This document shows positions 1 to 64,000 of a DNA stretch of 64,000 nt, piece by piece. Under the pieces are notes generated by a model, which was not told where the DNA came from, made no database searches, and worked only from the letters and a program-made list of their open reading frames with translations. This DNA is from Acidobacteriota bacterium (GTDB lineage: Bacteria; Acidobacteriota; Blastocatellia; RBC074). The position numbers and the translations under genes are program-made. The stretch is taken from positions 1 through 64,000 of the forward strand of contig JBBIWA010000022.1 of NCBI GenBank assembly GCA_037439425.1. The letters are read 5' to 3'. Each line of letters opens with the position of its first letter. Positions within the stretch are counted from its first letter, which is position 1.

Positions 1-136
1 GCACGGTAGCCGCAATACCAGGCATATCAGTTCAGCTGGTGACTTGATCTTGCGGGCGCGAACAAAAGCTTTGCACTTGTAAGCCGATTCGATCAAGTCC
101 GGCGGCAAATCTTTCAACAGTTCTTCATCCTGGCGC
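1..136 (-). mobile_element. IS4-family transposase, N-terminal fragment truncated by window edge (Nterm_IS4-like: LPPDLIESAYKCKAFVRARKIKSPAELICLVL)
   Basis: The reverse-strand translation of 1-136 matches the conserved IS4 transposase N-terminal domain pattern (LtPElI...RrRKLPaelvvwLvi). The ORF runs off the window start. The start is probably GTG near 136. Confidence 0.45.
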
Positions 137-141
137 ACATG

Positions 142-369
142 GGCCTTGCGCCGTGGAGCTTCACGTTTGTGGCTACACACGCACGGGCAGGAGCATTTTG
201 AGAGGCCACGGCCTTGTGCCGTGGAGCTTCACGTTTGTGGCTAGCCATCGACGTTTTTTCCTAAACGCTCTCAATTCGCGCTTACAGTAGCCAGGATCGT
301 GAGACTCAACTTTGAATTTCGGATTGCGAATTGCGAATTGCGAATTTGGTAGCCAGGATCGTGAGACTC
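142..369. repeat. Cluster of four roughly 20-34 bp repeats, core GAG(C/T)(T/C)TCACG-N4-TGGCTA. Two direct copies (142-175, 210-243; 33/34 identical, 34-bp spacer) and two inverted copies (288-307, 350-369).
   Basis: Direct reading of the sequence. Copies of the same core recur at 5187-5293. Confidence 0.8.
308..349. repeat. Tandem heptamer GAATTGC/GGATTGC array (aatttcggattgcgaattgcgaattgcgaatttgg), flanked by the inverted 20-mers tagccaggatcgtgagactc
   Basis: Seen directly. The same unusual motif recurs at 61837-61912. Confidence 0.8.
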
Positions 370-571
370 CACGGCGCAAGGCCGTGGCATCTTTGCGGCA
401 AAATGTCACCTCTGCCGGCGTGCCCCTATTCTCGCCCCCACCACCACCTGTGAATAATGCGTCTCGCCTCTGTTGCCCTCGCGCCTCAAACTTCCAGCAG
501 AGTTGGTCTTCTTCGAAGGAAGATATTCGCTTGAAATCGAAAGCGACCGGGTAATACTTCTCACCACTCGG

Positions 572-678
572 TCACAAACCACACACTCCATCCGACTCTC
601 CGCCGCCCATCAAATTCGCGCGCTAGCTCAAAAGGCTCTGGAAGTCACAAACCGCACACTCTATCAGACTCTCCGCCG
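572..678. repeat. Two 34-bp direct repeats (tcacaaaccRcacactcYatcMgactctccgccg) separated by a 39-bp spacer. A tandem cctcaaagactcgYtcccRctcccg x2 follows at about 770-830.
   Basis: Seen directly. There are only two degenerate copies. Confidence 0.6.
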
Positions 679-1121
679 TCCCCTCTAAGACCTCAGGCCG
701 TGACCTGCCGCAACGGCTTGGTCGGTACCACGCCCAAGCTCTCTCGCATCTGTGTGTCTGACGCTATCTCCTCTACCTCAAAGACTCGCTCCCACTCCCG
801 CCTCAAAGACTCGTTCCCGCTCCCGCTCGCCCAGGCTGGTTCTTCATCCCTCTCTGATACTCAAACAAGCTTGGGTGCTGGAGGAAGAAGATCGCAAAGA
901 CGCTGAAGTGCCATCCCAGCCACTGCGAAAGCGGTCTCGCGCTCACGACTCTCAAGGACTTGCTTGAAGACGCCGGTGGTGAGTAAATCTCGAAAAGCTT
1001 CAAAAGTTAAACTCTTGAGAGGTCTGATGGTGGGAGTTTAATGCTTTACTCTTCACCTCTGACGCGCTTACTTCAGAACCTCTCCCGGGTCAAGCGCAGA
1101 AACTCTTGTGTCTCATTCAAC

Positions 1122-1154
1122 TATTTACAGCCGTATCCGGCTAAGCGGGAATCG
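1122..1154 (+). repeat. 33-nt motif tatttacagccgtatccggctaagcgggaatcg containing the hairpin AGCCG-tatc-CGGCT. A near-identical copy lies at 30847-30880.
   Basis: 31/33 identity between two loci 29.7 kb apart, both next to transposase remnants. Confidence 0.7.
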
Positions 1155-1374
1155 CTGCAGACAAATATCTTCCAATCCGAAGGTAAAACTCTCTGCTCAC
1201 TATAGCGGCTTGCGATTGAACGAGGAATTTCTTCCTGACGACTGACTACTGGCCAAAACCTGCTAGCTGCGGTCAAGGCCAGATATTTTTAGCCAGTCGC
1301 CAGTCGTCAGGTGGTGGTCGTCAGTAATCACCTATTCATCCAACGGAAAATCGCTATAACCTAAGGGAAGAACT

Positions 1375-2361
1375 TCAATGAAGCTGCTGCATGATCTCCG
1401 GGCGGCTGAGAGCAGCCATCAGTGCAGCGACATCGCCAATGCGCTCGCCTAAAGCAGCAGGAACAATTTCGCAGGCAGCGACAGCTTGCGGCAAAGCCTC
1501 TGCAGCTAACACTCGTCTGGCAGAGGCCAGCACACGCTCCCCCAAGGCCACCGCCAGCGAACCGAGCACAATCACCTGCGGATTGAGCGTATCAACCAGC
1601 AGCGCCATGCCACGTCCCATCCACTCACCCACTTCAGAGGCTATGGCCAGCGCCTCTGGATCATCAGCCAACATGGCCTCGACCAAAGCGCGAATCGAAG
1701 TCTCAACAGACCAGCGGTGCGGGAAGCGACGGCGCGCCAATTCAAGAAGCCCGGCGCCTGAAGCGAAGCCTTCCCACGAACCGGCCTTGCCAAAACCAAC
1801 CGGCCCGTCTGGCCACAGTCTCAGATGTCCAACTTCACCAGCCGTGTCGGTTGCGCCGTGCACCACCTGACCATTGACAATCAACCCCGCTCCCAAACCA
1901 GTGCCGAAAGTGAGAAAGATGAGATGGCGCAGATCCTTTCGCCCGCGCCCGACGCCAAAGTGAAACTCCGCCAATGCTCCAGCATTGCCATCGTGCTCGA
2001 CAAAGACTGGTAGAGCTGGAAACCGCTGTTCCAAGGACTCCTTCAGTCGCACACCGTGCCAGCCCGGCAAATGCGGCGGATCAATCAACACCCCTTCATT
2101 GATGCGCAGCGGCCCGCCTACGGAGACGCTGATCGCCATCACACTCCGCCCCGCCTGCTCAGCTTCAGCCAGCACGTGCTCCATCAACGCTGATAGGCGC
2201 GGAAAGGTCTCCGCGAAAGGGCGCAGCGCTTCGGTAGGAACTTCGTAACGCTGGAGGATCTGCGCCTGGCTGGTTCCTTCAACCACCGCGGTCTTCGTGC
2301 CGCCGACATCGAGACCTACAACTGTGCGCGCTTGATCGGTTTGCTTGCTGGAAGATGCCAT
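1375..2361 (-). CDS. ROK family sugar kinase (glucokinase-like, no N-terminal HTH)
   Basis: N-terminal VVGLDVGGTKTAV ATP-binding motif, ROK signature region, 328 aa. Confidence 0.8.
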   Translation of the reverse strand: MASSSKQTDQARTVVGLDVGGTKTAVVEGTSQAQILQRYEVPTEALRPFAETFPRLSALMEHVLAEAEQAGRSVMAISVSVGGPLRINEGVLIDPPHLPGWHGVRLKESLEQRFPALPVFVEHDGNAGALAEFHFGVGRGRKDLRHLIFLTFGTGLGAGLIVNGQVVHGATDTAGEVGHLRLWPDGPVGFGKAGSWEGFASGAGLLELARRRFPHRWSVETSIRALVEAMLADDPEALAIASEVGEWMGRGMALLVDTLNPQVIVLGSLAVALGERVLASARRVLAAEALPQAVAACEIVPAALGERIGDVAALMAALSRPEIMQQLH

Positions 2362-2370
2362 CGCAGGAAA

Positions 2371-2838
2371 TCACTCGATCTCGACAAATTGCACCGAGCC
2401 ATCTGGACTGGAATCGGCAAAATAAAGCTCAACTGGTAGGCGCGGGAAGCGCTCCTGGATGAGTTGGCGAGCCTTGCGCAAATTGGCAACCTGCTTTTGA
2501 TTCAGATCGGTTTCCAGGAAGAAAAACTGGGCCTGCTCTTTGAAGAAGAGGCAATCATCGTGGCCGATGAGAATGATCTTGCGTGGCTGGCCTCGCTTCA
2601 CCAGAAACGAGATGTTTTGCAGCGCAATCTTAGCAAACTTGGGCAGGAATTGCTCTAGCGAGAGAGCGTGGCCGCCGCCGGGGACGGCCAACAGCGAGTA
2701 ACTGCGCAGCCGCAACCACTCAGTCAAGAAATCACGAAAGCTGTTTTGAAACCGGTGATCGCTGCAATGAATGACCACCGCCTCGGCGGCCGTATCTTCT
2801 CGCTTGAACCCGGGACGATACAAAATTTGACGATCCAT
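2371..2838 (-). CDS. Hypothetical protein with beta-carbonic-anhydrase-like motifs (HCSDHR, GHDDC)
   Basis: 155-aa ORF co-directional with, and 10 bp from, the ROK gene. The CxDxR and HxxC motifs resemble a beta-CA zinc site, but the protein is short. Confidence 0.35.
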   Translation of the reverse strand: MDRQILYRPGFKREDTAAEAVVIHCSDHRFQNSFRDFLTEWLRLRSYSLLAVPGGGHALSLEQFLPKFAKIALQNISFLVKRGQPRKIILIGHDDCLFFKEQAQFFFLETDLNQKQVANLRKARQLIQERFPRLPVELYFADSSPDGSVQFVEIE

Positions 2839-2852
2839 GATCCACTATTCAG

Positions 2853-4412
2853 TTACAGCTCTCTAGGTTCCTGGCCAGCAGTGGCGCCCGCTTCAGCCTC
2901 CTGTTTGAGACCCAGTTGCGCAAGCAGGTGGGGAACGTTTAGCCCCAGCGCTTCAAGCTGCTGCAAGAGATTGAAGATCACTGCCGGAGCAGTGGCTGCG
3001 AAGCGCCCCGCTCCGCTGGCGCCGTGGGCGGTGCTATTGCCTTGCTCAATCACTACCACTTTGTCTATGTTGCCCAGCGGAGCAGCAACCGCGCCGAAGA
3101 CAGGCGCTGAAGCCTGAATGATAGAGGGTAACTTTTCGAGAATGGTTTGCAAGCGAGCCGCTTCATTGAACTGCTTCCAGGCCTCTGCCTTTTTGAAGAT
3201 CGCAGCAGCTTCGGCCAGGCCCTGCGCTTCGATGGCTTTCGCCTGCGCCAGCCCCATCGCTTCGATCTTGGCAGCTTCGGCTTTGCCTTCAGCTTCAATC
3301 GCTGCGGCGCGACCGAGCCCCTCCTTGCGCAATCGCTCCTGTTCAGCTTCGGCTATCGCGATCAAAGCCATCTTCTTGCCTTCGGCTTCAAGGATGGCAG
3401 CTTGTTTAGCAGCTTCAGCCTTGAGTACAACAGCGGTGCGTTCGGCGTTAGCCGGTTTGACGACATTCGCTTCAAGCTCTTTTTCGCGGCGTAGGACCTC
3501 TTGTTCCTGGACGGCAATCTGTTCCTGCGTGCGGATCCTTTCAATGCGTACCTCTTCGGCCACTACAGCCTGACGCGCTTTGGCCGATGAAAGCGGCCCG
3601 GCTTGCTGGGCCGAAGCGCGCTCGCGTTCGACTTCGGCCTGATACTGTGCCTTTTTGACTTCCATATCGCGCTGCGCCTGCGCGATGTTGGCTTCAGATT
3701 CCAGCCGCACCTTTTCCCCTTCTTGCATTGCCAGCGAGGCTTTAATCTTGGAATCACGCATGGCTTCAGCTTCACCGATCTGCGCGTCACGTTTGACCTC
3801 AGCCGTGCGCCGTTTGCCGAGCGCGTCGAGGTAGCCTTCTTCATCACTGATCTCCTGAATGGTGAGCACATCCACGCCGATGCCCATGCGCTCCAGATCG
3901 GTCGCCGCTTCAGTGGTCAGTTTCTGCGCGAAGCTCTGGCGATCGTTGTTGATCTCTTCGACAGTCAAGGTGCCGAGAATGGCGCGCAGGTGACCTTCCA
4001 GCGTCTGGAAGATGACCCGCTGGACTTCCTGTGGCGACATGCCGAGGAAGCGCTCTGCTGCTGCTTGCAGCGAGATGTCATCGCTTCTGATCTTCACGTT
4101 GGCGACCGCTTTGACCGACACCGGCACGCCTTTGAGCGTGTAGGCGCGGCGAATTTCGAGCGGAATGGTGATGACGTTCAGCGAGAGGTAGTCCACCTTC
4201 TCCAGCAGTGGAATGCGCAGCGCGGCTCCGCCCTTGACTAACCGATAGCCCACGATCCGTCCATCCGGCAAGCGCCGTTTGCGGCCGCTGAAGACCGCCG
4301 CAGCATTGGGCGGGACTTTGATGTAGTTTTTGCTGAAGAGCCAGATCGCAATCAGAACTGAGAGTAGAATGAGCAGAACTACTACCGGTATAAACAAAGT
4401 TTCAAACGACAT
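2853..4412 (-). CDS. Flotillin / SPFH (band 7) domain protein, FloT/YqiK-like, with long Ala/Glu-rich coiled-coil
   Basis: N-terminal TM segment, SPFH domain, EA-repeat coiled coil, 519 aa. Confidence 0.9.
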   Translation of the reverse strand: MSFETLFIPVVVLLILLSVLIAIWLFSKNYIKVPPNAAAVFSGRKRRLPDGRIVGYRLVKGGAALRIPLLEKVDYLSLNVITIPLEIRRAYTLKGVPVSVKAVANVKIRSDDISLQAAAERFLGMSPQEVQRVIFQTLEGHLRAILGTLTVEEINNDRQSFAQKLTTEAATDLERMGIGVDVLTIQEISDEEGYLDALGKRRTAEVKRDAQIGEAEAMRDSKIKASLAMQEGEKVRLESEANIAQAQRDMEVKKAQYQAEVERERASAQQAGPLSSAKARQAVVAEEVRIERIRTQEQIAVQEQEVLRREKELEANVVKPANAERTAVVLKAEAAKQAAILEAEGKKMALIAIAEAEQERLRKEGLGRAAAIEAEGKAEAAKIEAMGLAQAKAIEAQGLAEAAAIFKKAEAWKQFNEAARLQTILEKLPSIIQASAPVFGAVAAPLGNIDKVVVIEQGNSTAHGASGAGRFAATAPAVIFNLLQQLEALGLNVPHLLAQLGLKQEAEAGATAGQEPREL

Positions 4413-4432
4413 GGCAACACCTCCTTCCTGAA

Positions 4433-4993
4433 TTATGTTTGAGGCGGGCCGATCGGGCTGACGATGACTGCTTCACCCACGATCTCTTCGATCTTGACCA
4501 GTGAGTTGGAAGGGATCGCTCTGCCATCGCGAGAGCGGGCAATCTTGTCAACCATACTTTCTCCCACCAGGCAACGCACCTGCCCGACTCCACCGGATGG
4601 AATGCCGACAGTCACTTGCGCCGTGCGCCCAAGCAGGTCCGTCGTACTGACTGTGCTGCTGGCTTGTTGTCCGTAAAGAAACCGGGCGAAGAAGTAGACC
4701 AGCCCCCCCAACACCACACCGCCACTGACGCCCAAAAAAGAGCTGAAGAAGATCCCGAAGCCCTGATAGATGCCAATCGCGCCAAACCCGCCGAAGGCCG
4801 TGATGAAGACGCTGATCACGCGCGGGCTGAGCAACCCCGGCCCGCCGTGATCCCAGTCGTGATCCGCGGAGCCGAGATCGGCATGCTCGAAGATTTCGCC
4901 GAAGATGAGAGAGACCAAAAGAAAGAGGAACCCAACGGCTGCGATTCCTAGGAATACCCAGAGTGCACTAAGCTGTGACAACAGCTCCCACAT
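4433..4993 (-). CDS. NfeD-family membrane protein (flotillin partner)
   Basis: Polytopic N-terminus plus C-terminal OB-like domain. Lies immediately upstream of flotillin in the classic nfeD-floT arrangement. Confidence 0.8.
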   Translation of the reverse strand: MWELLSQLSALWVFLGIAAVGFLFLLVSLIFGEIFEHADLGSADHDWDHGGPGLLSPRVISVFITAFGGFGAIGIYQGFGIFFSSFLGVSGGVVLGGLVYFFARFLYGQQASSTVSTTDLLGRTAQVTVGIPSGGVGQVRCLVGESMVDKIARSRDGRAIPSNSLVKIEEIVGEAVIVSPIGPPQT

Positions 4994-5186
4994 GTGGCTG
5001 GCTCCTGTCAGCGGGGGAGAATCTTGATTCGGTTGTGAAGCCTGATCTTCATCCTTGAGCGGAGCGGGATTCTATCACAGGCACTGCCTGAAGCGCGAAT
5101 CTATCAGGTCGCTTCTGCCAGGGCGCACCCACGGAAGTGGGTGGAGCTTTTCAAGCTTGTCATTACCTAGATTTTTGTATGCCGAT

Positions 5187-5293
5187 GCCACGAGACAACT
5201 CTTGTGGAGCCTCACGCTAGTGGCGACAGCAAGCTACCAGAGCGTTGAAGAGGCCACAAGACTTGTCTTGTAGAGTCTCACGCTGGTGGCTAC
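5187..5293. repeat. Two 41-bp direct repeats (gccacRagacNNNtcttgtRgagYctcacgctRgtggcKac; about 32/41 identity, 25-bp spacer). They share the GAGYCTCACG..TGGCKAC core with the 142-369 cluster and contain internal palindromes.
   Basis: Seen directly. Confidence 0.75.
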
Positions 5294-5495
5294 GGTAGCC
5301 GACAAGGTGAACCACCACGAGGCAAGCTCGTGATATCGGTAACCCAGGCGCGCGCCTAGCCGGCAACGTGAATCACTAACCACGCAGCTCCTGGCAATGA
5401 GCTCACCTCAGAGAGAGAATCGAGGATGAGGTGACCGCGTCAAAATTTTGGGAACTTTTCAGCCGTTCGGTGTCCCTTTAGCTATGGAAGGCGTC

Positions 5496-5545
5496 GCCAG
5501 TGACGGCCAGTGACGGCCAGTGACGGCCAGTGACGGCCAGTGACG
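5496..5545. repeat. Perfect tandem repeat (GCCAGTGACG)x5, 41 bp upstream of the ECF sigma start codon
   Basis: Five exact 10-bp units seen directly. The ORF-track N-terminal extension of the sigma ORF is translation of this repeat. Confidence 0.95.
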
Positions 5546-5586
5546 GAAGGAAGCAGGCCGCAAGCGCGCGACCGAAAGCGAGGCAG

Positions 5587-6207
5587 ATGAAAAAGGTTCC
5601 CCATAACCCCAGCGATGAGGAACTGCTGCGACTGATGCTGGCCGGAGACGGTCAGGCTTTTGAGCAGCTTTACGAACGATGGCAAGCTGCCATTTATCGG
5701 TTTGCGCTGCGGATGAGTGGCTCCGAGCCCCTGGCTGAGGATGTCACCCAGGATGTCTTTCTGAGGCTGATGCGAGACGGCTGGCAGTACAAAGCGCGCG
5801 GCTCGTTCGCCGCCTACCTGCTGGCGATGGCTCGTCATTGCCTGCTGCGCCGCCTGCAACAGGAGCGCCGCTTCATCACCTTTGAAGCAGGGACGGATGA
5901 TGGGATGCTGGCTGAGGAGCGGCTGATGGCGGAGACCGATCCGCTGGCTGAATTGACGCGCGAGGAGATGATTGCAGCAGTGCAGCAGGCAATTGAGGGT
6001 TTGCCCCTGCATTATCGTGAAGTGGTGTTATTGTGCCATCTGCACGAGCTGAGTTATGCCGAAGCAGCGGCGGTGATCGGCTGTGAAGTGGGGACGGTGC
6101 GTTCGCGGTTGCATCGCGCCCGCGCTCTGCTGGCCGAAAAATTGCGCTTTCTGGGGAAAGCCGATAAGGCTGCGCATCATCTCCCTCTGACGGGGTGCTT
6201 AATATGA
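5587..6207 (+). CDS. RNA polymerase sigma-70 factor, ECF subfamily
   Basis: Region 2 (YRFALRMSG..DVTQDVFLRL) and region 4 (LSYAEAAAVIGCEVGTVRSRLHRAR) motifs. The start is set at MKKVPHN, after the tandem repeat. Confidence 0.85.
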   Translation: MKKVPHNPSDEELLRLMLAGDGQAFEQLYERWQAAIYRFALRMSGSEPLAEDVTQDVFLRLMRDGWQYKARGSFAAYLLAMARHCLLRRLQQERRFITFEAGTDDGMLAEERLMAETDPLAELTREEMIAAVQQAIEGLPLHYREVVLLCHLHELSYAEAAAVIGCEVGTVRSRLHRARALLAEKLRFLGKADKAAHHLPLTGCLI

Positions 6208-6983
6208 ATTGCCAACAGTTTGAGAAGCTCGTAGTTGATTTGGCCAGCGATTATTTGATGGAGGCAACTACCGCCGCCAGCGCGCTGGCGCACACGAAAG
6301 ATTGCGCGCGCTGCGCCGCGCGGCTAGCTGCTGAACGCAGACTGACCGAAGCATTGCGCACATTTGCAGTGAGTGAAGCAGCCGTGCGCGCGCCGGAGCG
6401 CGTCAGGCTGACGCTGCGCGCGGCTTTCGATAAACACCTGGCGGAGACTGCTGCGGTTGCTTCGCTGTCGCCTGCGCGCCACCTGGTGCGGTGGTGGGTG
6501 GCGACTGCTGCCGCGATTCTTTTGCTAGCGGCCTTCACTGTGGCGCTGTGGGTGCGGACGAGCCAGATGGAAAAGGAGCCAGTAGCGGGCACAAGACAGC
6601 CAAAGCAGCTCCAGCCTTCAGTGCCGCCGAAGACTGGAGTAAAGTCTATCGTTGAGGGCGAGCCGAACAAGCTGGCAATCGCGCGCAGCAGTGATGCAGC
6701 AGTTACGGCGCAGCCACGCTCCAGGCGCGCCGGGCGCGAGCGCCAGATAGAAGTAGACAGTGAAAGCGAGGAAGAGGAGAGTGAAGCCGAATTTATTCCG
6801 CTCACGCTGGTGGCGCAAACAGAACCGGGTGAGACCGAACAGGTGGTGCGCGTCGAGGTCTCACGCTTGACGCTGTTGTTGTGGCGCCTGCCAGTGAGTG
6901 CTGAACGCGGAGAGGAAAGGGTGCAGGCCGAGGTGGTGATCGGTGAGGATGGCGTCGCGCGCGCCGTTCGCATCCTCAATTGA
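6204..6983 (+). CDS. Anti-sigma factor (zf-HC2 type, single TM, Pro/Ala-rich periplasmic domain)
   Basis: ATGA overlap with the sigma stop, Cys/His-rich N-terminus (CARCAAR), TM helix WWVATAAAILLLAAFTVALWV. Confidence 0.7.
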   Translation: MNCQQFEKLVVDLASDYLMEATTAASALAHTKDCARCAARLAAERRLTEALRTFAVSEAAVRAPERVRLTLRAAFDKHLAETAAVASLSPARHLVRWWVATAAAILLLAAFTVALWVRTSQMEKEPVAGTRQPKQLQPSVPPKTGVKSIVEGEPNKLAIARSSDAAVTAQPRSRRAGRERQIEVDSESEEEESEAEFIPLTLVAQTEPGETEQVVRVEVSRLTLLLWRLPVSAERGEERVQAEVVIGEDGVARAVRILN

Positions 6984-7082
6984 ACCATGAATTGAACCAT
7001 GGAAGTGCTCAGTTACGCCGTTTTTGCTTCTGCAGACAAACCCTCAACAAACTTTCGGCGGCTTCTACTAAGGAGTAAGCAA

Positions 7083-7913
7083 ATGAAAAGCTCTCGCAGA
7101 GGATTGGCTATCGCAATTGGTTGCTGGCTTGTGTGGTTGATCTGCGTGGCGCAGCCTGTCGCGCAGCAGCCGCCTGACCACCAAGGACGACCTGGACCGC
7201 CGTTTGGGAGAGGCGGCCCGGAGGGGCCCGGCTTTCCCGAGCCAGGGTTCAGATTCATCTCTTCCGAGATGCGCTTCGGGGGCAAAGTGGTCAAGGGCGC
7301 GCCCTACTCGGCTGAGGTCATCACCGAAAGCACGCAGACGCTCAGTGATGGCACGAAGCTGAGCTGGCGGGCGACAGCGCTCGTTTACCGCGACAGTGAG
7401 GGCCGCACCCGGCGCGAACAATCATCAACGGCTGCTGGTCCATTCGCGACCGAGGCTCCGCGCATGATCTTCATTAACGATCCGGTGGCAGGATTTTCTT
7501 ACACGCTCTTCCCGGACAGCATGATGGCGCGTAAATTACCCCTCCCCTCGCCGAATGCAAGGCGGGGGCCGCCGCAGGCGTCCTCTCACGATCGTTCCTC
7601 GCTGGGCGAGCTGAAGACCGAAGCGCTCGGCAAGCAAATGATCGAAGGGATCGAAGCTGAAGGCACGCGCACCACGATCACGATTCCGGAAAACAAGATC
7701 GGCAATGACCGGCCGATTGAAATCGTGCACGAACGCTGGTATTCGCCAGAGCTCCAAACGATCGTGCTGAGCAAACACCGCGATCCGCGCTGGGGCGAGA
7801 CGGTCTTCAGGCTATCTGGTATCAATCGCAGCGAACCCGATCGCGCGCTCTTTGAACTACCAAGCGGCTACACCGTCAGAGAGGAGAGAAGAGGGAAAAG
7901 GGAGGAAAGATAG
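7083..7913 (+). CDS. Hypothetical secreted protein (signal peptide, Gly/Pro-rich N-terminal region)
   Basis: Signal peptide MKSSRRGLAIAIGCWLVWLICVAQP. Downstream of and co-directional with the sigma/anti-sigma pair. Confidence 0.5.
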   Translation: MKSSRRGLAIAIGCWLVWLICVAQPVAQQPPDHQGRPGPPFGRGGPEGPGFPEPGFRFISSEMRFGGKVVKGAPYSAEVITESTQTLSDGTKLSWRATALVYRDSEGRTRREQSSTAAGPFATEAPRMIFINDPVAGFSYTLFPDSMMARKLPLPSPNARRGPPQASSHDRSSLGELKTEALGKQMIEGIEAEGTRTTITIPENKIGNDRPIEIVHERWYSPELQTIVLSKHRDPRWGETVFRLSGINRSEPDRALFELPSGYTVREERRGKREER

Positions 7914-8086
7914 GACAGAAGCTCCAGGGGCCGAGGCCCGAAAAGAAGCTCAGAGAGATAACCCGGAAAGGCAGCCGATTTTTTTGAAACTGCTTTTCAG
8001 AAGCTTTCGTCTAAGATGTGGAAACAGTGCTCTCAGATATGGCCCCTGAGAGCAGTTAATAGTCTTTACAGAGTGAGAAGGACGTT

Positions 8087-11065
8087 ATGAAGAAGAAGGT
8101 TGTGATGAAATCATTACTGGCCTTATGCGGGATGCTCATTTTATATCTCCCGGCTCTAGCTCAGGGGGTAACTCAGGTGCGCGGGCAGATAGTAGATGAG
8201 CTGGATGCGGTAATCCCAGGGGCTAATGTGACACTGGTTTCCCCTGATGGCAAGCAGCGCTCGACTGTGACCAATGCTGCTGGCGAGTTTGTTTTTACCA
8301 ATGTCAGTCCAGGCACCTTTAACCTGGTGGTAGAATTTAAAGGATTCCAAACTCACATCGAGAACGATCTCAAAGTCCCGCTCGCTCAGTCGCCGCTCAA
8401 GATTGTGATGAGAGTAGCAGCGGTCAATGTCGAGACTGAAGTCACCAGCGAGAATCAAGGAGTATCGGTTGAGCCGGACCAGAACATGAGCGCGATCGTT
8501 CTAGGTGAGGAATTCATCCAGACCTTACCGGACAATGAAGAGGACTTGCGCGCTTATCTGGAGGCGCTGGCCGGACCGGCTGCCGGTGGCGCTACGGGCG
8601 GCCAGGGCGGTGTGCAGATTCTGGTGGACGGTTTCAGCGGTGGCCGCTTGCCGCCGCGTGAAGCCATTATGCAAATTCGCATTAACCAGACTCCTTTCTC
8701 CGCCGAGTTCTCCAATCCGGGGTTCAATCGTATTGAGATCATCACCCGGCCGGGCAATGATCGCTGGCGTGGCAATGTCAATCTCGGCTTCCGCAACTCA
8801 GCGCTGGATGCGCGCAACGCTTTTGCGCTGACCAAACCGGAGCTGGATCAGAAGCGTTACGCGCTTTACTTCGGTGGTCCGATCGTTCGCAAGAAGATGT
8901 CCTTCTCGATCAATGCTGAGCGCACCATGCTTGATGGCAGCGGAACCGTGCGCGCGCAAACGCTCAGCGGGCCGTTCGTTGCCAATGTGCCATCGCCATT
9001 TGAGAACTTCTTCTTCGGCGTGCGCGCCGATTACCTGATCAATAACCGGAACACGCTCAATCTCAACTACAACTATCGTTCATCCGAGAGACAAAACACA
9101 GAGTTCGCCGTGCGGTTTGGCGGCGGCTTCGGTGGCTTTGGCGGTGGTTTCGGTGGTGGTGGCGGCGGTGGCGGCAATAACTTTTATCTGCCGGAGCGCA
9201 CCTCGAACAACGAAAGCGGAGGTCATACGCTGCGGCTGGCAGAAACCTTTATCGTCAACTCGCGGCTGATTCACGAAGCGCGATTGCAAGTTGAATATAA
9301 TACGAGCGAGTCGACAGCTAATGGTCAGGGTGTGGCGATCAATGTCCTGGATGCCTTCTTCGGTGGTGGTTCGACCTGTTGTCCGAACCGATCGCGCACC
9401 AGCACCGTCGAGTACCAGGACTACCTGACTTTCACCTACAAGAAACACACTATCAAAGGTGGCTTCCAGATCGAGTATGAAAACATCCGGGACTTGAGCG
9501 CGAACAATTTCAACGGGACTTATACCTTCTCCAGTCTGGAGCAGTATCGCCGCGTCCTCAATGGCGAGCGCATCAATCCCAATGATCCCAACAGCCCGCT
9601 CGTGCGCCCGACCCAGTTCACAATTAATCGTGGCGACCCGCTGATTCAGTACAGCCAGTACGAAGCTTCCTGGTTCATTCAGGATGATATTCGAGTGAGC
9701 CAGTCGTTCACGCTTTCGGTGGGATTGCGTCATGAGTTCCAGAATCATCTGGGCGACAAAATCAACTTCGCTCCCCGCCTTGGCATCGCCTGGTCGCCCT
9801 TCAAGGATCGCAAGACTACCATCCGCGCTGGCGGCGGTGTTTTCTATAACCGTTTGAGTGGCAACCTGTATGAAAATACGCTGCGCTACAATGGCGTCCG
9901 GCAGGAGAGTATTATCATTCGCAACCCGATCTTTAATCCCGAAGACCCCCTCGCTGGTGACCCGGTAATTGACCGGCAGCGCACGATCATTCGGGTGCTG
10001 GACCCCAAGCTGAAAGCGCCCTATTCGATCAACTTCAACGTCGATGTTGAACGGCAACTCCCTTGGAACGTGGTTGCCACAGTCGGCTACATTCATACGA
10101 CTGGCATTCATCAATTCCGCTCGCGCAATATCAACGCCCCCCTACCGGAGACGCACCTGCGGCCCGACCCGACGCAAGGCAACATTTACCAGATCGAATC
10201 TTCTGCCCGCTCTGAATATAATGGCCTGCGTTTTGGAATCAATCGGCGTTTCAGCCCACGCCTCTTCTTCTTCGGCAACTACATGCTTTCGTGGGCTCGG
10301 AATGATTCCGACGGCGCGCTTTCGCTTCCAGCGGACAATTACAATCTGCGACCTGAATGGGGGCCGGCTTCGATTGACCGCCGGCACTTCTTCACCTTTG
10401 GTGGAAATATCACCTTGCCTTATAACTTCCGCATCGGCCCATTTATCACCATCAGCTCAGGCCGGCCATTCAATATCACCACAGGGCGCGATGATAATGG
10501 CGATACCCAGATCAATGATCGGCCAGCGGGAGTGACGCGCAATGCTGATTTGCCGCCAGGAGTGGTGGCGGCTTATCCGAATGGGCTGCGCGCCATCGGA
10601 CCGGGAGCATTCAATGTCAATCTCAACGTGAGTAAAACCTTCAGCTTCGGACAGCGGAATGGTCAGCAGGCGCAGGCCGGGCAAACCGATCCAGGCGCGG
10701 GACAGGAGCAAGGCCCTGGTGCCGGTGGACGCGGCGGGCCGGGCGGATTTGGCGGTGGACGCGGCGGGCCAGGCGGATTTGGCGGTGGTGGACGTGGTGG
10801 TCCGGGTGGATTCGGTGGTGGCGGACGCGGCGGGCCGGGTGGATTCGGTGGTGGCGGACGCGGCGGGCCAGGTGGATTTGGTGATTTCGGCGGTGGTAGT
10901 GAGAGTGGCCGCTACAGCCTCACGCTTGGCGTGAACATTACCAATCTATTCAACAACGTCAATTTGGGCCAATTCAGTGGTGTGTTGACCTCGCCTTTCT
11001 TCGGGCGAGCTAACAGTGCTGGGCCAGCTCGTCAGTTTGAGTTCTCTCTCAGATTCAGTTTCTAA
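8087..11065 (+). CDS. TonB-dependent receptor with N-terminal carboxypeptidase-regulatory-like domain and Gly-rich low-complexity insertions
   Basis: Signal peptide, CarboxypepD_reg-like N-terminus, plug-like region, beta-barrel ending in a C-terminal F (RFSF), 992 aa. Confidence 0.85.
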   Translation: MKKKVVMKSLLALCGMLILYLPALAQGVTQVRGQIVDELDAVIPGANVTLVSPDGKQRSTVTNAAGEFVFTNVSPGTFNLVVEFKGFQTHIENDLKVPLAQSPLKIVMRVAAVNVETEVTSENQGVSVEPDQNMSAIVLGEEFIQTLPDNEEDLRAYLEALAGPAAGGATGGQGGVQILVDGFSGGRLPPREAIMQIRINQTPFSAEFSNPGFNRIEIITRPGNDRWRGNVNLGFRNSALDARNAFALTKPELDQKRYALYFGGPIVRKKMSFSINAERTMLDGSGTVRAQTLSGPFVANVPSPFENFFFGVRADYLINNRNTLNLNYNYRSSERQNTEFAVRFGGGFGGFGGGFGGGGGGGGNNFYLPERTSNNESGGHTLRLAETFIVNSRLIHEARLQVEYNTSESTANGQGVAINVLDAFFGGGSTCCPNRSRTSTVEYQDYLTFTYKKHTIKGGFQIEYENIRDLSANNFNGTYTFSSLEQYRRVLNGERINPNDPNSPLVRPTQFTINRGDPLIQYSQYEASWFIQDDIRVSQSFTLSVGLRHEFQNHLGDKINFAPRLGIAWSPFKDRKTTIRAGGGVFYNRLSGNLYENTLRYNGVRQESIIIRNPIFNPEDPLAGDPVIDRQRTIIRVLDPKLKAPYSINFNVDVERQLPWNVVATVGYIHTTGIHQFRSRNINAPLPETHLRPDPTQGNIYQIESSARSEYNGLRFGINRRFSPRLFFFGNYMLSWARNDSDGALSLPADNYNLRPEWGPASIDRRHFFTFGGNITLPYNFRIGPFITISSGRPFNITTGRDDNGDTQINDRPAGVTRNADLPPGVVAAYPNGLRAIGPGAFNVNLNVSKTFSFGQRNGQQAQAGQTDPGAGQEQGPGAGGRGGPGGFGGGRGGPGGFGGGGRGGPGGFGGGGRGGPGGFGGGGRGGPGGFGDFGGGSESGRYSLTLGVNITNLFNNVNLGQFSGVLTSPFFGRANSAGPARQFEFSLRFSF
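10724..10887 (+). repeat. In-frame tandem 30-33-bp repeats encoding (GGRGGPGGFGG)x5 near the receptor C-terminus
   Basis: Five near-identical nucleotide units seen directly. A second Gly run (GGGFGGFGGGFGGGGGGGG) lies at about 9118-9180. Confidence 0.9.
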
Positions 11066-11140
11066 AAATCAGGAGGCCAGTAATCAGTGATGAGTGAAGG
11101 GTGAAGACAGCTTTTCATCCTTCGTTCATCACTTTCTATT

Positions 11141-11926
11141 ATGGACCTTGGATTGAATAACCGCGTCGCCATGGTGGCGGCCGCAAGCAAGGGGATTGGC
11201 AAAGCCTGTGCGCTGGCTCTGGCGGCTGAAGGATGCCACATCTCAATTTGCGCTCGCGGAGCGGAAGAACTACAGCGAGCCCGAGATGAGATTGCCGCGC
11301 ACAGTGAGGCGATCGCCGTCGCAGCTGATGTCGCTTCGCCAGCAGATCTGGAGAAGTGGCATCGTCAAACGGTGGAGCGTTTCGGGCAGGTAGATATTCT
11401 CATCACCAACACCGGCGGCCCGCCCGTGGCGCGCTTTATGGAGCTGAGTGATGCACAGTGGCAGGCCGGCGTGGAATCAACGCTGCTGAATGTGGTGCGC
11501 CTGTCGCGTATGGTCATCCCCGGAATGCAAGCGCGTCGCTGGGGCCGCATTATTCATCTCACCTCGCTGGTCGCCAAACAGCCGATTGACGAACTGACCA
11601 TCTCCAGCACTCTCCGCGCTGGCCTCTCGGCACTGACCAAGACGATGGCCAATCAACTGGGGCCGGACAACATTACGGTCAACGCGGTCTTGATGGGCCA
11701 GATCCTCACCGACCGGCAGTATCATCTGGCGGACAAGCGAGTGAAGGAACTGGGCATCACTTATGAACAGTATTTTGAGCAGGCTGCGGCGCAGATCCCA
11801 CTGCGCCGCATCGGCCAGCCGCGCGAGGTCGGCGAGGTGGTCGCCTTTCTGGCCTCTGAACGCGCCAGCTATATCACCGGCGTCTCACTTCAAGTTGATG
11901 GTGGATTGATTCGTGCAACGATGTGA
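11141..11926 (+). CDS. SDR family NAD(P)-dependent oxidoreductase
   Basis: Cofactor motif [13 protein letters not shown] length (261 aa), downstream catalytic region. Confidence 0.85.
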
Positions 11927-11941
11927 AATCGCGAGCGCCAA

Positions 11942-12526
11942 TTACTCGGCCAGATCGCGCGCCAGTTCTCTCCTCACTTCGCCCTCGATGGGGCTGCTAT
12001 AGCTGTAGTTCGGATGGTTGATGACCAGACGAACTTCTTTCTCTCCGCGGATGAAGTCTTCACGCTGCTTGTCGGTGAAACGGAAGCGCACATACTGCAC
12101 GGCGCTGATGCGCCGGTCATCACTCTGCCCGGCTGCGAAGACCCCTGGCAAACGCTCATCTCCGATTTGCAGGTAAGTCGCCTCACCCGTATTGACCCCA
12201 TGGAATCGGGTGATCTCCTCACGGATGCGAGCAGGGTCCTGAAGCTCGATCAGCATGGTCGCCGCCAACTCGCCCGGCTCCGGCAAGAGTTGATTGTAAG
12301 TATCTATCTCGTGCTGGATAGCAGCTTCATCCACAATTCGTTCGGCCCGCATCATCTCCTGAATCTGATGCAGCACGGTGTCGTGGTTTTCAAAAACAAA
12401 GGAGATCTCTGGGCCAACCGAGACGCGGCGGCGCTTCTTCAATTCGATAATGTGACGGCGAGACTGCTCTCGCACCTTCTCGTACTGAGCAATATCTTTG
12501 ATCTCTGAGAGGTCAACTTTCTTCAT
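11942..12526 (-). CDS. DUF3501 family protein
   Basis: Sequence pattern recalled as DUF3501. It overlaps the upstream CCG-domain gene by 4 bp, so the two are translationally coupled. Confidence 0.6.
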   Translation of the reverse strand: MKKVDLSEIKDIAQYEKVREQSRRHIIELKKRRRVSVGPEISFVFENHDTVLHQIQEMMRAERIVDEAAIQHEIDTYNQLLPEPGELAATMLIELQDPARIREEITRFHGVNTGEATYLQIGDERLPGVFAAGQSDDRRISAVQYVRFRFTDKQREDFIRGEKEVRLVINHPNYSYSSPIEGEVRRELARDLAE

Positions 12527-12529
12527 CTT

Positions 12530-13858
12530 TCACCTTTCTTCTTCTATGATCCCATAGGCCCGGGCCAGCACTTCAATCGGATGCAAGGTCTTGCGTCCGG
12601 TGCCTTGCGTGATCTGAAACCCGGCCAGTGAACAGTCCGTGGCCACAAAGTCTGCTTCGGATTCGTTCACCCCGCGATGCAGTCCGCGCGCAACCTTTTG
12701 CGCCAGATCGAAATACTCTTTCTTCATCGCCCAGGTGCCATCATGCCCGGAGCAGCCCTTGTCAATGAAAACTACTTCGGCTCCTGCCAGCCGCAGCAAT
12801 TCAATGGATCTTTGCCCGATGGCTTGATACTTCAGATGGCAGGGCTGGTGATAAGCTACTTTGCCGATTTGAACGGTGAACTCTTTTGAGAGTCGCCCTT
12901 CAGCGTTGAGCTTGACCAGATACTCTGACAGGTCAAAGAGACGCTGTGAGACTTCCTGCGCCTGCTGCTGCTGTTCACCTTTCAGGTAATCCTGATATTC
13001 CTTCTTGAGCATCATGCCACAGGTCGGTTCGGGGACGACAATGTCGTAACCTTGCCGAACGTAAGGTAGCAGCGTTTTGACGTTGTCGCGGAAATGCTCC
13101 AGCGCAGCTTCCACGCGCCCGCTATCCAGATAAGGCATCCCGCAGCAACGCTGTCCCGGCGGATTTGCGATCTCGACCTTGTTCCTTTGCAGCACGCGCA
13201 CCGTGGCGCGACCGATCTGCGGCTCATGGTAATTGACTATGCAGGTATGGAAGAGAGCCACTTTGAGACCCTCGCGATTCTGGCCTGGATCGGGCGCTTG
13301 AACCACGTTTTTCTTGAACCACCGCTCGAAGGTCTGAGCATGAAACTTCGGCAGAATCTTGGCGCGATGAATACCGAGCAATTCCTCCATCAACCAGCGA
13401 CTGACCTGACTGGAATTGGCGAAATTTACTAGCGGCGCGAAGCTGCTGGCTGCTGCGCCGACCTCATCGGGGCTGCTGAAGATCAGCTCGCGTAGGTCTA
13501 AGCCCTTCTCCCTGGCTTCAACTGCCCGCGCCCGCATCACCACCTTGGGAATATCAATTAAGAAGTTGTGTGGCGGAGTATAAGGACACTTGATGAAACA
13601 GAGCTTACAGTTGTAGCAGAGGTCTACGAACTCTTTGACTTGAGCTTCGGTCAGTTTGTCAGGATCAGCATCCACCTCTTCGCTGTCGAAATGCTCAAAG
13701 AGTTTCGGGAAGGCCGGACAGAGGTTGAAGCAGAGGCGGCAGGAATTGCAGACGTCGTACTGGCGCCGCAATTCTTTCCCTAGCGCCTTGGCATCCCAGT
13801 ATTCATCCTTGTCCCACTGAACCGGGACAGAAGTCAGATTTCCTTGCTCCAGCGCCAT
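12530..13858 (-). CDS. (Fe-S)-binding protein, HdrD/GlpC-like with two 4Fe-4S motifs and two CCG domains
   Basis: CxxCxxCxxxCP motifs (CNSCRLCFNLCP, CYNCKLCFIKCP) and CCG-type cysteine clusters (CCGMPY, CSGHDG). Confidence 0.8.
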   Translation of the reverse strand: MALEQGNLTSVPVQWDKDEYWDAKALGKELRRQYDVCNSCRLCFNLCPAFPKLFEHFDSEEVDADPDKLTEAQVKEFVDLCYNCKLCFIKCPYTPPHNFLIDIPKVVMRARAVEAREKGLDLRELIFSSPDEVGAAASSFAPLVNFANSSQVSRWLMEELLGIHRAKILPKFHAQTFERWFKKNVVQAPDPGQNREGLKVALFHTCIVNYHEPQIGRATVRVLQRNKVEIANPPGQRCCGMPYLDSGRVEAALEHFRDNVKTLLPYVRQGYDIVVPEPTCGMMLKKEYQDYLKGEQQQQAQEVSQRLFDLSEYLVKLNAEGRLSKEFTVQIGKVAYHQPCHLKYQAIGQRSIELLRLAGAEVVFIDKGCSGHDGTWAMKKEYFDLAQKVARGLHRGVNESEADFVATDCSLAGFQITQGTGRKTLHPIEVLARAYGIIEEER

Positions 13859-13949
13859 GTGAGCTAGTCATTGTGGTCATTGGTCCGTAGTTAGTTGCTT
13901 CCCCTTGCGGGGCGAGCTGCTGACGACGGCCCAATGACCACAGCCCAAA

Positions 13950-14369
13950 TTAGGAGATTGAATCCAGACCTTTCTGAAAGCGACCCGCGTGCGATTTCTC
14001 GGCGCGAGCTAGCGTCTCGAACCACTCGGCAATCTCTTCAAAACCCTCTTCGCGTGCCGTGCGGGCAAAGCCTGGATACATCTCCGTGTACTCATAAGTC
14101 TCTCCCGCGATCGCAGCCTTGAGGTTCTTCTCGGTACTGCCGAAAGGCTCGCCTGTGGCCGGATCGCCCACTTCCTTGAGAAAGTCCATATGTCCGTGCG
14201 CGTGGCCGGTCTCTCCTTCCGCTGTGTCGCGAAACAGACCGGCAATGTCCGGGTAACCTTCGACATCGGCCTGACGCGCAAAGTATAGATAACGACGATT
14301 GGCTTGCGATTCGCCCGCAAAGGCATGTTTGAGATTCTCGTGAGTTTTAGTTCCAGCTAGTTTTGGCAT
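13950..14369 (-). CDS. Rubrerythrin-family diiron protein (ferritin-like domain only, no rubredoxin domain)
   Basis: Paired ExxH diiron motifs ([24 protein letters not shown]), 139 aa. Confidence 0.85.
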
Positions 14370-14445
14370 ATCATTCCTCCTCGAAAGAAGTTAATTCTCA
14401 ACTTACGTTTGAAACGCTGATGAAAGGTGAAGCGATCTGGCAGGC

Positions 14446-14938
14446 TTATGCCTGTAGATGCGCTTCGAGAAACCAGAGGGCTTTGTCCAGCCCGCGTGAA
14501 ATCTCGGTGAATAAATCAGCCGTGTCGGCGTCACCGTGACTGGCCGCTGCGTCAATCGTTGCGCGAGTGGTGGCTGCCAACTGGGCGTAGCGGACCGCTA
14601 ACGCCTCGACGCTGGGCAGGCTGGCAACCGTCTCCAGCGGATATTCGGGCAGCCGCGAGGCCTCAGCTGCCAGGCGCACAGTGCCCAGCGCCGTTCCCCC
14701 TAGCGATGTTGCCCGCTCGGCTATCAGGTCTACGTACTCTGCTGTCTCGGCGGCCAATTTATCGAACAGCTCATGCAATTGGTAAAACTGCGCGCCCTTG
14801 ACATTCCAGTGAGCCTGTTTGATCTGACTGTAGAGATCAAAGGTATCGGCAAGCTGCTGGTTGAGCAGTGCCACGATCTTTTCTCGAACCTCAGGCGCCA
14901 AGTCAATGCGCGTGCTGAATGTTTTTGCTTTCGCCATC
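14446..14938 (-). CDS. dps: Dps (DNA starvation/stationary-phase protection) ferritin-like protein
   Basis: Dps ferroxidase-centre motifs (QAHWNVKG..HELFD..EYVDLIAER). The start is set at MAKAKTF. The longer ORF-track N-terminus is translation of a repeat element. Confidence 0.85.
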
Positions 14939-15014
14939 TTGAAGCCTCCATCGGAAAATTCTGGGCAGGCACGCCTGCGGGCGTGCAGCTTTCCCTTAAG
15001 CGAGCCGCTACCAG

Positions 15015-15065
15015 AGACCAAGCACGCTAGAAGCGTGCGTACCCAGGGTTTCATCAGGGCATCGT
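15015..15065. repeat. Half-copy of the MITE/REP-like GCACGC-hairpin element (aagcacgctagaagcgtgcgtacccagggtttcatcaggg)
   Basis: Matches the right-hand end of the elements at 26546-26826, 28620-28967, 42909-43034 and 62148-62252. Confidence 0.7.
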
Positions 15066-15090
15066 CCGTATTCAAAGAAGCAACTTGGGC

Positions 15091-15525
15091 CTAACGCGAT
15101 TTAGCCGTTGGGGTCCGTCTACCGCGCCGCTGCCCCTTGCGCTGACACGCCCTGCAAGTCCCGACGAAATCCAGACGATGGTCCTCGACTTTGAAGCCGC
15201 TGCGCGTCAGTGAGGAGCGAGCCAGAGCCGCGAGCGCTTTGGTTACCGGAACGGCTGCGTCTTCAATGCTGCCGCAGAGGCGGCAGATCAGATGATAGTG
15301 AGACTCTTTGGCCAGCTCGAAGTGACTGCTGGGGTGGCCGAAGTCAATTTCGCGCACCTTACCCTGAGCCACCAGGATGCGCAGGTTGCGATAAACCGTG
15401 CCCAGACTCAGCCGCGGCAGCTTGGGTTTGGCGAGCGCATAGATCTGGTCGGCGGTCAGGTGGCCACCGTGACCCCGCATGACTTCCAGGATCGTCTCCC
15501 TCTGTTTGCTGCGTCGGTATTGCAT
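15091..15525 (-). CDS. Fur family transcriptional regulator (PerR-like by gene context)
   Basis: Fur-family HTH plus HHxxC..C metal sites (SHYHLICRLCGS, CRAC). Directly upstream of dps-rbr. Confidence 0.8.
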   Translation of the reverse strand: MQYRRSKQRETILEVMRGHGGHLTADQIYALAKPKLPRLSLGTVYRNLRILVAQGKVREIDFGHPSSHFELAKESHYHLICRLCGSIEDAAVPVTKALAALARSSLTRSGFKVEDHRLDFVGTCRACQRKGQRRGRRTPTAKSR

Positions 15526-15674
15526 CGGAGATGATCTTAACGCCTTTCAGTCCATTTGTCAACTAATTCATAATGAGAATCATTATTATTTTGGACTAGA
15601 GACAGAAAAGCGGCTCCAGCCACCGGTCCGCTCCAGACCAGGCCGGAGCCGCACGCAGAATCGGGAGCTGATCT

Positions 15675-16022
15675 TTAGACCGTGAATGAGCTGCCGCAAC
15701 CGCAGCCGCCGGTCGCGTTAGGATTAGCAAAGGTAAAGCCCGAGCCCATTACGCTGCTGACGTAGTCAATCGTGACGCCGGAGAGGTATTGAGCGCTGAA
15801 CATATCTACAAAGACGCGCAACCCCTTAGTCTCAATAATCTCATCATTGGGGGCAGGGGCCTCTTCGATGTTCATCGCGTACTGGAAGCCAGAGCAGCCG
15901 CCCGGAACCACGCGCACGCGCAGGCCCCCCTGAGGGCCTGGATTCTCCATTTCCATAAACTTCTTGACTTCCTCCGCTGCCGTATCAGTCAGCGTGATTT
16001 GAAGGGTTGATGTTGCTTCCAT
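15675..16022 (-). CDS. erpA: Fe-S cluster insertion protein ErpA/IscA (HesB family)
   Basis: A-type carrier motifs: a conserved Cys (VVPGGCSGF) and the C-terminal CGCGSSF. Confidence 0.85.
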   Translation of the reverse strand: MEATSTLQITLTDTAAEEVKKFMEMENPGPQGGLRVRVVPGGCSGFQYAMNIEEAPAPNDEIIETKGLRVFVDMFSAQYLSGVTIDYVSSVMGSGFTFANPNATGGCGCGSSFTV

Positions 16023-16178
16023 TGTCCTTTCTCCTTTTACTTGTTCTTGAACCGATTGATTGCTGAAGTCATGGCCTCTGTCCCATCAACCGGGGCCAGA
16101 GTTAAGCCACAATAATGAAGACCGCACCGTCGCCCTGGCGAGCGCAAATCATATCTGGCCGGGGCTGCTTGGGTCAAC

Positions 16179-17267
16179 TCACTTTCTCAAGTTGAGCACC
16201 GGCAAGGCCTTGTTCGCCTTGATGGCGGCGATGCTCACTTGTGCGGCGACTTTCTGAGCCACTTCGCGAAACGCGCGGGCCTGCGGGCTTTCCGGCGCGC
16301 CAATGACAATCGGGATGCCCAGGTCGCCACCTTCGCGGACGCTGATGGAAAGCGGAATCGCGCCCAAAAACGGCACGCCGTAGCGTTCAGCCAGCGCCTC
16401 ACCACCGCCATGCCCGAAGATCTCATGCCGCTCCGAGCAGTTCGGGCAGATGAAATAACTCATGTTCTCAACAATACCCAGTACTGGCACGTGCAACTGC
16501 TCGAACATATTATAAGCCTTGCGCACATCACTGAGCGAGACTTCCTGCGGCGTGGTCACCAGAATCGCTCCAGCTAGCACCACCATTTGCGCTAGACTCA
16601 ACTGCACGTCGCCTGTTCCTGGGGGCATATCCACGATCAGATAATCCAGCTCACTCCAGTCAACCTGACGCAGAAACTGCGAAACTGCCGAATGCAGCAT
16701 CGGGCCACGCCAGACGACGGCCTTATCGCCGGGATTGAGCAGTCCAATAGACATCGTCTGGACACCGTGGTAGACCGGGGGAACTATCTTCTGGCCGCGC
16801 ACCAGGGGCTGATCGTGGCCGCCCATCATAATCGGGACATTCGGGCCGTAGACGTCTGTGTCGAGAATGCCGACCTTGGCTCCAAGTTGATGCAGCGCCA
16901 CAGCCAGGTTGACGGCGACGGTTGATTTACCGACGCCACCCTTACCAGAGCTGACGGCAATGATATTGCCCACCCCTTCGATTTCGGTCTTGTCAATGGC
17001 ACCGCGCGCCTTCGGGACCTCAGCTTCCATCTTGATTTCGACCCTCTCCATGCCGGGGATGGCCATGACGGCCTGGTAGGCTTGGTCTTTCAATTGATCG
17101 CGCACGGGGCAAGCCGGGGTGGTCAGCACAAAACGAAAGCTCGCCGTGCCACCGCAGACTTTGACATCCCGGATCATATTGAGTGAAACGATATCGCGGT
17201 GCAAATCGGGGTCTTTGACCGCGCGTAAGGCTTTGAGGATTGTCTCCTCAGTGATCTTCTCGCTCAT
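16179..17267 (-). CDS. apbC: Mrp/NBP35 (ApbC) Fe-S cluster carrier ATPase with N-terminal DUF59
   Basis: Walker A motif SGKGGVGKST and the CPxC motif (CPNC). Confidence 0.9.
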   Translation of the reverse strand: MSEKITEETILKALRAVKDPDLHRDIVSLNMIRDVKVCGGTASFRFVLTTPACPVRDQLKDQAYQAVMAIPGMERVEIKMEAEVPKARGAIDKTEIEGVGNIIAVSSGKGGVGKSTVAVNLAVALHQLGAKVGILDTDVYGPNVPIMMGGHDQPLVRGQKIVPPVYHGVQTMSIGLLNPGDKAVVWRGPMLHSAVSQFLRQVDWSELDYLIVDMPPGTGDVQLSLAQMVVLAGAILVTTPQEVSLSDVRKAYNMFEQLHVPVLGIVENMSYFICPNCSERHEIFGHGGGEALAERYGVPFLGAIPLSISVREGGDLGIPIVIGAPESPQARAFREVAQKVAAQVSIAAIKANKALPVLNLRK

Positions 17268-17289
17268 CTAGTTCTCCCAAATAAGTGCT

Positions 17290-17961
17290 TCAATTTTGAA
17301 TAACACGCAGTGACCGCTTGCGGGGCGGCCAGATGCGGTACTCGCATACTGGTGCGCCGTCAGCGATGCGACATTCGCGCACGACGTCGCAGCCGAGGGC
17401 TTCGCGGTAAATGCGCAGCTCTTCTTGGCACACTTGCGGATAAGCGACTGCTACGTTCTCGGTTGGACAGTTACGTTGGCGTAACCGGTAGCTGCCGTCT
17501 TTCAAACGCCGAGCCTCGGCCAGATAACCTTTTTCGCTGATGATTTTGGCCAGGCGCCTGACTTGCTCATCAAAACTCAAGCCGGCAAATTCCCGTTTGA
17601 GTTGCTCAATCAGCGCCTCGCCGCGACCGCTGATGATGCGCTGCAGGCCACGCTCGCCAAATGTCTTCTGCACCTGCCCGAGCACTTCCAGTGCAAACTG
17701 ATCATAGGTGCGCTGAAACAAGCAATCAGCTTTGGCCGTCAGGCGGTAGAGGTACCGCGGGCGGCCACGTTCACCCTGTTCGAGCTCATAACAGATCAAT
17801 CCATCGCTCCGGAGCACACTCAGGTGTCGCCTGACGCAAACACTTGACACTTCAAGCAGGCGCGCCAGTTGCTCAGCGCTCAGCGCGCCGTGAGTCTTGA
17901 GCAGAGCTACGATCGCGCTCCTAGATTCTTTCAGGATGTTCTCTACCGCAGCCGCAGGCAT
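17290..17961 (-). CDS. Winged-helix transcriptional regulator with C-terminal Cys cluster (SufR-like)
   Basis: N-terminal ArsR/DeoR-like wHTH and a C-terminal C-x12-C-x13-C region. Lies upstream of apbC-erpA. Confidence 0.5.
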   Translation of the reverse strand: MPAAAVENILKESRSAIVALLKTHGALSAEQLARLLEVSSVCVRRHLSVLRSDGLICYELEQGERGRPRYLYRLTAKADCLFQRTYDQFALEVLGQVQKTFGERGLQRIISGRGEALIEQLKREFAGLSFDEQVRRLAKIISEKGYLAEARRLKDGSYRLRQRNCPTENVAVAYPQVCQEELRIYREALGCDVVRECRIADGAPVCEYRIWPPRKRSLRVIQN

Positions 17962-18051
17962 ACCTCACGCGATAATAGAGAAAGGGCTGGACTTTTGTCA
18001 ATATTTTGGTTATTAAAAGCAGGGTGCGCTACTCTCTAGGATAAGAGGCGA

Positions 18052-18088
18052 GCGAGGGGCGCTTCCCTCTTTGAGGGGCGTTTTATTG
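18052..18088 (+). terminator. Mutually exclusive hairpins GAGGG-gcgct-tCCCTC and CCCTC-tttg-AGGGG followed by a TTTTATTG tract (terminator/attenuator-like)
   Basis: Seen directly. Lies on the plus strand in the divergent region, about 240 nt upstream of korA. Confidence 0.35.
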
Positions 18089-18330
18089 TGGATGCTGGAA
18101 GAGAGCTCGGGCAGCGGTACGTGCCATTTGAAGGCGACCGTGATATGATAGCTTTGGTTCTGCGTTCACGAGAACGTCTCTGAGATAGTTCCGAACTCGT
18201 TCAGAGGTTTGATTGGTTATTTTAGTCACTTTATGAGAGGATTTAGTCACTCCATTGTGAGGCCTTTCACCCCACGCCGGGGATGCCAAGTGGAAGGCTT
18301 CATCAATCCAGAACGGAGTCAATAACGCTT

Positions 18331-20190
18331 ATGCCATTAACCACGCTTGAGGAGCAAACTACGCAGCAACACCGGATTGAAGAACTAGAGGCAGTAACCA
18401 TTCGCTTCGCCGGTGATTCGGGTGACGGGATGCAGCTTACCGGCACGCAGTTCACCGCGACTTCGGCTATTGTGGGCAACGATATTTCGACGCTGCCTGA
18501 TTTTCCAGCTGAGATTCGCGCTCCAGCCGGCAGCCTGCCGGGTGTGTCGGGATTTCAACTCAACTTCAGCAGCCGTGATATTCGCACTCCGGGCGATGAG
18601 CCGAATGTGTTGGTCGCAATGAATCCAGCCGCGCTCAAGACCAATCTCAAGGACCTGGAGCCGGGCGGGATCCTGGTCGTCAATACTGATGCCTTCACTG
18701 AGGGCAACTTGAAGAAGGCTGGTTACGAGACCAATCCGCTCGAGGACGGCTCGCTTTCTGGTTATCGGCTCTTCCAGATTCCGATCACCACGCTCACGCT
18801 CAAAGCGCTGGAAGAAGTCAATTTGCCGCACAAACAACAGGAGCGTTGTAAGAACTTCTATGCGCTGGGGCTGATGTACTGGCTTTATGATCGCCCGCTG
18901 GAACCGACGCTGCGCTGGATCGCAGAGAAGTTCGTCAAGATGCCGGAGGTAGCCAAAGCCAACACGCTCGCGCTCAAGGCAGGCTACAATTATGCTGACA
19001 CGACCGAGATCTTCACGACCCACTATCGCGTCGGCAAGGCCAGGATTGCGCCGGGCAAATACCGCAACATCACCGGCAATGAAGCGACGGCTATCGGCTT
19101 CATCACCGCGGCGCAGCTTGCCGGGCGCCCGCTCTTTTACGGCAGCTATCCGATTACCCCAGCCTCTGACATTTTGCAGGAGCTTGCTCGGCACAAGAAT
19201 TTCGGCGTCAAGACATTTCAAGCGGAAGATGAGATTGCAGCCATTGGAGCTGCCATTGGAGCTGCCTTTGCGGGTCACATCGGACTGACCGGCACAAGCG
19301 GACCTGGACTAGCCTTGAAGTCTGAGTTTATCGGGCTGGCGGTGATGACCGAGCTTCCGATCGTCATCATTGACGTGCAGCGTGGTGGTCCTTCTACCGG
19401 ATTGCCGACCAAGACCGAGCAGGCCGATTTGCTGCAAGCCATGTGTGGCCGCAACAGCGAATCTCCGGTGGGGGTGGTCGCTCCGGCTACTCCGGCTGAT
19501 TGTTTCCACATGGCTATCGAAGCGGTTCGCTTGGCGACCAAATACATGGCGCCGGTTATTTACCTCTCTGATGGTTACCTCGGTAATGGTTCGGAGCCGT
19601 GGGCCATTCCCTCGATAGATAGTCTGCCCAGGATCGAAGTCAAATTCCGCACGGATCCGAATGGTTTCTATCCTTATCTGCGAGATGAGAAGACACTGGC
19701 CAGGCCGTGGGCGCTGCCGGGCACGCCAGGACTGGAGCACCGCATCGGCGGGCTTGAAAAGCAGCACATCACAGGCAATGTCAGCTACGATCCTGAAAAC
19801 CACGATTTCATGGTGCGGCTGCGGGCGGAAAAGATCGCGCGCATGGCGCAGGACATCCCGCCTGTTGAAGTCTTTGGTGAGACGGAAGGGAAGGTGCTGG
19901 TGCTAGGTTGGGGCTCGACTTATGGCGCGATCACCACGGCGGTGGAACGGTTGCGCGAGCGGGGTGCCCCAGTCTCCAGCGCGCATCTGCGTTATCTTAA
20001 CCCCTTCCCCAGAAATCTGGGCAAGGTGCTCAGCAATTTCGAGACAGTGATTATCCCTGAACTCAACCTCGGCCAGCTGGCGCTGCTTATTCGCGCCAGG
20101 TATTTGGTGGATGCTATCAGCTTCTCGAAGGTGAAAGGCCAACCGTTCAAGGTCGCCGAGATCGTCAACAAGGTTGAGGAGTATTTGTAA
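18331..20190 (+). CDS. korA: 2-oxoacid:ferredoxin oxidoreductase, subunit alpha (large fused KorA type)
   Basis: Pattern of the two-subunit actinobacterial-type KOR alpha, about 620 aa, followed by a TPP-binding beta subunit. Confidence 0.85.
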
Positions 20191-20253
20191 TTGGTCAAGG
20201 GTCATTAGCTATGCTGCCATTGGCAGCTGATGAGAAACAGAAGGATAACAACT

Positions 20254-21354
20254 ATGAATGAAAACGGACCTACAACAGGCGGTAATGGAAAGCAGGCAGT
20301 CAAGCTGACGCGCAAGGATTTCATCTCGGACCAGGAAGTGCGCTGGTGCCCTGGCTGCGGCGATTATTCGATTCTGGCTCAAGTGCAGAAAGTGATGCCC
20401 GAGCTGGGAATTGATCGGGAGAAGATCGTTTTCGTCTCCGGCATTGGTTGTTCGAGCCGCTTCCCTTATTACATGAACACCTACGGCTTTCATGGCATTC
20501 ACGGCCGCGCGCCAGCACTGGCCACAGGTATCAAGGTAGCCAATCCTGAGTTGAGCGTCTGGGTGATCACAGGCGATGGAGATGCGCTTTCCATCGGCGG
20601 CAATCATTTTATTCACGCCTTGCGGCGCAACCTTGACATCAAGATTATCCTCTTCAACAATCGCATCTACGGTTTGACCAAAGGGCAGTATTCGCCAACT
20701 TCGGAACTAGGCAAGAAGAACAAGACGGCCCCGATGGGCGTCATTGACTATCCGGTTAATCCCTTGAGTCTGGCTTTCGCTTCGGAAGCCACTTTCGTAG
20801 CTCGCTCGATTGACTCCGATCCGAAGCATCTCTCAGCAATGATTGAGCGCCTGGCCAGGCACAAAGGCTCAGCTTTCCTTGAAGTCTTTCAAAATTGCAA
20901 CATCTTCAACGATGGGGCATTCAAACCTTTCTCTGAGCGCGAGGTGCGTGATGATCGGATGATTCAGCTTGAGCACGGCAAGCCCTTAATCTTCGGCAAG
21001 AACAAAGACAAGGGCATTCGCCTCAGAGGAGTGAGGCCGGAGGTGGTGACCATCGGCGAGAATGGAGTGACGGTTGATGACTTGCTCGTGCATGACGAAA
21101 CGGCACAAGACCCCAATCTCGGCTACATTCTTGGCCGTCTGGAATATCCAGACTATCCGGTGCCTGTAGGCGTCTTCCGTGCGGTCACCAAGCCGACTTA
21201 TGAGAACATGCTGGCCGATCAAATCACCGCTGCCGTAACCACGAAAGGCCCGGGCGATCTCTATGAGCTGTTCAATAGCGGCGAGACCTGGATCATCACT
21301 GCCGATGGTGAGCAGTTGCCGATAAAACCTATCGGTTCAGGTACAGGAAGCTAA
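20254..21354 (+). CDS. korB: 2-oxoacid:ferredoxin oxidoreductase, subunit beta (TPP-binding)
   Basis: CPGCGDYSIL Fe-S/TPP region and GDGDALSIGGNH TPP motif. Confidence 0.85.
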   Translation: MNENGPTTGGNGKQAVKLTRKDFISDQEVRWCPGCGDYSILAQVQKVMPELGIDREKIVFVSGIGCSSRFPYYMNTYGFHGIHGRAPALATGIKVANPELSVWVITGDGDALSIGGNHFIHALRRNLDIKIILFNNRIYGLTKGQYSPTSELGKKNKTAPMGVIDYPVNPLSLAFASEATFVARSIDSDPKHLSAMIERLARHKGSAFLEVFQNCNIFNDGAFKPFSEREVRDDRMIQLEHGKPLIFGKNKDKGIRLRGVRPEVVTIGENGVTVDDLLVHDETAQDPNLGYILGRLEYPDYPVPVGVFRAVTKPTYENMLADQITAAVTTKGPGDLYELFNSGETWIITADGEQLPIKPIGSGTGS

Positions 21355-21430
21355 CCCTACTTTGACTGGGATCGGGCCTATGGTCAGCCATCATTTGCTA
21401 CTGACTGCTGGCTCCTGACTACTGAGAGAT

Positions 21431-21946
21431 ATGATTTGCCCACATTGCGGTCACGATAATCTTGAAGGAGCAGACAATTGCGAGACCTGTCTGCACGATC
21501 TGCGCACGCTCGATGTGCCTTTGCCGACTGCCGGCTTACAGAAGCATTTGATGGAGGATAGGGTCAGCCAGATCCCCTTTGACCGTCTGGTGCTGGCCAG
21601 TCCTGATGATTCTGTGGCCGAAGTGGTCTCCCGTCTCAAAGCCATTAATGTCGGGCAGGCGGTGGTGGTTGAGGAGGGGAAACTGGTGGGCATCATGACC
21701 GAGCGCGACTTGCTTTATAAAGTCGCCGGGCGCGAGCTGGACCTCCAGAAGCTACCCGTGCGGGAGGTGATGACCCCACATCCCGAAGCGGTCCGAGAGC
21801 AAGACGAGATTCGTTTCGTTATCAACAAAATGTCGGTCGGGGGATACCGTCACGTGCCAATTGTCAGGGATGATCGGCCCGTGGGGATTATCTCGGCCAA
21901 GGCGATAGCCAATTACATACTCGAACATAGTGAGCTGGAATTTTAG
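21431..21946 (+). CDS. CBS-pair protein with N-terminal zinc-ribbon (CPHCGH..CETC)
   Basis: C4 ribbon followed by two CBS motifs. Confidence 0.75.
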   Translation: MICPHCGHDNLEGADNCETCLHDLRTLDVPLPTAGLQKHLMEDRVSQIPFDRLVLASPDDSVAEVVSRLKAINVGQAVVVEEGKLVGIMTERDLLYKVAGRELDLQKLPVREVMTPHPEAVREQDEIRFVINKMSVGGYRHVPIVRDDRPVGIISAKAIANYILEHSELEF

Positions 21947-21966
21947 TCTGTGGAGGCTTTGCTGGG

Positions 21967-22434
21967 ATGTCTATTGCTGATCAATTAACAGAGACCAAAA
22001 TTCGCCATCTGCCATTGCGTGCGCCGGCGGTGGTCGAACGAAGCGCAACCATCCTGGAGACGGTTGAAGAGATCAAACGCAAACAGCTCGGTTGCGCGCT
22101 CATCTGTGACCGAGGGAAGTTGGTGGGGCTGTTTACCGAGCGGGACCTGCTCAATAGAGTGATCGGTGAACCGGTCAGTTATTCAGCTCCGGTCGAGCAG
22201 GTGATGACTCCCAACCCGGCAACGCTGAGCCTGGATGATTCGGTCGCCGCAGTTATGCGGCTAATGCGCGATGGGGATTATCGAACGATCCCGCTGGTGG
22301 ATGCCGAAGGGAAGGCCGCTGGCGTGGTGATGGTGCGCGACCTGATCAACTACTTCGCCGAATTTTATCCCAAAGAAGCGCTCAATCTCCCCCCGGATCC
22401 GGACCAGAAAATGAAAAATCCAGAAGGAGCTTAA
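21967..22434 (+). CDS. CBS-pair domain protein
   Basis: Two CBS motifs, 155 aa. Confidence 0.75.
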   Translation: MSIADQLTETKIRHLPLRAPAVVERSATILETVEEIKRKQLGCALICDRGKLVGLFTERDLLNRVIGEPVSYSAPVEQVMTPNPATLSLDDSVAAVMRLMRDGDYRTIPLVDAEGKAAGVVMVRDLINYFAEFYPKEALNLPPDPDQKMKNPEGA

Positions 22435-22447
22435 GCAGCCAACTATT

Positions 22448-23008
22448 ATGTCTATCCTTGCGGAAATCCTTGAGACCGTCAAAGAAGTTGTTGAAGTCGC
22501 GCGCTCAACTGCAGCGGGCATGAGCGTAACGCTCAGTCACATTCCTACTCCCAAAGCCACAGTCAGCTATCCCGATCAACCCGTCCAGATCTTCCATCGT
22601 TTTCGCGGCGAGCACTACCTCGATGTCAACGAAGACGGCAAAGAGCGCTGCGTCGCCTGTTTCCTCTGCGCAGCGGCCTGTCCGGCCGATGCGATCTACA
22701 TCGAAGGCGCTGAAGACCCGCGTCCTTACGAAGAACGGGCGACGATGGACCATCGCTACGCGAAGGTCTACCAGATTGACTATGGCCGCTGCATCCTCTG
22801 CGGTTTCTGCGTAGATGCTTGCCCGACCGATGCTATCAAGCACGGACACAACTTTGAGTGGGCAGTCTACTCGCCAGGCGAGATGGTCAAAGACAAAGAG
22901 TATTTACTATCCAACAAGTGGCGCGAGCCAGATGTCAAGCCTAACGAAAAGCAATTGCCTCTGGCCAGGAAACAGACCCAGCCGCCTCTCCACATCGTGC
23001 TCAAGTAA
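22448..23008 (+). CDS. NuoI-type 2x[4Fe-4S] ferredoxin (NADH-quinone oxidoreductase subunit I family), not in a nuo operon
   Basis: Two CxxCxxCxxxCP motifs (CVACFLCAAACP, CILCGFCVDACP) embedded in a NuoI-like framework. Confidence 0.75.
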   Translation: MSILAEILETVKEVVEVARSTAAGMSVTLSHIPTPKATVSYPDQPVQIFHRFRGEHYLDVNEDGKERCVACFLCAAACPADAIYIEGAEDPRPYEERATMDHRYAKVYQIDYGRCILCGFCVDACPTDAIKHGHNFEWAVYSPGEMVKDKEYLLSNKWREPDVKPNEKQLPLARKQTQPPLHIVLK

Positions 23009-23062
23009 GCCAGGTAGGGCGAAATGGTCAGTTCACCCGTGACGCAGCCAACCTCGGTTAGC

Positions 23063-24253
23063 TTACTCGGTGATGAAGTGCGTGGTGGCTAGGGTCCAGT
23101 AATCGGTGTAGACCCCAGCATCATAATCTTTCAAGAAGACAGAGATGTGCTGAAGCAGCGTCGTAATGCGGTGGCCGGCCACCTGAGCCGGATGGGCCTG
23201 GCCTCTTGAAGGAACCGCCCGGATGAAGACGCTCTTGGCGTCAATAGGCAGTTTTCTGACATTCCCGACGAAGTCCTGGAAACTCCCGTTCTGAAACAAG
23301 AACTGCTCGACGTTGGAGGTGTAGAAAGCGCTGACGGTGTAGCCCTGCTTGCGCAGGTATTCGCCAACGGAAGCGAGAGCTTTGGGACCGGCGAAATCTC
23401 CGACGACTGGAATAATCCGATTTTGCAGGTGAAGACTCCGCACCCATCGGTAGTCCTCCTCAGTCGCCAGGAAATTCCCCAACTTTCCGTTCAAATCGGG
23501 CTCCAGGATCAGTTCGCGCAGACTGGGAAAGCGCCTGTAGGAGCCGAAGTTAGCTGTCCCCGTCCCGAAACCGATTTCGAGACCGGCTCTGTGGAAAGCC
23601 GAGTAAACGTATTCCAGTCGCTGCTGGTCGCGCTCGGAGAGGGGAAAATGAAACTCCTGTTGGATCATCTTCCGGACCCGGCTCAAGTTGGCCGTAAAGG
23701 TCTCCTCCGGTGCGGCAGCAGAAGCGAAATATTCTAGCATCCGCTCGATGGCAGCGCCTTTCAACCGCGCCCCGTCTCCTTGAAGCGGCCGGCTCAGCAA
23801 ATACGAGAGAAATTCAGCGCGGCTCTCCGAGAGATGAAAGATCGCCTTGTAGAGAAGATGCTGAAGCATCGCCTGACGCCGGATGTCCACAATGAAAGCG
23901 ATCTCCGGACGAATCTTGGCAATGTAGGTGAAATTCTGTTCCGGCCCAACTCCCAGGTAGGCTCCACCAGAGATGCGTAGCTCACGCAGCTTGCCGACGA
24001 TGTGCAGATACGAGGTCTCGTTGGAAGTGAAGTTATCGGAACGGAAGTACCCATCCTCTTCGGACAGCTCTCGGATCAGGCGCGAAAACTCCGGGGCTGG
24101 GATCGGCTTTAGCTTCCCCCGTTCGGAGCTGGCCTGGTCAATCACAGACGTAGCAGACCAGCTCCCGACAGCGATGAGCATTAGTAACAGTGGCAGGAAC
24201 ACTTTCCACCTCAGTCTCAGGCGACTAAAGAACGGTGGCGTCATAATTTTCAC
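23063..24253 (-). CDS. Hypothetical protein, N-terminal signal/anchor, 396 aa
   Basis: Long ORF with normal composition. No family recognised. Confidence 0.5.
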   Translation of the reverse strand: MKIMTPPFFSRLRLRWKVFLPLLLMLIAVGSWSATSVIDQASSERGKLKPIPAPEFSRLIRELSEEDGYFRSDNFTSNETSYLHIVGKLRELRISGGAYLGVGPEQNFTYIAKIRPEIAFIVDIRRQAMLQHLLYKAIFHLSESRAEFLSYLLSRPLQGDGARLKGAAIERMLEYFASAAAPEETFTANLSRVRKMIQQEFHFPLSERDQQRLEYVYSAFHRAGLEIGFGTGTANFGSYRRFPSLRELILEPDLNGKLGNFLATEEDYRWVRSLHLQNRIIPVVGDFAGPKALASVGEYLRKQGYTVSAFYTSNVEQFLFQNGSFQDFVGNVRKLPIDAKSVFIRAVPSRGQAHPAQVAGHRITTLLQHISVFLKDYDAGVYTDYWTLATTHFITE

Positions 24254-24532
24254 CTCTCTATCTTTTCTTTACACAACCTGGAAAGTAAGCCGGAAAGCTA
24301 TTGGTTGCCCGCGCTGACCACTGCTCACTGGAGCCTGGCAGCTGAAACTTCAACCCAGCAGTCCCCTCCTCCAAGAGTGCTTTATCTTGAAATCAGTGAT
24401 CAGGCGGCAGCCGCCAGTGGTCAGTTTTGCTCAATCTTACGCGCTCATCCCCTGCAGCTGCACTCTAACTTTCCCAGTCGTGTTCTTTACCTTGGGTTCT
24501 AATTTGAGCTTGAGGTTCCAGCTGGCTCCTGT

Positions 24533-25147
24533 TCAATTCCTGGCCGGGACCACCCAATAGTAGATGATGTGATCCTGGTCGCTGCCAGACAGCTCGAGCA
24601 CCTTCTCTGGTTTCCAATCACCCATATCATAGTTGTGCGAGACGATACGGGTGCCCGGTTTGAGTTCGCGTAACAGCTTAGGGCGCAATCTCAGGTTGAC
24701 TTCTGGGAGCAAGTAGAGGGTGACCACGGTCGCTTCACTGAGATCGATCTCGAACAGATCCTGCTGCAGGAACTTGACGCGATCGCTCACCCCAGCCTGT
24801 CTGGCATTGGCGTTACTCTCCTTGATGCGTTCCGGATCAATATCCACGCCCACGCCCCGGGCTCCGAATTTCTGCGCTGCGGCGATGACGATGCGCCCGT
24901 CACCGCAGCCAAGGTCATAGACTACATCGTTCTTCCCCACGTTGGCCAGTCGGAGCATTTCCTCCACGACCTGATGCGGCGTTGGCACATAAGGCACTTC
25001 GGGCTGGCGCTCTTGCGCCGCGACTCTCAAAAGCTGGATGCCTGCGGTTGTTGATACGCCAGTTAAGACTAGACCCACCAACAGGGCCACAATCCGCAGC
25101 GTCTTTCTCGATTTCATCTTGCCTCTTCCTTTTCTAAACGAAGCCAC
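24533..25147 (-). CDS. Class I SAM-dependent methyltransferase with N-terminal membrane anchor
   Basis: Motif I VVYDLGCGDGRI. Confidence 0.75.
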   Translation of the reverse strand: MASFRKGRGKMKSRKTLRIVALLVGLVLTGVSTTAGIQLLRVAAQERQPEVPYVPTPHQVVEEMLRLANVGKNDVVYDLGCGDGRIVIAAAQKFGARGVGVDIDPERIKESNANARQAGVSDRVKFLQQDLFEIDLSEATVVTLYLLPEVNLRLRPKLLRELKPGTRIVSHNYDMGDWKPEKVLELSGSDQDHIIYYWVVPARN

Positions 25148-25180
25148 AACCGTTTGTGATTGATCACTGAATTCAGCCCG

Positions 25181-26527
25181 CTACCGCCCGGAGCCGGAAG
25201 ACCTCTGGCCGATGCAGAAGAGATGCTCGTCGGTCCGGATGAAGAGCTGCCCGTTGGAGATGGCGGGAGAAGCCACCATTCGCTCGCCGAGCTGATTGCG
25301 CGCCAACAGGCGAAACTGCCGCCCGGCCTCAAGCACAATCGTTTCCCCTAGCTCGCTCGTCAGGTAAATCTTGCCATCGCCGGCGACGGGCGAAGCGCTG
25401 AAGATCCCTTCGATCCGTTCTTGCCACACCTTCTCTCCTGTCTTTGCATCAACGCAGGTCGCAATGCCAGCATCATTGGCCATATAAATCAGGCCGCGAT
25501 AGTAGAGCAGCGAAGAGATATAGGGCGCGCCCGTGGGGACGAGCCATTGCACGTGGGTGCGCGAGATGTCGCCGCGGCCGCCGAGACGAATCGCCATGTA
25601 GGGGCCACTGCGATAGCCGCGACTGGCATACAGCAGGCCGCCCTCAGCCGATGGCACCGGGATAGGAAAGCGATTCGCTTCGCCGGTGTACCAGAGTAGT
25701 TTGCCGGTAGCTGGGTCGTAAGCATCAATGCGCTCGCTGGCGTTCACAATCAACTCGTCACCGCCAGGACCGCTCACCACTGTAGGCGTGCTGTAAGAGC
25801 GGCTGCCTTTGCCCCGGTCCACCTTCCATCTCTCTTTGCCGGTCTTCTTATCTAATGCGAGCAGGTAAGAAGCAGGCACGTGATCGCAGAGCAAGATCAA
25901 CAAATCACGGTAGAGCGCTGGCGAGCTGCCATGCCCCCATTCAATCTCAAACGGTGAATATTCTTTGCCCAGATGGCGCTGCCAGACGAGTTCCCCTCTC
26001 ATACTCAAAGCCACGAGCTGGCCATTCCCGAACCAGGCATAGATCATCTCCCCATCGGTGACCGGGCTGGGGCTGGCCAGATTGTGTTTCTGGTGCACGG
26101 CCGGAAGCTGGCCTTCGGCCTCTAGCCGATACTCCCATAGGCGACGACCATCAGCACGATGAAAAGCTTCAACCAGGAAGTAAACCTGCTTCGTCTTCTG
26201 CCCGGTTGCAGCAGCTTGTTTGCCGAGAGGTTTTTCTGCGGCTGCCTCCTGGCCCCGAGCCAGAGTGGGATGGGATCCGGGCCGCAACGCAGATTCTCCT
26301 ACTTGCGACGTGACGATGACGCGATCACCCCAGACAATCGGTGCGGAAACGCCCAGGCCGCTTAACGGGGCTTTCCAGGTAACTTCATCTTTACTCCAGC
26401 GCACTGGCAGCCCTCTTTCTTGGGAGACTCCAGTCCCGAATGGTCCCCGCCATTGCGGCCAGTTGTCGGTGTAGACCACACTGGCCAGACTCATTAACAC
26501 GACGATGGTTGTCGACCAAATGCGCAT
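25181..26527 (-). CDS. PQQ-like beta-propeller repeat protein (BamB-like), secreted
   Basis: Signal peptide and repeated W/G-rich blade motifs. Confidence 0.8.
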   Translation of the reverse strand: MRIWSTTIVVLMSLASVVYTDNWPQWRGPFGTGVSQERGLPVRWSKDEVTWKAPLSGLGVSAPIVWGDRVIVTSQVGESALRPGSHPTLARGQEAAAEKPLGKQAAATGQKTKQVYFLVEAFHRADGRRLWEYRLEAEGQLPAVHQKHNLASPSPVTDGEMIYAWFGNGQLVALSMRGELVWQRHLGKEYSPFEIEWGHGSSPALYRDLLILLCDHVPASYLLALDKKTGKERWKVDRGKGSRSYSTPTVVSGPGGDELIVNASERIDAYDPATGKLLWYTGEANRFPIPVPSAEGGLLYASRGYRSGPYMAIRLGGRGDISRTHVQWLVPTGAPYISSLLYYRGLIYMANDAGIATCVDAKTGEKVWQERIEGIFSASPVAGDGKIYLTSELGETIVLEAGRQFRLLARNQLGERMVASPAISNGQLFIRTDEHLFCIGQRSSGSGR

Positions 26528-26545
26528 CTGACTCCTCCAGAAAAT

Positions 26546-26826
26546 CTTGGGTACGCAAGCATCCTTGCGTGCCTGTCTTCGTCGAGCAAGTAATTACCTT
26601 CGGACCAAGCACGCTAGAAGCGTGCGTACCCAGGCTTAGAAAATCCCTGGGAGCGCACGCATCCTTGCGTGCCGGTCTAGTTAAGAGCGCAAATCCTGAG
26701 AATGCTGGGTCCGCACGCCGGAGGCGCGCCTGTCTTGGTGAAGCTGGTGCTTGCCTGCAAAGCGAGCACGCTCGCAAGCTTGCGTACCCAGGATTTTCGT
26801 TGCTCTCAGGGCGTCGCGCGAGCGAC
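26546..26826. repeat. Two adjacent MITE/REP-like elements (26546-26634 and 26646-26826) with terminal inverted repeats AAAATCYTGGGTACGCACGC / GCGTGCGTACCCAGG and internal GCACGC-loop-GCGTGC hairpins
   Basis: Seen directly. ORF-track ORFs across this region (26391..26777, 26440..26841) are translations of the repeat. Confidence 0.85.
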
Positions 26827-27061
26827 CTGAATGACTTCTAGGGAAAACTGACCAACCTGGTTCTATAAACAGGCCGTGCCACTAATTTCCAAACAAGCTC
26901 TTAGTGAGCTTCGTGGTTCGATTTTCACCACTCGCTTCTTCGGTAGCGGCCAGGGCTATATACGGAGTCTGCCAGCCTCTGGATTCAAATAAGTACCACT
27001 GCCGAGAGAGCGCTGGGAGGGCGAAGCGAAGTGGCAGCTGCTTTGCCATTGCCGAGGTGCT

Positions 27062-28354
27062 CTAAGGCGATCCTTCGCCGATGACCGAACGCTGGGGATC
27101 AACCAGCAGCCACATGGCCACGCCAAAAGCGAAGACTGCGGCTGTGATGTAGAAAGGGAGCGTCCAGGAATTCAACCGCTCGACGGCATAGCCCACCACC
27201 AGCGGCGCCATCGCTCCGCCAAGGTTGCCCACGGTATTCATAAAACCGGTGACTACACCTGCATTGCGCCGCCCGACATCCAGGCAGACGGCCCACGCCG
27301 CGCTGATGGTCACCGTCTGACAACACAGCGCTACTGCCAGTAGCAGTGCTGCCAGCAGGCGGTCTTCTGCCTTCGCTACTGCAACAAGCATCAGCCCGCT
27401 CGCGGCATAACCAATTGCGCCTACACCACAGCGCGCCAGCTTCAGCTTCCCCGTACGCTGCACCAGCCAATCCGTGATCCAGCCGCCGAACCAAAAAGCT
27501 CCAGCGCTGACCACCCACGGCAATGCTGAAAACAATCCTGCATAGCCCGTCGAGAAGCTGCGTGCCTTGAGCAAATAGGTCGGCAACCAAGTGAGGTAAA
27601 AATAAAGCCCATAGCCATAAGCGAAATACATCCCGCAGATGAAGGCCAGATTCGCGCTGCGCAAGAGCCTGGACCACGGCACACGATGCGAGTGATCAAG
27701 CTGGCCTCTATCACCCTGATCAGAGCGGATCAACTTCAACTCTTCCGCATTGACTGCTGGATGTTCTTCAGGCCGATCTCGATACCAACGATACCAGATC
27801 ACAGCCCACACTACGCCGAGCAAGCCAAATTCAACGAAGGTGAGTCGCCAGCCTTGCCACTCAACCAGCTTGAAGACCAGCGGCGTGCTGATCGCTGAGC
27901 CAAGGGCCAAGCCCAGAAAGGCCACGCTCAGGCTGCGCCCCTGCTCCGAAGCTGGAAACCAGCGTGAAACGGCACGCGCAATATTGGGGAATGCTCCGGC
28001 TTCGCCCGCGCCAAACAAAAAGCGCACGACGAGGAGCGAGATGAAGCCGGTCGCAGCGCCACTCAACGCCGTGAAAGCCGACCACCAGAGCACGATGCGC
28101 GTGAGCGTCTGGCGCGCGCCAAAGCGATCACCCAGCCATCCGGTCGGGACCTCGAAGAGGGCATAAGCCAGCGTAAAAGCGCTAAAGACATAGCCCATCT
28201 GAGAAGGTGAAAAGCCAAATTCGCTGGTGATGGCGGGCGCAGCCGCTGAGATGCAAAGGCGGTCTAGATAAGTGATCACGGCCAGAGTAAAGATCAACCA
28301 TAAAATGGTGTGACGCGTCTTGGTCGCAGTGAGAGAGTGAGCGGATTCGATCAT
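27062..28354 (-). CDS. MFS transporter (anion:cation symporter-like)
   Basis: 12-TM organisation and MFS motifs (GWLGDRFGAR). Confidence 0.85.
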   Translation of the reverse strand: MIESAHSLTATKTRHTILWLIFTLAVITYLDRLCISAAAPAITSEFGFSPSQMGYVFSAFTLAYALFEVPTGWLGDRFGARQTLTRIVLWWSAFTALSGAATGFISLLVVRFLFGAGEAGAFPNIARAVSRWFPASEQGRSLSVAFLGLALGSAISTPLVFKLVEWQGWRLTFVEFGLLGVVWAVIWYRWYRDRPEEHPAVNAEELKLIRSDQGDRGQLDHSHRVPWSRLLRSANLAFICGMYFAYGYGLYFYLTWLPTYLLKARSFSTGYAGLFSALPWVVSAGAFWFGGWITDWLVQRTGKLKLARCGVGAIGYAASGLMLVAVAKAEDRLLAALLLAVALCCQTVTISAAWAVCLDVGRRNAGVVTGFMNTVGNLGGAMAPLVVGYAVERLNSWTLPFYITAAVFAFGVAMWLLVDPQRSVIGEGSP

Positions 28355-28619
28355 AGGTTAAGTAGGTGTTGCGCTCTATCCTTACTGAGCCTGCTTACTT
28401 TACGAGAAGTCACGGAGTGAAGGAAAGACGGCAGCTTACAGCTCGGCGTTTGAAGAGTCAATCACCGCCTGGCGCGGTTTATTCTTTTCTCAAGGCCGCA
28501 GCCTGGTGCTATACTGCGACAAGCCATGGCTTGATCATCCACAAACAACCGGCATAGGACGGCAGCCACAAAGCCAGCTTTGCCGTGGGTCAAGGACTCA
28601 TTCAGGAGGAGTCGTTCAG

Positions 28620-28967
28620 GTCGCTACGGCGACACACGGAAAGGATAAAAAAATCCTGAGAGCGTACGCTGCGAGCGTGCTTGGTCTGAAGATGACGACT
28701 CGCTTAATGGAAATAGGCACGCTCACAAGCGTGCTTGCTTTGCAGCATTGACGCGCTTGCCGCAAGTCGAGCACGCAAGGATGCGTGCGCTCCCAGGACC
28801 TTCCGAGGAGTCTTTCATCTCGCGTAGCGACGCCCAGAAAAATGATGAAAACCTGGGTACGCACGCTTGCGAGCGTGCCACTTTCTGGCGATAGCTCGCT
28901 CGTCGAAGCCAAGCACGCAAGGATGCGTGCGTACCAGCCAAGCACGCAAGGATGCGTGCGTACCCAG
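28620..28967. repeat. Two further copies of the MITE/REP-like element (about 28620-28796 and 28800-28967) in the divergent MFS / di-heme promoter region. The second carries a tandem duplication of the AAGCACGCAAGGATGCGTGCGTACC hairpin.
   Basis: Seen directly. Confidence 0.85.
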
Positions 28968-28987
28968 GAGTTTCCGAGGAGGACGAG

Positions 28988-30259
28988 ATGAAGACGATCA
29001 AAATACTGCCGGTGCTATTTTGCTGCGCGACTCTCACCAGCTTCATACTTCGTGCTGGAGGCCAACTCATCGCGCCACAGAGACCCGGCGCAGCTCAATC
29101 GAGCGCGGTCGAGGCCCCCATCGAAGCGCCCGCCGGATTCGACAACAAGACGAACGGGTCTATCACTCAGACCGAGTTTGAAATCGCTCTGGCAACTTTC
29201 GTCGAGCAGGAAGAAGTGGATGAAGGCCTCGGCCCGGTCTACAACGCTCAGTCCTGCGGCGAATGCCATCAGTCCCCCGTGACCGGTGGCATCAGTCAGA
29301 TCAACGAACTCCGCGCTGGTTCGCTGGACAAGCGAAGTAACTTCGTGGAAGCGCCTGGTGGTTCGCTGATCAACGACCGGGCCATTCATCCTGCTATCCA
29401 GGAGCGCGTGCCGGCCAGCGCGACAGTGGTCACAACACGCACCGTGCTCAACACGCTTGGTGATGGTTTTGTCGAAGCTATTCCCGACGAGGCCATCATC
29501 GCGGTGGCCAAAAGACAGAAGGAGACAACTAAAGGCCGCATTGCCGGGCAGGTGGTTATGGCGCGGGTGCTCGAAGCGGGCACAGTGATGCGCGTTGGGC
29601 GGTTCGGCTGGAAGAGCCAGCATGCCAGTCTCGTCTCATTTTCCGCCGATGCATATCGCAATGAGATGGGCATTACCAGTCCTCTCTTCCCGACCGAAAA
29701 CAGTTCGCTCGGGCGCTCGGTGGCGAATTTTGATCCGGTGGATGATCCGGAAGACGATGGCACAGACGTAGAAATCTTTGCGCGCTTCATGCGCGCGACA
29801 AAAGTTCCGCCGCGCGCCGAAGGCTGCGAAACCTGTCCCCGGCCTGATCCGCGCGTCGTCACAGGATCGGCGATCTTTGATGCCGTCGGCTGCAGTATCT
29901 GTCACGTGCGGACGTTCGTCACCGCGCCAGCCGGAACTAAAATAAATGGCGGCAACTTCACGATCCCGGAAGCTCTGGGCAACAAAATCATTCATCCCTT
30001 CAGCGACTTCCTGCTGCACGACGTGGGCACTGGCGATGGCATTGTGCAGAACGAGGACCAGACGACGGCGCGAAAACTACGTACGCCGCCGCTGTGGGGC
30101 GTGCGCACACGGACGCGCCTGATGCACGATGGGGCTTCGCTGACGTTTGAAAGCGCCATCCCCCGCCATCTGGGCGAGGCCAAACAGGTGAATGAGAAGT
30201 TCAGAAAACTCGACCGGAGACAGAAGGAAGTGCTGATCGCCTTTTTAGAATCTTTGTGA
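28988..30259 (+). CDS. Di-heme cytochrome c family protein (DUF1111 / putative thiol oxidoreductase-peroxidase type), secreted
   Basis: Two CxxCH motifs (CGECH, CSICH) and a signal peptide. The start is set at MKTIKIL, after the repeat element. Confidence 0.65.
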   Translation: MKTIKILPVLFCCATLTSFILRAGGQLIAPQRPGAAQSSAVEAPIEAPAGFDNKTNGSITQTEFEIALATFVEQEEVDEGLGPVYNAQSCGECHQSPVTGGISQINELRAGSLDKRSNFVEAPGGSLINDRAIHPAIQERVPASATVVTTRTVLNTLGDGFVEAIPDEAIIAVAKRQKETTKGRIAGQVVMARVLEAGTVMRVGRFGWKSQHASLVSFSADAYRNEMGITSPLFPTENSSLGRSVANFDPVDDPEDDGTDVEIFARFMRATKVPPRAEGCETCPRPDPRVVTGSAIFDAVGCSICHVRTFVTAPAGTKINGGNFTIPEALGNKIIHPFSDFLLHDVGTGDGIVQNEDQTTARKLRTPPLWGVRTRTRLMHDGASLTFESAIPRHLGEAKQVNEKFRKLDRRQKEVLIAFLESL

Positions 30260-30328
30260 GCTGACAAGCTTTTATTTCCTGGGAATGAAAGCAGGACATT
30301 TTGAATTATTCGGGTTAAGTTTAGGGGC

Positions 30329-30650
30329 ATGAATCAAGCGCCTAAACTTACTACATACCGTTTGGACAATCTTCCGCTGCTTCTCGGCCTGCTGATGCAG
30401 ATGAACCGCCCGGAGATTTTCGAGCGCGAAATCCGGGATCACGCTTTGCATCCAGGCCTGAGCGGCGGATGGATGATGACCATTTGGCTGGCTTTTATCG
30501 TCACCCGTGGCGACCACGTACAATGTTGAAGCCTGGGTTGAGCGCCATCAGGAAGTGATCGCCAGGGTCACAGGCCAAGTGATCGTCCCTCGAGAGTTCC
30601 ACGACAATCGGCTCGGCTGTTGTGCCTGGCCAAATAGCTGACGATGGACT
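30329..30650 (+). pseudogene. Transposase remnant (IS4/IS1634-superfamily N-terminal region), frameshifted near 30525 and truncated
   Basis: PEIFEREIRDHALHPGLSGGWMMTIWLAFIVTRGDH then, after a +1 shift, VEAWVERHQEVIARVTGQVIVPREFHDNRLG. This matches the conserved transposase N-terminal pattern from memory. No DDE domain follows. Confidence 0.4.
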
Positions 30651-30846
30651 CTATTTGCCGATCATCGGGCAGGCGCGAGCGCTGGCGGTGCTCATCGGCG
30701 AGCATCTTCGAGTGGCAAGTCGAGCGTGATTTGAAGAGAGAAGAGAAAAAGATGAAAGGCTTGTATGCCGGACAAGCGCGGCGAGCAACGGCCGGGCCGA
30801 CGGCGGTCGCGATGCTCGAAGCGATCTCGCGTGAAGAGATCACCCT

Positions 30847-30880
30847 TATTTACAGCCGTATCCGGCTAAGGGGGAATTGT
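30847..30880 (+). repeat. Second copy of the 33-nt TTATTTACAGCCGTATCCGGCTAAG(G/C)GGGAAT motif. A shorter hairpin-less version (cttttatttcctgggaatg) lies at 30274-30292.
   Basis: Seen directly. The copies flank the transposase remnant as direct repeats. Confidence 0.7.
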
Positions 30881-30991
30881 TCTCGTTCCATCATTGTAAG
30901 CTGGCGAGCGCTCGTGTAAACTACAAGCCACGCTGGTGCGGGTGATTGATGTCTCGGCCAGAAAATCCATCTCGAAGGTGATCAAAACGCA

Positions 30992-31606
30992 ATGAAAAAA
31001 TCTACCTCTCCAAGGCTTGGCGCCGTGATGCTGATGATCCTGAGTTTGAGTATAGCCTGTTCTTCTGGCTCTGCTCCTTCAGGGGCGCAGACTCCAGCTT
31101 CACCAACCACTCAGGCTAGTGAGAGCGGCGCGATTCCGCCCGTAGCAACTACGACTGCGACCCCAGTAGTCTCTCCCGGAGAGAATAGTGGAGAGAGTAA
31201 GCCCGCAGGGCAGGCCGCCTCGATCTCTCCTGCGGCGACTCCCATCTCTCCTGAAGACCGGGTCCCACGCATCAGCGTGGATGAGGCCCGGCGGTTGCTG
31301 GCAGCCAACCAGGCAGTGATGGTTGATGTGCGCGCGCAGGACATTTACGACCGCGAGCACATTAAAGGGGCGATCAACGTTCCGCTGGCTCAACTCGAAG
31401 CGGGCGATTACAAAGCCCTGCCGCACCACAAGCGCATTATCACCTACTGTGCTTGACCGGCTGAACATTCGAGTGCCCGTGCGGCAGTCATCCTGGAACA
31501 AGCTGGTTTCAAGAACGTAGTCACTTTGCTCGGTGGGCTTGATGGCTGGAAGAGCGCCGGTGGCCCGATTGTAGCCAAACCGTTAGACCCGATGCTGAAG
31601 AACTGA
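30992..31606 (+). pseudogene. Rhodanese-domain lipoprotein interrupted by an in-frame TGA (31454-31456) in the active-site loop (..ITYCA*PAEHSSARAAVILEQAGFKNVVTLLGGLDGW..)
   Basis: Lipobox LSIAC, rhodanese fold on both sides of the stop, and the reading frame is maintained through to 31606. Confidence 0.5.
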
Positions 31607-31676
31607 TCGCCTGACCGAGTGAGGAGTGACGGGACTTTGCTTGCCACTCGTCACTCTTCACCAGTCACTTTTAAGA

Positions 31677-31717
<41 letters not shown>

Positions 31718-32567
31718 GAGGATTTTCTTACCACTATGGCTTTCGCCACCTGCCGGATTTTGCAACCCCGGCAGTTTGTGGTCTGGACGATGCCTTCTCC
31801 AGTTTCAGTTCACGCCTGCTTTTATTGAACAGGCGAACCGGTTTAGGAGGGAGCCGTCTCGTCTCTACACTTTGCGAATCTCACACTTCAAATTTGAGAT
31901 TTGAAATTCAAGCTTCGCCTTAGCTCGGCGTTGCCATCAGCCATTTGTTTGCCCGTCGGGCAAGCAAACTCTGGGAAGGGTTCACCGACTTTGACTCCAT
32001 TCACGTCAGGGTTTCCCACTGACGCGCTCAAATTGCTTAAGTCCTCTGTGTCTGCCATTCCACCACCCCGGCAGAGAACTACAGAATTGTAGTTTAGAAG
32101 CTCAGCTTCAAAGTTGCAAGGCACCAGCGCAGTAATTCCCGCTCAAGCGCGAAAGACAAACCTTGAACGTGACGCCGCGGATGCTGCGAATCCGCTCAGA
32201 TGGCGCACTAATGCAGGAATATTCTGGATGGCAGCCTCAGCACCAACAACGCTGCCTACACTCGATCTGCTTGTTTGCCCTTGATGGGTTCCGGTACTGC
32301 TGATTGAAACGTGGGCCGCTAAACTATGCTGAACCGAATATTCTGCAAGCCAGCCTGAGCCTTCTCGAGCAGCTTACCCCTCTCCATCGATAACCTTGCT
32401 CTCTTCGTCCCTCAGCCTGATCGCTGCGACTACCGCACACCATCTAAAAGTTCAACCCCTATCGGGGGGGAATGACCAAAACAAATTCTGCTCAAACCAG
32501 GGGGAATAAATCTTACGACCGCCGCATAGTATAATGACCCGAACCGTTTCACACAAAGGAGGACTCT

Positions 32568-33464
32568 ATGAGTAGTGGCGACATTAAGCAGGTGCGCGAA
32601 TTGATAGCTACCTGGCCGGACGTGAGTAGGCTGAGCCTGGTTGAATTGCGCACAACTTATGACACCATCGGCCAGCAATTCCCCTCGCCCGACGGTGTGT
32701 CAGTTGAGAAAGTTGCAGTCGGCGGTGTTGACGCTGAATGGGTACGAGCGCCAAAGGCGCGTGCCAACGCAGTGATCTTGTATCTTCACGGTGGCGGCTA
32801 TGTGATTGGTTCGCCCGCCTCACATCGGCATATGATCGCGGCTTTGAGCCAGGCGTCAGGCGCAGCGGCGCTCGCCTTAGATTACCGCTTGGCCCCCGAA
32901 GCCCCTTTCCCTGCCGCTGTGGACGACGCTGTGAGCGCCTATGAGTGGCTCAGGCAGCAAGGCGTCGCGCCCGCTCGCATCGTCATCGCAGGCGACTCAG
33001 CAGGCGGCGGACTTACGGTAGCGACGCTCGTGGCACTGCGCGAACGCGGGCTGCCGCTGCCCGCTGCTGGCGTGTGCCTCTCTCCTTGGGTGGATCTGAC
33101 CTGCACGGCTCAGTCTATCACGGCGAAAGCTGCGGTTGATCCGATAGTCACTTACGCGCTGATCACTTTCATGGCCCAGGCTTATCTGAACGGTCAGGAC
33201 GCGAAAACCCCGCTGGCCTCGCCCCTGTTTGCTGATCCGCGTGGACTGCCGCCGCTTCTCATTCAGGTGGGGACAGATGAACTGCTGCTCGATGACGCGC
33301 GCAATCTGGCCGCGCGCGCGAAGGAAGCAGGTGTAGAAGCGACGTTAGAAGTATGGGAGGAGATGGTGCATGTCTGGCATTACTTCTTCCCGATTCTGCG
33401 CGAAGCCCGTGAAGCTATCACTCGTATCGGCGAGTTCATCCAAACGCAAGCGAGATGGGAGTAG
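32568..33464 (+). CDS. Alpha/beta hydrolase (HSL-family esterase/lipase)
   Basis: HGGGY oxyanion motif and GDSAGG nucleophile elbow. Confidence 0.85.
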   Translation: MSSGDIKQVRELIATWPDVSRLSLVELRTTYDTIGQQFPSPDGVSVEKVAVGGVDAEWVRAPKARANAVILYLHGGGYVIGSPASHRHMIAALSQASGAAALALDYRLAPEAPFPAAVDDAVSAYEWLRQQGVAPARIVIAGDSAGGGLTVATLVALRERGLPLPAAGVCLSPWVDLTCTAQSITAKAAVDPIVTYALITFMAQAYLNGQDAKTPLASPLFADPRGLPPLLIQVGTDELLLDDARNLAARAKEAGVEATLEVWEEMVHVWHYFFPILREAREAITRIGEFIQTQARWE

Positions 33465-33592
33465 AGATACAGGGGAGGAGAGGGATGGACCTCTCCCACT
33501 GCTCCCTCTCTACCTCCTGCCAACACTACCCGATGCGCCGCGCAACGAGCTCGGCGCAAGCGCGCCAGTGGCCGCTTTCGGTGGCGCGTCCC

Positions 33593-34090
33593 TCATAATC
33601 GTGCAGGATCTCCCAGCCCTGAAACTCGGCTCTGCGGCTCTCCCGGCCGAAGCAGAAATGCTGGATTCATCGGTTGGGCTTCGGCAGAATCATCAATCAG
33701 ATGAATGACCGCGACTACTATCCCACCGATCCGCGTGCCGGCTCGAATCTGAGGGAACAGGTCTCGCTGCAAGTAGTAACAGACACAGATCAGATCATAG
33801 GCCTCCGGCTCGATGATAAACTCGCCGCGCTCCAGATCAGCGATGCGCGCATCGACACTCACGCCGCGTTCACGCGCGCGCGCCAGCATCAGTTCGATGC
33901 CCACGCGCGAAGCATCCACTGCCCTCACCTGCCAGCCGCGTTCCGCCAGGAAGATCGCGTGGCGTCCCGTTCCACATGCCAGGTCGAGCGCGCATCCGGG
34001 CGCGAGCGTGTCCGCAACGCGCACCAGCAAAGGAAGCGGCTCGACCAAGATATGTTCGCCGCGACGGTAACGTTCATCCCAATCAACCAT
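33593..34090 (-). CDS. Small class I SAM-dependent methyltransferase (TehB-like)
   Basis: Motif I LDLACGTGRHAIFLA. Its start overlaps the shc stop by 8 bp. Confidence 0.75.
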   Translation of the reverse strand: MVDWDERYRRGEHILVEPLPLLVRVADTLAPGCALDLACGTGRHAIFLAERGWQVRAVDASRVGIELMLARARERGVSVDARIADLERGEFIIEPEAYDLICVCYYLQRDLFPQIRAGTRIGGIVVAVIHLIDDSAEAQPMNPAFLLRPGEPQSRVSGLGDPARL

Positions 34091-36011
34091 GCTTTCTCAA
34101 GTAACGCCCTAGCGCCGTCAACGGAAACTGGTTTCGATATTGATGGTAGTTGATATAGAAATGGCCAGGAAAACCGGTGCCGGTAAATTCCGGCTCCGGC
34201 CAACTGCCATCTTCATTCTGCCGCTCAAGCAAAAACTCGATGCCGCGCCGGACCGCTTCAGATTCGCAGTCGCCCGCCGCCATCAATCCGATCAATGCCC
34301 AGGCCGTTTGTGAAGGCGTACTCGTGCCCTGCCCGCGCAGCTCAGGGTGATGGTAGGTCGCGCACGTCTCGCCCCAACCACCATCTAAGTTCTGCGCGCG
34401 GCGCAACCACTGAACGGCTCGCTTCACTTCCGCGCGCCTCATATCAAAGCCGATTGACTCAAGGCCTACCAGCGCCAGATAAGTCCCATAGATGTAATTG
34501 ACGCCCCAGCGGCCCCACCACGAGCCGTCTTCTTCCTGCAAGCTGAGCAGAAAATTAAGAGCGCGACTCACCTGCTCGCCGGTGTAATGCTTCTCGCCCA
34601 GCCGGCGTTCGAGCTCTCCAAGCATCTCCAGCACGCGCCCGGTCAGATCGGCTGTTGGCGGATCAATCATCGCTTTCAGATCACCATAGGGCATGCGATT
34701 AAAGAGGTCCTGCGTGTTGTCCACATCGAATGCCGCCCAGCCCCCGGCCCGGCATTGCATCGTCATCACCCAACGGGCTGCCGCGCGACAGGCCTCTTTT
34801 TTGTACTCTTCATCGTCCAGCTTCAATCTGAGCAAAGCCATAACTACTGCGGCTGTGTCGTCTACGTCCGGGTAGTAGTCGTTATAGAACTCGAAGGCCC
34901 AGCCTGCGGGTTTGCCCTGGCGATTCTTATAGGCCCAATCACCGTAGCGAAAGATTTGCTGCTCAAGCAGCCATTGTCCTGCTTGTTTGAGCCGTGGATG
35001 ATCAGGCGGCATCCCTGAATCAATGAGTGCCGTGAGACCGAGCGCTGTATCCCAGGTCGGCGACAGACACGGCTGCAGGTGAAAGTAGTGGTCCTCTTCT
35101 ATCCCGAAGCGATCAATCGCTTCGAGACCGCGCTTGACATAAGGATGATGATTGGAATAACCGAGCGCGTGAAGAGCCAGCAGCGAATTGAGCATCGCCG
35201 GAATGATCCCCGCCCAATCACCCGGCGCGTCCTGATGCTCGATGATCCAGCGCTCGGCCGCCTCGATGGCTTTCTGTCTGAAGGGCACCAGCCCAGCGCT
35301 TTCAGCCAGCTTGAGCAGCCCATCAACGGCGATGAAGAGAGCGCCAACAGCAGTGCCTTCGGTGTTCTTGAGTCGAATATCGGCGCGCTCGCGGCTGCCT
35401 TCTGCAAAGAGTTCATCGGCATAGACGCCGCGATCATAAATCGGCTTCTGGTCGCAGACGATGAGCAACGGCACCGTGGAAGAGCGCGCCCAGCTCGACA
35501 TCTCATAGATATTGAGCGGAAAGGAGCGGGGCAGCAGTTGAAACCAGGCCGGCAAGGTCGGAATGCCTGCCCACGGATAAGCCCCGAACAAAGCCAGGTG
35601 TATTTTGGTGAACACACGCGCTCGCGTCAGCCCGCCGCGCGAGAGGATGAAAGCACGCGCGCGAGAGAGCGGCTCCTGGTCTGCACTCAGGCCAGCCAGC
35701 TTGAGCGCGAAGTAAGCTTCAATCGTCGTGCTCAGCTCTCCGCCATCGCCGTAGTAGAGCTCCCACGAACCATTCGCCGTCTGCTGCCGCAGCAGGTAAC
35801 GGACAGCTTTGTTTATTTGCCGCTCGCGGTCGGTGCCGAGAATGCGATGCAGCATGACGTACTCAGCCGTGAGCGTGACATTGGCTTCCAGCTCAGCCCA
35901 CCAGTAACCTTCAGGATATTGTTGCGCGAGTAAATAAGCTCGCGCTTTCTCGATAGCAGTTGCGATTCGTTCTTGCGATGCCGAGGTGATGACTTCTTGT
36001 ACGGTGCTCAT
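34083..36011 (-). CDS. shc: Squalene-hopene cyclase
   Basis: DVDDTA catalytic motif (YPDVDDTAAVVMAL) and multiple QW repeats, 642 aa. Confidence 0.9.
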   Translation of the reverse strand: MSTVQEVITSASQERIATAIEKARAYLLAQQYPEGYWWAELEANVTLTAEYVMLHRILGTDRERQINKAVRYLLRQQTANGSWELYYGDGGELSTTIEAYFALKLAGLSADQEPLSRARAFILSRGGLTRARVFTKIHLALFGAYPWAGIPTLPAWFQLLPRSFPLNIYEMSSWARSSTVPLLIVCDQKPIYDRGVYADELFAEGSRERADIRLKNTEGTAVGALFIAVDGLLKLAESAGLVPFRQKAIEAAERWIIEHQDAPGDWAGIIPAMLNSLLALHALGYSNHHPYVKRGLEAIDRFGIEEDHYFHLQPCLSPTWDTALGLTALIDSGMPPDHPRLKQAGQWLLEQQIFRYGDWAYKNRQGKPAGWAFEFYNDYYPDVDDTAAVVMALLRLKLDDEEYKKEACRAAARWVMTMQCRAGGWAAFDVDNTQDLFNRMPYGDLKAMIDPPTADLTGRVLEMLGELERRLGEKHYTGEQVSRALNFLLSLQEEDGSWWGRWGVNYIYGTYLALVGLESIGFDMRRAEVKRAVQWLRRAQNLDGGWGETCATYHHPELRGQGTSTPSQTAWALIGLMAAGDCESEAVRRGIEFLLERQNEDGSWPEPEFTGTGFPGHFYINYHQYRNQFPLTALGRYLRKHG

Positions 36012-36041
36012 AAAGTCAATTATCCGGTAGATGGCGACGAG

Positions 36042-37436
36042 TTACCGTGCAGTAGCACGCAGGATCGGATCATCAATCGAACGCTGCCACGCGGTCAAGC
36101 GTTCCTGAAGCTGATCGCGAATTTGTTGATACCCGGCCTGGCGATAGAGATTGCGCGTCTCGCCAGGGTCCTTTTCCAGATCGTAAAGCTCATCCAGAAA
36201 ATTGCTGAAGTAATGCCGCACCAACTTCCATTTGCTGGTGCGAATCATCCGCAGGTGCCTGAAGCCATCGTTGTGCACATCGTATTGCCCGAAGATCGCG
36301 TCGCGCCACGCGATCTTTTGCCCGCGCAGCAAAGGCGAGAAATCTAGACCCTGGTGCCTGACGCGAGCAGGCACAGGCGTGCCAAGCATCCCTAAAACCA
36401 AAGCGAACATGTCAATGTTGGAGACTGGCTCTGTGATTTCACTGCCAGGCTTTGCGACCCCAGGCCAGCGGATGATCAACGGCACGCGAATGGATTCCTC
36501 AAACATATTCGGACGCTGCGGCCCTCTGATGCCGCCTGCGACCCACCAGGCATTGCCTTTGGTGTGTAAGCCGTGGTGACCAATCATATAGCCGTGATCG
36601 CTGGTGAAAAGCACGATGGTCTTGCGCGCCAGATTCAGCTCATCGAGCCTGCTGAGCAGGCGGCCCAGATTGCGATCAACCGCGTGAATGGCCGCGTAAT
36701 ATTCGCGCGTCCACTGTTTCACCTGAGCGACGTCCAACCCTGGAGCTTGAGGCACAGTTGGGTCGAGGTCCGCAAAAGGCGCAGTGTCTTCAGCAGGCAT
36801 CGGGCCATAGGGCAGGTGCGGCTCGCGGAAATGCACAAGCAAAGCGAAGGGGCGCGCCCGGTTGTTTTCCACGAACCGAATGGCTTCATCTGTGATCAGG
36901 TCAGAAGCCGGACCTTTGAGTTTCGTCTCTTTGCCGTTTACTTCCAGCGTCGGATCCATCGGCTCGAAGCTGCCGCGCAAAGAACCGAAGAAGTGATGAA
37001 AGCCGTGCCGCGTGGGATGAAACTGCGGCTTGCTTCCCAGGTGCCACTTCCCGATCAGCGCTGTGATGTAGCCGTGCCGCTGCAAAACTTCCGGCCACGT
37101 GGTCTGCTGCGGTGGTAACCCTACTCCAGCCTCTGCTTCACTCGGCGCGATGTAATCGGTAATTCCCACCTGCGTGCCGTAAAGGCCGGTGAGGAAAGAT
37201 GCGCGACTAGGCGAACAGACTGGCGTGGCGACGAAGGCGTTGATGAAGCGCGCTCCTTCGCGGGCCAGCCGATCCATATTCGGCGTGCGCGCTTCGCGGT
37301 TGCCGTAAGCGCCAACCGACCAGTGCGCCTGATCGTCAGTGACGATTGAGATGAGATTATATCGTTCTGGCTGCGCAGCTTCGGAGAGCAAGATGAGAGC
37401 CAGAACTATCGCGATCACTATCAATAGCTTCTGCAT
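36042..37436 (-). CDS. Sulfatase (formylglycine-dependent arylsulfatase family), secreted
   Basis: CSPSR formylglycine motif ([14 protein letters not shown]) and a signal peptide. Confidence 0.85.
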
Positions 37437-37459
37437 GCTTTTTGCTACTGGCACCCCTC

Positions 37460-38245
37460 TCACTTTTTGACCCGGTCGAAGAACTCTCGCTGCAGCTCCA
37501 ACGTCCTGGTATCGGCTTTAATGGCGCGCAAGGCTCTAGCCAGAGATTCAATCCGGTGCTCAGTGAGGACTTGACCCAGCTCGCGCGTAGCTTTGGCCCC
37601 TTCGCCAGCATAATGATTCGGGAAGCTGGCATACCACCAGATAGCAGTGTAGAGCTCAGGCAGAGCGAGCCGCTTCTGATTTTCTCCTGACTCCTGAGTC
37701 GCGCGATCCATCTGGACCAGGTCTGGACGCAGATAGAGCAGTGTCGAGGTCTCTCGCTCCCCAGCGTGCATATCGCCAGCAGGGTCCGATTTGCGCAGCG
37801 CCGTGATCTGTTCATTCAAAGCCGCGTCCGGCGCGGGCTCGAAGAGATAGACGACATAGTCGCGGCGGCGCTCGAGCTGCGATTGCATGAAGAAGCGCAG
37901 CAGGTTCGGGTTGCCACCGTGCCCGTTGATGATCAGAATTCTTTTGAAGCCGTTGCGCGCGATCTCCTCACAGGTGGCATCCAGCAGCTCCCACACCAGG
38001 CGCGAGGGCAAAGCAAAAGTGCCAGGTTGATGTTTGGCTTCTTAGATCTGACCGTAGAAGTAATCCGGGAAGACCACAGCATACTCTTTCTTGGTCGCGC
38101 GCGCCGCCCATTCGCGCAGGTGAATCAGGTCTGAGCCGATGGGCGCATGCGGGCCGTGCTTTTCCAGAATGCCGATGGGAAGAATACAAGTGTAATTGGA
38201 TCTCTCCAGCGCTGTAGGCCAATCGCTGGCTTTGACATCCTCCCC
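37460..38245 (-). pseudogene. Creatininase-family amidohydrolase, disrupted by an in-frame TAA (plus 38034-38036) with its 5' end abutting the IS605 right end
   Basis: A single frame reads ..ILPIGILEKHGPHAPIGSDL..YGQI*EAKHQPGTFALPS..ILIINGHGGN..GERETS. No start codon is found upstream of the ASDWPTALE region before the TnpB stop. Confidence 0.55.
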
Positions 38246-38248
38246 GGC

Positions 38249-39499
38249 CTAAAGGCCGGAGATTCCTACTGCACTGCAGGCGTGGCACCGAGCCCTGCCT
38301 GAGTCGCTTCGGTGGGTTCCTGCTGCTGGCGGCGTTATGCCGCTCACTTCACAGGCGCAACGGGCGTGCCCCGCCCTGAGAATGTTGATCGCGCCAACCA
38401 GATCGGCGTTGGCCTCAAACCCGCACTCGACACATTGGAACTGCGCTTGCGACGGGCGGTTGTCCGCTGAGACATGGCAGCAAGCTGGACAGGTGCGGCT
38501 CGTGTTCTGCGGCGGCACAGCAATCAGCCAGCCGCCCTTCCATGCCAGCTTGTATTCCAGTTGGCGGCGGAACTCGAACCAGCCTTGATCAAGGATGGAT
38601 TTGTTCAGGCCGGACTTGGCCCGAACGTTTCTGCCCGGCTCGACCAAGGTGCCCGCCGCTGACTGGGACATGTTGCGCACCTGCAAGTCCTCGATACACA
38701 CCATCGCGTGGTTTTGGCTGATCGTGGTCGTGGCTTTGTGCAGGAAGTCGCGGCGGGCGTTGCCGATGCGGGCGTGGATGCGCTGAACGCGGGCTTTGGC
38801 TTTCCTCCAGTTGTTGCTGAACTTCACCTTGCGGCCCATGGCCTGCTGCGCTTTACGCAAAGCAGTTTGATGCCGCCTGAAGCTGTTGATCGGCTCGATT
38901 ACTGTGCCGTCCGAGAGCGTGGCGAACCGCGCCACCCCCATGTCGATGCCGATTGCGCCGCCGTTGGGAATCGGCTGTTCGACCTCGCGTTCGGTCTGGA
39001 TCGATATGTACCACTTGCCACAGGACTGGCTCACGGTGACGTTCTTCACCGCGCCTAGCACCGCCCGGCTGTTGCGGTAACGCATCCAGCCGAGCTTAGG
39101 CAGGAAGAGGCGGCTGTTGTGCTGCTCCAGCTTGATCTGCTTCGGGTCGGGGTAGCGGAAGCTGTCGTGCCGCCCCTTCTTCTTGAAGCGCGGAAAGCCT
39201 GCCCGCTTGGCAAAGAAGTTGGCATAAGCCCTCTCCAAATCCTTGAGCGCCTGCTGCAACGGATGCACAGGCGCATCGGCCAGCCATGCCGTGTCCGGGC
39301 TGTTGCGCCACTCGGTGAGCAGCTGGCACAAGTCGGCATAGCCAAGCTTCTTCTCGCCCTTCTCGTGGCGTTCTTTTTGCAACGCCAGCGCCCGGTTGAA
39401 CACGAACCGGCACGAGCCAGCAAAGCGGCGCATCTGGTGCTCCTGCTGGCCGTTGGGCCGAAGCTCGAATTTGAAGGCTTGGAGCCGTTGCATGTCCAT
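38249..39499 (-). CDS. tnpB: TnpB (IS605 OrfB family RNA-guided endonuclease), apparently intact
   Basis: Start MDMQRLQAFKFELRP, RuvC-I IGIDMGV, RuvC-II CIEDLQV, zinc finger CPACCH..CVECGF, RuvC-III NADLVGAINI. Confidence 0.8.
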   Translation of the reverse strand: MDMQRLQAFKFELRPNGQQEHQMRRFAGSCRFVFNRALALQKERHEKGEKKLGYADLCQLLTEWRNSPDTAWLADAPVHPLQQALKDLERAYANFFAKRAGFPRFKKKGRHDSFRYPDPKQIKLEQHNSRLFLPKLGWMRYRNSRAVLGAVKNVTVSQSCGKWYISIQTEREVEQPIPNGGAIGIDMGVARFATLSDGTVIEPINSFRRHQTALRKAQQAMGRKVKFSNNWRKAKARVQRIHARIGNARRDFLHKATTTISQNHAMVCIEDLQVRNMSQSAAGTLVEPGRNVRAKSGLNKSILDQGWFEFRRQLEYKLAWKGGWLIAVPPQNTSRTCPACCHVSADNRPSQAQFQCVECGFEANADLVGAINILRAGHARCACEVSGITPPAAGTHRSDSGRARCHACSAVGISGL

Positions 39500-39514
39500 A
39501 GGATAGTTTGGGCT

Positions 39515-39930
39515 ATGAGCGAAGACAACGATATCCGATATGGACGGCACTGCGTTTTCAAGATGCACGTCCATTGGGTCTTTGTGACGAAATACCGCCG
39601 CAGGGTGTTCGACGGCGACGCTATCAACCGGCTGCGCACGATGAGCGCCCAAGGCCTGCGCCAACTTCGAAGCGCAACTGATCGAGATGGATGGCGAGGA
39701 CGATCATGTGCATTTGCTGGTCGAATATCCGCCGAAGGTGGCTGTCTCCAACCTGGTGAACAGCCTCAAGGGCGTGTCCAGCCGTCTGCTGCGCAAGGAG
39801 CGGGTCCGACATCTTGAAGCGCTACTGGAAGGGTGTGCTGTGGTCGCCGCCCTACTTCGCCTCATCCTGCGGCGGCGCTCCAATCTCCATCGTGCGCCAG
39901 TACATCGAACAGCAGCGGACGCCACACTGA
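39515..39930 (+). pseudogene. tnpA: IS200-type TnpA (Y1 transposase) with two +1 frameshifts (about 39665 and 39800)
   Basis: Frame 2: MSEDNDIRYGRHCVFKMHVHWVFVTKYRR. Frame 0: IEMDGEDDHVHLLVEYPPKVAVSNLVNSLKGVSSRLLRKE. Frame 1: ILKRYWKGVLWSPPYFASSCGGAPISIVRQYIEQQ. Confidence 0.75.
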
Positions 39931-40138
39931 AACCCAAGGACGCCTTCGCCGTCCGTGCTATCCTTCCCCGCCCTGAACGGCGAGGCTTGCCGCGCACCGG
40001 GTCAATTCATCCCACCGGGATGGCAATTCCTGCGCTGCCACACTACTCGTAAGCAACAGTAAAGTCATTAGCAGTTTCATCTCGGCACTCCTTTTGAAGA
40101 ATGGGATCACCAGTTGGGCTCCTCACCATTTTGTCAAA

Positions 40139-41305
40139 TCAGTCTGGCAATGGAGGTAAGCTCTCCCTCACCGGGTGCGTCAGGTAATAGGCGATGATCA
40201 GTGAAGCGACCTCGCTGTAATTTTCTACTCCCGATCTGACGCGATTGGCTTTGAGGTAATTATCATTCATCCGATGAGTAAAGCGTTGCAGTAGCCCGCG
40301 ATAGCGCTGCCAGAAGTGGGCGCGCGCCTGCAAATCCGCGCGCGGCCCTGCCCCAAGCGCGCCCACTATCTCCCGGTAGCGCTCGGGCGCAGCAGTGGAA
40401 AGTGCCAGCACCACACTCAAGGCTTCGAGATAGCCCGAGTAACGAACATAGGGATGGGCGGAATTGATGCAGACGAGAAAAGCAATAAAACTCGCTTCAT
40501 CTTCGCGTGCAAAGCCACGCTGGTGCGCCATCTCGTGGGCGATTGAGAACGGCAGACTGCAATCAGGCTGCTCAGCGTTAAAGTTCGGCTCGCCGGTAAA
40601 AGGCGAATAGATGCCCGTGATCCCGAGCCAGCTCATGGCGCGCGAGAAATAGGCTGGCTTGGGCGGGCTGAATCCACTAACACTAAAGCTGCTCAGCAGC
40701 GCTTCCTGTTGATATGCCGCCTCAATCACCTGATAAAGCTGTGGCCGGCTCATAGGTAGATAGCTCTGCTCCACCCAATCTTGATTGGCGCTCGCTGCTC
40801 GATAGTTGCGATTGATCCCGGCGATGATCGCGCGCCCGATCATTTCCAGCTCGCCGGCAGTCGCCTGGCGCAGCTGCAGCCCCAGCTTGGCAGCCAGCGG
40901 CGGGCGCTGATAATTCAAGCCCCAAAGGAGAAGGAAAAGCAGCGCTCCACCCCCGAAAAACCAGATCAGATTCAGAAGAGTCGAAAGCAGTAGCCTGACA
41001 AAGCCCGTGCGCCCCAGATACAGCTCCCGTATCTGCCAGATGGCCACTCCGGGCAGCCCCAGCAGCAGAAGTATCACTCCCACCTCAAACAATGAGAAGG
41101 TGAAATACCCGCTGATCAATGCCAACCCGCGGCCGATATAAGGGAAGAGGCCACGGCTGTAGTATCGCTCGATGAGGTCCGGATAGAAGGTAGCTAGCCG
41201 CTGCAACCCAAGCGCCAGCAGCAGCAAGCCAGGCGCAACTATCCAGCGCGCTTTGCGCCAGCCTCTGGCCATTTGCCTGCGCTCCCCCTTTCGCCTGGTT
41301 TCCAC
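40139..41305 (-). CDS. DUF3810-like membrane protein with HExxH zinc-peptidase motif
   Basis: N-terminal TM segments and IAHEMAHQRGF. Confidence 0.6.
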   Translation of the reverse strand: METRRKGERRQMARGWRKARWIVAPGLLLLALGLQRLATFYPDLIERYYSRGLFPYIGRGLALISGYFTFSLFEVGVILLLLGLPGVAIWQIRELYLGRTGFVRLLLSTLLNLIWFFGGGALLFLLLWGLNYQRPPLAAKLGLQLRQATAGELEMIGRAIIAGINRNYRAASANQDWVEQSYLPMSRPQLYQVIEAAYQQEALLSSFSVSGFSPPKPAYFSRAMSWLGITGIYSPFTGEPNFNAEQPDCSLPFSIAHEMAHQRGFAREDEASFIAFLVCINSAHPYVRYSGYLEALSVVLALSTAAPERYREIVGALGAGPRADLQARAHFWQRYRGLLQRFTHRMNDNYLKANRVRSGVENYSEVASLIIAYYLTHPVRESLPPLPD

Positions 41306-41307
41306 CT

Positions 41308-41697
41308 TTATTGAATGATCGCGTCAGCTTCCATTTCGATCAGCATCTGGTCATCAATCAAGCGCTGCACTTCGACCATCGTCGTGCAGGGCCGGATCTC
41401 GCTGAAGAATTCGCCGTGTGCGCGCCCGTACTCCTGCCAGCGCGCAATGTCGGTCACAAACATCCGCGTGCGCACTACATCTTTGAGTGTCGCGCCGAGC
41501 GCATTGAGCGCGCGCTCGATGTTGCGGATCACCTGCACAGTCTGCGCATAGGCGTCACCAGCGCCCACAATTTCGCCTTTCTCATTGGTCGCTGTCGTGC
41601 CCGTGACAAAGACCTGATTGCCTACCCGCAGCGCGCGACAGTAACCGACTATCGGTTCCCATTTGGTGCCAGATGAATATCTTTGTCTTTCACTCAT
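41308..41697 (-). CDS. ridA: RidA/YjgF family reactive-intermediate deaminase
   Basis: RidA pattern ([22 protein letters not shown]), about 130 aa. Confidence 0.85.
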
Positions 41698-41877
41698 CAG
41701 TTTTCTCACTTTAACAAAGTGGTAGCGCAAACCGCCAGGGTTGCGCCATCTTTTTCACACGGTGAATGCAACGGGCAGTGCCAACCCGACAATTAGTGCC
41801 ACCCTTGCCTTAAATCCTAAAGGCGAGGATGAAGGATGAGAGCCGCAAAAGGATGATAAAAAGGGTGGATAAACTAC

Positions 41878-42897
41878 TCACCTTTTCACCTCTTCACCCC
41901 TTTCGTCCCTTTCATTCACCATCCTTTCCTCCCGGGCGCGCTGATAAATAAATTGCGCTGCGGCGACGTCCTCGATACCGAGACCGAGTGATTTGAAGAG
42001 CGTGATCTCGCTGGCGGTGGTGCGGCCTTCTTTGGCTCGAATGATGATTTCGCCGAGCGTCGCGTGGATGTGATCCGGAGTGAAGGCTCCTTCACTGATC
42101 GGGATCAAAATGTCTCCGGCTTCAGCCAGGGCGGATTCGACCGAATCAACGATCAGCTTGCTTCGCTTCACCGCCTGCGTATCCAGCTCTCGCGCGTCCG
42201 GCAGAGAGGCCCCGACAGCATTGAGATGAGTTCCGGGAGCGAGCCACTCACCATAAAGGATTGGCGTTTTAGCAGCTGTGACGGTGACAATGATGTGCGC
42301 CTCACGGACTGCCAGCTCAGGCTGCCGGACCGGGATTACCTCAAGCTGGTAGCGCTCAGCCATCTCTTCAGCCAGCGCCCGCGCGTGTTCTGGCGTGCGG
42401 CTCCAGATGCGTACGCGCTCGATCTTCCTGACACAGAGTATGGCTTCGAGGTGGGTGCGGGCTTGCACACCGGAACCGAGGATGGCTAACTCAGTGGCCG
42501 ATTCATTAGCCAGATGAGCGGTCGCGACGGCCGAAACGGCTGCGGTGCGGATGGCAGTGGTCGCTCCACCATCCAGCAGCGCGAGCAAGCGCCCGGTGCC
42601 GGCGTCAAATAACAAGACGGCCCCCTGATGAGTATCGAGGCCTAGCCGGGCATTGTTGGGGAAGACTGTCACCGCTTTCAGGCCGAGCGCGGCGGGTGTC
42701 TGCAACTGTGCAGGCATCAATCCTAAAATCCCTGCGCCATCTTTGGTAAACATGAAAGTGCGCAACGGCTGGACTGCTTCGCCCCGCGCCAGCGCCGCCA
42801 GCGCCGTTTCCATTACCCGCACGGCTTCTTTCATCGGAAACAGGCGCGACACTTCAGCCGCGTCAAGCACCAGGATCTCGTGAGAACTTACCGTCAT
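41878..42897 (-). CDS. Ornithine cyclodeaminase / mu-crystallin family protein
   Basis: OCD-family Rossmann region (LAILGSGVQARTHLEA). The start is set at MTVSSHEIL. The ORF-track extension is translation of the repeat element. Confidence 0.85.
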   Translation of the reverse strand: MTVSSHEILVLDAAEVSRLFPMKEAVRVMETALAALARGEAVQPLRTFMFTKDGAGILGLMPAQLQTPAALGLKAVTVFPNNARLGLDTHQGAVLLFDAGTGRLLALLDGGATTAIRTAAVSAVATAHLANESATELAILGSGVQARTHLEAILCVRKIERVRIWSRTPEHARALAEEMAERYQLEVIPVRQPELAVREAHIIVTVTAAKTPILYGEWLAPGTHLNAVGASLPDARELDTQAVKRSKLIVDSVESALAEAGDILIPISEGAFTPDHIHATLGEIIIRAKEGRTTASEITLFKSLGLGIEDVAAAQFIYQRAREERMVNERDERGEEVKR

Positions 42898-42908
42898 CCG
42901 CCTCCTCG

Positions 42909-43034
42909 GAAAATCCTGGGTACGCACGCATCCTTGCGTGCCTGCCTTCGTTAAGCAAGCCATTACCGCAGAGCGAGCACGCTAGAAGCGTGCGCTCCCA
43001 GGTTTTCATCATTTCTGGGCGTCGCAGCGCGACA
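42909..43034. repeat. Complete copy of the MITE/REP-like element plus the conserved flank TTTTCATCATTTCTGGGCGTCGCAGCGCGAC
   Basis: Seen directly. The terminal inverted repeats GGAAAATCCTGGGTACGCACGC / GCGTGCGCTCCCAGG are present. Confidence 0.85.
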
Positions 43035-43251
43035 TGAATAACTCCTATGAAAATGAACCGCGAAGGGCTCGGCCGCAGCACAACGAAGAGGGGGAAAGAT
43101 AGGCTTCGTGTGCTTAGTGACCTTCGTGGTTTGGTTTTCATTGTTTCCCTGCGTCACTCCTCGGGTGGTCTGTTAATGGCAGCAGCTTATTATCAGACAA
43201 GGGACGCAGTCAAGGTAAGGCAGGTACTTGCGGCGGTGACTTTCGATGGGT

Positions 43252-43566
43252 TCAAATGCCATACTTCAAATGCTTCAATCCCATCTCTTCTAATTGGCCG
43301 AGGGAAGTCAAGGCGCGTTTCAGCGTCATGCTCAAGTCGTATTCGATGAGATTAAGCACCCAGCTTTTGTTGGTATCGCGGGAAAAGACAAAAGTGCAGC
43401 GCCAGTTTCCGCTCGCCAGTGAATGACAATCAATCCGTAGCTGGCTGGGGCTCACATCCAGATGGTAGAGAGGAAGCTGATGGGCTGCCTTGACCAGTTT
43501 AACTATCTCCTCGCCCTTGTAAATCAGACAGACTGGTTTACGGATCACGGGGGCTTTCCCGCCCAT
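43252..43566 (-). CDS. Hypothetical small protein (104 aa)
   Basis: ORF only. No motif recognised. Confidence 0.3.
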   Translation of the reverse strand: MGGKAPVIRKPVCLIYKGEEIVKLVKAAHQLPLYHLDVSPSQLRIDCHSLASGNWRCTFVFSRDTNKSWVLNLIEYDLSMTLKRALTSLGQLEEMGLKHLKYGI

Positions 43567-43727
43567 TGTGATGATGGCCTCCTTCGATTCATCTCTGACG
43601 GGCAGGTCAAGAGTTTGCCTGGCCCGAAGATAAGTCTGCCGGCTGGCCGAACGCCCCGTGATCGGCTCTGCCTGTTATATAGTGCGAATTCAGCCCATTT
43701 ACCACAACTGCGTTAGATAGAGAGGTT

Positions 43728-43786
43728 AAGACGGAGAGAGAGAGGGGAATTCGCCGAGTCTCCCTTCGACCCTCTCTCCGTCTCTC
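43728..43786. other. Strong imperfect inverted repeat GACGGAGAGAGAGAGGG ...23 nt... CCCTCTCTCCGTCTC
   Basis: Seen directly. It lies downstream of the minus-strand hydrolase gene. Confidence 0.6.
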
Positions 43787-43802
43787 CGCTTCTATATCTG
43801 CT

Positions 43803-44693
43803 TTACTTCCCCTGTGAGGCCGTCATCGAGCTAGAGAGGAATTTAAGCAGGGCTGCATTGAAGGCTGGAGCGCATTCGAGTTGAGGCACGTGGCCACACC
43901 GATCAATGATGAACAGTTCCGAGCCAGCGATCTCTTTTTTGAAGCGCTCGCCCAGCTCCAGCGGCGTCAGTGCATCCTCACGCCCCCAGATGATCAGGGT
44001 CGGCGCTTTGATGGCTGACAGCTTGTGGTCAAGCACATCCTCACCATGAACGATGGAATCGATGAATCGCTGAATAGTGTAGCCATCACCAGCCGCCATC
44101 CGGCGCGTGAACATCATCTCGATTGCTGCCTCGCTGGTGTAAAGTTGCTTGTTGTAAAAGATGAGCTCGGCAATCTGCTTCGCATCCGCACGCGTCGAGA
44201 CGTTGAGCGCGTTGAGTAAGCGAGGATTGGCATTTGAGGGAAGCGAGAATCCAGCCGCATCCACCAGCACCAGGCGCTCGACCTTGTCCGGATGTGCCAG
44301 CGTAAAAGCCGCTGCCGTCCAGCCGCCGAGCGAATTGCCGACCAATGAGGCCTTGGTAATCCCCAGCTTCTTGTAGAAGCCGTCGAGAAAATCTACCAGC
44401 GTGGCGACGCGGTAGTTGATCAAAGGCTTGTCCGATTGGCCGAAACCGATCTGATCGGGAACATAAACCTTGAAGCGCGCAGCCAGTGCGGGCACCGTCG
44501 CCGCCCAGTTGCTCTTGTCGCCACCAAGGCCATGCAGCAGGATCACCACCGGGCCGGAGCCTGCTTCCAGATAATGAATCTTCTGGCCATAAACTTCTAC
44601 TTGCCGCTGCGCGATTTCTTGCGCCCACGAATTCCCCGCCAGCAGCACCACCAAGAGCGCAGCCCATCCGAGCACGCGATAAATCCTGATCAT
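43803..44693 (-). CDS. Alpha/beta fold hydrolase, secreted
   Basis: Signal peptide, HGLGG oxyanion region, GNSLGG nucleophile elbow. Confidence 0.8.
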   Translation of the reverse strand: MIRIYRVLGWAALLVVLLAGNSWAQEIAQRQVEVYGQKIHYLEAGSGPVVILLHGLGGDKSNWAATVPALAARFKVYVPDQIGFGQSDKPLINYRVATLVDFLDGFYKKLGITKASLVGNSLGGWTAAAFTLAHPDKVERLVLVDAAGFSLPSNANPRLLNALNVSTRADAKQIAELIFYNKQLYTSEAAIEMMFTRRMAAGDGYTIQRFIDSIVHGEDVLDHKLSAIKAPTLIIWGREDALTPLELGERFKKEIAGSELFIIDRCGHVPQLECAPAFNAALLKFLSSSMTASQGK

Positions 44694-44920
44694 AACTTTT
44701 CCTCCTGATGAGATTAAGTACCGAGATGACCAAACTACACCAGCCCAATGTAGCACAGGCACGCACCAGATGATAGTCAGGAGACTTGGGGTTCGACAGA
44801 GAAAAGCCATTGCCATGTCACAAAGTCCGCACAGCTTGGACCCAAGATGGCGAAGCTGGCAAGCAGAATCGGTGTGACTTTAGACGACAGGCGCGCCATC
44901 AAGCATTGAAGGACGTCATA

Positions 44921-45490
44921 ATGCGGTATCAGCTATTTCTGGCAATCTGTCTTTGTGCCTCGCTAGCTATGGGAACGCAGGCCGGGCCAATTACCTGGGA
45001 CCAGTTAGCAATAAAGAGAAGCTTCCAGGCGCGCCCTAGTGTGGCAGCTCCTGGGCTGCTGGCCGCTTCTGTTCAAGAGCCACAGGATCAGCGCCCACGA
45101 GCAGAGGAAGGCTCTGATCATCCCTCGTTTGTGCGCCTGCCTGACGGTCGCATCGTGCCTTATGGTCAAGGTGTCATTTGTGCCGAAGACTGCGTCGAAG
45201 GATTTGAAGCGACTCCGCCGCGCCCGCGGTTGTGGTTCTTTCTCCCGCCTGTGATTGGGGGCGGGATTGCTTGTGCTGTCTTGTGCGGTGGCACGAGCGG
45301 ACCGCCGGGCAATCCGCGTGTCTTCAGCAATTCACCGAATCCCATTCCAATTCCTACTCCGACTCCGGCGCCGCCAGCTCAGGTTTCGCCAGTGCCGGAA
45401 CCGACGACGCTGATCTTGCTCGGTGTGGGCCTGGCGCTTTTGTCACGCAAGCGATCCGGCTGGTGGAAAGCGCAACGCCGCTGGTCGTAA
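44921..45490 (+). CDS. PEP-CTERM sorting-domain protein
   Basis: Signal peptide plus the C-terminal motif VPEPTTLILLGVGLALLSRKR (PEP motif, TM segment, basic tail). Confidence 0.7.
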   Translation: MRYQLFLAICLCASLAMGTQAGPITWDQLAIKRSFQARPSVAAPGLLAASVQEPQDQRPRAEEGSDHPSFVRLPDGRIVPYGQGVICAEDCVEGFEATPPRPRLWFFLPPVIGGGIACAVLCGGTSGPPGNPRVFSNSPNPIPIPTPTPAPPAQVSPVPEPTTLILLGVGLALLSRKRSGWWKAQRRWS

Positions 45491-45663
45491 TCCTTCCTCT
45501 TCATTTCTCCTTTCATCTCCTCTCGGTTGGGTCTGCTCCTCTTGGAGCAGACATTTTTTTGGCCTGCTCTGCTTTAGTCAGGAGCGGAGAAAACCCCTCG
45601 CCTTCCAGCGCCAGTTTCAGTTAAATTCTCACGAGATTGCTAACTAGATGCAGGAGGTGAGCT

Positions 45664-47214
45664 ATGGAGCGCCACATCAAGCACAGCCTCACGGAATATC
45701 TTGATCTCTACGCCGAGCAGTATGCTGACCAGATTGCGATTCTGTATGAAGAGCAGGCCATCAGCTATCGCAAACTCGCTCAGCTCACAGCGCAGTGCCG
45801 ACGTGTGCTGAGCGCTTTAGGAGTTAAAGGCGGTGATCGCGTAGCGCTGGTGATGTGCGATTGCCCGGAATGGATCATAGCTTTTCTGGGCATTCTCAGC
45901 CTGGGCGCAATTGCAGTGCCGTGCAGCACGATGTCGAAGCCTGCAGAGCTTGTCTACCTGCTCAACGACAGCGGCGCGAAGATGGCCATTATTACGCCCG
46001 ATCAGACTGAGACGATACAAGCTGCCTGGGCCGGGGCGCCCGCGCTTGAGACGGTGTTGCTGGCTCAGGGCGAGCCGGCCCCCACGGCCAGGATGATCAG
46101 TTTCAATCAGGCGCTCACAGAAGCTGAGCCAGCGCCATCTGCTCAAGTGAACTCCGACTCTCTGGCTTTCATCCTCTACACTTCGGGCAGCACTGGCGCG
46201 CCCAAAGGGGCCGTGCATCGCCACGGGGATATTCCCTACACGATAGAGACGTATGGGCGCCGCGTGCTCGGGGTGAAACCTGGGGATCGGTTGTTTTCCT
46301 CTTCGCGTCTCTTCTTCGCCTACGGTCTGGGCAACAGTCTGTCGTTCCCACTGGGATTGGGCGCGACCAGCATCCTCTGCCGCGAGCGGCCCACACCACC
46401 AATTATCGCCGAAATCTTCGCTCGCTTTCGACCGTCGATCTTCTTCGGCGTCCCGGCGACCTACCGTGCGCTGCTCGAATACCGCCGCCAAGGAAATCAG
46501 CTTGATACCACCTCGCTCAGCTTTGGTGTCTCCGCAGGCGAAAGCTTGCCAGCGCAGATTTATCACGAATGGAAGGCCGCCACCGGCCTCGAGATCCTCG
46601 ATGGGATTGGCTCGACCGAGATGTTGCATATTTTCATCTCCAATCGGCGAGACCAACTGCGAGCTGGCAGCTCCGGCCTCCCTGTGGGGGGCTACGAAGT
46701 GAAGTTGCTAGATGAGCAGGGGCAGGCGATTGCGGGCGCGGGCAGTGGCGATCTCTACGTCAAAGGGGCGAGCGCTTTTGCCTACTATTGGAACAAACCG
46801 GAGAAGACTGCTGAAACGATTCGCGACGGCTGGGTCAAGACCGGAGATGTCTATAGCCGCGATGAAGATGGTTTCTACTGGTTCGAGGGGCGCAGCGACG
46901 ACATGTTCAAGTCCTCCGGCATGTGGGTTTCGCCCATCGAGGTAGAGGAGGCTTTATGCGCGCATCCATCAGTCCTTGAAGCTGCCGTGGTTGCCGAGAC
47001 AGGGCCAGACGGAACCAATCAGGTTGCGGCTTATCTCGTGCTGCGCGCAGGCGTTGCACCAAATGATGAGACGGCCGAGCAGATCAAAGCGCAGATTGCT
47101 GCGACGCTGCCGCGTTACAAATGCCCCAGGCAAATCTATTTCATCGAGCAGTTGCCGCGCACTGCCACCGGCAAAGTGCAACGCTTCAAGTTGCGCGCCA
47201 AAGCCAAAGACTGA
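45664..47214 (+). CDS. AMP-dependent synthetase/ligase (benzoate / aryl-acid-CoA ligase-like)
   Basis: AMP-binding motif YTSGSTGAPKG. Confidence 0.85.
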   Translation: MERHIKHSLTEYLDLYAEQYADQIAILYEEQAISYRKLAQLTAQCRRVLSALGVKGGDRVALVMCDCPEWIIAFLGILSLGAIAVPCSTMSKPAELVYLLNDSGAKMAIITPDQTETIQAAWAGAPALETVLLAQGEPAPTARMISFNQALTEAEPAPSAQVNSDSLAFILYTSGSTGAPKGAVHRHGDIPYTIETYGRRVLGVKPGDRLFSSSRLFFAYGLGNSLSFPLGLGATSILCRERPTPPIIAEIFARFRPSIFFGVPATYRALLEYRRQGNQLDTTSLSFGVSAGESLPAQIYHEWKAATGLEILDGIGSTEMLHIFISNRRDQLRAGSSGLPVGGYEVKLLDEQGQAIAGAGSGDLYVKGASAFAYYWNKPEKTAETIRDGWVKTGDVYSRDEDGFYWFEGRSDDMFKSSGMWVSPIEVEEALCAHPSVLEAAVVAETGPDGTNQVAAYLVLRAGVAPNDETAEQIKAQIAATLPRYKCPRQIYFIEQLPRTATGKVQRFKLRAKAKD

Positions 47215-47222
47215 TGACTACT

Positions 47223-47495
47223 TCAGATGAAGACGACCGTCTGGTAATTCGGGATCTCGAAGCGGCAGCGACAGCGCGGATTCGGGCAACTAAGCATATC
47301 ATCCACTCTGACCAGATAATCGCGCGCTTTGGCGAACTTGGCGCGGTCGTAATCACTGGCTCCGGGCGGCAAGCTTTTCTTCTTGGTGCGCCGCAGCCAG
47401 CGAATTTGAAATTCTGAACTCTGACGACACTTCGGGCAGGTGTAAGTGGCGCGCTTGGTTTCCGGCTTCTCGGTGTAAAACTCTCTCTCATCCAT
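47223..47495 (-). CDS. Small zinc-ribbon protein (CPKC ... CPNPRC)
   Basis: Four-Cys ribbon. The start is set at MDEREFYTEK. Confidence 0.45.
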   Translation of the reverse strand: MDEREFYTEKPETKRATYTCPKCRQSSEFQIRWLRRTKKKSLPPGASDYDRAKFAKARDYLVRVDDMLSCPNPRCRCRFEIPNYQTVVFI

Positions 47496-47627
47496 AGCCC
47501 GTAGTGTAACCCAAAATGACAAAGCGAGGCTAGCGATCCATTCTCGCCGCCAGGAAAGAACACGAAAGCAGCAGGCAGTGATCACCTTCCACCCCTCTGC
47601 TTAGTGCTCTGGTCGCGGTCTCCTGCT

Positions 47628-48992
47628 TCAAACTCCAGGCATCGCTTTCTTGAGCGGCTTCAACAAGAGGAACAACACCAGGGCTGTGGCAAGCGCCATC
47701 AAGCCGAGGACGGCAAAGAAAGTCGAGTGGAGCCAGCGCTCCCAGTAAATGCCGATCGCAGTGAGTTTGTTACCAATGGCCGTGGCTACGAACCAGCCGC
47801 CCATCATCAGGCCGCGCATTCGTATCGGAGCCACCTTCGACACCAGGGACAGGCCCATCGGCGAAAGCATCAACTCTCCTAACGTCACCACTGCATAAGA
47901 AGCGATCAGCCAGAAAGGCGAGACTTTGAAGTCATAAGGGTTACTCCCGGTCACACTGGCCTCGCCAATCCTGGCTGCGAGGTAGAGGATAAAGAATGAC
48001 AGCCCGGTCAGCGTCATCCCCATGGCCATCTTAGTGGGTGTGGAAGGCTCCAGTCCGCGCCGGTCAAGCCACTTCCAGAACCAGACCAGCGGGAAGGTCA
48101 GCGTCACCACCCAGAAGGGATTGATCGCATTCGAAATGGTGCCAGAGACGTTCCAATCTGTGTTCTTATCCGCCCAGTAAGTGAGCGTCGAGCCGTTCTG
48201 GTGAAACACCATCCAGAAGACGATGACGATCAAGAAGATCACCAACAAGGCGGTGATGCGCTTCCACTCGGGCACCTCATCCATCGCATTACTGCGCAGC
48301 ATCTGGGCTGCTGTTTGCGAGGAAGCTTGAGCTTGCCGATTCTCTCTCGGCGGGTCTTCAACGTAGCGCTTGAAGTACCAGAGAATGCTTACGGAAATCA
48401 CCATTCCAAAAGCGGCGACCGCGAAAGCAGGATGATTGCCAAACCTCTGTTTGACGATCTCCATCACGATGGGAGCAGTGAAAGCGCCGATGTTGATGCC
48501 CATATAAAAGATGTTATAGGCGCGGTCTTTCAGATGACTGCCTTCGGGATAGAGGTTCCCAACCATCGTGGAGACGTTTGGTTTGAAGAGACCATTACCG
48601 ATCACCAAACAGGTCAGCGCAGTATAGACAGCCGTGAGCGAGCGGAAAGAAAGCAACAGATGGCCAGCCATGAAGAAGAAGCCGCCAATCATGACAGCCC
48701 GGCGATAGCCCAGCTTCTTGTCAGCCAGCCAACCGCCAATCAGCGGGCTGGCGTAGACGAACATCAGGTAGTTGGCATACAGGCTAGTGGCCTGTGCCGC
48801 TGACCAGCCGAAACCTTCCTCTGGATTTTGCAAATACAGCGTAAAGAGCGCCAGCATCGAATAGAAGCTGAAGCGCTCCCACATCTCTGTGGCAAACAGA
48901 ACATACAGCCCCTTCGGATGCTTCTCTTCAGCAGCCGCAAGCTGGGCCTGACTTTCCGCAGCGGCGATCTCTTTATCTAACGTTTTAGCTTC
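47628..48992 (-). CDS. POT/PTR2 family peptide:H+ symporter
   Basis: POT signature region (GGWLADKKLGYRRAVMIGGFFFMAGHLLL) and 12-14 TM segments. Confidence 0.85.
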   Translation of the reverse strand, partial: EAKTLDKEIAAAESQAQLAAAEEKHPKGLYVLFATEMWERFSFYSMLALFTLYLQNPEEGFGWSAAQATSLYANYLMFVYASPLIGGWLADKKLGYRRAVMIGGFFFMAGHLLLSFRSLTAVYTALTCLVIGNGLFKPNVSTMVGNLYPEGSHLKDRAYNIFYMGINIGAFTAPIVMEIVKQRFGNHPAFAVAAFGMVISVSILWYFKRYVEDPPRENRQAQASSQTAAQMLRSNAMDEVPEWKRITALLVIFLIVIVFWMVFHQNGSTLTYWADKNTDWNVSGTISNAINPFWVVTLTFPLVWFWKWLDRRGLEPSTPTKMAMGMTLTGLSFFILYLAARIGEASVTGSNPYDFKVSPFWLIASYAVVTLGELMLSPMGLSLVSKVAPIRMRGLMMGGWFVATAIGNKLTAIGIYWERWLHSTFFAVLGLMALATALVLFLLLKPLKKAMPGV

Positions 48993-49265
48993 CATAGCTT
49001 TTCTGATCCTCGTTTCTAAAAGTGGCCGCAAGGGGAGCCGCCGAATTGATCCGCTGACCGATCGCAGCAGATCGCTTCTCGGACTCTCTTCAAGAAGAGT
49101 TCCGCATGGGCAGCAAAGATAGGCGAATTGTATACGAGCGATAGGAAAAGCAGCAACCGCTTTGGTCTCTCACGGCGAGGATTTCTTGCGCTCCGCGCTC
49201 CGCCTTGCTTACTATGCATGGCCTGATCTTTGGTTAAGTGACCGATAACTTAGTGACCCAATCGT

Positions 49266-50033
49266 ATGCCCCTTTTAGAAGGAATCATCATCTTTGGCGC
49301 GGCGCTCTCAGGCGGGATGATCAATTCGGTGGCGGGCGGAGGAACGCTGGTGACTTTCCCTACCCTGGTCTGGTTAGGGATGACAGCGACCAATGCCAAT
49401 GCGACGAGCACGGTGGCGCTCTGGCCGGGCGCGCTCAGCAGCATGTGGGGCTACCGACAACAGATGCAGCAGAGCGAAGCGCGCTATTTTGTGCTCATCA
49501 TCCCAAGTTTGATAGGCGGGCTGATCGGAGCTGTCTTGCTCAAGCGCACACCGCCACCTACTTTCGCAGCCCTAGTTCCATTCCTGATTCTCTTCGCCAC
49601 CCTGCTGTTTATGGCGCAGGAGCCGATTCAGCGCTACTTCCGCAAAGAAGCGAGCCATCCAGCTTCAGCCTCGCTGCGCTGGATGATCAGCGCGGCGCTG
49701 TTTCAATTTCTGGTGGCTGTTTATGGCGGTTACTTCGGCGCAGGCATCGGGATCTTGATGCTGGCGGCGTTAGGGCTGCTAGGTCTAACTAATATTCATC
49801 AGATGAACGGCCTTAAGAATCTCTTCGGGATGACGATCAACGTGGTGGCTTCTGTCTATTTTGTGATTTCAGGGCTGGTACATTGGCCAGAGGCCATTGT
49901 TATGGCTGCTGGAGCAATTATTGGTGGATACGGGATGGCTGGCCTGGCTCAACGTTTGGGACAGCGCTTCGTGCGCCGCACGGTGATCGTGATTGGCTTT
50001 GCGATGACGATCTCGCTCTTGCTCAAAGAATAG
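49266..50033 (+). CDS. Sulfite exporter TauE/SafE family membrane protein
   Basis: Duplicated 4-TM halves with G-rich motifs ([17 protein letters not shown]). Confidence 0.85.
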
Positions 50034-50069
50034 TCTTGCGTCTGAGTCCTGATCATTCCGCATGCACTT

Positions 50070-51447
50070 TCAGCTCAATTCTTCTTCCGACTCACGGTAG
50101 AGTTTGAGTTTGTTGTGTAGTGTCTTGAGACTGATCTGAAGCAACTCAGCCGCGCGGGTCTTGTTGTTATTGGTTTTGATCAGCGTCTTGAGAATCAACT
50201 GGCGTTCGGCTTCCTCCAGCGAGATGCCGATGGGCAGGGTCAGAGTCTCTTCTCCTTTGAGTGAACGGCCATCGAAGAGCTGGGGCGGCAGGTGTTGTTT
50301 TTCGATCCGTTGGCCTTCGCAGACCACCACCGCGTGCTCGACCACATTGCGCAGTTCGCGCACGTTGCCAGGCCAGTGGTAGTTGGCAAAGATCTCCAGC
50401 ACCTCGGGCGCGATCAGGCGCGCTGATCGCTGGTGGCGCTCACGCAGCTCATCAATCATATACTGCACCAGCAGCGGAATATCTTCGCGCCGCTGGCGCA
50501 GCGGCGGTAGCTCGATTTGGATCACATTCAAGCGGTAAAGCAAGTCTTCGCGCAGCTCGCCCCGTTGGACCGCTTCGTGTGGATTTTTGTTGGTCGCGGC
50601 CAGCACGCGCACGTCCACCGAGACCTCTTTCGTGCTGCCGAGACGGCGCACGCGACGGTCTTCGAGCACGCGCAGCAGCTTGGCCTGCAACACGGCGGGC
50701 ATTTCGGCGATCTCATCCAGCAGAAGCGTCCCAGTATTGGCCAGCTCGAAACACCCTTCGCGCCGCGCAATCGCGCCTGTAAAAGCTCCTTTCTCGTGGC
50801 CGAACAACTCCGACTCCATCAGCGTTTCGGGAATCGCCGAGCAATTGATCGCGACGAAGGGCCGCGCTGCGCGCGGGCTGAGTTGATGAATCGTTTGCGC
50901 GACTACTTCTTTGCCCGTGCCGGATTCGCCGGTAATCAGAACCGAGACAGATGAACTGGCGACCTGCTCGATGATGGTGTAGATCTGGCGCATTGCGTGG
51001 GAGGTGCCGACCAGCTTGCCGAAGATGCCATACTCGCGCAGTTGCCGGCGCAGCCGCGCATTTTCACGCAAAACTGCCGACTGCTCGATAGCGCGTTGGA
51101 GCACGACGCTCAACTGGCGCGTGTTGATCGGCTTCTCGAAGTAGTAGAAGGCGCCTTCTTCTTTGACGGCGCGCACAGCGGCTTCGACGCTCCCCTGGCC
51201 TGTGAGCAGAATGACGGCGGCCTCCGGCAACTCTTCGCGTAAGCGGGCCAGCAGCCCGAATCCGTCAAGCCTGGGCATGACGACATCCGTGATGACCACT
51301 GCGGGAATGAACTCTCCGGCCATCTCAAAGGCTTCCAGCCCGTCTGAAGCCGTCTGCGTCTCATAGCCCCAGGCCGCGACAATCTCGCTCAGGCCTGCGC
51401 GCGCGGCTGGCTCATCGTCTACGATCAGGACCCTGGCTTTGCTCATA
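50070..51447 (-). CDS. Sigma-54-dependent response regulator (NtrC family: REC + AAA+ + Fis HTH)
   Basis: REC domain ([12 protein letters not shown]), AAA+ motifs ([14 protein letters not shown]), C-terminal HTH. Confidence 0.85.
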
Positions 51448-51564
51448 GGCAGAAAGTGTAGCAGGCCGGGCGTGAGTTGCCAACTTTCGCACTGCCAGGT
51501 TTGCAAACCGTGCAGTGACTCAGGCATATTAACCTCACTTTGAGTCTTATCCAGGAGGTGCGTT

Positions 51565-51912
51565 GTGCAAGCTACTACCAAGGATGAGCGGACGATGGCG
51601 ATGCTGTGCCATCTGTTAGCGCTTTCGGGTTACGTTATTCCATTTGGAAATATCATCGGCCCGCTCATCATCTGGCTGCTCAAGAAAGATCAATCGTGGT
51701 TCGTTGACGATCAAGGCAAAGAATCGCTCAACTTTCAAATCAGCCTGACCATCTACGGCATCATCGCCGGGCTTTCGATCCTGGTGCTGATTGGGATCGT
51801 GCTGCTGCCGCTCATCTTGCTGGCCGGTTTGATCCTGGTGATCGTGGCTGCTATCAAAGCCAATGAAGGTGTCGCCTATCGTTATCCGTTCACTATCCGG
51901 TTGCTCAGATAG
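51565..51912 (+). CDS. DUF4870-like small membrane protein
   Basis: Two long TM helices. Family assigned from memory. Confidence 0.55.
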
Positions 51913-51943
51913 ACGAGCCACTGGCGTAAAAAAGGAGAAGAAG

Positions 51944-53185
51944 ATGACCAATCGCATTGCGCGCGCGGGCGTGACATTGCTGGCTTGCCTGACGCTAGCC
52001 TGCGCACAAACAACAGCTCCTTCAGGCACTGCTACACCTACCCCATCGAGTGGCGATCCGCTCTGGGAGCAGGCGATGAAGCTCCATCGCGAGGCCATCG
52101 TGGTAGATACTCATTCGGATACCACTTCGCTGATTCTCGACGAAGGCTTCGACATTGGCCAGCGCTCAACGCGCAGTCATATGGACCTGCCACGCATGAA
52201 AGAAGGCGGCCTGACGGCAGAGTTCTTCGCCGTTTTCGTTGACAAGGCCTTTGTCAAAGACAATCGCGCGGCCAATCGCGCACTGCAAATGATCGATGTG
52301 GTGCGCCACGACATCGTCGCCCGCTATCCGAACGATTTCATCCTCGCCACTTCGGTCGCTGACATTCGGCGCGCGAAGAAAGAAGGAAAGATTGCGGCGC
52401 TGATGGGTATCGAAGGTGGCCACGCCATTGAAGACAGCTTGCGCCTGCTACGCGCCTTTTATGATTTGGGCGTGCGCTACATGACGCTGACGCACTCGAA
52501 TACTAACAACTGGGCCGATTCCTCCGGCGATGCACCGCGCCACAACGGATTGACCGATTTCGGCAAGCAAGTTGTTCAGGAGATGAATCGTCTCGGGATG
52601 ATGGTAGACATCTCGCACGTTTCGGATAAAACTTTCTTCGATGTCATCGCTGTGACCAAAGCTCCGGTGATCGCTTCTCATTCTTCAGCGCGCGCGCTGG
52701 CCAATCATCCGCGTAATATGGGCGATGATATGTTGAAGGCCGTGGCGAAAAACGGTGGCGTGGTGATGGTCAATTTCTACCCAGTGTTTCTTGAGCAAGC
52801 GGTGCTTGACGCCGAGAAGAATCGTGACCCGAAAGTGAAGGCTCAGATTGAAGAGGCACAGAAAAAATACGCCGGAAACTGGGCCAAGCTTTCGGCTGAA
52901 TTGGCCAAGATAGATGCGTCTCATCCGCTCCCGCGAGCTACCTTGGCCACGCTCATCAAACACATCGATCACATCGCCAAGGTCGCGGGTGTTGATCACG
53001 TTGGCCTCGGCTCAGATTTCGATGGCATCCCCAGTGTGCCTGTCGGCATGGAGGACGTCTCCAAGCTGCCACACATCACCTATGAATTGCTCAAGCTCGG
53101 TTACAGCGAGCAGGAGATCAAGAAGATTTTGGGCGAGAATCTGCTGCGCGTGTTTGCTGAAGTCGAACGTATCAGCAAGCAGTAA
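51944..53185 (+). CDS. Membrane dipeptidase (peptidase M19), lipoprotein
   Basis: M19 pattern (VVDTHSDT, MGIEGGHA) and a lipobox. Confidence 0.85.
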   Translation: MTNRIARAGVTLLACLTLACAQTTAPSGTATPTPSSGDPLWEQAMKLHREAIVVDTHSDTTSLILDEGFDIGQRSTRSHMDLPRMKEGGLTAEFFAVFVDKAFVKDNRAANRALQMIDVVRHDIVARYPNDFILATSVADIRRAKKEGKIAALMGIEGGHAIEDSLRLLRAFYDLGVRYMTLTHSNTNNWADSSGDAPRHNGLTDFGKQVVQEMNRLGMMVDISHVSDKTFFDVIAVTKAPVIASHSSARALANHPRNMGDDMLKAVAKNGGVVMVNFYPVFLEQAVLDAEKNRDPKVKAQIEEAQKKYAGNWAKLSAELAKIDASHPLPRATLATLIKHIDHIAKVAGVDHVGLGSDFDGIPSVPVGMEDVSKLPHITYELLKLGYSEQEIKKILGENLLRVFAEVERISKQ

Positions 53186-53294
53186 GCAAGGAGGCTGACA
53201 ATCTCCTCATCTGGTGAATCTGAAGCTGCTGCTCACCACGAAGAGGGGCAGGCGCGAAGACGGTGCAAAGAAGTGTGCAGCAATCAAGCGCTGG

Positions 53295-55157
53295 CTACAG
53301 GGCACTATCTTTGATTAGCAGCTTGACGATGGCTTGCGCTGTGTGCTCTTCAGGCAGGAGGTGCACCTTCAGACCCTGAAGTCGCGCAGCTTCAGCCGTC
53401 ACCGGCCCGATGCAAGCGACGCGCGTCCCGGCCAGATAGGATTCGAGACTGTCGGTTTCAAGTAACGTCGCCAGATTGGTCACCGTCGAGGGGCTGGTGA
53501 AGATGATGTAATCGGCTCTGGCCTGACTTATCAGCTTGATGAGCTCTTCACTGCTGGTTGCCGGGATGACGGTCTGGTAGGCGGTCACCACATCTACCTG
53601 GACGCCGAATTTGTCGAGGGCGGGACGAATCACATTACGCGTCATGCTTGAGGCGGGCAGCAGCATGCGTGTGCCACGCAAACGCTGCCCCACCCCGTAA
53701 CGTTTGATAAATGCCTCGACCAGACTCTCAGCCGTGAAGCGAGCCGGAGTCAAATCCACGTGAATCCCCTCGCGGCTGAGCCGTTCGGCTGTCTTTCGTC
53801 CGACAGCGCAGACCCGGTAAGGAATCAATTCCGCGCGGCCCCGGCCCAGCTCGTCCATCCGGCGCAAGAAGAAATCCACTCCATTGGAGCTGGTGAAGAC
53901 AATCCAGTCGTAGCGCTTCAAGTTGGCGATGGCATCATCGAGCGCCGCCCAGCTCTCCGGTTCGCGAATCTCGATAGTCGGGCAAGCAATCACCTCAGCC
54001 CCGCTGATCTCCAGCAGACGGATTAACTCACCTGCCTGTTTGCTCGCCCGAGTGACGATCACCCGGCGCCCCGAGAGGGGGAGGGGGGGCGCGGTTGATA
54101 GGGGGGCGGCGTTTTCTTCCTCCTCCAAAGTAAATTTCTGGACGGAAGCAACGGCGCGCTCGCGCTCAAGCTCCGCTGGAGTGAGTGGAGCCGGGCTGGC
54201 TGATGATTGAGGCGCTCTGGTCTTCGCAAGCAGTTGGTGTGCGCCAGCAGCTAATAAACGGCGCGCTAGTAGCCAGCCCAGTTCATCACCTCTGTACTGA
54301 GGGCCTGTGACCTGATCGCGAACGATTTGATTGCCGGCCGCATCTGCGACCAGCGCCTTCAAGACAAGCTGACCATTTTGCCCCTCTCCTTCGATGTAAC
54401 CGTAAGCTGCCAATGGCACGGCGCAGCCGCCGCCGAGGCCGCGCAACACTGCTCGCTCGGCTTCAGTAGCATTGCGGGTGGGCCAATGATTGAGCGCTTC
54501 CAGAAGGAAGTTGGTCCGTTCATCCTCAATCCGCGTTTCGAGTCCGAGCGCGCCCTGACCGGCGGCTGGCAGCAGCAGCTCGGGATCAATTCGTTCAGTG
54601 ATCCGCTCGCCAAAGCCGAGGCGCAGGAGACCGGCTGAGGCCAGGATGATGGCATCGCAAGCCCCTTGGTCAAGTTTGCGCAGCCGGGTCTCGACGTTGC
54701 CTCGCAATTCAAGCAACTGCAAGTCCGGCCGAAGATGGCGCAACTGCGCGGCCCGACGCACACTGCTTGTGCCGACACGCGCGCCAGCAGGGAGCTGGCC
54801 GATTGAGTTGACGCGCCCTTGCAGATGAGGGCCGACCACCAGCGCATCGCGCGCATCTTCGCGTTCAGTGATCGCACACAGGTGTAGCCCTTCAGGCAGC
54901 GTCGTGGGCAGGTCTTTGAGACTGTGCACGGCCACGTCTATGCGGTGGTCAAGCAAGGCTTCTTCAATCTCTTTGGTGAAGACGCCTTTGCCGCTGATCT
55001 GGACAAGCGACGCTTCCGCCAGTTTATCGCCTGTGGTCTTGATGATTTCGATCGCGACCGTGATGGCCGGATGCAGACGTTCTAGCTCGGCCTTGATCCA
55101 GTTAGCCTGCCAGAGCGCGAGTCTGCTTCCACGTGAGCCGATGATGAGGGTTGGCAT
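53295..55157 (-). CDS. hemCD: Fused hydroxymethylbilane synthase (HemC) / uroporphyrinogen-III synthase (HemD)
   Basis: N-terminal HemC motifs ([21 protein letters not shown]). The C-terminal half is HemD-like. Confidence 0.85.
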
Positions 55158-55368
55158 AAGTCTCTCACGTCCTGATTAACGTAGTCTCTGAGTGAGTCTG
55201 AGCTTACCGTTTCTCGCCATTGAGCGCAATAAAAATCATGCGCTCCCGGCCTGTTGGAGCGGCGCTATCTCCCCTGCCGCCATTGCCGAGTGGCGCCATC
55301 TTTAGTTATAGTGGGCAACTTGCCGGGTCAGTCAGTTTCCCGAATGGAGAATCACGCGCAGCCAGAAC

Positions 55369-56343
55369 ATGCTTACCAACCAGATCAGCGGGACAGATTA
55401 TGTCAAAGAGGTGGTCGCACACATCCGCCAGGAAGTCCATAAAGTCATCGTCGGTCAAGACGAGGTCATTGATCAAATCTTAATCTGCCTCTTTGCTGAA
55501 GGGCACGCGCTGATTGAAGGTGTCCCGGGCACGGCCAAGACATTGATGGTCAAGACGCTGGCGCGGATTATCGGGGCGGCTTTCAATCGGATCCAGTTTA
55601 CGCCTGACCTGATGCCTTCCGACATCACGGGCACCAATGTCTTCAACCTAAGCACTTCACAATTCACCTTGCGCCACGGTCCTGTGTTTACTGACATTCT
55701 GCTGGCCGACGAGATCAATCGCACGCCGCCCAAGACTCAGGCAGCGCTGCTCGAAGCGATGGAGGAGCGTCAGGTCACTATTGATGGCGAAAGCTATCCG
55801 CTCTCACCGCTTTTTCTGGTACTGGCGACCGAAAACCCGATCGAGTATGAAGGGACCTACCCGCTGCCCGAAGCGCAGCTTGACCGGTTCTTGCTCAAGA
55901 TTTTGCTCACTTATCCGAACCTCGAACAGGAGCGCCAGATCGTTGCTAACTGGCAGGCCGGCTTCAATTCGCGCAAGCTGGATGCAGCGGGCATTCAACC
56001 GCTCAACGATCCAGCGGCGATCCCTCAGTGCCGGGCTTTCGTCCGGCGTGTGGTGGTTGACGCCAGCATCCAGAACTACCTGGTCGAGATCGTCCGCCAC
56101 ACGCGCCAGCATCCAAGCTTGCTCTGGGGTGCCAGCCCGCGCGCTTCTGTCGCTCTGCTGCTGGCATCTAAATCTCTGGCAGCCATGCGCGGGCGCGACT
56201 TCGCCACCCCTGATGATGTTCGGGATGTCGTGCATCCTGCGCTGCGCCATCGCATTCTGCTGCGGTCGGAAGCTGAAATCGAGGGTATCACTCCGGACCT
56301 GATCCTGGATGAGATCTTAGCTTCGGTGGAAGTCCCAAGATAA
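55369..56343 (+). CDS. MoxR-family AAA+ ATPase
   Basis: Walker A GVPGTAKT, Walker B LLADEINR. Confidence 0.9.
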
Positions 56344-56351
56344 TCAAGATA

Positions 56352-57665
56352 GTGATGATCTTCACAGGCCGCTTCTTCATTCTTTTTGCTCTGGGCGCGT
56401 TGCCGCTATGGCTGGCTTGGTCGCGCTCTGGCGTCCTCTGGGCAGTGATGGCCTATGACGTCGCGCTGTTGGCAATCGCCTATTTGGATTATCGCCGGGC
56501 TGAAGACCTTGCGGGCGTGGAAGTCAGGCGCACACGGTCGCAGCGGTTTATGATCGGCGAGGAGAATGAGGTGCGCATTGTCATTGCCAATCGTGCGCCG
56601 CGCAAAGTTACCTTTACGATCAAAGACGAATATCCACCGGAATTGGAGTTGCGTGGAGAGCGTTTGCTGCGAGCCACTCCTGAACGGAACGAAGCTGAGG
56701 TCAGTTATCGTTTGTTGGCCACTGCGCGGGGAGATTATCAGTTCGGCGATGTGGTCTTACGCTGGCCTTCGCCGTGGGGATTGGCAATCAGGCAAGGGCG
56801 TGTCCCAGCGGCGGAAAGCGTCAAGGTCTATCCTAATCTGAACGAGGCCAAAAAGCACGAGCTTTTCGCCCTGCGCAATCGCCACCGGATGGCTGGAGCG
56901 CGCCGCACCAGAGTGCGCGGGCAGGGCCGGGAATTCGAGAGCCTGCGCGATTACGTGCGTGGCGATGAGATGCGCCACATCTCGTGGACGGCCACGGCGC
57001 GGCGCGGCCGGCTGATCACCAAACAGTATCAGGTCGAGCGCAATCAAAGCATCGTGGTGATGCTTGATGCTGGGCGATTGATGACTTCGCGCATTGATCA
57101 ACTATCGAAGCTCGATCACGCCATCAACGCTGCGCTTGCGGTCGGCTATGTCGCCACGCACGGCGGTGACAATATCGGGCTGCTGGTCTTTACGCGGCAG
57201 GTGAATATTTACCTGCCGCCGCATCGCGGCCACGCGCAGATGCGAGCGATCATCGAGGCACTCTACAACATCAAGCCGCAGATGATCGAGCCGTCTTATG
57301 CGCGCGCCTTTCAATACTTCGCGCAGAATTGCAAACGCCGCTGCCTCGCCATCATTCTCACCGATCTGGTTGATCGTGAGGCTTCGGCCGAGCTGCTAGC
57401 TCACACGGCTACTTTGCTGCCCCGGCATCTACCCTTGGTCGTCACGATCGGTGATAAAGACTTGCGCGCGATTGCTTCGCAGGTGCCGCACGATGTTTCA
57501 GATGTCTACCGCCAAAGTGTGGCTGAAGAGCTGCTCCAACAGCGCGAAGAGGCATTGGCTCGCATTGCTGAACTGGGCGGTTTGGTGCTGGATGTGCCCG
57601 CCGGGCAATTGTCTTTTCAGCTGGTCAATCGGTATCTGGAGGTGAAGGAGCGTGGATTGTTATAG
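56352..57665 (+). CDS. DUF58 (vWA-like) protein, MoxR partner
   Basis: N-terminal TM segments and a DUF58/vWA region. Lies immediately downstream of moxR. Confidence 0.8.
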
Positions 57666-57761
57666 CCATTGTGGCGAACCCAAAACTTGTGGAGAATGAG
57701 TCTCCCCAGAGGAAGTGCCGAAATTCCTCTATCGTCACCAGAGTAGTGTTGAGCCCCTGCC

Positions 57762-59360
57762 TTATAACTCTCCCTCATACTCGGCTAATAGCACGCAGAT
57801 CTGATCGAAGATGCCACTCATCTCCGCGCCTGCGCCCGTGTAATTGTTCCCCATCAGACTAAAGATCAAAGTCTGGCCTCCTTTAGTTGTGAGGTAACCA
57901 GAGAGGGCGCGGACGTAGGTGAGGCTGCCGGTCTTGGCGCGCACATTGCCCGCCGCTGCCGTGTCGCGCATGCGAGTGCGGAGCGTGCCGTCTATGCCGG
58001 CTACAGGCAGCGAATTGCGGAAGACAGAAGCGTGCTCGTGCGCAGCCATAAACTCTAGCAAGCGTGAAGTCGCAAGCGGTGAGATGAGATTCTGGCGCGA
58101 CAGGCCCGATCCATCGCGAAGGCTGAGCGGTTGCGTGTCTATACCGGCCTTCTGGAGAAATTGCTTGAGTACCGCGATGCCGCGCGCTTCGGCCGATTGG
58201 GGGCGGCCATAATCATCCAGTTCGGCCGGTCCGCCGCACAACACGCCCAGCTGGCGCAGCAGGAGCTCCGTGTGCAAATTCTGGCTCGGTTTGTTAATGA
58301 CCTTAAGCAGTACCGCAAGAGGTTGAGACGAAAGGCTAGCAATCTCTTTCAGCCTGGTTTCATTCAGCGGCCGTTCGATGCGCGCGACTGCATCCACCCG
58401 ACGAATGCGGCCAGCGACGCGAATACCGCGCCGCGCGAGCGCTTCTTTGAGCAGTGTGGCAGCAAAGCTGGCCGGATCGTGAATGGCGATGTTGACCTGG
58501 AAAGGAGCGGCTCCGCGCGGGATCGTGCCGAAGAACTCTACTGTGTTGCTGCCCAAAGGGCGGTGAACGCCGATGCGCGTTTGTTCGCCAAGCGTCTTCG
58601 CGCGATTGATGATCCTGACGTAAGCTGTGCGGGGCCGCACCGTGATGGCGGGCGCTTGTCCTGCGTGGCGTGAAGGTGTGATCGTAAAGGTCACGGCATT
58701 GTCGTTGACTGTGAGCGCGCTCACTTCCGCGCCGTAATAAAATTGCGCATCATCCCACTCCCAGCCGCTACCCAGCCAGCCGGTGGCGAAGTAACTATCG
58801 TCGCCAATCAGGTCCCCAGTTACAAGCCTGATCCCACTCGCCTTGATTTGATCAGCAAGCGACTCGATGGCTGCTATCTTTTCCGCTGGTTTGAATTCTT
58901 CAAGCTGGTCTAAGCCTTGCTCGAAGCGCGCTGAGAGATTTGGATCGCCACGCCCGTAGAGGATCAAATTACCGTGCAGCACACCATTTCTGATGCGGCC
59001 ATCGGCATAAACCGACGTCCTGAATCTGAAATCGGGGCCGAAAGCATCGAGCGCTGCCGCCGTGGTGTAGAGCTTCATATTCGAGGCAGGCATAAAGAGC
59101 TTATCAGCATCGCGCTCGAAGATGATCTTCCCTTGCTCAGTCAGGATCCGCACACCCCAGCGCGCCGGAGCAAACTGCGGCTGGTCGAGCAGCGCCGCGA
59201 TGCGCGTTTGCAATTCGGCCAGCGTCTGTGGCTTGGGAGCAGGAGCTACTGCCTGCTGCGCCATGGTCGGCGCCAAAGCGAGTGAGACGAGCAGGACTGT
59301 GATGATGATTGGGGTGGCGAGGAAAGGGAGTTTATTGGGATATTTCATGCGTGATGACAA
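57762..59360 (-). CDS. dacB: D-alanyl-D-alanine carboxypeptidase/endopeptidase (PBP4, peptidase S13)
   Basis: SxxK motif (ASNMK) and a signal peptide. Confidence 0.85.
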
Positions 59361-59469
59361 ATTAACCAGAGTCTTTTTCTCGATCTGACCAGCCTGCCTG
59401 CGCGCTCACTGGCAGTAACATGCGCTCGGCCTTAGCAATCTCGCTATCGCCACGCAGATTGTAATTTTG

Positions 59470-61758
59470 CTATTGGCGCAAGAAGCGGAAGCTCAGTCCG
59501 AGGGTGAGTGTAATTGGATAGCCGGGCGTGCCGTGGATGCGCGCCACAACCGGATCACCCGGCCGCAGGCGCGACTCAAAGTAGTTCTGGGTCTCGTAGT
59601 ATCGCTTGTTGCCCAAGTTGTCTATCGAGAGATTGAAGTCTACTCCGCGCCTGATCTCTTTGGTCACGCTCAGGTCTAAAACATCAAAACCTGAAGCACG
59701 CACGGTCGGGTCTTCACCGTCCAGGCGATAGCTGCTGATGTGGCGATAGCGCAGCGAGGCGCTGAAACCGCGCCAGCCAGCGAGCGTGAGCGCCGCATTG
59801 GCGGTGAAATGTGGCGCGCTGTCTAGGTAAATCCTTGGCCCCGTGCCGCGAAAGAACGCGTTCATCACGCGCGTCAGCCCGCCATTGAAAGTCAAAGAGC
59901 GCGTGATGCGGAGCGAGCTTTTCACCTCAAACCCATAGGCGCGGCTGGGGCCTTTGAACTCGATGCTGCCATCATCTGGGACGTAGACCTGTTCGTTCGA
60001 CCGATCAATCAAAAACAGGTCCGTGGCGAGCGAGACGCGCTTGAAGTTGTGCGCAGTGCCCAGTTGGTAGAAATTAGTGCGTGAGATTTTGGGCCCTTCG
60101 GGTTTTTGGACGACGCCGCGCGCATCCTGGCTGGAGATGCCGCGCCCGTAGTTGAAATAGATCGTAAGCGGCAGGCGATCAGAAGGCGTCACCGCAAGGT
60201 TGAATTTCGGCTGCAGTTGCGAAGCTCCCTGCGCGCCCGCAAGCTGCGGATCAACTTTGTCCTCAACCTGGAAACGGAAGTAATCGTAGCGCAATCCACC
60301 TTCCAGGTGCAGATGACCGCGCCATAGCTCCAGGCTTTGCTGTGCATAGCCAGCCGTATTGGTCACATGCGCATTGGCTTTGGTAACACTGCTTCGAGGC
60401 ACACGCCCGAGTGAACGAAACAATCCGACGTTGATCTGGTTGTCGTGGAAATTGGCGCCCACCACTATCAGCGCGCGCTGTCCGAAGAGTTGATACGGGA
60501 GCAGATACTGCACATTAGCCCCTTCCTGCAAACGCGAATCGTGCTGCTGAATCTCGTCACCGTTCACTTCGTCGTTCAGGAAGAAAGTGAAGTTCGAGTA
60601 GAGGTCGAACAGCGAACGCGCGACGAAGCCGTCGAGTTTGAAGATGGAGCCTTGGCTCGACTCCCTTTTGAAGTAGGCGCTGAAGACTCCGCTGCGCATG
60701 CGCCCACCATTGTCGGGGTCAATGAAGCCGAAGCGATCAAGTCGTCCTGCCGCCACTTCGTCCAGCGGGATCTGGCCTGAGGAAGAGAAATCGTTGCGCC
60801 CGAAGTTGAACTTGAACCCGAGCATGGCGTCTGGCCGCAATCGTCGAATGTAGTTGCCCGTCACATTGTCGCGCTTGTAGCGCAGCGGATTTTTGAACGG
60901 CCCATCCGTGCGCGAGCTCTCATAGGCAATCAGAGCATTATCATTCTTCAACTCTGGACTGTAGGCGAGAAATGAGCGGAAGCTGCCAAACGAGCCGCTT
61001 TGCAAGCGCGCGGTCAGTTGATCAGGCAGGCGCTCTTTCAAGCGAATGTGCACCACGCCCAGGCCGGAAAAGTCACCGTACTGGGCGCTGAATGGCCCAT
61101 TGAGAATCTCTACCGCCTCGACCAGCTCTGGCGAGAGGCTTTTTAACTGGCCGAGGTAGCCCTGACCGTGGCCTTGCGTGCCTTGATTCTGCTGGACGTT
61201 GTCAAGGAGCACCTTCAAGCCGCCGCTTACACCGCCGTGATCGAGATTGAAGCCGAAGCGGCGGATCTCTAACGATTTGCCCCCGCCTTCGTGTTGCCCC
61301 GCATTGATGCCCGCATCGAGCGTATGAAAGACCTGATCATCGCGCGCAAAGAGCGTGTTGCGATAAATAGCATCGTTGCGCCGATTAATACTCGGATCAA
61401 GCTGCGCAGCCGTGATGACCAAGCTTTCGTGGATGGGCGCAATGAGGTATTCAATCTCAAAGCGCAGATTTTCTGCGGCCTCGCCTTTGCCTATCACTCT
61501 TTCCTGCACCGCAACATTTTTGCCCTCAATTCTCACACTGAGCGGTTCGTCGGGAACCGTCAGGCGAAACTCACCTTCGCTATCGCTCACGGTTTTTTGT
61601 TCGCCAGCGGAAGAGCGGACAATCACCGAAACTCCAGCCACCGCTTCATTCTTCGGAGTCACGATGGTGCCAGAGAGAGTGCGAGTAGTGTTGGTCTGCG
61701 CTCCGACCTGGCCACAGACAAAGACAGACAGCAACAGAGAGTGTAGACAACGTTTCAT
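59470..61758 (-). CDS. TonB-dependent receptor with N-terminal carboxypeptidase-regulatory-like domain
   Basis: Signal peptide, CarboxypepD_reg-like region, plug motif (ILNGPFSAQYGDFSGLGVV), beta-barrel. Confidence 0.85.
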   Translation of the reverse strand: MKRCLHSLLLSVFVCGQVGAQTNTTRTLSGTIVTPKNEAVAGVSVIVRSSAGEQKTVSDSEGEFRLTVPDEPLSVRIEGKNVAVQERVIGKGEAAENLRFEIEYLIAPIHESLVITAAQLDPSINRRNDAIYRNTLFARDDQVFHTLDAGINAGQHEGGGKSLEIRRFGFNLDHGGVSGGLKVLLDNVQQNQGTQGHGQGYLGQLKSLSPELVEAVEILNGPFSAQYGDFSGLGVVHIRLKERLPDQLTARLQSGSFGSFRSFLAYSPELKNDNALIAYESSRTDGPFKNPLRYKRDNVTGNYIRRLRPDAMLGFKFNFGRNDFSSSGQIPLDEVAAGRLDRFGFIDPDNGGRMRSGVFSAYFKRESSQGSIFKLDGFVARSLFDLYSNFTFFLNDEVNGDEIQQHDSRLQEGANVQYLLPYQLFGQRALIVVGANFHDNQINVGLFRSLGRVPRSSVTKANAHVTNTAGYAQQSLELWRGHLHLEGGLRYDYFRFQVEDKVDPQLAGAQGASQLQPKFNLAVTPSDRLPLTIYFNYGRGISSQDARGVVQKPEGPKISRTNFYQLGTAHNFKRVSLATDLFLIDRSNEQVYVPDDGSIEFKGPSRAYGFEVKSSLRITRSLTFNGGLTRVMNAFFRGTGPRIYLDSAPHFTANAALTLAGWRGFSASLRYRHISSYRLDGEDPTVRASGFDVLDLSVTKEIRRGVDFNLSIDNLGNKRYYETQNYFESRLRPGDPVVARIHGTPGYPITLTLGLSFRFLRQ

Positions 61759-61836
61759 CCTGCTTCTCTAAAGAGACATCCGTTCAATCAACCAGTAGCC
61801 ACCTGCCAGGGCAATCAGCAGAGAACTCCCAGGCAC

Positions 61837-61912
61837 ATCCAATTGCGAATTGCGGATTGCGAATTTTGGATTCGGAATTACTGCCTTCTTTCAATTCGCA
61901 ATTCGAAATTGG
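61837..61912. repeat. Inverted pair of GAATTGC-heptamer arrays (caattgcgaattgcggattgcgaatt ... aattcgcaattcgaaatt) around a 35-nt spacer
   Basis: Seen directly. It is the same motif as at 308-349. Confidence 0.8.
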
Positions 61913-63125
61913 TGTATGAAGGTCGCTTCCTCGATTGCCAGATCAAGGGAAGAACCAAAGCTGCTATCGCGATTTGTCCCAATTCTACTCCGAGATTGAA
62001 GGAAAGCAAGGGCAGCGCTACGCTACTGCCATCTGAACTCAGACCCAGCTCGCCGAACACGGTCGCAAAGCCGAAGCTAGGCACCAGACCAAAGGCGAAG
62101 GTCAACAGCCAGCTATGTTTCAACTCACCTTACCAGATATGCGGCCCCTGGGAGCGCACGCATCCTGCGTGCCAGGCTCTCACGCAGGATTGCCTCCAAG
62201 CCACAGGGCTGCTCCCCCGAAGATCAGCACGCAAGATGCTTGCGCTCCCAGGGCGACCACATCCAAAAAGTCTCCTTACCGAAAAAGCCTCATTGGTGGC
62301 CGCACGAAATATATTTTCCAGCCCGGCGTAGATGATTGAGATGGCAATCAGCGGCTCGATCACTTCTGGCGGAATCCGCATCAGGTCCAAGGTGGCCAGC
62401 GCTAGCGTGAGCGAATGGGCCAGCGTGAATTATGTGCTGACCCTCACGGCGGATCGAAAGTGGCTGCCCGCAAGCAACAGGGCCAACAGAAAGGCCAGGT
62501 GATCGTATCCGGTCAGAATGTGCTCGACACCAAGAACCAAAAACTGCTGGAAGGAGCGAGGCCGGGCAGCGGCTGCTCGCAGTTGCGCCAGATTGCCTTC
62601 AAATCCGTCTTGGCTGGAATCGAGCAATCGCTCGGCCAGGACGCTTCCCTGCCCCTCGCGCACCGAAAGATGCTGCCGGTGGCCGCGCGCCAGCTTGTGA
62701 ATGATCGTTGAGCGTAAGCTGAGCTGCGTTGCCTTGCCAGGGAATTTCAAAAAGAAATGAAGAGCATTGCTATCATCAAACTGCACTCGCACTTCGCTGG
62801 CCAGTACGCGCTGCCCATCGAACTGGATTTCAATTGCCTCCGCCGCCAACCTCGCCAGCCGTGATTGCGCAGCCGCCAATTCAGTTTGGGCGAGCTGTCG
62901 GTTCTGATTGGTGTCTGGCAGGATCAACGTTTCAATCTCACTCCGAGCGAAGGTGAGATGCGCAGCCAGATGATCTTGTTTCACTCGCAGCTCAACCCCA
63001 CTCAATACTGGATCGTGCGCCAAGGCTGTGGCGACTGCCAGGAAGAGAAAGACAAGCAACAAGCAGACAAAGGGAGCAAAGCTGCTCGGCGTGAACTGCT
63101 CGGCTTGATTATGGGCGTGGCGCAT
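61878..63125 (-). pseudogene. HupE/UreJ-family membrane protein, disrupted by two in-frame TAA stops (62430-62432, 62130-62132) and a 105-bp in-frame MITE-like insertion
   Basis: One frame contains HILTGYDHLAFLLALLLAG, FTLAHSLTLALA, IEPLIAISIIYAGLEN and FNLGVELGQIAIAALV across three ORF-track ORFs. Confidence 0.6.
62148..62252. repeat. MITE/REP-like element copy (CCTGGGAGCGCACGC...GCGCTCCCAGG) inside the hupE reading frame
   Basis: Seen directly. The length is 105 bp, which is 35 codons. Confidence 0.8.
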
Positions 63126-63276
63126 GGTTTCTTGGCTGGAGCGGGAAACACCAAAGTCAGGCGCTCAAGCGCGGAATTTTTGCTACCTCAGTCCCCTTCG
63201 ACCGCGGCCCGAAAATGGTAACGCTTCGACAAAGACCGCCCGTAGCATCGCCTCAGAAGTATGCTCTTTCTTGTAA

Positions 63277-63610
63277 GGTCGGCATCGCGTCGCTATAGAT
63301 AAGCCGCTCCTGAGCGCAGCTGAAAAACGTGCGCTGCTGCCTGCTATCAACAGCTCGCTCCTCACGGAGCTGAAAAGCGTCCGACAGAGGTTCCTACAGC
63401 CCCAGCGGGGCGACCTGTCTATAGCAAGTGGTGAAGGAAAGTAAGCCTAGCTGCAGTTAGGAGCGACCTATTAATCGCTGCTCATAGCTCGTTCCTGCCC
63501 GTAGCTGAAGACTTTCCGCATCGCGTCGCTCTAGATAGGCCGCTCCTAACGGAACAGAGCGATCTCTCAATCAATGCCCAGAGCTCGCTCCTACTACGGC
63601 CAGGCACTTG
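63277..63610. repeat. Irregular cluster of degenerate roughly 25-bp hairpin repeats (AGCTCGCTCCTNACGGAGCTGAA) and a 28-bp direct repeat (GCATCGCGTCGCTNTAGATARGCCGCTCCT)
   Basis: Seen directly. Spacing (55/130/95) and identity are irregular. Confidence 0.6.
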
Positions 63611-63637
63611 CCCCGTTGTGGCAGCAACTCGACTCCC

Positions 63638-64000
63638 TCACGCTGCTTTCTTCGCTGCGGCGGCTTTCCCGCGCCGAATTTGCATTTCGTTGAGCAAGTA
63701 GCCTGCGCCAGCGAACTTATCGGTAATGAACAGCACGTAGCGAATGTCTACCGCGATAGTGCGCGATAGCGCTGGATTGTAGACATAATCGCTGCCGAGC
63801 CCTTCGTAGTTGCCATCAAAGACCAGCCCGATAATTTCCCCGCGCCCGTTCATCAGCGGGCTGCCAGAGTTGCCGCCCGTGATGTCGGTTGTGGCAATGA
63901 AATTGGCCGGCACATCGTTGAGGCGCGGGTCAATATAATCGCCGAAATCCTTCTTCGCACGCAGCTCTTTGAGTTTGGCCGGCACATCGAACGGTTCTTC
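63638..64000 (-). CDS. S46-family dipeptidyl-peptidase, C-terminal part (gene continues beyond window end)
   Basis: TGGNSGSP catalytic-Ser motif and the C-terminal [17 protein letters not shown]. Confidence 0.75.

What the first reader, a model, noticed from the sequence alone, without database searches (positions are those of the whole stretch)
26546..28967. Family of MITE/REP-like elements with 20-bp terminal inverted repeats and double GCACGC hairpins, clustered on both sides of an MFS transporter gene
At least seven copies occur in 64 kb: 15015-15065 (half copy), 26546-26634, 26646-26826, about 28620-28796, 28800-28967, 42909-43034 and 62148-62252. They share the ends AAAATCCTGGGTACGCACGC ... 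GCGTGCG(T/C)(A/T)CCCAGG(A/T)TTT and internal 7-bp-stem hairpins (GCACGCA-AGGA-TGCGTGC, or a TAGAAG-loop variant). A conserved right flank TTTCATCA..CTGGGCGTCGC.GCGAC is usually present. All copies are intergenic except one inside a pseudogene. Four copies bracket the MFS transporter gene (27062-28354) in both of its flanking intergenic regions. Translating the element yields recurring peptides (GTQGCVRTQDF, CVRAWHAGCVRS). These create spurious N-terminal extensions on dps, the di-heme protein and the cyclodeaminase in the ORF track. The element could be a non-autonomous transposon, a REP/BIME-type structural repeat, or a small-RNA gene family.
Basis: seen in the sequence. Interest (0 to 1): 0.7.

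Follow-up and report, generated by a model that had tools for sequence, protein, structure and literature searches.

The report
REPIN-type palindromic repeats beside gene starts
The repeats are real and belong to a family of small hairpin-forming, probably mobile DNA elements (REP doublets, "REPINs") that is widespread in soil Acidobacteria and Verrucomicrobia; its matching transposase, found in other genomes, is often built in-frame into essential genes.

Summary
The window holds seven loci with 14 REP half-sites. Each half-site is a GCACGC-loop-GCGTGC hairpin plus a 9-nt tail, G(C/T)(T/A)CCCAGG. Half-sites are usually paired tails-outward into 88-143 nt doublets that fold far better than shuffles.

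The same stem and tail recur in at least 98 genome stretches, mostly Blastocatellia MAGs and a few Verrucomicrobiota. Loops are genome-specific. Doublets are never tails-inward and show no target-site duplication. This is REP/REPIN architecture, not a classical MITE, and no Rfam family matches.

A metagenome scan found RayT-type tyrosine transposases flanked tails-out by the same hairpins. That meets the defining REP-RAYT link for the family, but not for this genome, because the window holds no RAYT.

A sister lineage (88-90% nt identity) lacks both units upstream of the di-haem gene. That is a true empty site.

Locally the elements form BIME-like mosaics with an extra GTCGC hairpin arm. In four of four arrays they end 1-3 nt from the Shine-Dalgarno sequence of the downstream gene. 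I propose, weakly, insertion 3' of GGAG with regeneration of that motif.

Unexpected by-product: the RayT clade is often in-frame inside MetH, AlaRS and RecG.

The parts
14955..15047 (-). REP doublet (REPIN) between the fur-family gene and dps. The left REP is degenerate (GCACGC-CTGCGG-GCGTGC, tail CTGGGCAGG). The right REP has a TAGAA loop. The element ends 17 nt before the dps ATG at 14937.
   Evidence: z -3.5
15048..15075 (-). Degenerate distal arm (GTTTCATCAGGGCATCGTCCG...). It ends about 15 nt after the stop of the fur-family gene.
26541..26640 (-). Gene-proximal REPIN with loops ATCCTT and TAGAA. Its end GAAAAT is followed by CTGGAGGAGTCAG and the ATG of the PQQ-like beta-propeller gene at 26527. 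This copy is absent in the sister lineage.
   Evidence: z -4.9
26641..26792 (-). REP cluster with REP(-) at 26646-26672, a degenerate REP(-) at 26704-26729 and REP(+) at 26766-26792.
26793..26835 (-). Distal arm ATTTTCGTTGCTCTCAGGGC-GTCGCGCGAGCGAC-CTGAATGACTTCTAG. The hairpin is at 26813-26826.
28606..28654 (+). Distal arm of unit 1 upstream of the di-haem gene: GGAGGAG|TCGTTCAG-GTCGCTACGGCGAC-ACACGGAAAGGATAAAAAAAT. The hairpin is at 28620-28633.
28655..28797 (+). REPIN of unit 1 with three hairpins. It ends GCTCCCAGG and is followed by ACCTTCCGAGGAG.
   Evidence: z -2.7
28798..28851 (+). Junction and distal arm of unit 2: CCTTCCGAGGAG|TCTTTCATC-TCGCGTAGCGA-CGCCCAGAAAAATGATGAAAA.
28852..28968 (+). 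REPIN of unit 2. The right REP is duplicated in tandem (hairpins at 28913-28930 and 28942-28959).
   Evidence: D3; z -6.0
28969..28990 (+). AGTTTCCGAGGAGGACGAG followed by the ATG (28988) of the di-haem oxidoreductase gene. The Shine-Dalgarno sequence sits directly after the element.
42898..42914 (-). Shine-Dalgarno sequence and spacer of the ornithine cyclodeaminase gene (ATG at 42897). On the gene strand it reads ATTTTCCGAGGAGGCGG-ATG.
42915..43002 (-). REPIN with loops ATCCTT and TAGAA and a discordant tail pair TAC/GCT.
   Evidence: z -4.3
43003..43053 (-). Distal arm TTTTCATCATTTCTGGGC-GTCGCAGCGCGAC-ATGAATAACTCCTATGAAAAT, with the hairpin at 43021-43033. On the gene strand it reads ATTTTCATAGGAG|TTATTCATG-TCG..., that is, a Shine-Dalgarno-like motif followed by an 8-codon mini-ORF.
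62147..62252 (.). Bare REPIN with no distal arm and no Shine-Dalgarno sequence. It lies inside a HupE/UreJ-like gene that is split into three same-frame ORFs.
   Evidence: (z -4.9)

Best explanation
**What the elements are.** They are REPINs, that is, doublets of a REP sequence.
- Each REP is a 6-7 bp GC hairpin, GCACGC-loop-GCGTGC.
- A conserved single-stranded tail of 9 nt, G(C/T)(T/A)CCCAGG, follows the hairpin.
- Two REPs lie in inverted orientation with tails outward, around a spacer of 35-60 nt.

**How they most likely move (inferred).** They are non-autonomous. A RayT-type HUH/Y1 tyrosine transposase encoded elsewhere in the genome would bind the hairpin on single-stranded DNA, cut next to it, and rejoin it elsewhere. 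This leaves no target-site duplication.

**Local arrangement (shown).** In this genome the REPINs are heterodimers of two loop subtypes, AAGGAT and TAGAA. They have been built into BIME-like mosaics by adding a third, variant hairpin arm (GTCGC-n3-4-GCGAC-GCCCAGA) and an A/T-rich linker (AAATGATGAAAA).

**Position and consequence.** All four intergenic arrays point the same way relative to the neighbouring gene and end 1-3 nt before its Shine-Dalgarno sequence. They are therefore expected to be transcribed as structured 5' leaders (inferred). Any effect on expression would be secondary.
For: **Shown**
1. The repeat is far above chance, and the copies fold with z-scores of -2 to -6.
2. The same stem and tail occur in at least 98 genome stretches, mostly Blastocatellia and other Acidobacteriota MAGs plus three Verrucomicrobiota MAGs. 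Loops are genome-specific.
3. Of about 114 clusters, 64 are tails-outward doublets and none is tails-inward. Doublet lengths peak at 87-89 and 103-108 nt.
4. In other genomes the doublets are near-perfect hairpins, with dG of -40 to -60 kcal/mol.
5. The two loops of a doublet are exact reverse complements in 36 of 73 cases, spread over at least 9 different loop sequences.
6. There is no target-site duplication and no target motif.
7. RAYT link:
   - A pattern requiring the hairpin 175-205 nt upstream of M-P-[DENK]-H-x-H hit 36 metagenome stretches.
   - Most encode a Y1_Tnp domain with intact HUH and Y-x3-NP motifs.
   - These genes are flanked tails-out by GCACGC hairpins.
   - L128 carries the window's own tail: CTGGGAGC...GCTCCCAAG.
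   - Relatives are annotated RayT.
8. Acidobacterial and verrucomicrobial RAYTs of another clade are flanked by REPs with the same layout, a GGGT(G/A)C tail plus hairpin.
9. Insertion polymorphism: four contigs of a sister lineage (88-90% nt identity) have a 256-nt MFS-DHOR spacer with no element, against 633 nt here. They also carry one unit instead of two REPINs upstream of the PQQ-like gene.
10. One copy sits inside a broken gene.
Against: - No RAYT is encoded in the window or in the 98 genome stretches. The cognate enzyme of this genome was therefore not seen.
- The RayTs found carry mostly a C(C/T)GGGGAGC tail, one base different from CCTGGGAGC. Their named relatives are Verrucomicrobiota, not Acidobacteriota.
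- The canonical GTAG head of classical REPs is absent.
- Window copies are diverged (63-88% in register). Two of seven doublets have discordant tails, so recent activity of these particular copies is not shown.
- Family-wide the elements sit nearer to stop codons (median 13 nt) than to starts (median 86 nt) by crude gene calls. The start-codon adjacency in this window therefore needs a separate explanation.
Confidence: 0.75

Rival explanations
1. The composite unit (distal GTCGC hairpin arm + REPIN + TTTTCCGAGGAG) is the true mobile unit. It would behave like an IS200/IS605-type non-autonomous element (PATE-like), with two features:
- asymmetric subterminal hairpins;
- insertion exactly 3' of a GGAG target, meaning a Shine-Dalgarno sequence on the sense strand, with a new GAGGAG at its own 3' end.

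The gene would then keep a ribosome-binding site at the same spacing, and tandem arrays could grow.
For: - Five independent sites show the same order and orientation: dps, PQQ-like, DHOR and OCD in the window, plus L064 in another genome. In each...AGGAG|T(C/T)nTTCA-hairpin ... REPIN ... TTTC(C)-GAGGAG is followed 4-6 nt later by ATG.
- At DHOR, two units are bounded by three GAGGAG copies.
- Removing TCGTTCAGG...CCGAGGAG restores ATTCAGGAGG-8 nt-ATG. This has the same spacing as the sister's empty site, ATTCGGGAGG-8 nt-ATG.
- The ends of the composite are not inverted repeats of each other. That fits a Y1 enzyme and not a DDE enzyme.
- TTTTCCGAGGAG-like motifs are almost confined to element junctions.
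Against: - Only five independent sites are available.
- The dps copy lacks a clear left GGAG.
- The PQQ left flank reads TAGAAG.
- The bare REPIN at 62147 and the family in other genomes lack the arm and show no target motif.
- A 5-7 nt duplication of GAGGAG, or unequal recombination, gives the same picture.
- No enzyme with these ends was found.
Confidence: 0.25
2. The elements are a cis-regulatory 5'-leader RNA, or a small-RNA family, that co-regulates dps, the di-haem peroxidase-like gene, the PQQ-like propeller and the cyclodeaminase. An iron or oxidative-stress regulon is one possibility.
For: - All four arrays lie directly upstream of start codons and in one orientation.
- A Fur-family gene precedes dps.
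- A sigma-70-like promoter at 28487-28515 would place both DHOR units in the 5' UTR.
- The structures are stable.
Against: - No Rfam match at gathering or permissive thresholds.
- The orthologous DHOR leader in the sister lineage has no element at all.
- The same element sits inside a broken gene.
- In L064 it sits upstream of an unrelated small secreted protein.
- Family-wide the copies lie mostly next to stop codons.
- The stems never vary, so there is no RNA-specific covariation.
Confidence: 0.08
3. The elements are a classical MITE: an internally deleted DDE-type insertion sequence with 20-bp terminal inverted repeats, moved by cut-and-paste with target-site duplication.
For: - Terminal inverted repeats of 15-35 nt are present.
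- Size is 88-143 nt.
- Presence/absence polymorphism exists.
Against: - Perfect flanking direct repeats of 2-10 nt occur at chance frequency in 72 doublets.
- 42 singlet REPs and tandem REP arrays exist.
- The family spans a whole class and two phyla with genome-specific loops.
- The only gene found between such ends is a Y1 RayT.
- The IS200/IS605 remnant in the window has unrelated ends.
Confidence: 0.04
4. The elements are immobile structural repeats kept by the host, for example as mRNA stabilisers or as nucleoid or gyrase binding sites. They would spread only by recombination.
For: - Stem and tail are conserved across phyla.
- Placement is close to gene ends.
- Window copies are diverged.
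Against: - Gain or loss at orthologous sites within about 10% nucleotide divergence.
- Insertion into a coding gene.
- A transposase flanked by the same sequences.
Confidence: 0.08

Closest known systems
REPIN-RAYT systems (Bertels and Rainey 2011, PMC3116915; E. coli TnpA_REP/REPtron, reviewed in PMC6006769)
   Same: - Short GC-rich hairpins (REPs) paired in inverted orientation into doublets of about 100 nt that form a long hairpin.
- Many extragenic copies.
- No target-site duplication.
- A Y1/HUH transposase flanked by the same REPs.
- Largely lineage-specific sequence variants.
   Different: - No GTAG head. The conserved single-stranded part is a 9-nt tail, CCTGG-G(T/A)(A/G)C.
- Hosts are Acidobacteriota and Verrucomicrobiota rather than Proteobacteria.
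- The RayT ORF reads through its flanking REPs and is often in-frame inside host genes.
- The RAYT of this particular genome was not seen.
BIMEs of E. coli (bacterial interspersed mosaic elements; Bachellier et al. 1994, cited in PMC6006769)
   Same: Mosaics of different REP subtypes in alternating orientation, joined by conserved linkers. Here these are AAGGAT-loop, TAGAA-loop and GTCGC-stem variants joined by the AAATGATGAAAA linker. Tandem growth of units is also seen.
   Different: - Sequences are unrelated.
- IHF or gyrase binding was not tested.
- E. coli BIMEs lie mostly after stop codons, whereas these abut ribosome-binding sites.
TIRYT/TIRtron repeats of Acidobacteria (Di Nocera et al. 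2013, PMC3733652)
   Same: RAYT-like genes in Acidobacteria are flanked by inverted repeats that can found repeat families. I confirmed that the A. capsulatum gene is flanked by GGGT(G/A)C + hairpin repeats.
   Different: - The hairpin differs: a 10-bp stem CCCACATCTC.
- The RAYT clade differs: about 170 aa, M-P-x-G-L-x-R-Y-Q N-terminus.
- Those repeats have low copy number.
Correia/NEMIS elements of Neisseria and other 5'-UTR MITEs
   Same: Small inverted-repeat elements that often sit in 5' leaders next to genes and are co-transcribed as hairpins.
   Different: Correia elements have TA target duplications, carry promoter and IHF sites, and are thought to derive from a DDE system. None of these features is seen here.
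IS200/IS605 family and its PATE derivatives
   Same: Single-strand HUH chemistry, subterminal hairpins, no TSD, and insertion 3' of a short target. This is the logic proposed for the composite unit.
   Different: The IS200/IS605 remnant in the window (38249-40052) has unrelated ends. No TnpA or TnpB was found between REP ends.

Membership tests
REP / REPIN | Short (20-40 nt) GC-rich imperfect palindrome present in many, mostly extragenic copies | tested here: met
   - 14 half-sites in 64 kb.
- 12 hairpins against 0.18 expected.
- 6 of 7 loci are intergenic.
REP / REPIN | Two REPs in inverted orientation around a spacer, able to form one long hairpin (REPIN) | tested here: met
   - 64 of about 114 clusters are tails-out doublets and none is tails-in.
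- Loops are complementary in 36 of 73 doublets.
REP / REPIN | Conserved GTAG tetranucleotide at the 5' foot (classical GTAG REPs, PMC3733652) | tested here: not met
   The foot reads G(T/A)(A/G)C preceded by CCTGG. The family is therefore not a GTAG-type REP.
REP / REPIN | A RAYT (Y1/HUH) gene flanked by the same REPs (REPtron) | tested here: inconclusive
   - Met for the family in other genomes: 36 metagenome stretches with Pfam Y1_Tnp. L128 carries the CTGGGAGC...GCTCCCAAG tails.
- Not seen in this window or in the 98 Blastocatellia stretches.
- The rest of this genome could not be read.
REP / REPIN | No target-site duplication | tested here: met
   In 72 doublets, perfect direct repeats of 2-10 nt occur at shuffle frequency.
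REP / REPIN | Presence/absence differences at orthologous sites | tested here: met
   The sister lineage (L143, L147-L149) lacks both DHOR units and one PQQ REPIN.
MITE (DDE-derived) | Terminal inverted repeats | tested here: met
MITE (DDE-derived) | Target-site duplication of fixed length | tested here: not met
MITE (DDE-derived) | Parent IS with the same ends encoding a DDE transposase | tested here: not met
   No recurrent transposase appears near the REPs in 98 loci. Only Y1 RayT was found between such ends.
BIME | Mosaic of distinct REP subtypes in alternating orientation with conserved linkers | tested here: inconclusive
   - Three hairpin subtypes and a conserved linker occur in 4 window units and in L064.
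- The sample is too small to define linker classes.
BIME | Binding of IHF, gyrase or Pol I | not testable with these tools
   Needs biochemistry.
Known structured RNA family (Rfam) | Match to a curated covariance model | tested here: not met
   No hit at gathering score. Only chance-level hits appear at E up to 10.
IS200/IS605-type PATE | Asymmetric ends with subterminal hairpins, and insertion 3' of a fixed short target | tested here: inconclusive
   Five sites are preceded by AGGAG and end in GAGGAG, and one empty site is compatible. There are too few sites and no enzyme was found.

The most novel reading that the evidence does not exclude
The reading has two parts.

1. **The transposase partner.** The REPs of this window would be the dispersed partners of a RayT lineage that persists by living in-frame inside essential genes, with its own flanking REPs translated as linker peptides. 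The host genes are MetH, AlaRS and RecG. This arrangement makes loss of the transposase lethal or at least costly. It would explain how REPIN-RAYT systems are inherited vertically for very long times.

2. **The local composite.** In this genome the REPINs have in addition become part of a unit that inserts exactly 3' of Shine-Dalgarno GGAG motifs and supplies a replacement motif. It can then colonise 5' leaders without silencing the gene.

The in-frame RayT is shown in metagenome contigs. Its presence in this organism, and the Shine-Dalgarno-targeting step, are not shown.
Probability: 0.25. Interest if true: 0.8.

Novelty: new variant of a known kind. Interest (0 to 1): 0.55.

Why it matters
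- **Range of the system.** REPIN-RAYT systems have been studied almost only in Proteobacteria. This family extends them to two dominant soil phyla, with a different recognition layout: no GTAG head and a 9-nt CCTGG-GWRC tail.
- **A natural contrast.** The window's strain and its sister lineage differ by presence or absence of the units, so gain and loss can be studied directly.
- **Possible targeting rule.** Abutment on ribosome-binding sites suggests either a targeting rule or a tolerated niche in 5' leaders. This bears on how such elements affect gene expression.
- **Annotation and assembly.**
  - The repeats create false N-terminal extensions on neighbouring genes.
  - They break short-read assemblies. 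Two Logan contigs of this same strain end in them.
- **Persistence of RAYTs.** The in-frame RayT copies in MetH, AlaRS and RecG are under strong purifying selection. If confirmed, they make the question of why single-copy RAYTs persist directly testable.

Tried and rejected
- **Rfam.** Scans at gathering and permissive thresholds found nothing relevant.
- **RAYT in the data held at that point.**
  - Motif searches for HUH and Y-x3-NP found nothing in the window or the 98 genome stretches.
  - tblastn with 12 published RAYT/TIRYT sequences found only the IS200 fragment.
- **Recurrent neighbours.** All-against-all comparison of ORFs near REPs gave only large housekeeping families and no transposase.
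- **Acidobacterial TIRYT clade as partner.**
  - Its genes are flanked by a different hairpin.
  - I kept it only as evidence for a shared 'tail plus hairpin' layout.
- **The window's own IS200/IS605 remnant as partner.** Rejected, because its ends are unrelated.
- **Promoter or terminator role.** Consensus scans were at shuffle level, apart from one promoter-like site upstream of the DHOR units.
- **Mini-ORF in the distal arm (MSRCDAQK).** The ATG is present in only 2 of 5 arms and the frame is not kept, so I do not claim a leader peptide.
- **Fur or IHF boxes in the AAATGATGAAAA linker.** By eye there is no convincing match.
- **Naming the organism.**
  - Cluster look-ups returned no names.
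  - The best named DHOR relatives are Acidobacteria, Blastocatellia and Terriglobia MAGs at 57-65% identity.
  - The class therefore stays uncertain.
- **Distal arm in other genomes.** It was found only in L064 among all loci.
Full report

Yes.
- The 20-nt end AAAATCCTGGGTACGCACGC has 9 matches at up to 3 mismatches, against 0 in 100 shuffles.
- The hairpin GCACGC-N3-12-GCGTGC occurs 12 times against 0.18 expected.
- The repeat finder and an alignment of all copies recover the family at the coordinates given.

Two corrections to the coordinates are needed.
- The 'half copy' near 15015 is a full doublet at 14955-15047, with a decayed left hairpin.
- The block at 26646-26826 holds three hairpin units plus a flanking arm.

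Folded as single-stranded DNA, the seven copies have z-scores of -2.0 to -6.0.

**2. Anatomy**

The basic unit (REP) is a 6-7 bp hairpin, GCACGC-loop-GCGTGC, followed by the tail G(C/T)(T/A)CCCAGG.
- Two units in inverted orientation, tails outward, make a doublet of 88-143 nt.
- In the window the two hairpins of a doublet carry different loops. On the strand of the neighbouring gene, AAGGAT is next to the gene and TTCTA is away from it.
- The spacer (..CTTCGTTAAGCAAGCCATTACCGCAGAG..) is conserved between copies. The doublet therefore propagates as one piece.

Four arrays carry an extra arm on the gene-distal side. It reads (G)AGGAG-T(C/T)nTTCA(T/G)-GTCGC-n3-4-GCGAC-GCCCAGA-AAnGATGAAAA.
- The GTCGC hairpin followed by GCCCAGA looks like a variant REP in the opposite orientation.
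- The whole is therefore a mosaic of REP subtypes with conserved linkers, as in E. coli BIMEs.

**3. Position**

The copies lie upstream of four genes (Pfam):
- dps (14446-14937, minus strand);
- a PQQ-like beta-propeller (25181-26527, minus strand);
- a di-haem oxidoreductase (28988-30259, plus strand);
- an ornithine cyclodeaminase (41878-42897, minus strand).

All four arrays point the same way relative to the gene. Each ends ...CCCAGG-A(T/G)TTTC(C)-GAGGAGG-4 to 6 nt-ATG, which is 12-17 nt from the start codon.

The seventh copy (62147-62252) has no arm. It lies inside a HupE/UreJ-like gene that is broken into three same-frame ORFs.

**4. Distribution**

- Nearly all are Blastocatellia or other Acidobacteriota MAGs. 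Three are Verrucomicrobiota (Chthoniobacterales, 'Spartobacteria').
- Stem and tail are constant, while loops are genome-specific: TGGAA, GAGCC, GGGGAC, AAGGAT and others.
- Among 200 half-sites there are 64 tails-out doublets, 42 singlets, a few tandem arrays and no tails-in pair.
- Doublet lengths peak at 87-89 and 103-108 nt.
- In most genomes the doublets are near-perfect hairpins, with dG of -40 to -60 kcal/mol. The window's copies are weaker, at -21 to -39.
- The two loops are exact reverse complements in 36 of 73 doublets, over at least nine loop sequences. This is the kind of paired change expected if the doublet is the replicating unit.
- Flanks show no target-site duplication and no target motif.
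- With crude gene calls, copies lie closer to stop codons (median 13 nt) than to starts (median 86 nt).

**5. The transposase test**

No RAYT is present in the window or in the 98 stretches.

Published acidobacterial TIRYT sequences (PMC3733652, supplement 5) led to the A. capsulatum gene and a verrucomicrobial relative.
- Both are flanked by CCGGGT(G/A)C plus a 10-bp-stem hairpin.
- The layout is the same, but the hairpin is different.

I then scanned metagenome contigs for the GCACGC hairpin 175-205 nt upstream of codons for M-P-[DENK]-H-x-H.
- My estimate of chance expectation for this pattern is below one.
- 36 stretches were found.
- Most encode one RayT clade (..LPHFERPW..CVMPDHVH..SIKSFTAHEINK..YITRNPW..). 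Pfam Y1_Tnp is confirmed.
- These genes are flanked tails-out by GCACGC hairpins.
- The usual tail is C(C/T)GGGGAGC / GCTCCCC(A/G)G.
- L128 has CTGGGAGC...GCTCCCAAG, with the GAGTC loop also seen in a dispersed Chthoniobacterales REP.
- L124 has a dispersed GCTCCCAGG REP 41 nt after metH.
- A profile search finds about 2,000 clusters of this clade. Many are annotated 'REP element-mobilizing transposase RayT'. The few with organism names are Verrucomicrobiota.

The defining REP-RAYT association therefore holds for the family. The enzyme of this particular genome remains unseen.

**6. Insertion polymorphism**

The di-haem protein has a 94% identical relative.
- Its contig (JBRCFO010000023.1, GCA_053490555.1) is syntenic across PQQ-like, MFS and DHOR genes, with 88-90% nucleotide identity.
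- Three further contigs of that lineage agree.
- Their MFS-DHOR spacer is 256 nt and has no element. The window's spacer is 633 nt.
- Upstream of the PQQ-like gene they have one decayed unit, where the window has two REPINs plus the arm.
- Removing TCGTTCAGG...CCGAGGAG from the window gives ATTCAGGAGG-AGGACGAG-ATG. This has the same spacing as the sister's ATTCGGGAGG-AACTCGGT-ATG.

**7. How it most likely works**

- *Shown:* REP doublet architecture, absence of TSDs, a RayT flanked by the same hairpins in other genomes, and gain or loss between close lineages.
- *Inferred:* the window's copies are moved in trans by such a RayT through single-stranded hairpin recognition, as established for E. 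coli TnpA_REP (PMC6006769, PMC8266576).
- *More speculative* (probability about 0.25): the composite unit inserts 3' of GGAG and ends in GAGGAG.
  - This would explain the constant orientation, the abutment on ribosome-binding sites at five independent sites (including L064 in another genome), the N+1 GAGGAG copies at DHOR, and why the genes stay translatable.
  - A short duplication of GAGGAG, or unequal recombination, would look the same.

**8. Rivals**

- *Regulatory leader or sRNA family.* This is unlikely as the primary identity. There is no Rfam hit, the units are absent from the orthologous leader, a copy sits inside a broken gene, and the neighbouring genes are unrelated.
- *DDE-type MITE.* Contradicted by the TSD test and by the singlets and arrays.
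- *Purely structural, immobile repeat.* Contradicted by the polymorphism.

**9. By-product**

In about 25 of the 36 metagenome stretches the REP-RayT-REP unit is in-frame inside a long ORF of a housekeeping gene:
- MetH, in the linker before the activation domain (about 14 stretches);
- AlaRS, in a surface loop before ..FELYDTYGFP.. (about 8);
- RecG (3).

Further details:
- The REPs are translated, as ..PGSARGxRA.. at the N-side and ..ACAPR/Q at the C-side.
- Stand-alone copies also read through their REPs.
- Catalytic motifs are intact.
- Where dS could be estimated, it is 0.25-2.7 and dN/dS is 0.07-0.20. In two pairs dS was too saturated to estimate.
- The inserts cluster by host gene. This suggests a few old insertions inherited with the host.
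- I found no paper describing this. Quentin et al. 2018 discarded 'unexpectedly long proteins' as fusions or errors.

**10. Verdict**

This is a real REP/REPIN family with BIME-like local mosaics. It is a new sequence variant of a known kind, in under-studied phyla. It comes with a documented empty site and an unusual, still unexplained affinity for ribosome-binding sites in this genome.

Noticed in passing
L105-L140 (metagenome contigs), e.g. L109 1699-3177, L138, L105; also L141 3001-3654 and L142 3001-3645: A RayT (Y1_Tnp) clade flanked by GCACGC REPs is embedded in-frame inside MetH, AlaRS and RecG. The REPs are translated as linker peptides. For the embedded core, dN/dS is 0.07-0.20. No description was found in the searchable literature.
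   Followed up: partly
window 38249-40052: IS200/IS605 remnant: a TnpB gene (38249-39664, minus strand; NCBIfam guided_TnpB) next to a truncated, frameshifted IS200 tnpA (39687-40052, plus strand). Its terminal hairpin CCGGCC-TAAA-GGCCGG is unrelated to the REPs.
   Followed up: partly
window 61878-63125: A HupE/UreJ-like membrane protein gene is split into three ORFs in the same frame by in-frame stops. The REPIN at 62147-62252 lies inside the middle piece.
   Followed up: partly
window 307-360 and 61826-61879: Runs of a 7-nt unit (TTGCGAA / GCGAATT) occur at two distant places, both in intergenic DNA upstream of genes. This is a second, unrelated repeat family.
   Followed up: no
window 5496-5546: Five perfect tandem copies of the 10-nt unit GCCAGTGACG.
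   Followed up: no
window 9109-9174 and 10720-10914 (inside ORF 8087-11065): 33-nt periodic Gly/Arg-rich coding repeats (GGRGGPGGFGG-like) in a 992-aa ORF.
   Followed up: no
window 15091-15525: A Fur-family regulator gene lies directly upstream of dps, with the REPIN filling almost the whole 153-nt spacer.
   Followed up: no
L099 (start) and L150 (start): Short-read (Logan, SRR11582143) contigs of the same strain end 33 and 48 nt upstream of the OCD and DHOR start codons, inside the REPINs. The repeats break assemblies.
   Followed up: yes
L104 1240-1491 (Acidobacterium capsulatum CP001472.1): The RAYT gene is preceded by four tandem 72-nt units, each carrying the REP CCGGGT(G/A)C-CCCACATCTC-GCn-GAGATGTGGG.
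   Followed up: partly
L147 3161-3241 and L148 5844-5924: The sister lineage carries a different small hairpin repeat (ctacctgGCAGGC-TGAG-GCCTGCcttccaaccgga) in two tandem copies downstream of the DHOR gene. In L143 the DHOR gene is split into 168-aa and 251-aa ORFs.
   Followed up: no
L014, L085, L095 (flanks of REPs): Partial tail duplications directly after the REP, for example CCCAGGtGCGTGCGCCCCCAGG and CCCAGGcGCGTGCGTACCCAGG. They look like repeated cut-and-join events at the tail.
   Followed up: no

What the first reader, a model, noticed from the sequence alone, without database searches (positions are those of the whole stretch)
38240..40050. IS200/IS605 element with decayed tnpA but intact tnpB: candidate stand-alone RNA-guided TnpB with its omega-RNA at the right end
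tnpA (plus strand 39515-39930) needs two +1 frameshifts to read through its HUH and Tyr motifs. It is therefore non-functional. The divergent tnpB (minus strand 39499-38249) retains all RuvC motifs and the zinc finger. Intact TnpB with dead TnpA is the configuration expected for a domesticated or guide-RNA-dependent nuclease. Its omega-RNA (reRNA) should be encoded on the minus strand over about 38420-38240. This includes the perfect palindrome CCGGCCTTTAGGCCGG at 38244-38259, which overlaps the tnpB stop. The guide portion would read into the disrupted creatininase gene.
Basis: partly seen in the sequence, partly recalled or inferred. Interest (0 to 1): 0.6.

Follow-up and report, generated by a model that had tools for sequence, protein, structure and literature searches.

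The report
Crippled IS605 transposon with intact TnpB
This is an ordinary 1.77-kb IS200/IS605 jumping gene inserted into a creatininase-family gene of an acidobacterium; its transposase gene is broken, but its RNA-guided nuclease gene (tnpB) and guide-RNA scaffold are intact, which is a common and well-described state for this transposon family.

Summary
The element spans window 38232-40000 (1769 bp; its top strand is the window's minus strand). It inserted without target duplication directly 3' of 5'-TTGAC-3', inside codon 27 of a 283-aa creatininase-family gene. Joining the flanks restores a sequence that aligns without gaps to uninterrupted Blastocatellia orthologs.

- **tnpA (39515-39930, +):** it carries two 1-nt insertions (CCC at 39648-50, GGG at 39802-4), plus non-conservative changes at conserved residues. 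It is a pseudogene.
- **tnpB (39499-38249, -):** it is full length. It has the RuvC D-E-D residues and the CxxC..CxxC zinc finger, and no excess of unusual substitutions.
- **omega-RNA scaffold (38394-38232, -):** this 163 nt stretch matches a covariance model built only from 53 relatives (167 bits, E about 1e-49). The family structure shows strong covariation. The guide would be 38231-38216, reading into the creatininase gene.

There is no evidence of domestication. Both transposon ends are intact, the guide is simply the insertion-site flank, and many relatives in other phyla carry an intact tnpA, a decayed one, or none. This is a standard non-autonomous IS605 copy of the kind already described for TnpB. 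Interest is low.

The parts
38232..40000 (-). Complete IS200/IS605 (IS605-type) element, 1769 bp. Its top strand is the window's minus strand.
   Evidence: The right-end boundary comes from 73 relatives. The left-end boundary comes from 30 relatives. The joined flanks give a 283-aa creatininase that aligns without gaps to intact orthologs at protein level and DNA level.
40001..40005 (-). Target / transposon-adjacent motif 5'-TTGAC-3', immediately 5' of the left end.
   Evidence: Every relative has (T/C/A)TGAC before the conserved left end. Placing the boundary after TTGAC is the only position that restores the creatininase reading frame.
39931..40000 (-). Left end (LE), 70 nt and non-coding. 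It includes the subterminal hairpin CCTCGCC-GTTCA-GGGCGGGG at 39966-39985.
   Evidence: The sequence is conserved across 30 relatives. The hairpin can be read directly from the sequence.
39515..39930 (+). tnpA pseudogene (Y1/HUH transposase). It has 1-nt insertions at 39648-39650 (CCC) and 39802-39804 (GGG).
   Evidence: Three-frame translation. Nucleotide alignment with six intact homologs. The frame-corrected protein hits Y1_Tnp at 5e-42 and NCBIfam transpos_IS200 at 2e-42. It has 5 changes at columns that are at least 95% conserved, against a family median of 1.
38249..39499 (-). tnpB, intact: 416 aa from ATG 39499. The homology-supported start is ATG 39493. The stop is TAG at 38251-38249.
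   Evidence: Three Pfam domains. NCBIfam guided_TnpB scores 380 bits against a cutoff of 100. Full-length match to ISDra2 TnpB structures, with D/E/D and 2x CxxC present. Only 4 conservative deviations at conserved columns, against a family median of 3.
38232..38394 (-). Predicted omega-RNA (reRNA) scaffold, 163 nt. It overlaps the last 146 nt of the tnpB ORF (stop codon included) and the right end.
   Evidence: A covariance model built from 53 relatives, excluding the window, hits here over its full length at 167.3 bits, E 9.6e-50. It is the only hit in 64 kb. In the family structure 96.6% of cells are paired and 17 pairs show compensatory change; slid-partner controls give 33-55% and 4-10.
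38241..38262 (-). Right-end subterminal hairpin, which is also the last omega-RNA stem: UCUCCGGCC-UUUA-GGCCGGGGA. It is followed by the 9-nt tail GGAUGUCAA.
   Evidence: Seen directly in the sequence. It is helix 9 of the consensus structure, where 5 of 7 pairs change on both sides. It gives weak sub-threshold Rfam hits to HgcC and sot0042.
38216..38231 (-). Predicted guide, AGCCAGCGAUUGGCCU. The 16-nt length is taken by analogy with ISDra2; the true length is unknown.
   Evidence: These are the first bases after the conserved right-end boundary. Together with TTGAC they reconstitute the empty-site (donor-joint) sequence. The window holds no other close match.
37460..38231 (-). 3' fragment of the interrupted creatininase-family gene, from the last base of codon 27 to the stop. 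It carries a secondary nonsense mutation (Tyr90 to TAA) at 38042-38044.
   Evidence: Pfam Creatininase at 1.1e-49. The alignment to 11 orthologs shows Y at the stop position.
40001..40080 (-). 5' fragment of the creatininase-family gene: ATG at 40080, 26 codons plus 2 nt, with a signal-peptide-like N-terminus.
   Evidence: Translation. The N-terminus MKLL...AQELPSRWDELT matches the orthologs.

Best explanation
This is a non-autonomous copy of an IS605-type (IS200/IS605 family) insertion sequence.

**Shown here**
- The element inserted by the family's usual single-strand 'peel-and-paste' route, directly 3' of TTGAC and without target duplication. The insertion lies in codon 27 of a creatininase-family gene of a Blastocatellia-like acidobacterium.
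- Its Y1 transposase gene has since been inactivated by two 1-nt insertions and has drifted at conserved residues. The interrupted host gene has also picked up a nonsense codon.
- The tnpB gene, the omega-RNA scaffold that overlaps its 3' end, and both transposon-end hairpins remain intact.

**Inferred from ISDra2 and Geobacillus TnpB work**
- TnpB would bind the roughly 160-nt scaffold, with its 3' guide transcribed from the flanking creatininase sequence.
- The complex would cut any DNA that has TTGAC followed by that guide sequence. That sequence is the scarless donor joint produced if the element is excised, so cutting it would favour retention or re-copying of the element.
- With its own TnpA dead, the copy can move only if a related TnpA is supplied in trans. 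Without one, the nuclease has no target in this genome and is simply carried along.
For: - **Boundaries and target site.** Searches give sharp conservation breaks in 73 and 30 relatives. One search shows the junction RWDELT|ASDWP is invariant in 11 intact 283-aa orthologs. One search gives a gapless DNA alignment to empty ortholog sites.
- **tnpA decay.**
- **tnpB integrity.**
- **omega-RNA.** Searches show covariation and one search gives the covariance-model hit (167 bits, E about 1e-49). The terminal UUUA hairpin lies at -22..-19; ISDra2 has one at -20..-17 (PMC10097598).
- **Family context.** About 32 of 79 relatives have a full-length divergent tnpA, about 15 have a truncated or decayed one, and about 25 have none. 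In at least 13 of the tnpA-less relatives the same left end lies 90-160 nt upstream of tnpB. RefSeq plasmids carry end-to-end relatives annotated as TnpB plus IS200/IS605 transposase.
- **Mechanism and frequency of tnpA-less tnpB.** PMC10055086.
Against: - There is no direct evidence that tnpB or the omega-RNA is expressed. The sigma-70 consensus scan found no promoter-like site in 38000-40300, though acidobacterial promoters may not fit that consensus.
- The activity, guide length and functional TAM are inferred, not measured.
- Only 64 kb of the host genome is visible, so it is unknown whether a trans-acting TnpA or sister copies exist.
- Both tnpA frameshifts are single-base insertions in 3-nt homopolymers, so assembly error cannot be strictly excluded.
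- tnpB may be intact simply because the insertion is recent.
Confidence: 0.85

Rival explanations
1. The whole element is a dead relic. tnpB is no longer under any selection or expressed, and it is intact only because too little time has passed for a disabling mutation.
For: No promoter-like site was found. Only one copy is present in the window. The exact protein is not on record elsewhere. Decay has clearly begun in the two neighbouring reading frames.

A crude Poisson estimate takes 3 disabling events in about 1.27 kb of tnpA plus creatininase. It gives P of about 0.05 for zero events in 1.25 kb of tnpB. That is low but not negligible.
Against: TnpB shows no excess of changes at conserved positions: 4 changes, all conservative, against a family median of 3. 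The frame-corrected TnpA shows 5 in a protein one third the size, several of them radical. The omega-RNA keeps every consensus helix.
Confidence: 0.3
2. TnpB has been domesticated. Under this reading the nuclease and its guide RNA now serve a host function such as gene regulation or defence, and tnpA loss reflects that transition.
For: tnpB is intact beside a dead tnpA. tnpB is better preserved than its neighbours.
Against: - Both transposon ends and both hairpins are intact, and the element still sits inside the gene it disrupted.
- The guide is just the insertion-site flank, and it has no second target in the window.
- The RuvC residues are intact, unlike in known nuclease-dead domesticated TnpB derivatives.
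- The same architecture occurs as ordinary multicopy IS elements with varied flanks in many phyla.
- Most tnpB genes lack tnpA anyway (PMC10055086).
Confidence: 0.04
3. tnpA is actually functional. Under this reading the two frameshifts are assembly or sequencing errors, or are bypassed by the ribosome, and the element is autonomous.
For: Both lesions are single-base insertions in short homopolymers, CC to CCC and GG to GGG. Some sequencing platforms make this type of error.
Against: - The window contains many long uninterrupted ORFs of up to 992 aa, so indel errors are not pervasive.
- The frame-corrected TnpA carries radical substitutions at positions that are at least 95% conserved (L21W, F44S, P97S), and the region around the first indel is locally rewritten, IFAK to MSAK.
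- The neighbouring creatininase carries an independent substitution-type nonsense codon.
Confidence: 0.07

Closest known systems
ISDra2 (Deinococcus radiodurans) TnpB-omega-RNA, IS200/IS605 family (PDB 8H1J, 8EXA; PMC8612924, PMC10097598)
   Same: - The protein aligns over its full length (E about 1e-53), with the same D-E-D RuvC residues and zinc finger.
- The omega-RNA overlaps the tnpB 3' end and the right end.
- The terminal stem has a UUUA tetraloop about 20 nt from the guide junction.
- The 5-nt TAM differs by one base (TTGAC here, TTGAT in ISDra2).
- The C-terminal tail of the protein overlaps the RNA scaffold.
   Different: - tnpA is divergent from tnpB here, as in IS605 and IS606, rather than co-directional and overlapping, and it is a pseudogene.
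- The scaffold is about 163 nt here and 116 nt in ISDra2.
- There is a 15-residue insertion between the RuvC E and the TNB domain.
- The pseudoknot has not been demonstrated here.
Non-autonomous tnpB-only IS elements (IS1341-type; Geobacillus ISGst2-5, PMC10055086)
   Same: TnpB and the omega-RNA are flanked by intact LE and RE, with no working transposase. The guide is the flank next to the RE. The predicted role is cleavage of the donor joint, with mobilisation in trans.
   Different: Here the tnpA remnant is still present as a full-length pseudogene, so this is an intermediate stage. In tnpA-less relatives the LE sits 90-160 nt from tnpB.
IS608/IS605 of Helicobacter pylori (the TnpA paradigm)
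   Same: Both use a Y1 HUH transposase. Both have similar subterminal hairpins at the two ends. Both insert 3' of a short motif without duplication. Here the left cleavage motif is TTGAC and the right end finishes in ...GTCAA; IS608 uses TTAC and TCAA (from my own recollection of the IS608 literature, not checked here).
   Different: The end sequences and the target motif differ. The transposase here is inactive.
Archaeal sotRNAs and the HgcC RNA family (RF02656, RF00062; PMC4615843)
   Same: These RNAs overlap the 3' end of IS1341-type tnpB genes and have a right-end-like hairpin with a UUCA/UUUA tetraloop. The window gives weak hits to both families exactly at 38220-38347 on the minus strand.
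   Different: The scores are far below the gathering thresholds (22.6 against 50 bits; 13.9-17.1 against 88 bits). These are archaeal families, so the window is not a member of either.
TldR, the nuclease-dead domesticated TnpB-like regulators
   Same: It is a TnpB homolog without a working partner transposase.
   Different: TldRs have lost the RuvC catalytic residues and the transposon ends, and they carry conserved guides against host promoters. None of this applies here.

Membership tests
IS200/IS605 insertion sequence (IS605 type) | Encodes a Y1 (HUH) TnpA transposase | tested here: met
   The frame-corrected product hits Pfam Y1_Tnp at 5e-42 and NCBIfam transpos_IS200 at 2e-42. The gene is present only as a pseudogene with two frameshifts.
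IS200/IS605 insertion sequence (IS605 type) | Inserts 3' of a short specific motif with no target-site duplication and no terminal inverted repeats | tested here: met
   TTGAC lies immediately 5' of the LE in the window, and TGAC does in the relatives. The joined flanks align without gaps to intact orthologs at protein and DNA level. The ends, CCGGTGCG... and ...GATGTCAA, are not inverted repeats of each other.
IS200/IS605 insertion sequence (IS605 type) | Similar subterminal hairpins at LE and RE | tested here: met
   LE: CCTCGCC-GTTCA-GGGCGGGG at 39966-39985. RE: UCUCCGGCC-UUUA-GGCCGGGGA at 38241-38262. Both are conserved in the relatives, and the RE stem covaries.
RNA-guided endonuclease TnpB (NCBIfam NF040570 guided_TnpB) | Whole-protein score above the curated cutoff | tested here: met
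   380 bits against a cutoff of 100. The narrower 'exception' model IS200_TnpB scores 292, below its cutoff of 425.
RNA-guided endonuclease TnpB (NCBIfam NF040570 guided_TnpB) | RuvC catalytic D-E-D triad and CxxC...CxxC zinc finger | tested here: met
   In the alignment to ISDra2 TnpB, GIDMG, CIEDL, NADLV, CPAC and CVEC are all aligned to the corresponding motifs.
RNA-guided endonuclease TnpB (NCBIfam NF040570 guided_TnpB) | RNA-guided, TAM-dependent dsDNA cleavage | not testable with these tools
   This needs a biochemical or plasmid-interference assay.
TnpB omega-RNA (reRNA) | Encoded on the tnpB strand, overlaps the tnpB 3' end, and ends exactly at the RE boundary with the guide in the flank | tested here: met
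   The covariance-model hit covers 38394-38232 on the minus strand. The RE boundary is defined by 73 relatives.
TnpB omega-RNA (reRNA) | Conserved secondary structure supported by covariation | tested here: met
   96.6% of cells are paired and 17 of 39 pairs change on both sides. None of 500 shuffles reaches the observed values, and slid-partner controls give 33-55% paired.
TnpB omega-RNA (reRNA) | Pseudoknot between the nucleotides just 5' of the guide and an upstream segment | tested here: inconclusive
   RNAalifold pairs -3..-8 with a segment about 160 nt upstream (helix 1, 97% paired). No pair in that helix changes on both sides, so it is unproven.
TnpB omega-RNA (reRNA) | Transcribed and processed into a stable RNA | not testable with these tools
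   No transcriptome data are available. No sigma-70-like promoter was found.
Rfam HgcC (RF00062) / sot0042 (RF02656) | Score at or above the family gathering threshold | tested here: not met
   HgcC scores 22.6 bits against 50. sot0042 scores 13.9-17.1 bits against 88. This is a resemblance only.
Domesticated TnpB derivatives (e.g. TldR) | Loss of nuclease residues and of transposon ends, with a guide fixed on a host target | tested here: not met
   The catalytic residues are intact. LE and RE are intact. The guide equals the insertion flank and has no other match in the window.

The most novel reading that the evidence does not exclude
After tnpA died, tnpB and its omega-RNA have been kept by selection in this acidobacterial lineage. 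That would make this locus a snapshot of the step at which an RNA-guided nuclease outlives its transposase. Two routes are possible: the nuclease persists through its own selfish homing activity using a TnpA supplied in trans, or this is the first stage of host co-option. The element appears to have arrived by cross-phylum transfer: its closest TnpB relatives (84% identity) are in Proteobacteria, and its GC content is 61.6% against 56.9% for the window.
Probability: 0.1. Interest if true: 0.35.

Novelty: already known. Interest (0 to 1): 0.12.

Why it matters
It matters little beyond correct annotation. The locus should be labelled as three things:
- an IS200/IS605 element at 38232-40000 with a tnpA pseudogene;
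- an intact RNA-guided TnpB with an omega-RNA;
- a creatininase-family pseudogene split by the insertion.

It is a clean worked example in which the TAM (TTGAC), the right-end boundary and the guide can be read to the base from comparative data. This TnpB/omega-RNA family is spread across several phyla, so it could be tried as a compact genome editor. The 'intact TnpB, dead TnpA' configuration itself is the common state of tnpB genes and was already explained by published work.

Tried and rejected
- **Exact-sequence look-ups of the TnpB protein.** Both possible starts were tried, to find the source genome or sister copies. Neither is on record.
- **Rfam scan of 37000-41000 at a permissive E-value.** It gave only sub-threshold hits. 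HgcC and sot0042 are informative as resemblances. The H19, HOXA11-AS and snoRNA hits are noise.
- **Second copy or second tnpA in the window.** blastn and tblastn found none. A weak tblastn hit at 44676-44750 lies in an alpha/beta-hydrolase gene and is spurious.
- **Promoter and terminator scan.** No promoter-like sites were found. The two terminator-like sites are no more than chance would give.
- **Single-sequence fold of the 220-nt 3' region.** It is not significantly more stable than shuffles (z = -1.1). The evidence for structure rests on covariation, not on folding energy.
- **Search for other targets of the 16-nt guide in the window.** It found only a 3-mismatch hit, at chance level.
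- **Signal peptide plus IS-encoded start codon.** I considered that the ATG inside GGAGGATGTC at the RE might provide a new start for the downstream creatininase fragment. I rejected this because that ATG is out of frame with the creatininase, and the gene carries a nonsense codon anyway.
Full report
**What is in the sequence.** The minus strand of 38249-39499 is an uninterrupted 416-codon ORF.
- It carries the three Pfam domains of TnpB: HTH_OrfB_IS605, OrfB_IS605 and Cas12f1-like_TNB.
- It scores 380 bits against NCBIfam guided_TnpB, whose cutoff is 100.
- It aligns end to end with the solved ISDra2 TnpB structures 8H1J, 8BF8 and 8EXA (E about 1e-53).
- In that alignment the three RuvC carboxylates (GIDMG, CIEDL, NADLV) and both CxxC pairs of the zinc finger are present.

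On the plus strand, 15 bp from the tnpB start, tnpA (39515-39930) can only be read by changing frame twice. Alignment with six intact homologs shows exactly two single-base insertions, one in a CCC run at 39648-39650 and one in a GGG run at 39802-39804. With those two bases removed, the 137-aa product matches Y1_Tnp at 5e-42.

**Where the element begins and ends.** One scan of species-representative genomes returned 79 loci encoding TnpB proteins 73-84% identical to this one. They come from Beta- and Gammaproteobacteria, Verrucomicrobia, Chloroflexota, Nitrospira and other groups.
- *Right end.* In 73 of these loci the sequence downstream of tnpB is conserved up to ...GGAGGATGTCAA. Past that point it becomes unrelated from one locus to the next.
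- *Left end.* In 30 loci with tnpA, conservation starts at CCGGTGCGCG(A/G)CAAGCC. It is always preceded by TGAC, which is TTGAC in the window. This places the left end at 40000, not 40050.
- *Check on both boundaries.* Joining the flanks (40080..40001 plus 38231..37460, minus strand) gives an 852-nt reading frame. Its 283-aa product is 86% identical over 100% of its length to 283-aa creatininase-family proteins labelled Blastocatellia. The junction RWDELT|ASDWP is invariant in 11 orthologs, with no gap. The DNA of two contigs that encode the closest ortholog (P0001) at an uninterrupted site aligns without gaps across the junction.

The element is therefore 1769 bp. It inserted 3' of TTGAC with no target duplication, which is the IS200/IS605 signature. 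The host gene has since acquired a TAA in place of an invariant Tyr codon, at 38042-38044.

**The omega-RNA.** The last 163 nt of the element, on the tnpB strand, are much more conserved at the nucleotide level than a disordered protein tail would require.
- RNAalifold on 69 sequences predicts nine helices.
- On that structure 96.6% of cells form standard pairs and 17 of 39 pairs change on both sides. When the partners are slid by 1-3 columns, the figures drop to 33-55% paired and 4-10 such pairs. None of 500 column shuffles reaches the observed values.
- A covariance model built from 53 relatives, without the window, finds a single hit in the 64-kb window. It covers 38394-38232 on the minus strand over the model's full length, at 167.3 bits and E about 1e-49.
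- The window's copy keeps every helix. Its small indels (a 3-nt deletion in one loop and a 1-nt bulge) are tolerated by the model.

It is a stem-loop rather than a perfect palindrome, and it is followed by the 9-nt tail GGAUGUCAA. ISDra2 omega-RNA likewise ends in a stem with a UUUA tetraloop at -20..-17 (PMC10097598). The same hairpin explains the weak Rfam hits to the archaeal HgcC and sot0042 RNAs. These RNAs were described as transcripts overlapping the 3' ends of IS1341-type tnpB genes and sharing a right-end-like tetraloop (PMC4615843). The scores are far below the gathering thresholds, so this is a resemblance and not membership. A possible counterpart of the ISDra2 pseudoknot pairs -3..-8 with a segment about 160 nt upstream. 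It is predicted but has no compensatory support.

**Is tnpB really preserved while tnpA decays?**
- At alignment columns that are at least 95% conserved among 70 relatives, the window's TnpB core (373 aa) has 4 deviations, all conservative: D to E, V to I, L to I, S to G. The family median is 3.
- The frame-corrected TnpA (137 aa) has 5 deviations, including L21W, F44S and P97S. The family median is 1.
- The window contains many long intact ORFs, so pervasive indel error is unlikely.
- The frameshifts therefore look like real decay, although both lie in 3-nt homopolymers and only read-level data can settle the point.
- A crude Poisson argument takes three disabling events in about 1.27 kb of neighbouring coding sequence. 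It gives roughly a 5% chance that tnpB escaped by luck. This is suggestive but weak.

**How it most likely works.** These steps are inferred from published work, not shown here. In ISDra2, and in a family of Geobacillus elements, TnpB binds the omega-RNA and cuts DNA that carries the transposon-adjacent motif next to a guide match. That sequence is exactly the scarless donor joint left when TnpA excises the element, so the cut promotes retention or re-copying of the element (PMC8612924; PMC10055086). Here TTGAC plus the guide recreates the empty-site sequence, so the same logic applies. With tnpA dead, excision needs a TnpA supplied in trans. Both end hairpins that TnpA would recognise are intact.

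**Why 'domesticated' is not supported.**
- The published survey found a tnpA near only about 25% of tnpB genes.
- Among this element's own relatives, about 32 loci have a full-length divergent tnpA, about 15 have a truncated or internally deleted one, and about 25 have none.
- In at least 13 of the tnpA-less loci the same left end sits 90-160 nt upstream of tnpB.
- One verrucomicrobial genome holds six tnpA-less copies with different flanks and one copy with tnpA.
- RefSeq plasmids carry end-to-end relatives that are already annotated as 'RNA-guided endonuclease TnpB family protein' plus 'IS200/IS605 family transposase'.
- The window's copy still lies within its own ends, inside the gene it broke. 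Its guide is merely the insertion flank, and its nuclease site is intact.

All of this fits a selfish, non-autonomous IS on the usual path towards a tnpB-only element. None of it points to host co-option.

**Verdict.** This is a known kind of element in a common state, and interest is low.

Noticed in passing
window 38042-38044 (minus strand): The interrupted creatininase-family gene also carries a TAA stop where all 11 aligned orthologs have Tyr (GQIYEAK). It has therefore kept decaying after the insertion and is a pseudogene twice over.
   Followed up: yes
window 38232-40000 compared with the whole window: The flanking creatininase's best matches are Blastocatellia (Acidobacteriota). The element's closest TnpB relatives (84% identity) are in Beta- and Gammaproteobacteria. 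The element's GC content is 61.6% against 56.9% for the window. Together these suggest cross-phylum horizontal arrival.
   Followed up: partly
window 40030-40080 (minus strand): This creatininase-family protein and all its close orthologs start with a signal-peptide-like segment (MKLL..LLLT....AQ). That is unusual for the mostly cytoplasmic creatininase family. No signal-peptide predictor was run.
   Followed up: no
window 39493-39515: The divergent tnpA and tnpB start codons are only 15-21 bp apart. Each gene's promoter must therefore lie inside the other gene's coding sequence. No sigma-70-like promoter was detected.
   Followed up: partly
window 38220-38347 (minus strand): The only RNA families in Rfam 15 that resemble this bacterial omega-RNA are two archaeal ones, HgcC (RF00062) and sot0042 (RF02656), both far below threshold. 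No model in the library reached threshold for this widespread right-end RNA.
   Followed up: partly
L039, L047, L051, L053, L056, L057 (Verrucomicrobia bacterium LP2A): One genome carries at least six tnpA-less copies of this element family, with different right-end flanks. A single copy with tnpA lies 3 kb from one of them (L047 5752-7255). This pattern fits mobilisation in trans.
   Followed up: partly
L025, L026, L037, L048, L072, and L058, L064, L066, L068, L075: In some relatives the terminal omega-RNA/RE hairpin is expanded by a 30-45-nt insertion that itself forms extra stems, while the flanking GGAAUC...GGAGGAUGUCAA frame is kept. This part of the scaffold is variable and tolerant of insertions.
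   Followed up: no
L006 5130-7210: A second, unrelated IS605-type element lies next to the matched one. Its TnpB is 50% identical and its TnpA 56% identical. A third TnpB fragment is also present, so this may be a nest of IS605 elements.
   Followed up: no

What the first reader, a model, noticed from the sequence alone, without database searches (positions are those of the whole stretch)
61878..63125. HupE/UreJ transporter gene inactivated by an in-frame 105-bp repeat-element insertion plus two TAA nonsense codons
One reading frame carries all the HupE/UreJ hallmarks (GYDHLAFLLALLLAG, FTLAHSLTL, IEPLIAISIIYAGLEN, FNLGVELGQ). It is broken by TAA at 62430-62432, positioned exactly between the LLLAG and FTLAHS motifs. 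The MITE-like copy at 62148-62252 is exactly 35 codons long. A further TAA lies at 62130-62132. This is the only element copy inside a gene, which argues that the element was, or is, mobile. It also suggests loss of a nickel/cobalt uptake function.
Basis: partly seen in the sequence, partly recalled or inferred. Interest (0 to 1): 0.6.

Follow-up and report, generated by a model that had tools for sequence, protein, structure and literature searches.

The report
Decayed metal-permease gene hit by REPIN
This is a dead copy of a metal-uptake membrane protein gene, broken by a point nonsense mutation and by two small palindromic repeat insertions, one of them a REP doublet (REPIN) of the kind moved by RAYT transposases; it is a clear but ordinary example of gene decay.

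Summary
On the minus strand, one frame from ATG 63125 carries all the HupE/UreJ motifs (Pfam HupE_UreJ_2, E=2e-39). It has TAA codons at 62430-62432 and 62130-62132.

Comparison with 119 intact homologues (365-375 aa) changes several details:
- The first TAA replaces an invariant Ser, encoded by TCA/TCC/TCG in nine relatives' loci, so one C>A change from TCA would suffice.
- The extra DNA is 174 bp (62130-62303), not 105 bp. Only its 108-bp core (62146-62253) is the repeat element.
- The gene does not end at 61878. A second, heptamer-repeat palindrome adds 65 nt net at 61840-61910 and shifts the frame. The true last helix and TAG stop lie at 61839-61768.
- The otherwise invariant His-Gly of GLxHGFGFA reads Pro-Ser.

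The element is a REP doublet (REPIN-like). There are seven doublets in the window, and the other six lie between genes. More than 120 soil-metagenome stretches hold the same REP. In two contigs it flanks RAYT transposase genes.

[quoted passage not shown] The metal is unknown, so loss of Ni/Co uptake is not supported. The usual upstream partners (TPR, DUF4331) are missing.

Verdict: a genuine pseudogene, a new member of known kinds, of modest interest.

The parts
61768..63125 (-). Full extent of the pseudogene (anglerase-HupE/UreJ-2 permease). It is 1358 bp. Removing 174 bp and 65 bp leaves 1119 bp, i.e. 372 codons plus a stop, which matches the 365-375 aa of intact homologues.
   Evidence: tblastn of 14 intact homologues gives three collinear pieces: 63125-62304 and 62126-61911 in frame -3, and 61872-61771 in frame -2. 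Arithmetic. Pfam.
63015..63125 (-). Start codon, predicted signal peptide (ending ...VATALA) and the invariant His37 (63015-63017). His37 would be the first residue of the mature protein (motif HDPxLS).
   Evidence: Translation. H, D, L and S are invariant in the 15-sequence alignment and P and G in at least 90% of its sequences; G is invariant in the 119 homologues, where this gene has Val. An N-terminal His after the signal peptide defines anglerase domains (PMC12537917). The cleavage site is inferred, not predicted with a tool.
62430..62432 (-). TAA nonsense codon at codon 232. It replaces the invariant Ser of the ITSFTxAHS motif in a transmembrane helix.
   Evidence: Alignment. The Ser codon is TCA, TCC or TCG in nine relatives' loci, so one C>A change from TCA suffices.
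62130..62303 (-). A 174-bp (58-codon) in-frame segment absent from all homologues. It lies in the short loop between two transmembrane helices and ends with an in-frame TAA (62130-62132).
   Evidence: The structure model of syntenic orthologue P0002 places the site in loop 270-275, between helices 249-269 and 276-297.
62146..62253 (.). REP doublet (REPIN-like core). The arms are 62146-62172 and 62227-62253 (CCTGGGAGC-GCACGC-ATCCT-GCGTGC and its inverse), with a 54-nt spacer.
   Evidence: Inverted repeat. It folds as one long hairpin, -74.6 kcal/mol, z=-7.9. Full-length homology to doublets in L154, L095, L144 and L157 stops at 62146/62255. The left arm is identical to the REPs flanking the RAYT gene in L096.
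62254..62303 (.). 50 bp of inserted DNA that is not part of the REP doublet. With 62130-62145 this makes 66 bp of unknown origin. The first ~9 bp extend the hairpin stem.
   Evidence: No match elsewhere in the window or in 80 metagenome loci. Stem extension seen.
62076..62081 (-). Pro-Ser codons where 119 homologues have invariant His-Gly (GLxHGFGFA motif).
61840..61910 (.). Second insertion. 71 nt stand where homologues have 6 nt, a net gain of 65 nt, which shifts the frame.
   Evidence: Fold -23.4 kcal/mol, z=-3.8. A related heptamer array lies at 314-347, and a similar heptamer palindrome occurs in L106.
61768..61839 (-). Remnant of the last transmembrane helix (DVPGSSLLIALAGGYWLIERMSL) and the original TAG stop, now out of frame with the rest of the gene.
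   Evidence: It matches the homologue C-terminus xVPACSxLIALAGGYWLIERTxLx.
59470..61758 (-). Intact downstream TonB-dependent receptor gene, the syntenic operon partner. It starts 9 nt after the pseudogene's original stop.
   Evidence: 73% identical to the receptor that follows the intact orthologue in L085. Pfam families listed.

Best explanation
**What it was.** The locus is the decaying remnant of a gene for an inner-membrane metal permease of the HupE/UreJ-2 family. The permease was fused to a periplasmic N-terminal-His metal-capturing ('anglerase') domain. It once formed part of a TPR-DUF4331-permease-TonB-receptor uptake cluster.

**What is left.** In this genome the upstream partners are gone. 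The permease gene has accumulated at least four independent inactivating changes:
- a Ser-to-TAA nonsense change (one C>A step if the ancestral codon was TCA);
- a 174-bp insertion into a short inter-helix loop, whose core is a REP doublet (REPIN);
- a 65-nt net insertion of a heptamer-repeat palindrome, which shifts the frame of the last helix;
- replacement of an invariant His-Gly by Pro-Ser.

**How the element got there.** The REP doublet belongs to a family that is normally extragenic. It is inferred to be mobilised in trans by a RAYT (REP-associated tyrosine transposase), an IS200-like single-strand 'peel and paste' enzyme that leaves no target-site duplication.

**Shown versus inferred.**
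- Shown: the lesions, their absence from homologues, the family membership of the repeat, and its association with RAYT genes in related contigs.
- Inferred: that a RAYT moved this particular copy, the order of the events, and that loss of the upstream partners relaxed selection on the gene.
For: **Gene identity and lesions**
- Pfam HupE_UreJ_2 E=2e-39; 4562 homologues, with intact ones of 365-375 aa.
- Three collinear tblastn pieces in two frames.
- Ser codons TCA/TCC/TCG in relatives.
- Loop length is 13 aa in 112 of 117 homologues against 71 here; C-terminal spacing is 25 aa in 106 of 107.
- The window sequence is the sole deviant at 5 columns invariant in 119 homologues, more than any other sequence.
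- It is slightly but consistently more divergent than its nearest relatives, by 1.4-4 percentage points in 65-97% of outgroup comparisons.
- All lesions are reproduced in an independent assembly.

**Context**
- The orthologous locus L085 reads DUF4331-globin-60 aa-HupE_UreJ_2-TonB receptor-...-Peptidase_S13.
- The window keeps the receptor (73% identity) and the S13 peptidase (73%) but has no DUF4331 or globin.
- DUF4331 sits directly upstream in all Blastocatellia loci with enough flank.

**Repeat element**
- Seven doublets in the window, and the other six lie between genes.
- More than 120 metagenome stretches hold the REP.
- 42 doublets across the window and the metagenome loci (37 metagenomic), in size classes of about 71, 84-88 and 104-108 bp, with sharp CCTGGG...CCCAGG ends; 39 of 42 do not lie in long open frames.
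- RAYT genes are flanked by the identical REP in L096 and L110. NCBIfam REP_Tyr_transpos scores 103.6 and 79.8 bits (cutoff 80), and both hit Pfam Y1_Tnp.

**Architecture**
- AlphaFold model of the orthologue: pLDDT 86, a signal helix, a beta-sandwich and 7 helices.
- The best PDB match is 9gce, the Cu-bound Ang-1 domain of a HupE/UreJ-2 protein, followed by the Zn-binding ZrgA and PA4063.
Against: - 66 of the 174 inserted bases are not REP doublet and match nothing available. Simple REPIN transposition therefore does not account for the whole insert.
- No RAYT gene is in the window, and the rest of the source genome was not available.
- The REP lacks the classical GTAG or CGTC tag; the bases next to the stem are GAGC or GTAC.
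- Overall divergence of the gene from its orthologue (56%) is about what intact orthologues show relative to their receptors (58% against 73% in L007). Decay is therefore recent, or the rate evidence is weak.
- No expression data exist. The 231-codon N-terminal ORF is still open.
Confidence: 0.85

Rival explanations
1. The 174-bp block was not placed by REPIN transposition. It was copied or recombined from another REPIN-bearing intergenic locus, by illegitimate recombination, template switching or repair synthesis, and brought about 66 bp of donor flank with it. The gene is still a pseudogene; only the route of insertion differs.
For: - 66 bp flanking the doublet have no counterpart in other copies of the element, whose homology ends sharply at CCTGGG/CCCAGG.
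- The flank contains an RBS-like AAGGAG followed by ATG, typical of intergenic DNA.
- A 9/10 direct repeat GGTAAGG[A/T]GA lies at 62268-62277 and 62126-62135. It could be microhomology.
Against: - No donor sequence was found in the window or in 80 metagenome loci.
- Removing the DNA between the direct repeats would shift the frame (143 bp), so the repeat is not a clean junction.
- The doublet itself is well preserved, and its left arm is identical to the RAYT-flanking REPs.
Confidence: 0.25
2. The truncated 231-codon N-terminal ORF (63125-62433) is still expressed. It would work as a stand-alone, membrane-anchored periplasmic metal-binding protein made of the signal peptide, the anglerase domain and the first helices, analogous to the free-standing ZrgA and PA4063 proteins.
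For: - The ORF is open for 231 codons and keeps His37-Asp-Pro.
- The same fold occurs as independent periplasmic Zn-binding proteins.
- The downstream TonB receptor is intact.
Against: - The otherwise invariant Gly next to His-Asp-Pro is Val here (G40V).
- No promoter-like site was found.
- No family of such truncated proteins was seen. The 231-aa protein is a singleton cluster.
- The multiple downstream lesions look like neutral decay.
Confidence: 0.08
3. The stops and insertions are sequencing, assembly or binning artefacts, or a minority allele, and the organism has an intact gene.
For: The source appears to be a draft or MAG-type contig of 69,917 bp. REP-rich regions break assemblies; the Logan contig ends at 63225, in a repeat-rich stretch.
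Against: - Two independent assemblies are 100% identical across all lesions.
- There are at least four independent lesions of different kinds, plus 5 unique substitutions at invariant sites.
- The insertions are shorter than typical reads, and each is flanked by unique sequence.
Confidence: 0.04
4. The repeat-encoded segment is a tolerated in-frame decoration, like Rickettsia RPEs or the intragenic REPs of Opitutus terrae. The gene would function through stop-codon readthrough or recoding.
For: - The 174 bp keep the frame.
- In-frame intragenic REPs in apparently functional genes are documented (PMC3733652).
Against: - There are three in-frame TAA codons and a +65-nt frameshift.
- The invariant His-Gly is lost.
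- There is no evidence of TAA reassignment; the neighbouring genes are ordinary ORFs with normal homologue lengths.
Confidence: 0.02

Closest known systems
Anglerase-HupE/UreJ-2 permeases (Ang-1/Ang-2 fused to Pfam PF13795; Nat Commun 2025, PMC12537917; PDB 9gce)
   Same: - Signal peptide, then an invariant His as the first mature residue.
- A periplasmic beta-sandwich of about 150 aa, then a HupE/UreJ-2 helical domain.
- The model of the syntenic orthologue finds 9gce as its best PDB match.
- The motifs EHILxGxDH and FTxAHS are present.
   Different: - No sequence-level match to the solved Ang-1 domain. Structural similarity is moderate (TM 0.44 on the target, 14% identity), so this is probably a third, acidobacterial/verrucomicrobial Ang type.
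- It is embedded in a TPR-DUF4331-...-TonB-receptor cluster.
- The copy here is a pseudogene.
- The metal specificity is unknown.
HupE/UreJ nickel/cobalt permeases (PF04955; e.g. Rhizobium leguminosarum HupE, cited in PMC12537917 ref. 26)
   Same: A weak but above-threshold PF04955 hit (31 bits, cutoff 23) and the shared His/Asp-rich first-helix motif.
   Different: - The best family is PF13795 (135 bits).
- The protein has an extra 190-aa N-terminal domain.
- No hydrogenase genes, urease genes or Ni/Co/B12 riboswitch are nearby.
- Ni/Co specificity cannot be transferred to it.
REPINs / REP doublets mobilised by RAYTs (Bertels & Rainey 2011, PMC3116915; Di Nocera et al. 2013, PMC3733652)
   Same: - Two short palindromic REPs in inverted orientation, 20-100 bp apart, folding into one long hairpin.
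- Many copies, nearly all extragenic.
- The same REP flanks RAYT genes (L096, L110).
- No target-site duplication.
- Occasional intragenic copies are known.
   Different: - The tag next to the stem is GAGC or GTAC, not GTAG or CGTC.
- The host is probably a Blastocatellia acidobacterium rather than a proteobacterium.
- This copy is accompanied by 66 bp of unrelated DNA and helps to kill the gene.
Rickettsia palindromic elements (RPEs) and other in-frame intragenic palindromic repeats
   Same: A palindromic repeat inserted into a coding region with the reading frame preserved across the insertion.
   Different: RPE-bearing genes stay open and are presumed functional. Here the insert ends in a stop codon and the gene has further lesions.

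Membership tests
HupE/UreJ-2 (Pfam PF13795) | Profile HMM match above the curated threshold | tested here: met
   135.1 bits against a cutoff of 24.5, E=2.2e-39, in two stretches split by the insertion.
HupE/UreJ-2 (Pfam PF13795) | Conserved metal-ligand motifs: EHILxGxDH (helix 1), FTxAHSxTL (helix 3) and GLxHGxGFA | tested here: not met
   The first two are present (VEHILTGYDH, FTLAHSLTL). The third reads GLVPSFGFA, where His-Gly is invariant in 119 homologues.
HupE/UreJ-2 (Pfam PF13795) | Uninterrupted ORF encoding all transmembrane helices | tested here: not met
   There are three in-frame TAA codons and one frameshift. It is a pseudogene of the family, not a functional member.
Anglerase-HupE/UreJ-2 architecture (PMC12537917) | His as the first residue after the signal peptide, then a periplasmic metal-binding beta-sandwich, then the permease domain | tested here: met
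   ALA|HDP, with His invariant. The model of orthologue P0002 (pLDDT 86) matches 9gce Ang-1 at E=1.6e-4. Signal-peptide cleavage is inferred from the AxA motif only.
Nickel/cobalt HupE/UreJ permease (PF04955, functional class) | Genomic link to [NiFe]-hydrogenase, urease or a Ni/Co/B12 regulatory element | tested here: not met
   None found among about 50 window ORFs scanned. No Rfam hit in 61500-64000. The rest of the genome was not available.
REPIN (REP doublet) | Two REPs in inverted orientation with a short spacer, folding as one hairpin | tested here: met
   Arms of 27 nt, 93% complementary, 54-nt spacer. Fold -74.6 kcal/mol, z=-7.9.
REPIN (REP doublet) | Multi-copy family with defined ends, predominantly extragenic | tested here: met
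   7 doublets in 64 kb. More than 120 metagenome stretches hold the REP. The 42 doublets (window plus metagenome loci) have sharp ends, and 39 of 42 lie outside long open frames.
REPIN (REP doublet) | Cognate RAYT gene flanked by the same REP | tested here: inconclusive
   Met in related contigs L096 and L110 (REP_Tyr_transpos 79.8 and 103.6 bits). No RAYT is in the window. The source genome outside the window is not testable.
REPIN (REP doublet) | GTAG (or CGTC) tetranucleotide tag at the foot of the REP (Di Nocera 2013) | tested here: not met
   The bases next to the stem are GAGC or GTAC. A separate GTAG-tagged REP family does exist in the window, at 287-307, 349-369 and 5273-5293, with a degenerate GTCG copy at 5207-5227.
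   Inverted repeats are present, but no clean duplication is. The 7-10 bp direct repeat GGTAAGG lies outside the element, and excision between its copies (143 bp) would break the frame.

The most novel reading that the evidence does not exclude
A RAYT/REPIN system with a non-GTAG REP (CCTGGGAGC-GCACGC-N5-6-GCGTGC) is active in Blastocatellia-type soil acidobacteria. This copy would record a rare intragenic transposition in which the mobile unit carried about 66 bp of non-REP DNA. That would imply that REPIN mobilisation can transduce flanking sequence, or that the true element ends lie outside the hairpins as in IS200/IS605.
Probability: 0.15. Interest if true: 0.45.

Novelty: new member of a known kind. 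Interest (0 to 1): 0.3.

Why it matters
- It gives a clean, datable example that this REP-doublet family has inserted into new sites in an acidobacterial lineage, because syntenic orthologues lack the insert. It also links the family to RAYT genes, which extends REPIN/RAYT biology beyond the well-studied proteobacteria.
- It corrects a tempting annotation. The gene is an anglerase-HupE/UreJ-2 permease of unknown metal specificity, not a nickel/cobalt transporter.
- Its decay goes together with loss of the upstream TPR-DUF4331 partners of a conserved but uncharacterised uptake cluster.
- For genome annotation, the 231-aa ORF called in public databases is a pseudogene fragment.

Tried and rejected
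- **Target-site duplication.** The only candidate is GGTAAGG (9/10 over 10 nt) at 62268-62277 and 62126-62135. Its copies are 143 bp apart, so excision would shift the frame. It also lies outside the element ends defined by other copies. Rejected as a TSD.
- **TTAC target, IS608-like.** CCTTAC occurs 13 nt from the REP here and 16 nt from it in L096. It is not noticeably enriched in the flanks of the other doublets printed (judged by eye, not counted). Dropped.
- **Origin of the 66 non-REP bases.** blastn-short against the window and 80 metagenome loci found nothing.
- **Native-loop hypothesis.** Rejected by the loop-length distribution.
- **Closer orthologue with an intact gene.** None exists. 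The best is 56% identical, and the 231-aa fragment is a singleton cluster.
- **Source genome.** No organism names came from the cluster look-up. SRR11582143 is not in the paper library.
- **Remnants of DUF4331 or globin upstream.** None, even at E<=50.
- **Regulatory elements.** No promoter-like sites were found, and the four terminator-like matches are within what shuffled sequence gives (mean 2.2, sd 1.3). There is no Rfam family.
- **PDB by sequence.** No hit. The fold search was needed.
- **Literature on DUF4331.** No papers.
- **RAYT in the window.** The only Y1 transposase is a frameshifted IS200-type tnpA next to tnpB, not a RAYT.
Full report
**1. Observation**

The gene lies on the minus strand. 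It has TAA at 62430-62432 (codon 232) and at 62130-62132 (codon 332). Pfam gives HupE_UreJ_2 at E=2.2e-39 and a weak HupE_UreJ hit. A search of 5.8 billion proteins returns 4562 homologues, and the intact ones are 365-375 aa long. The only exact match is the 231-aa N-terminal fragment, from an NCBI contig of 69,917 bp and a Logan assembly. The Logan contig from run SRR11582143 is 100% identical to window 52430-63204, all lesions included. An assembler artefact is therefore unlikely.

**2. What the alignment with intact homologues shows**

- **Nonsense codon.** Codon 232 is Ser in all 14 aligned homologues (ITSFTxAHS). Nine relatives' loci encode it with TCA, TCC or TCG, so a single C>A change from TCA gives TAA.
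- **First insertion.** Between ...GLENIFR and GELKHSWLLTFAFGL the window carries 58 extra codons, 62130-62303, 174 bp. The spacing between these motifs is 13 residues in 112 of 117 homologues and never more than 19; here it is 71.
- **Second insertion and true gene end.** That missing last helix, DVPGSSLLIALAGGYWLIERMSL followed by TAG, is encoded at 61839-61768 in a different frame. Between ...RKRPSYT and DVPGSS there are 71 nt (61840-61910) where the homologues have 6 nt. The net gain is 65 nt, which is a frameshift. The TAA at 61878-61880 lies inside this second insertion.
- **Length check.** 1358 - 174 - 65 = 1119 bp, i.e. 372 codons plus a stop, exactly the family length.
- **Substitutions at conserved sites.** The window sequence is the sole deviant at five columns that are otherwise invariant in 119 homologues: G40V, R>S, H>P and G>S in GLxHGFGFA, and L>F. 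No other sequence has more than three. It is slightly but consistently more divergent from outgroups than its nearest relatives.

**3. Context**

The best homologue, P0002, is the syntenic orthologue. Its locus reads DUF4331, globin, a 60-aa gene, HupE_UreJ_2, a TonB-dependent receptor of 763 aa, then further on Peptidase_S13. The window keeps the receptor (73% identity) and the S13 peptidase (73%). It has no DUF4331, globin or TPR gene anywhere, and no remnants upstream. Instead there is a 500-bp stretch of local repeats, followed by a Peptidase_S46 gene.

In the genome loci of Blastocatellia and Verrucomicrobiota, TPR-DUF4331-HupE_UreJ_2(-TonB receptor) is a recurrent cluster. The permease here has lost its usual partners, which plausibly relaxed selection on it. 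That last step is inference.

The gene's 56% identity to its orthologue is similar to the identity seen between intact orthologues (58% in L007, where the receptors are 73% identical). The decay is therefore probably recent.

**4. The first inserted element**

- **Structure.** The core, 62146-62253, is an inverted repeat of two REP units (CCTGGGAGC-GCACGC-ATCCT-GCGTGC) separated by 54 nt. It folds into one long hairpin, -74.6 kcal/mol, z=-7.9.
- **Other copies in the window.** Six further doublets of the same family lie at about 14958-15048, 26546-26634, 26646-26792, 28717-28797, 28852-28968 and 42915-43002. All are between genes once the true starts are considered.
- **Copies elsewhere.** Most matches are +/- pairs.
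- **Doublet census.** I extracted 42 doublets from those loci and the window together, 37 of them metagenomic. They have sharp CCTGGG...CCCAGG ends and size classes near 71, 84-88 and 104-108 bp.
- **Position relative to genes.** 39 of the 42 do not lie in long open frames.
- **Element boundaries.** Full-length homology of the hupE copy to doublets in L154, L095, L144 and L157 ends at 62146 and 62255.
- **RAYT association.** In L096 and L110 the same REP, identical over 26-30 nt to the left arm here, flanks genes for REP-associated tyrosine transposases. NCBIfam REP_Tyr_transpos scores 79.8 and 103.6 bits against a cutoff of 80, and both hit Pfam Y1_Tnp. The motifs NHVH, WQ and YIxxNP are present.

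This is the REPIN/RAYT arrangement described by Bertels & Rainey (PMC3116915) and Di Nocera et al. (PMC3733652). The latter also document occasional intragenic REPs.

Two points differ from the classical picture. The tag next to the stem is GAGC or GTAC, not GTAG or CGTC. And no RAYT is present in the window.

**5. What remains unexplained**

Sixty-six of the 174 inserted bases (62130-62145 and 62254-62303) are not part of the doublet. They match nothing in the window or in the fetched loci.

A 9/10 direct repeat, GGTAAGG[A/T]GA, brackets 143 bp. It is not a clean duplication, because excision between its copies would break the frame.

IS200/RAYT-type elements are not expected to make duplications, from established knowledge of that family. 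The flanks may be co-mobilised donor DNA, recombination filler, or decayed sequence. I could not discriminate between these.

**6. The second inserted element**

Positions 61840-61910 form a palindrome of AATTGCG-type heptamers, with arms 61839-61859 and 61892-61912. It folds at -23.4 kcal/mol, z=-3.8. A related heptamer array lies at 314-347, and a similar heptamer palindrome is in metagenome contig L106. It looks like a second small repeat family. How it moves is unknown.

**7. What the protein was**

An AlphaFold model of the orthologue P0002, built from a 60-sequence alignment, has pLDDT 86 and pTM 0.81. It shows a signal helix, a beta-sandwich (residues 37-175) and seven helices. On this model:
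- the REPIN insertion site is the short loop at 270-275;
- the nonsense codon falls in helix 219-241;
- the frameshift removes helix 340-368.

Foldseek against the PDB puts 9gce first (E=1.6e-4). This is the Cu-bound Ang-1 domain of a HupE/UreJ-2 protein. The Zn-binding ZrgA and PA4063 follow. There was no sequence-level PDB hit.

[quoted passage not shown] It proposes metal capture and hand-over to the permease (PMC12537917). The window protein has ...ALA|HDP..., with the His invariant in homologues.

The metal is not known. No hydrogenase gene, urease gene or Ni/Co/B12 riboswitch is in the window. 'Loss of a periplasm-to-cytoplasm transition-metal permease of unknown specificity' is the defensible statement.

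**8. Verdict**

This is a genuine, multiply hit pseudogene.
- the size of the insert;
- the gene's end;
- the number of lesions;
- the inferred metal.

The finding is a new member of known kinds: a pseudogene, a REPIN insertion and an anglerase-HupE/UreJ-2 permease. Interest is modest. It comes mainly from documenting a RAYT-linked, non-GTAG REP family in probable Blastocatellia, caught inside a gene, and from the unexplained 66-bp passenger sequence.

Noticed in passing
window 38249-40052: An IS200/IS605-type element. tnpB is intact (471 aa; OrfB_IS605 plus Cas12f1-like TNB; minus strand, 38249-39664). The divergent IS200-like tnpA (about 39560-40052, plus strand) is broken by at least two frameshifts: the motifs HVHWVFVTKYRRRVF, DDHVHLLVEYPP and YIEQQ sit in three different frames.
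   Followed up: partly
window 37460-38011 (-): This ORF matches only positions 86-238 of the Creatininase profile. It is possibly a truncated gene next to the IS element. The N-terminal part was not found in ORF 37968-38288.
   Followed up: partly
window 287-307, 349-369, 5207-5227, 5273-5293: A second REP-like family, GTAGCCA..GTGAGACTC followed by a hairpin. Three of the four copies carry the classical GTAG tag, and 5207-5227 reads GTCG. Four copies against none expected by chance.
   Followed up: partly
window 314-347: A tandem array of the heptamer ATTGCGA (3-4 units), lying between two direct copies of the GTAG-tagged repeat. It belongs to the same heptamer family as the palindromic insert in the pseudogene.
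   Followed up: partly
window 63225-63600: A repeat-rich 500-bp spacer upstream of the pseudogene, where orthologous loci carry the DUF4331 and globin genes. It has a 33-bp direct repeat (63279-63311 and 63515-63547) and an inverted repeat (63456-63471 and 63535-63550). There are no other copies in the window or the fetched loci. The independent Logan contig ends at about 63225, at its edge.
   Followed up: partly
window 28852-28968 and 42915-43002 (also 28771-28797): Several REP doublets abut ribosome-binding sites. The sequence ...CCCAGGAGTTTCCGAGGAGGACGAGATG or its reverse complement places the doublet 10-20 nt upstream of a GAGGAGG-ATG start. Two copies share a further flank, TTTTCATCATTTyTCTGGGCG. 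Some family members may therefore be longer, or may affect translation initiation.
   Followed up: no
window 11942-17267: A cluster of iron and redox housekeeping genes: DUF3501, a CCG-domain protein, rubrerythrin, a Dps/ferritin-like protein, Fur, an Fe-S biosynthesis protein and a NUBPL/ParA-type Fe-S carrier. A REP doublet lies between fur and the dps-like gene (14958-15048).
   Followed up: no
L096 4540-4780: Next to the RAYT gene, the REP and a degenerate second arm form a tandem repeat of about 92 bp. The RAYT C-terminus overlaps a REP, and a partial duplicate of the RAYT 5' end lies at 5506-5571.
   Followed up: no
L003, L004, L005, L008, L023, L025, L028, L036, L082-L085: TPR-DUF4331-(globin)-HupE_UreJ_2-(TonB receptor) is a conserved gene cluster across Acidobacteriota and Verrucomicrobiota. 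No paper in the library mentions DUF4331.
   Followed up: partly
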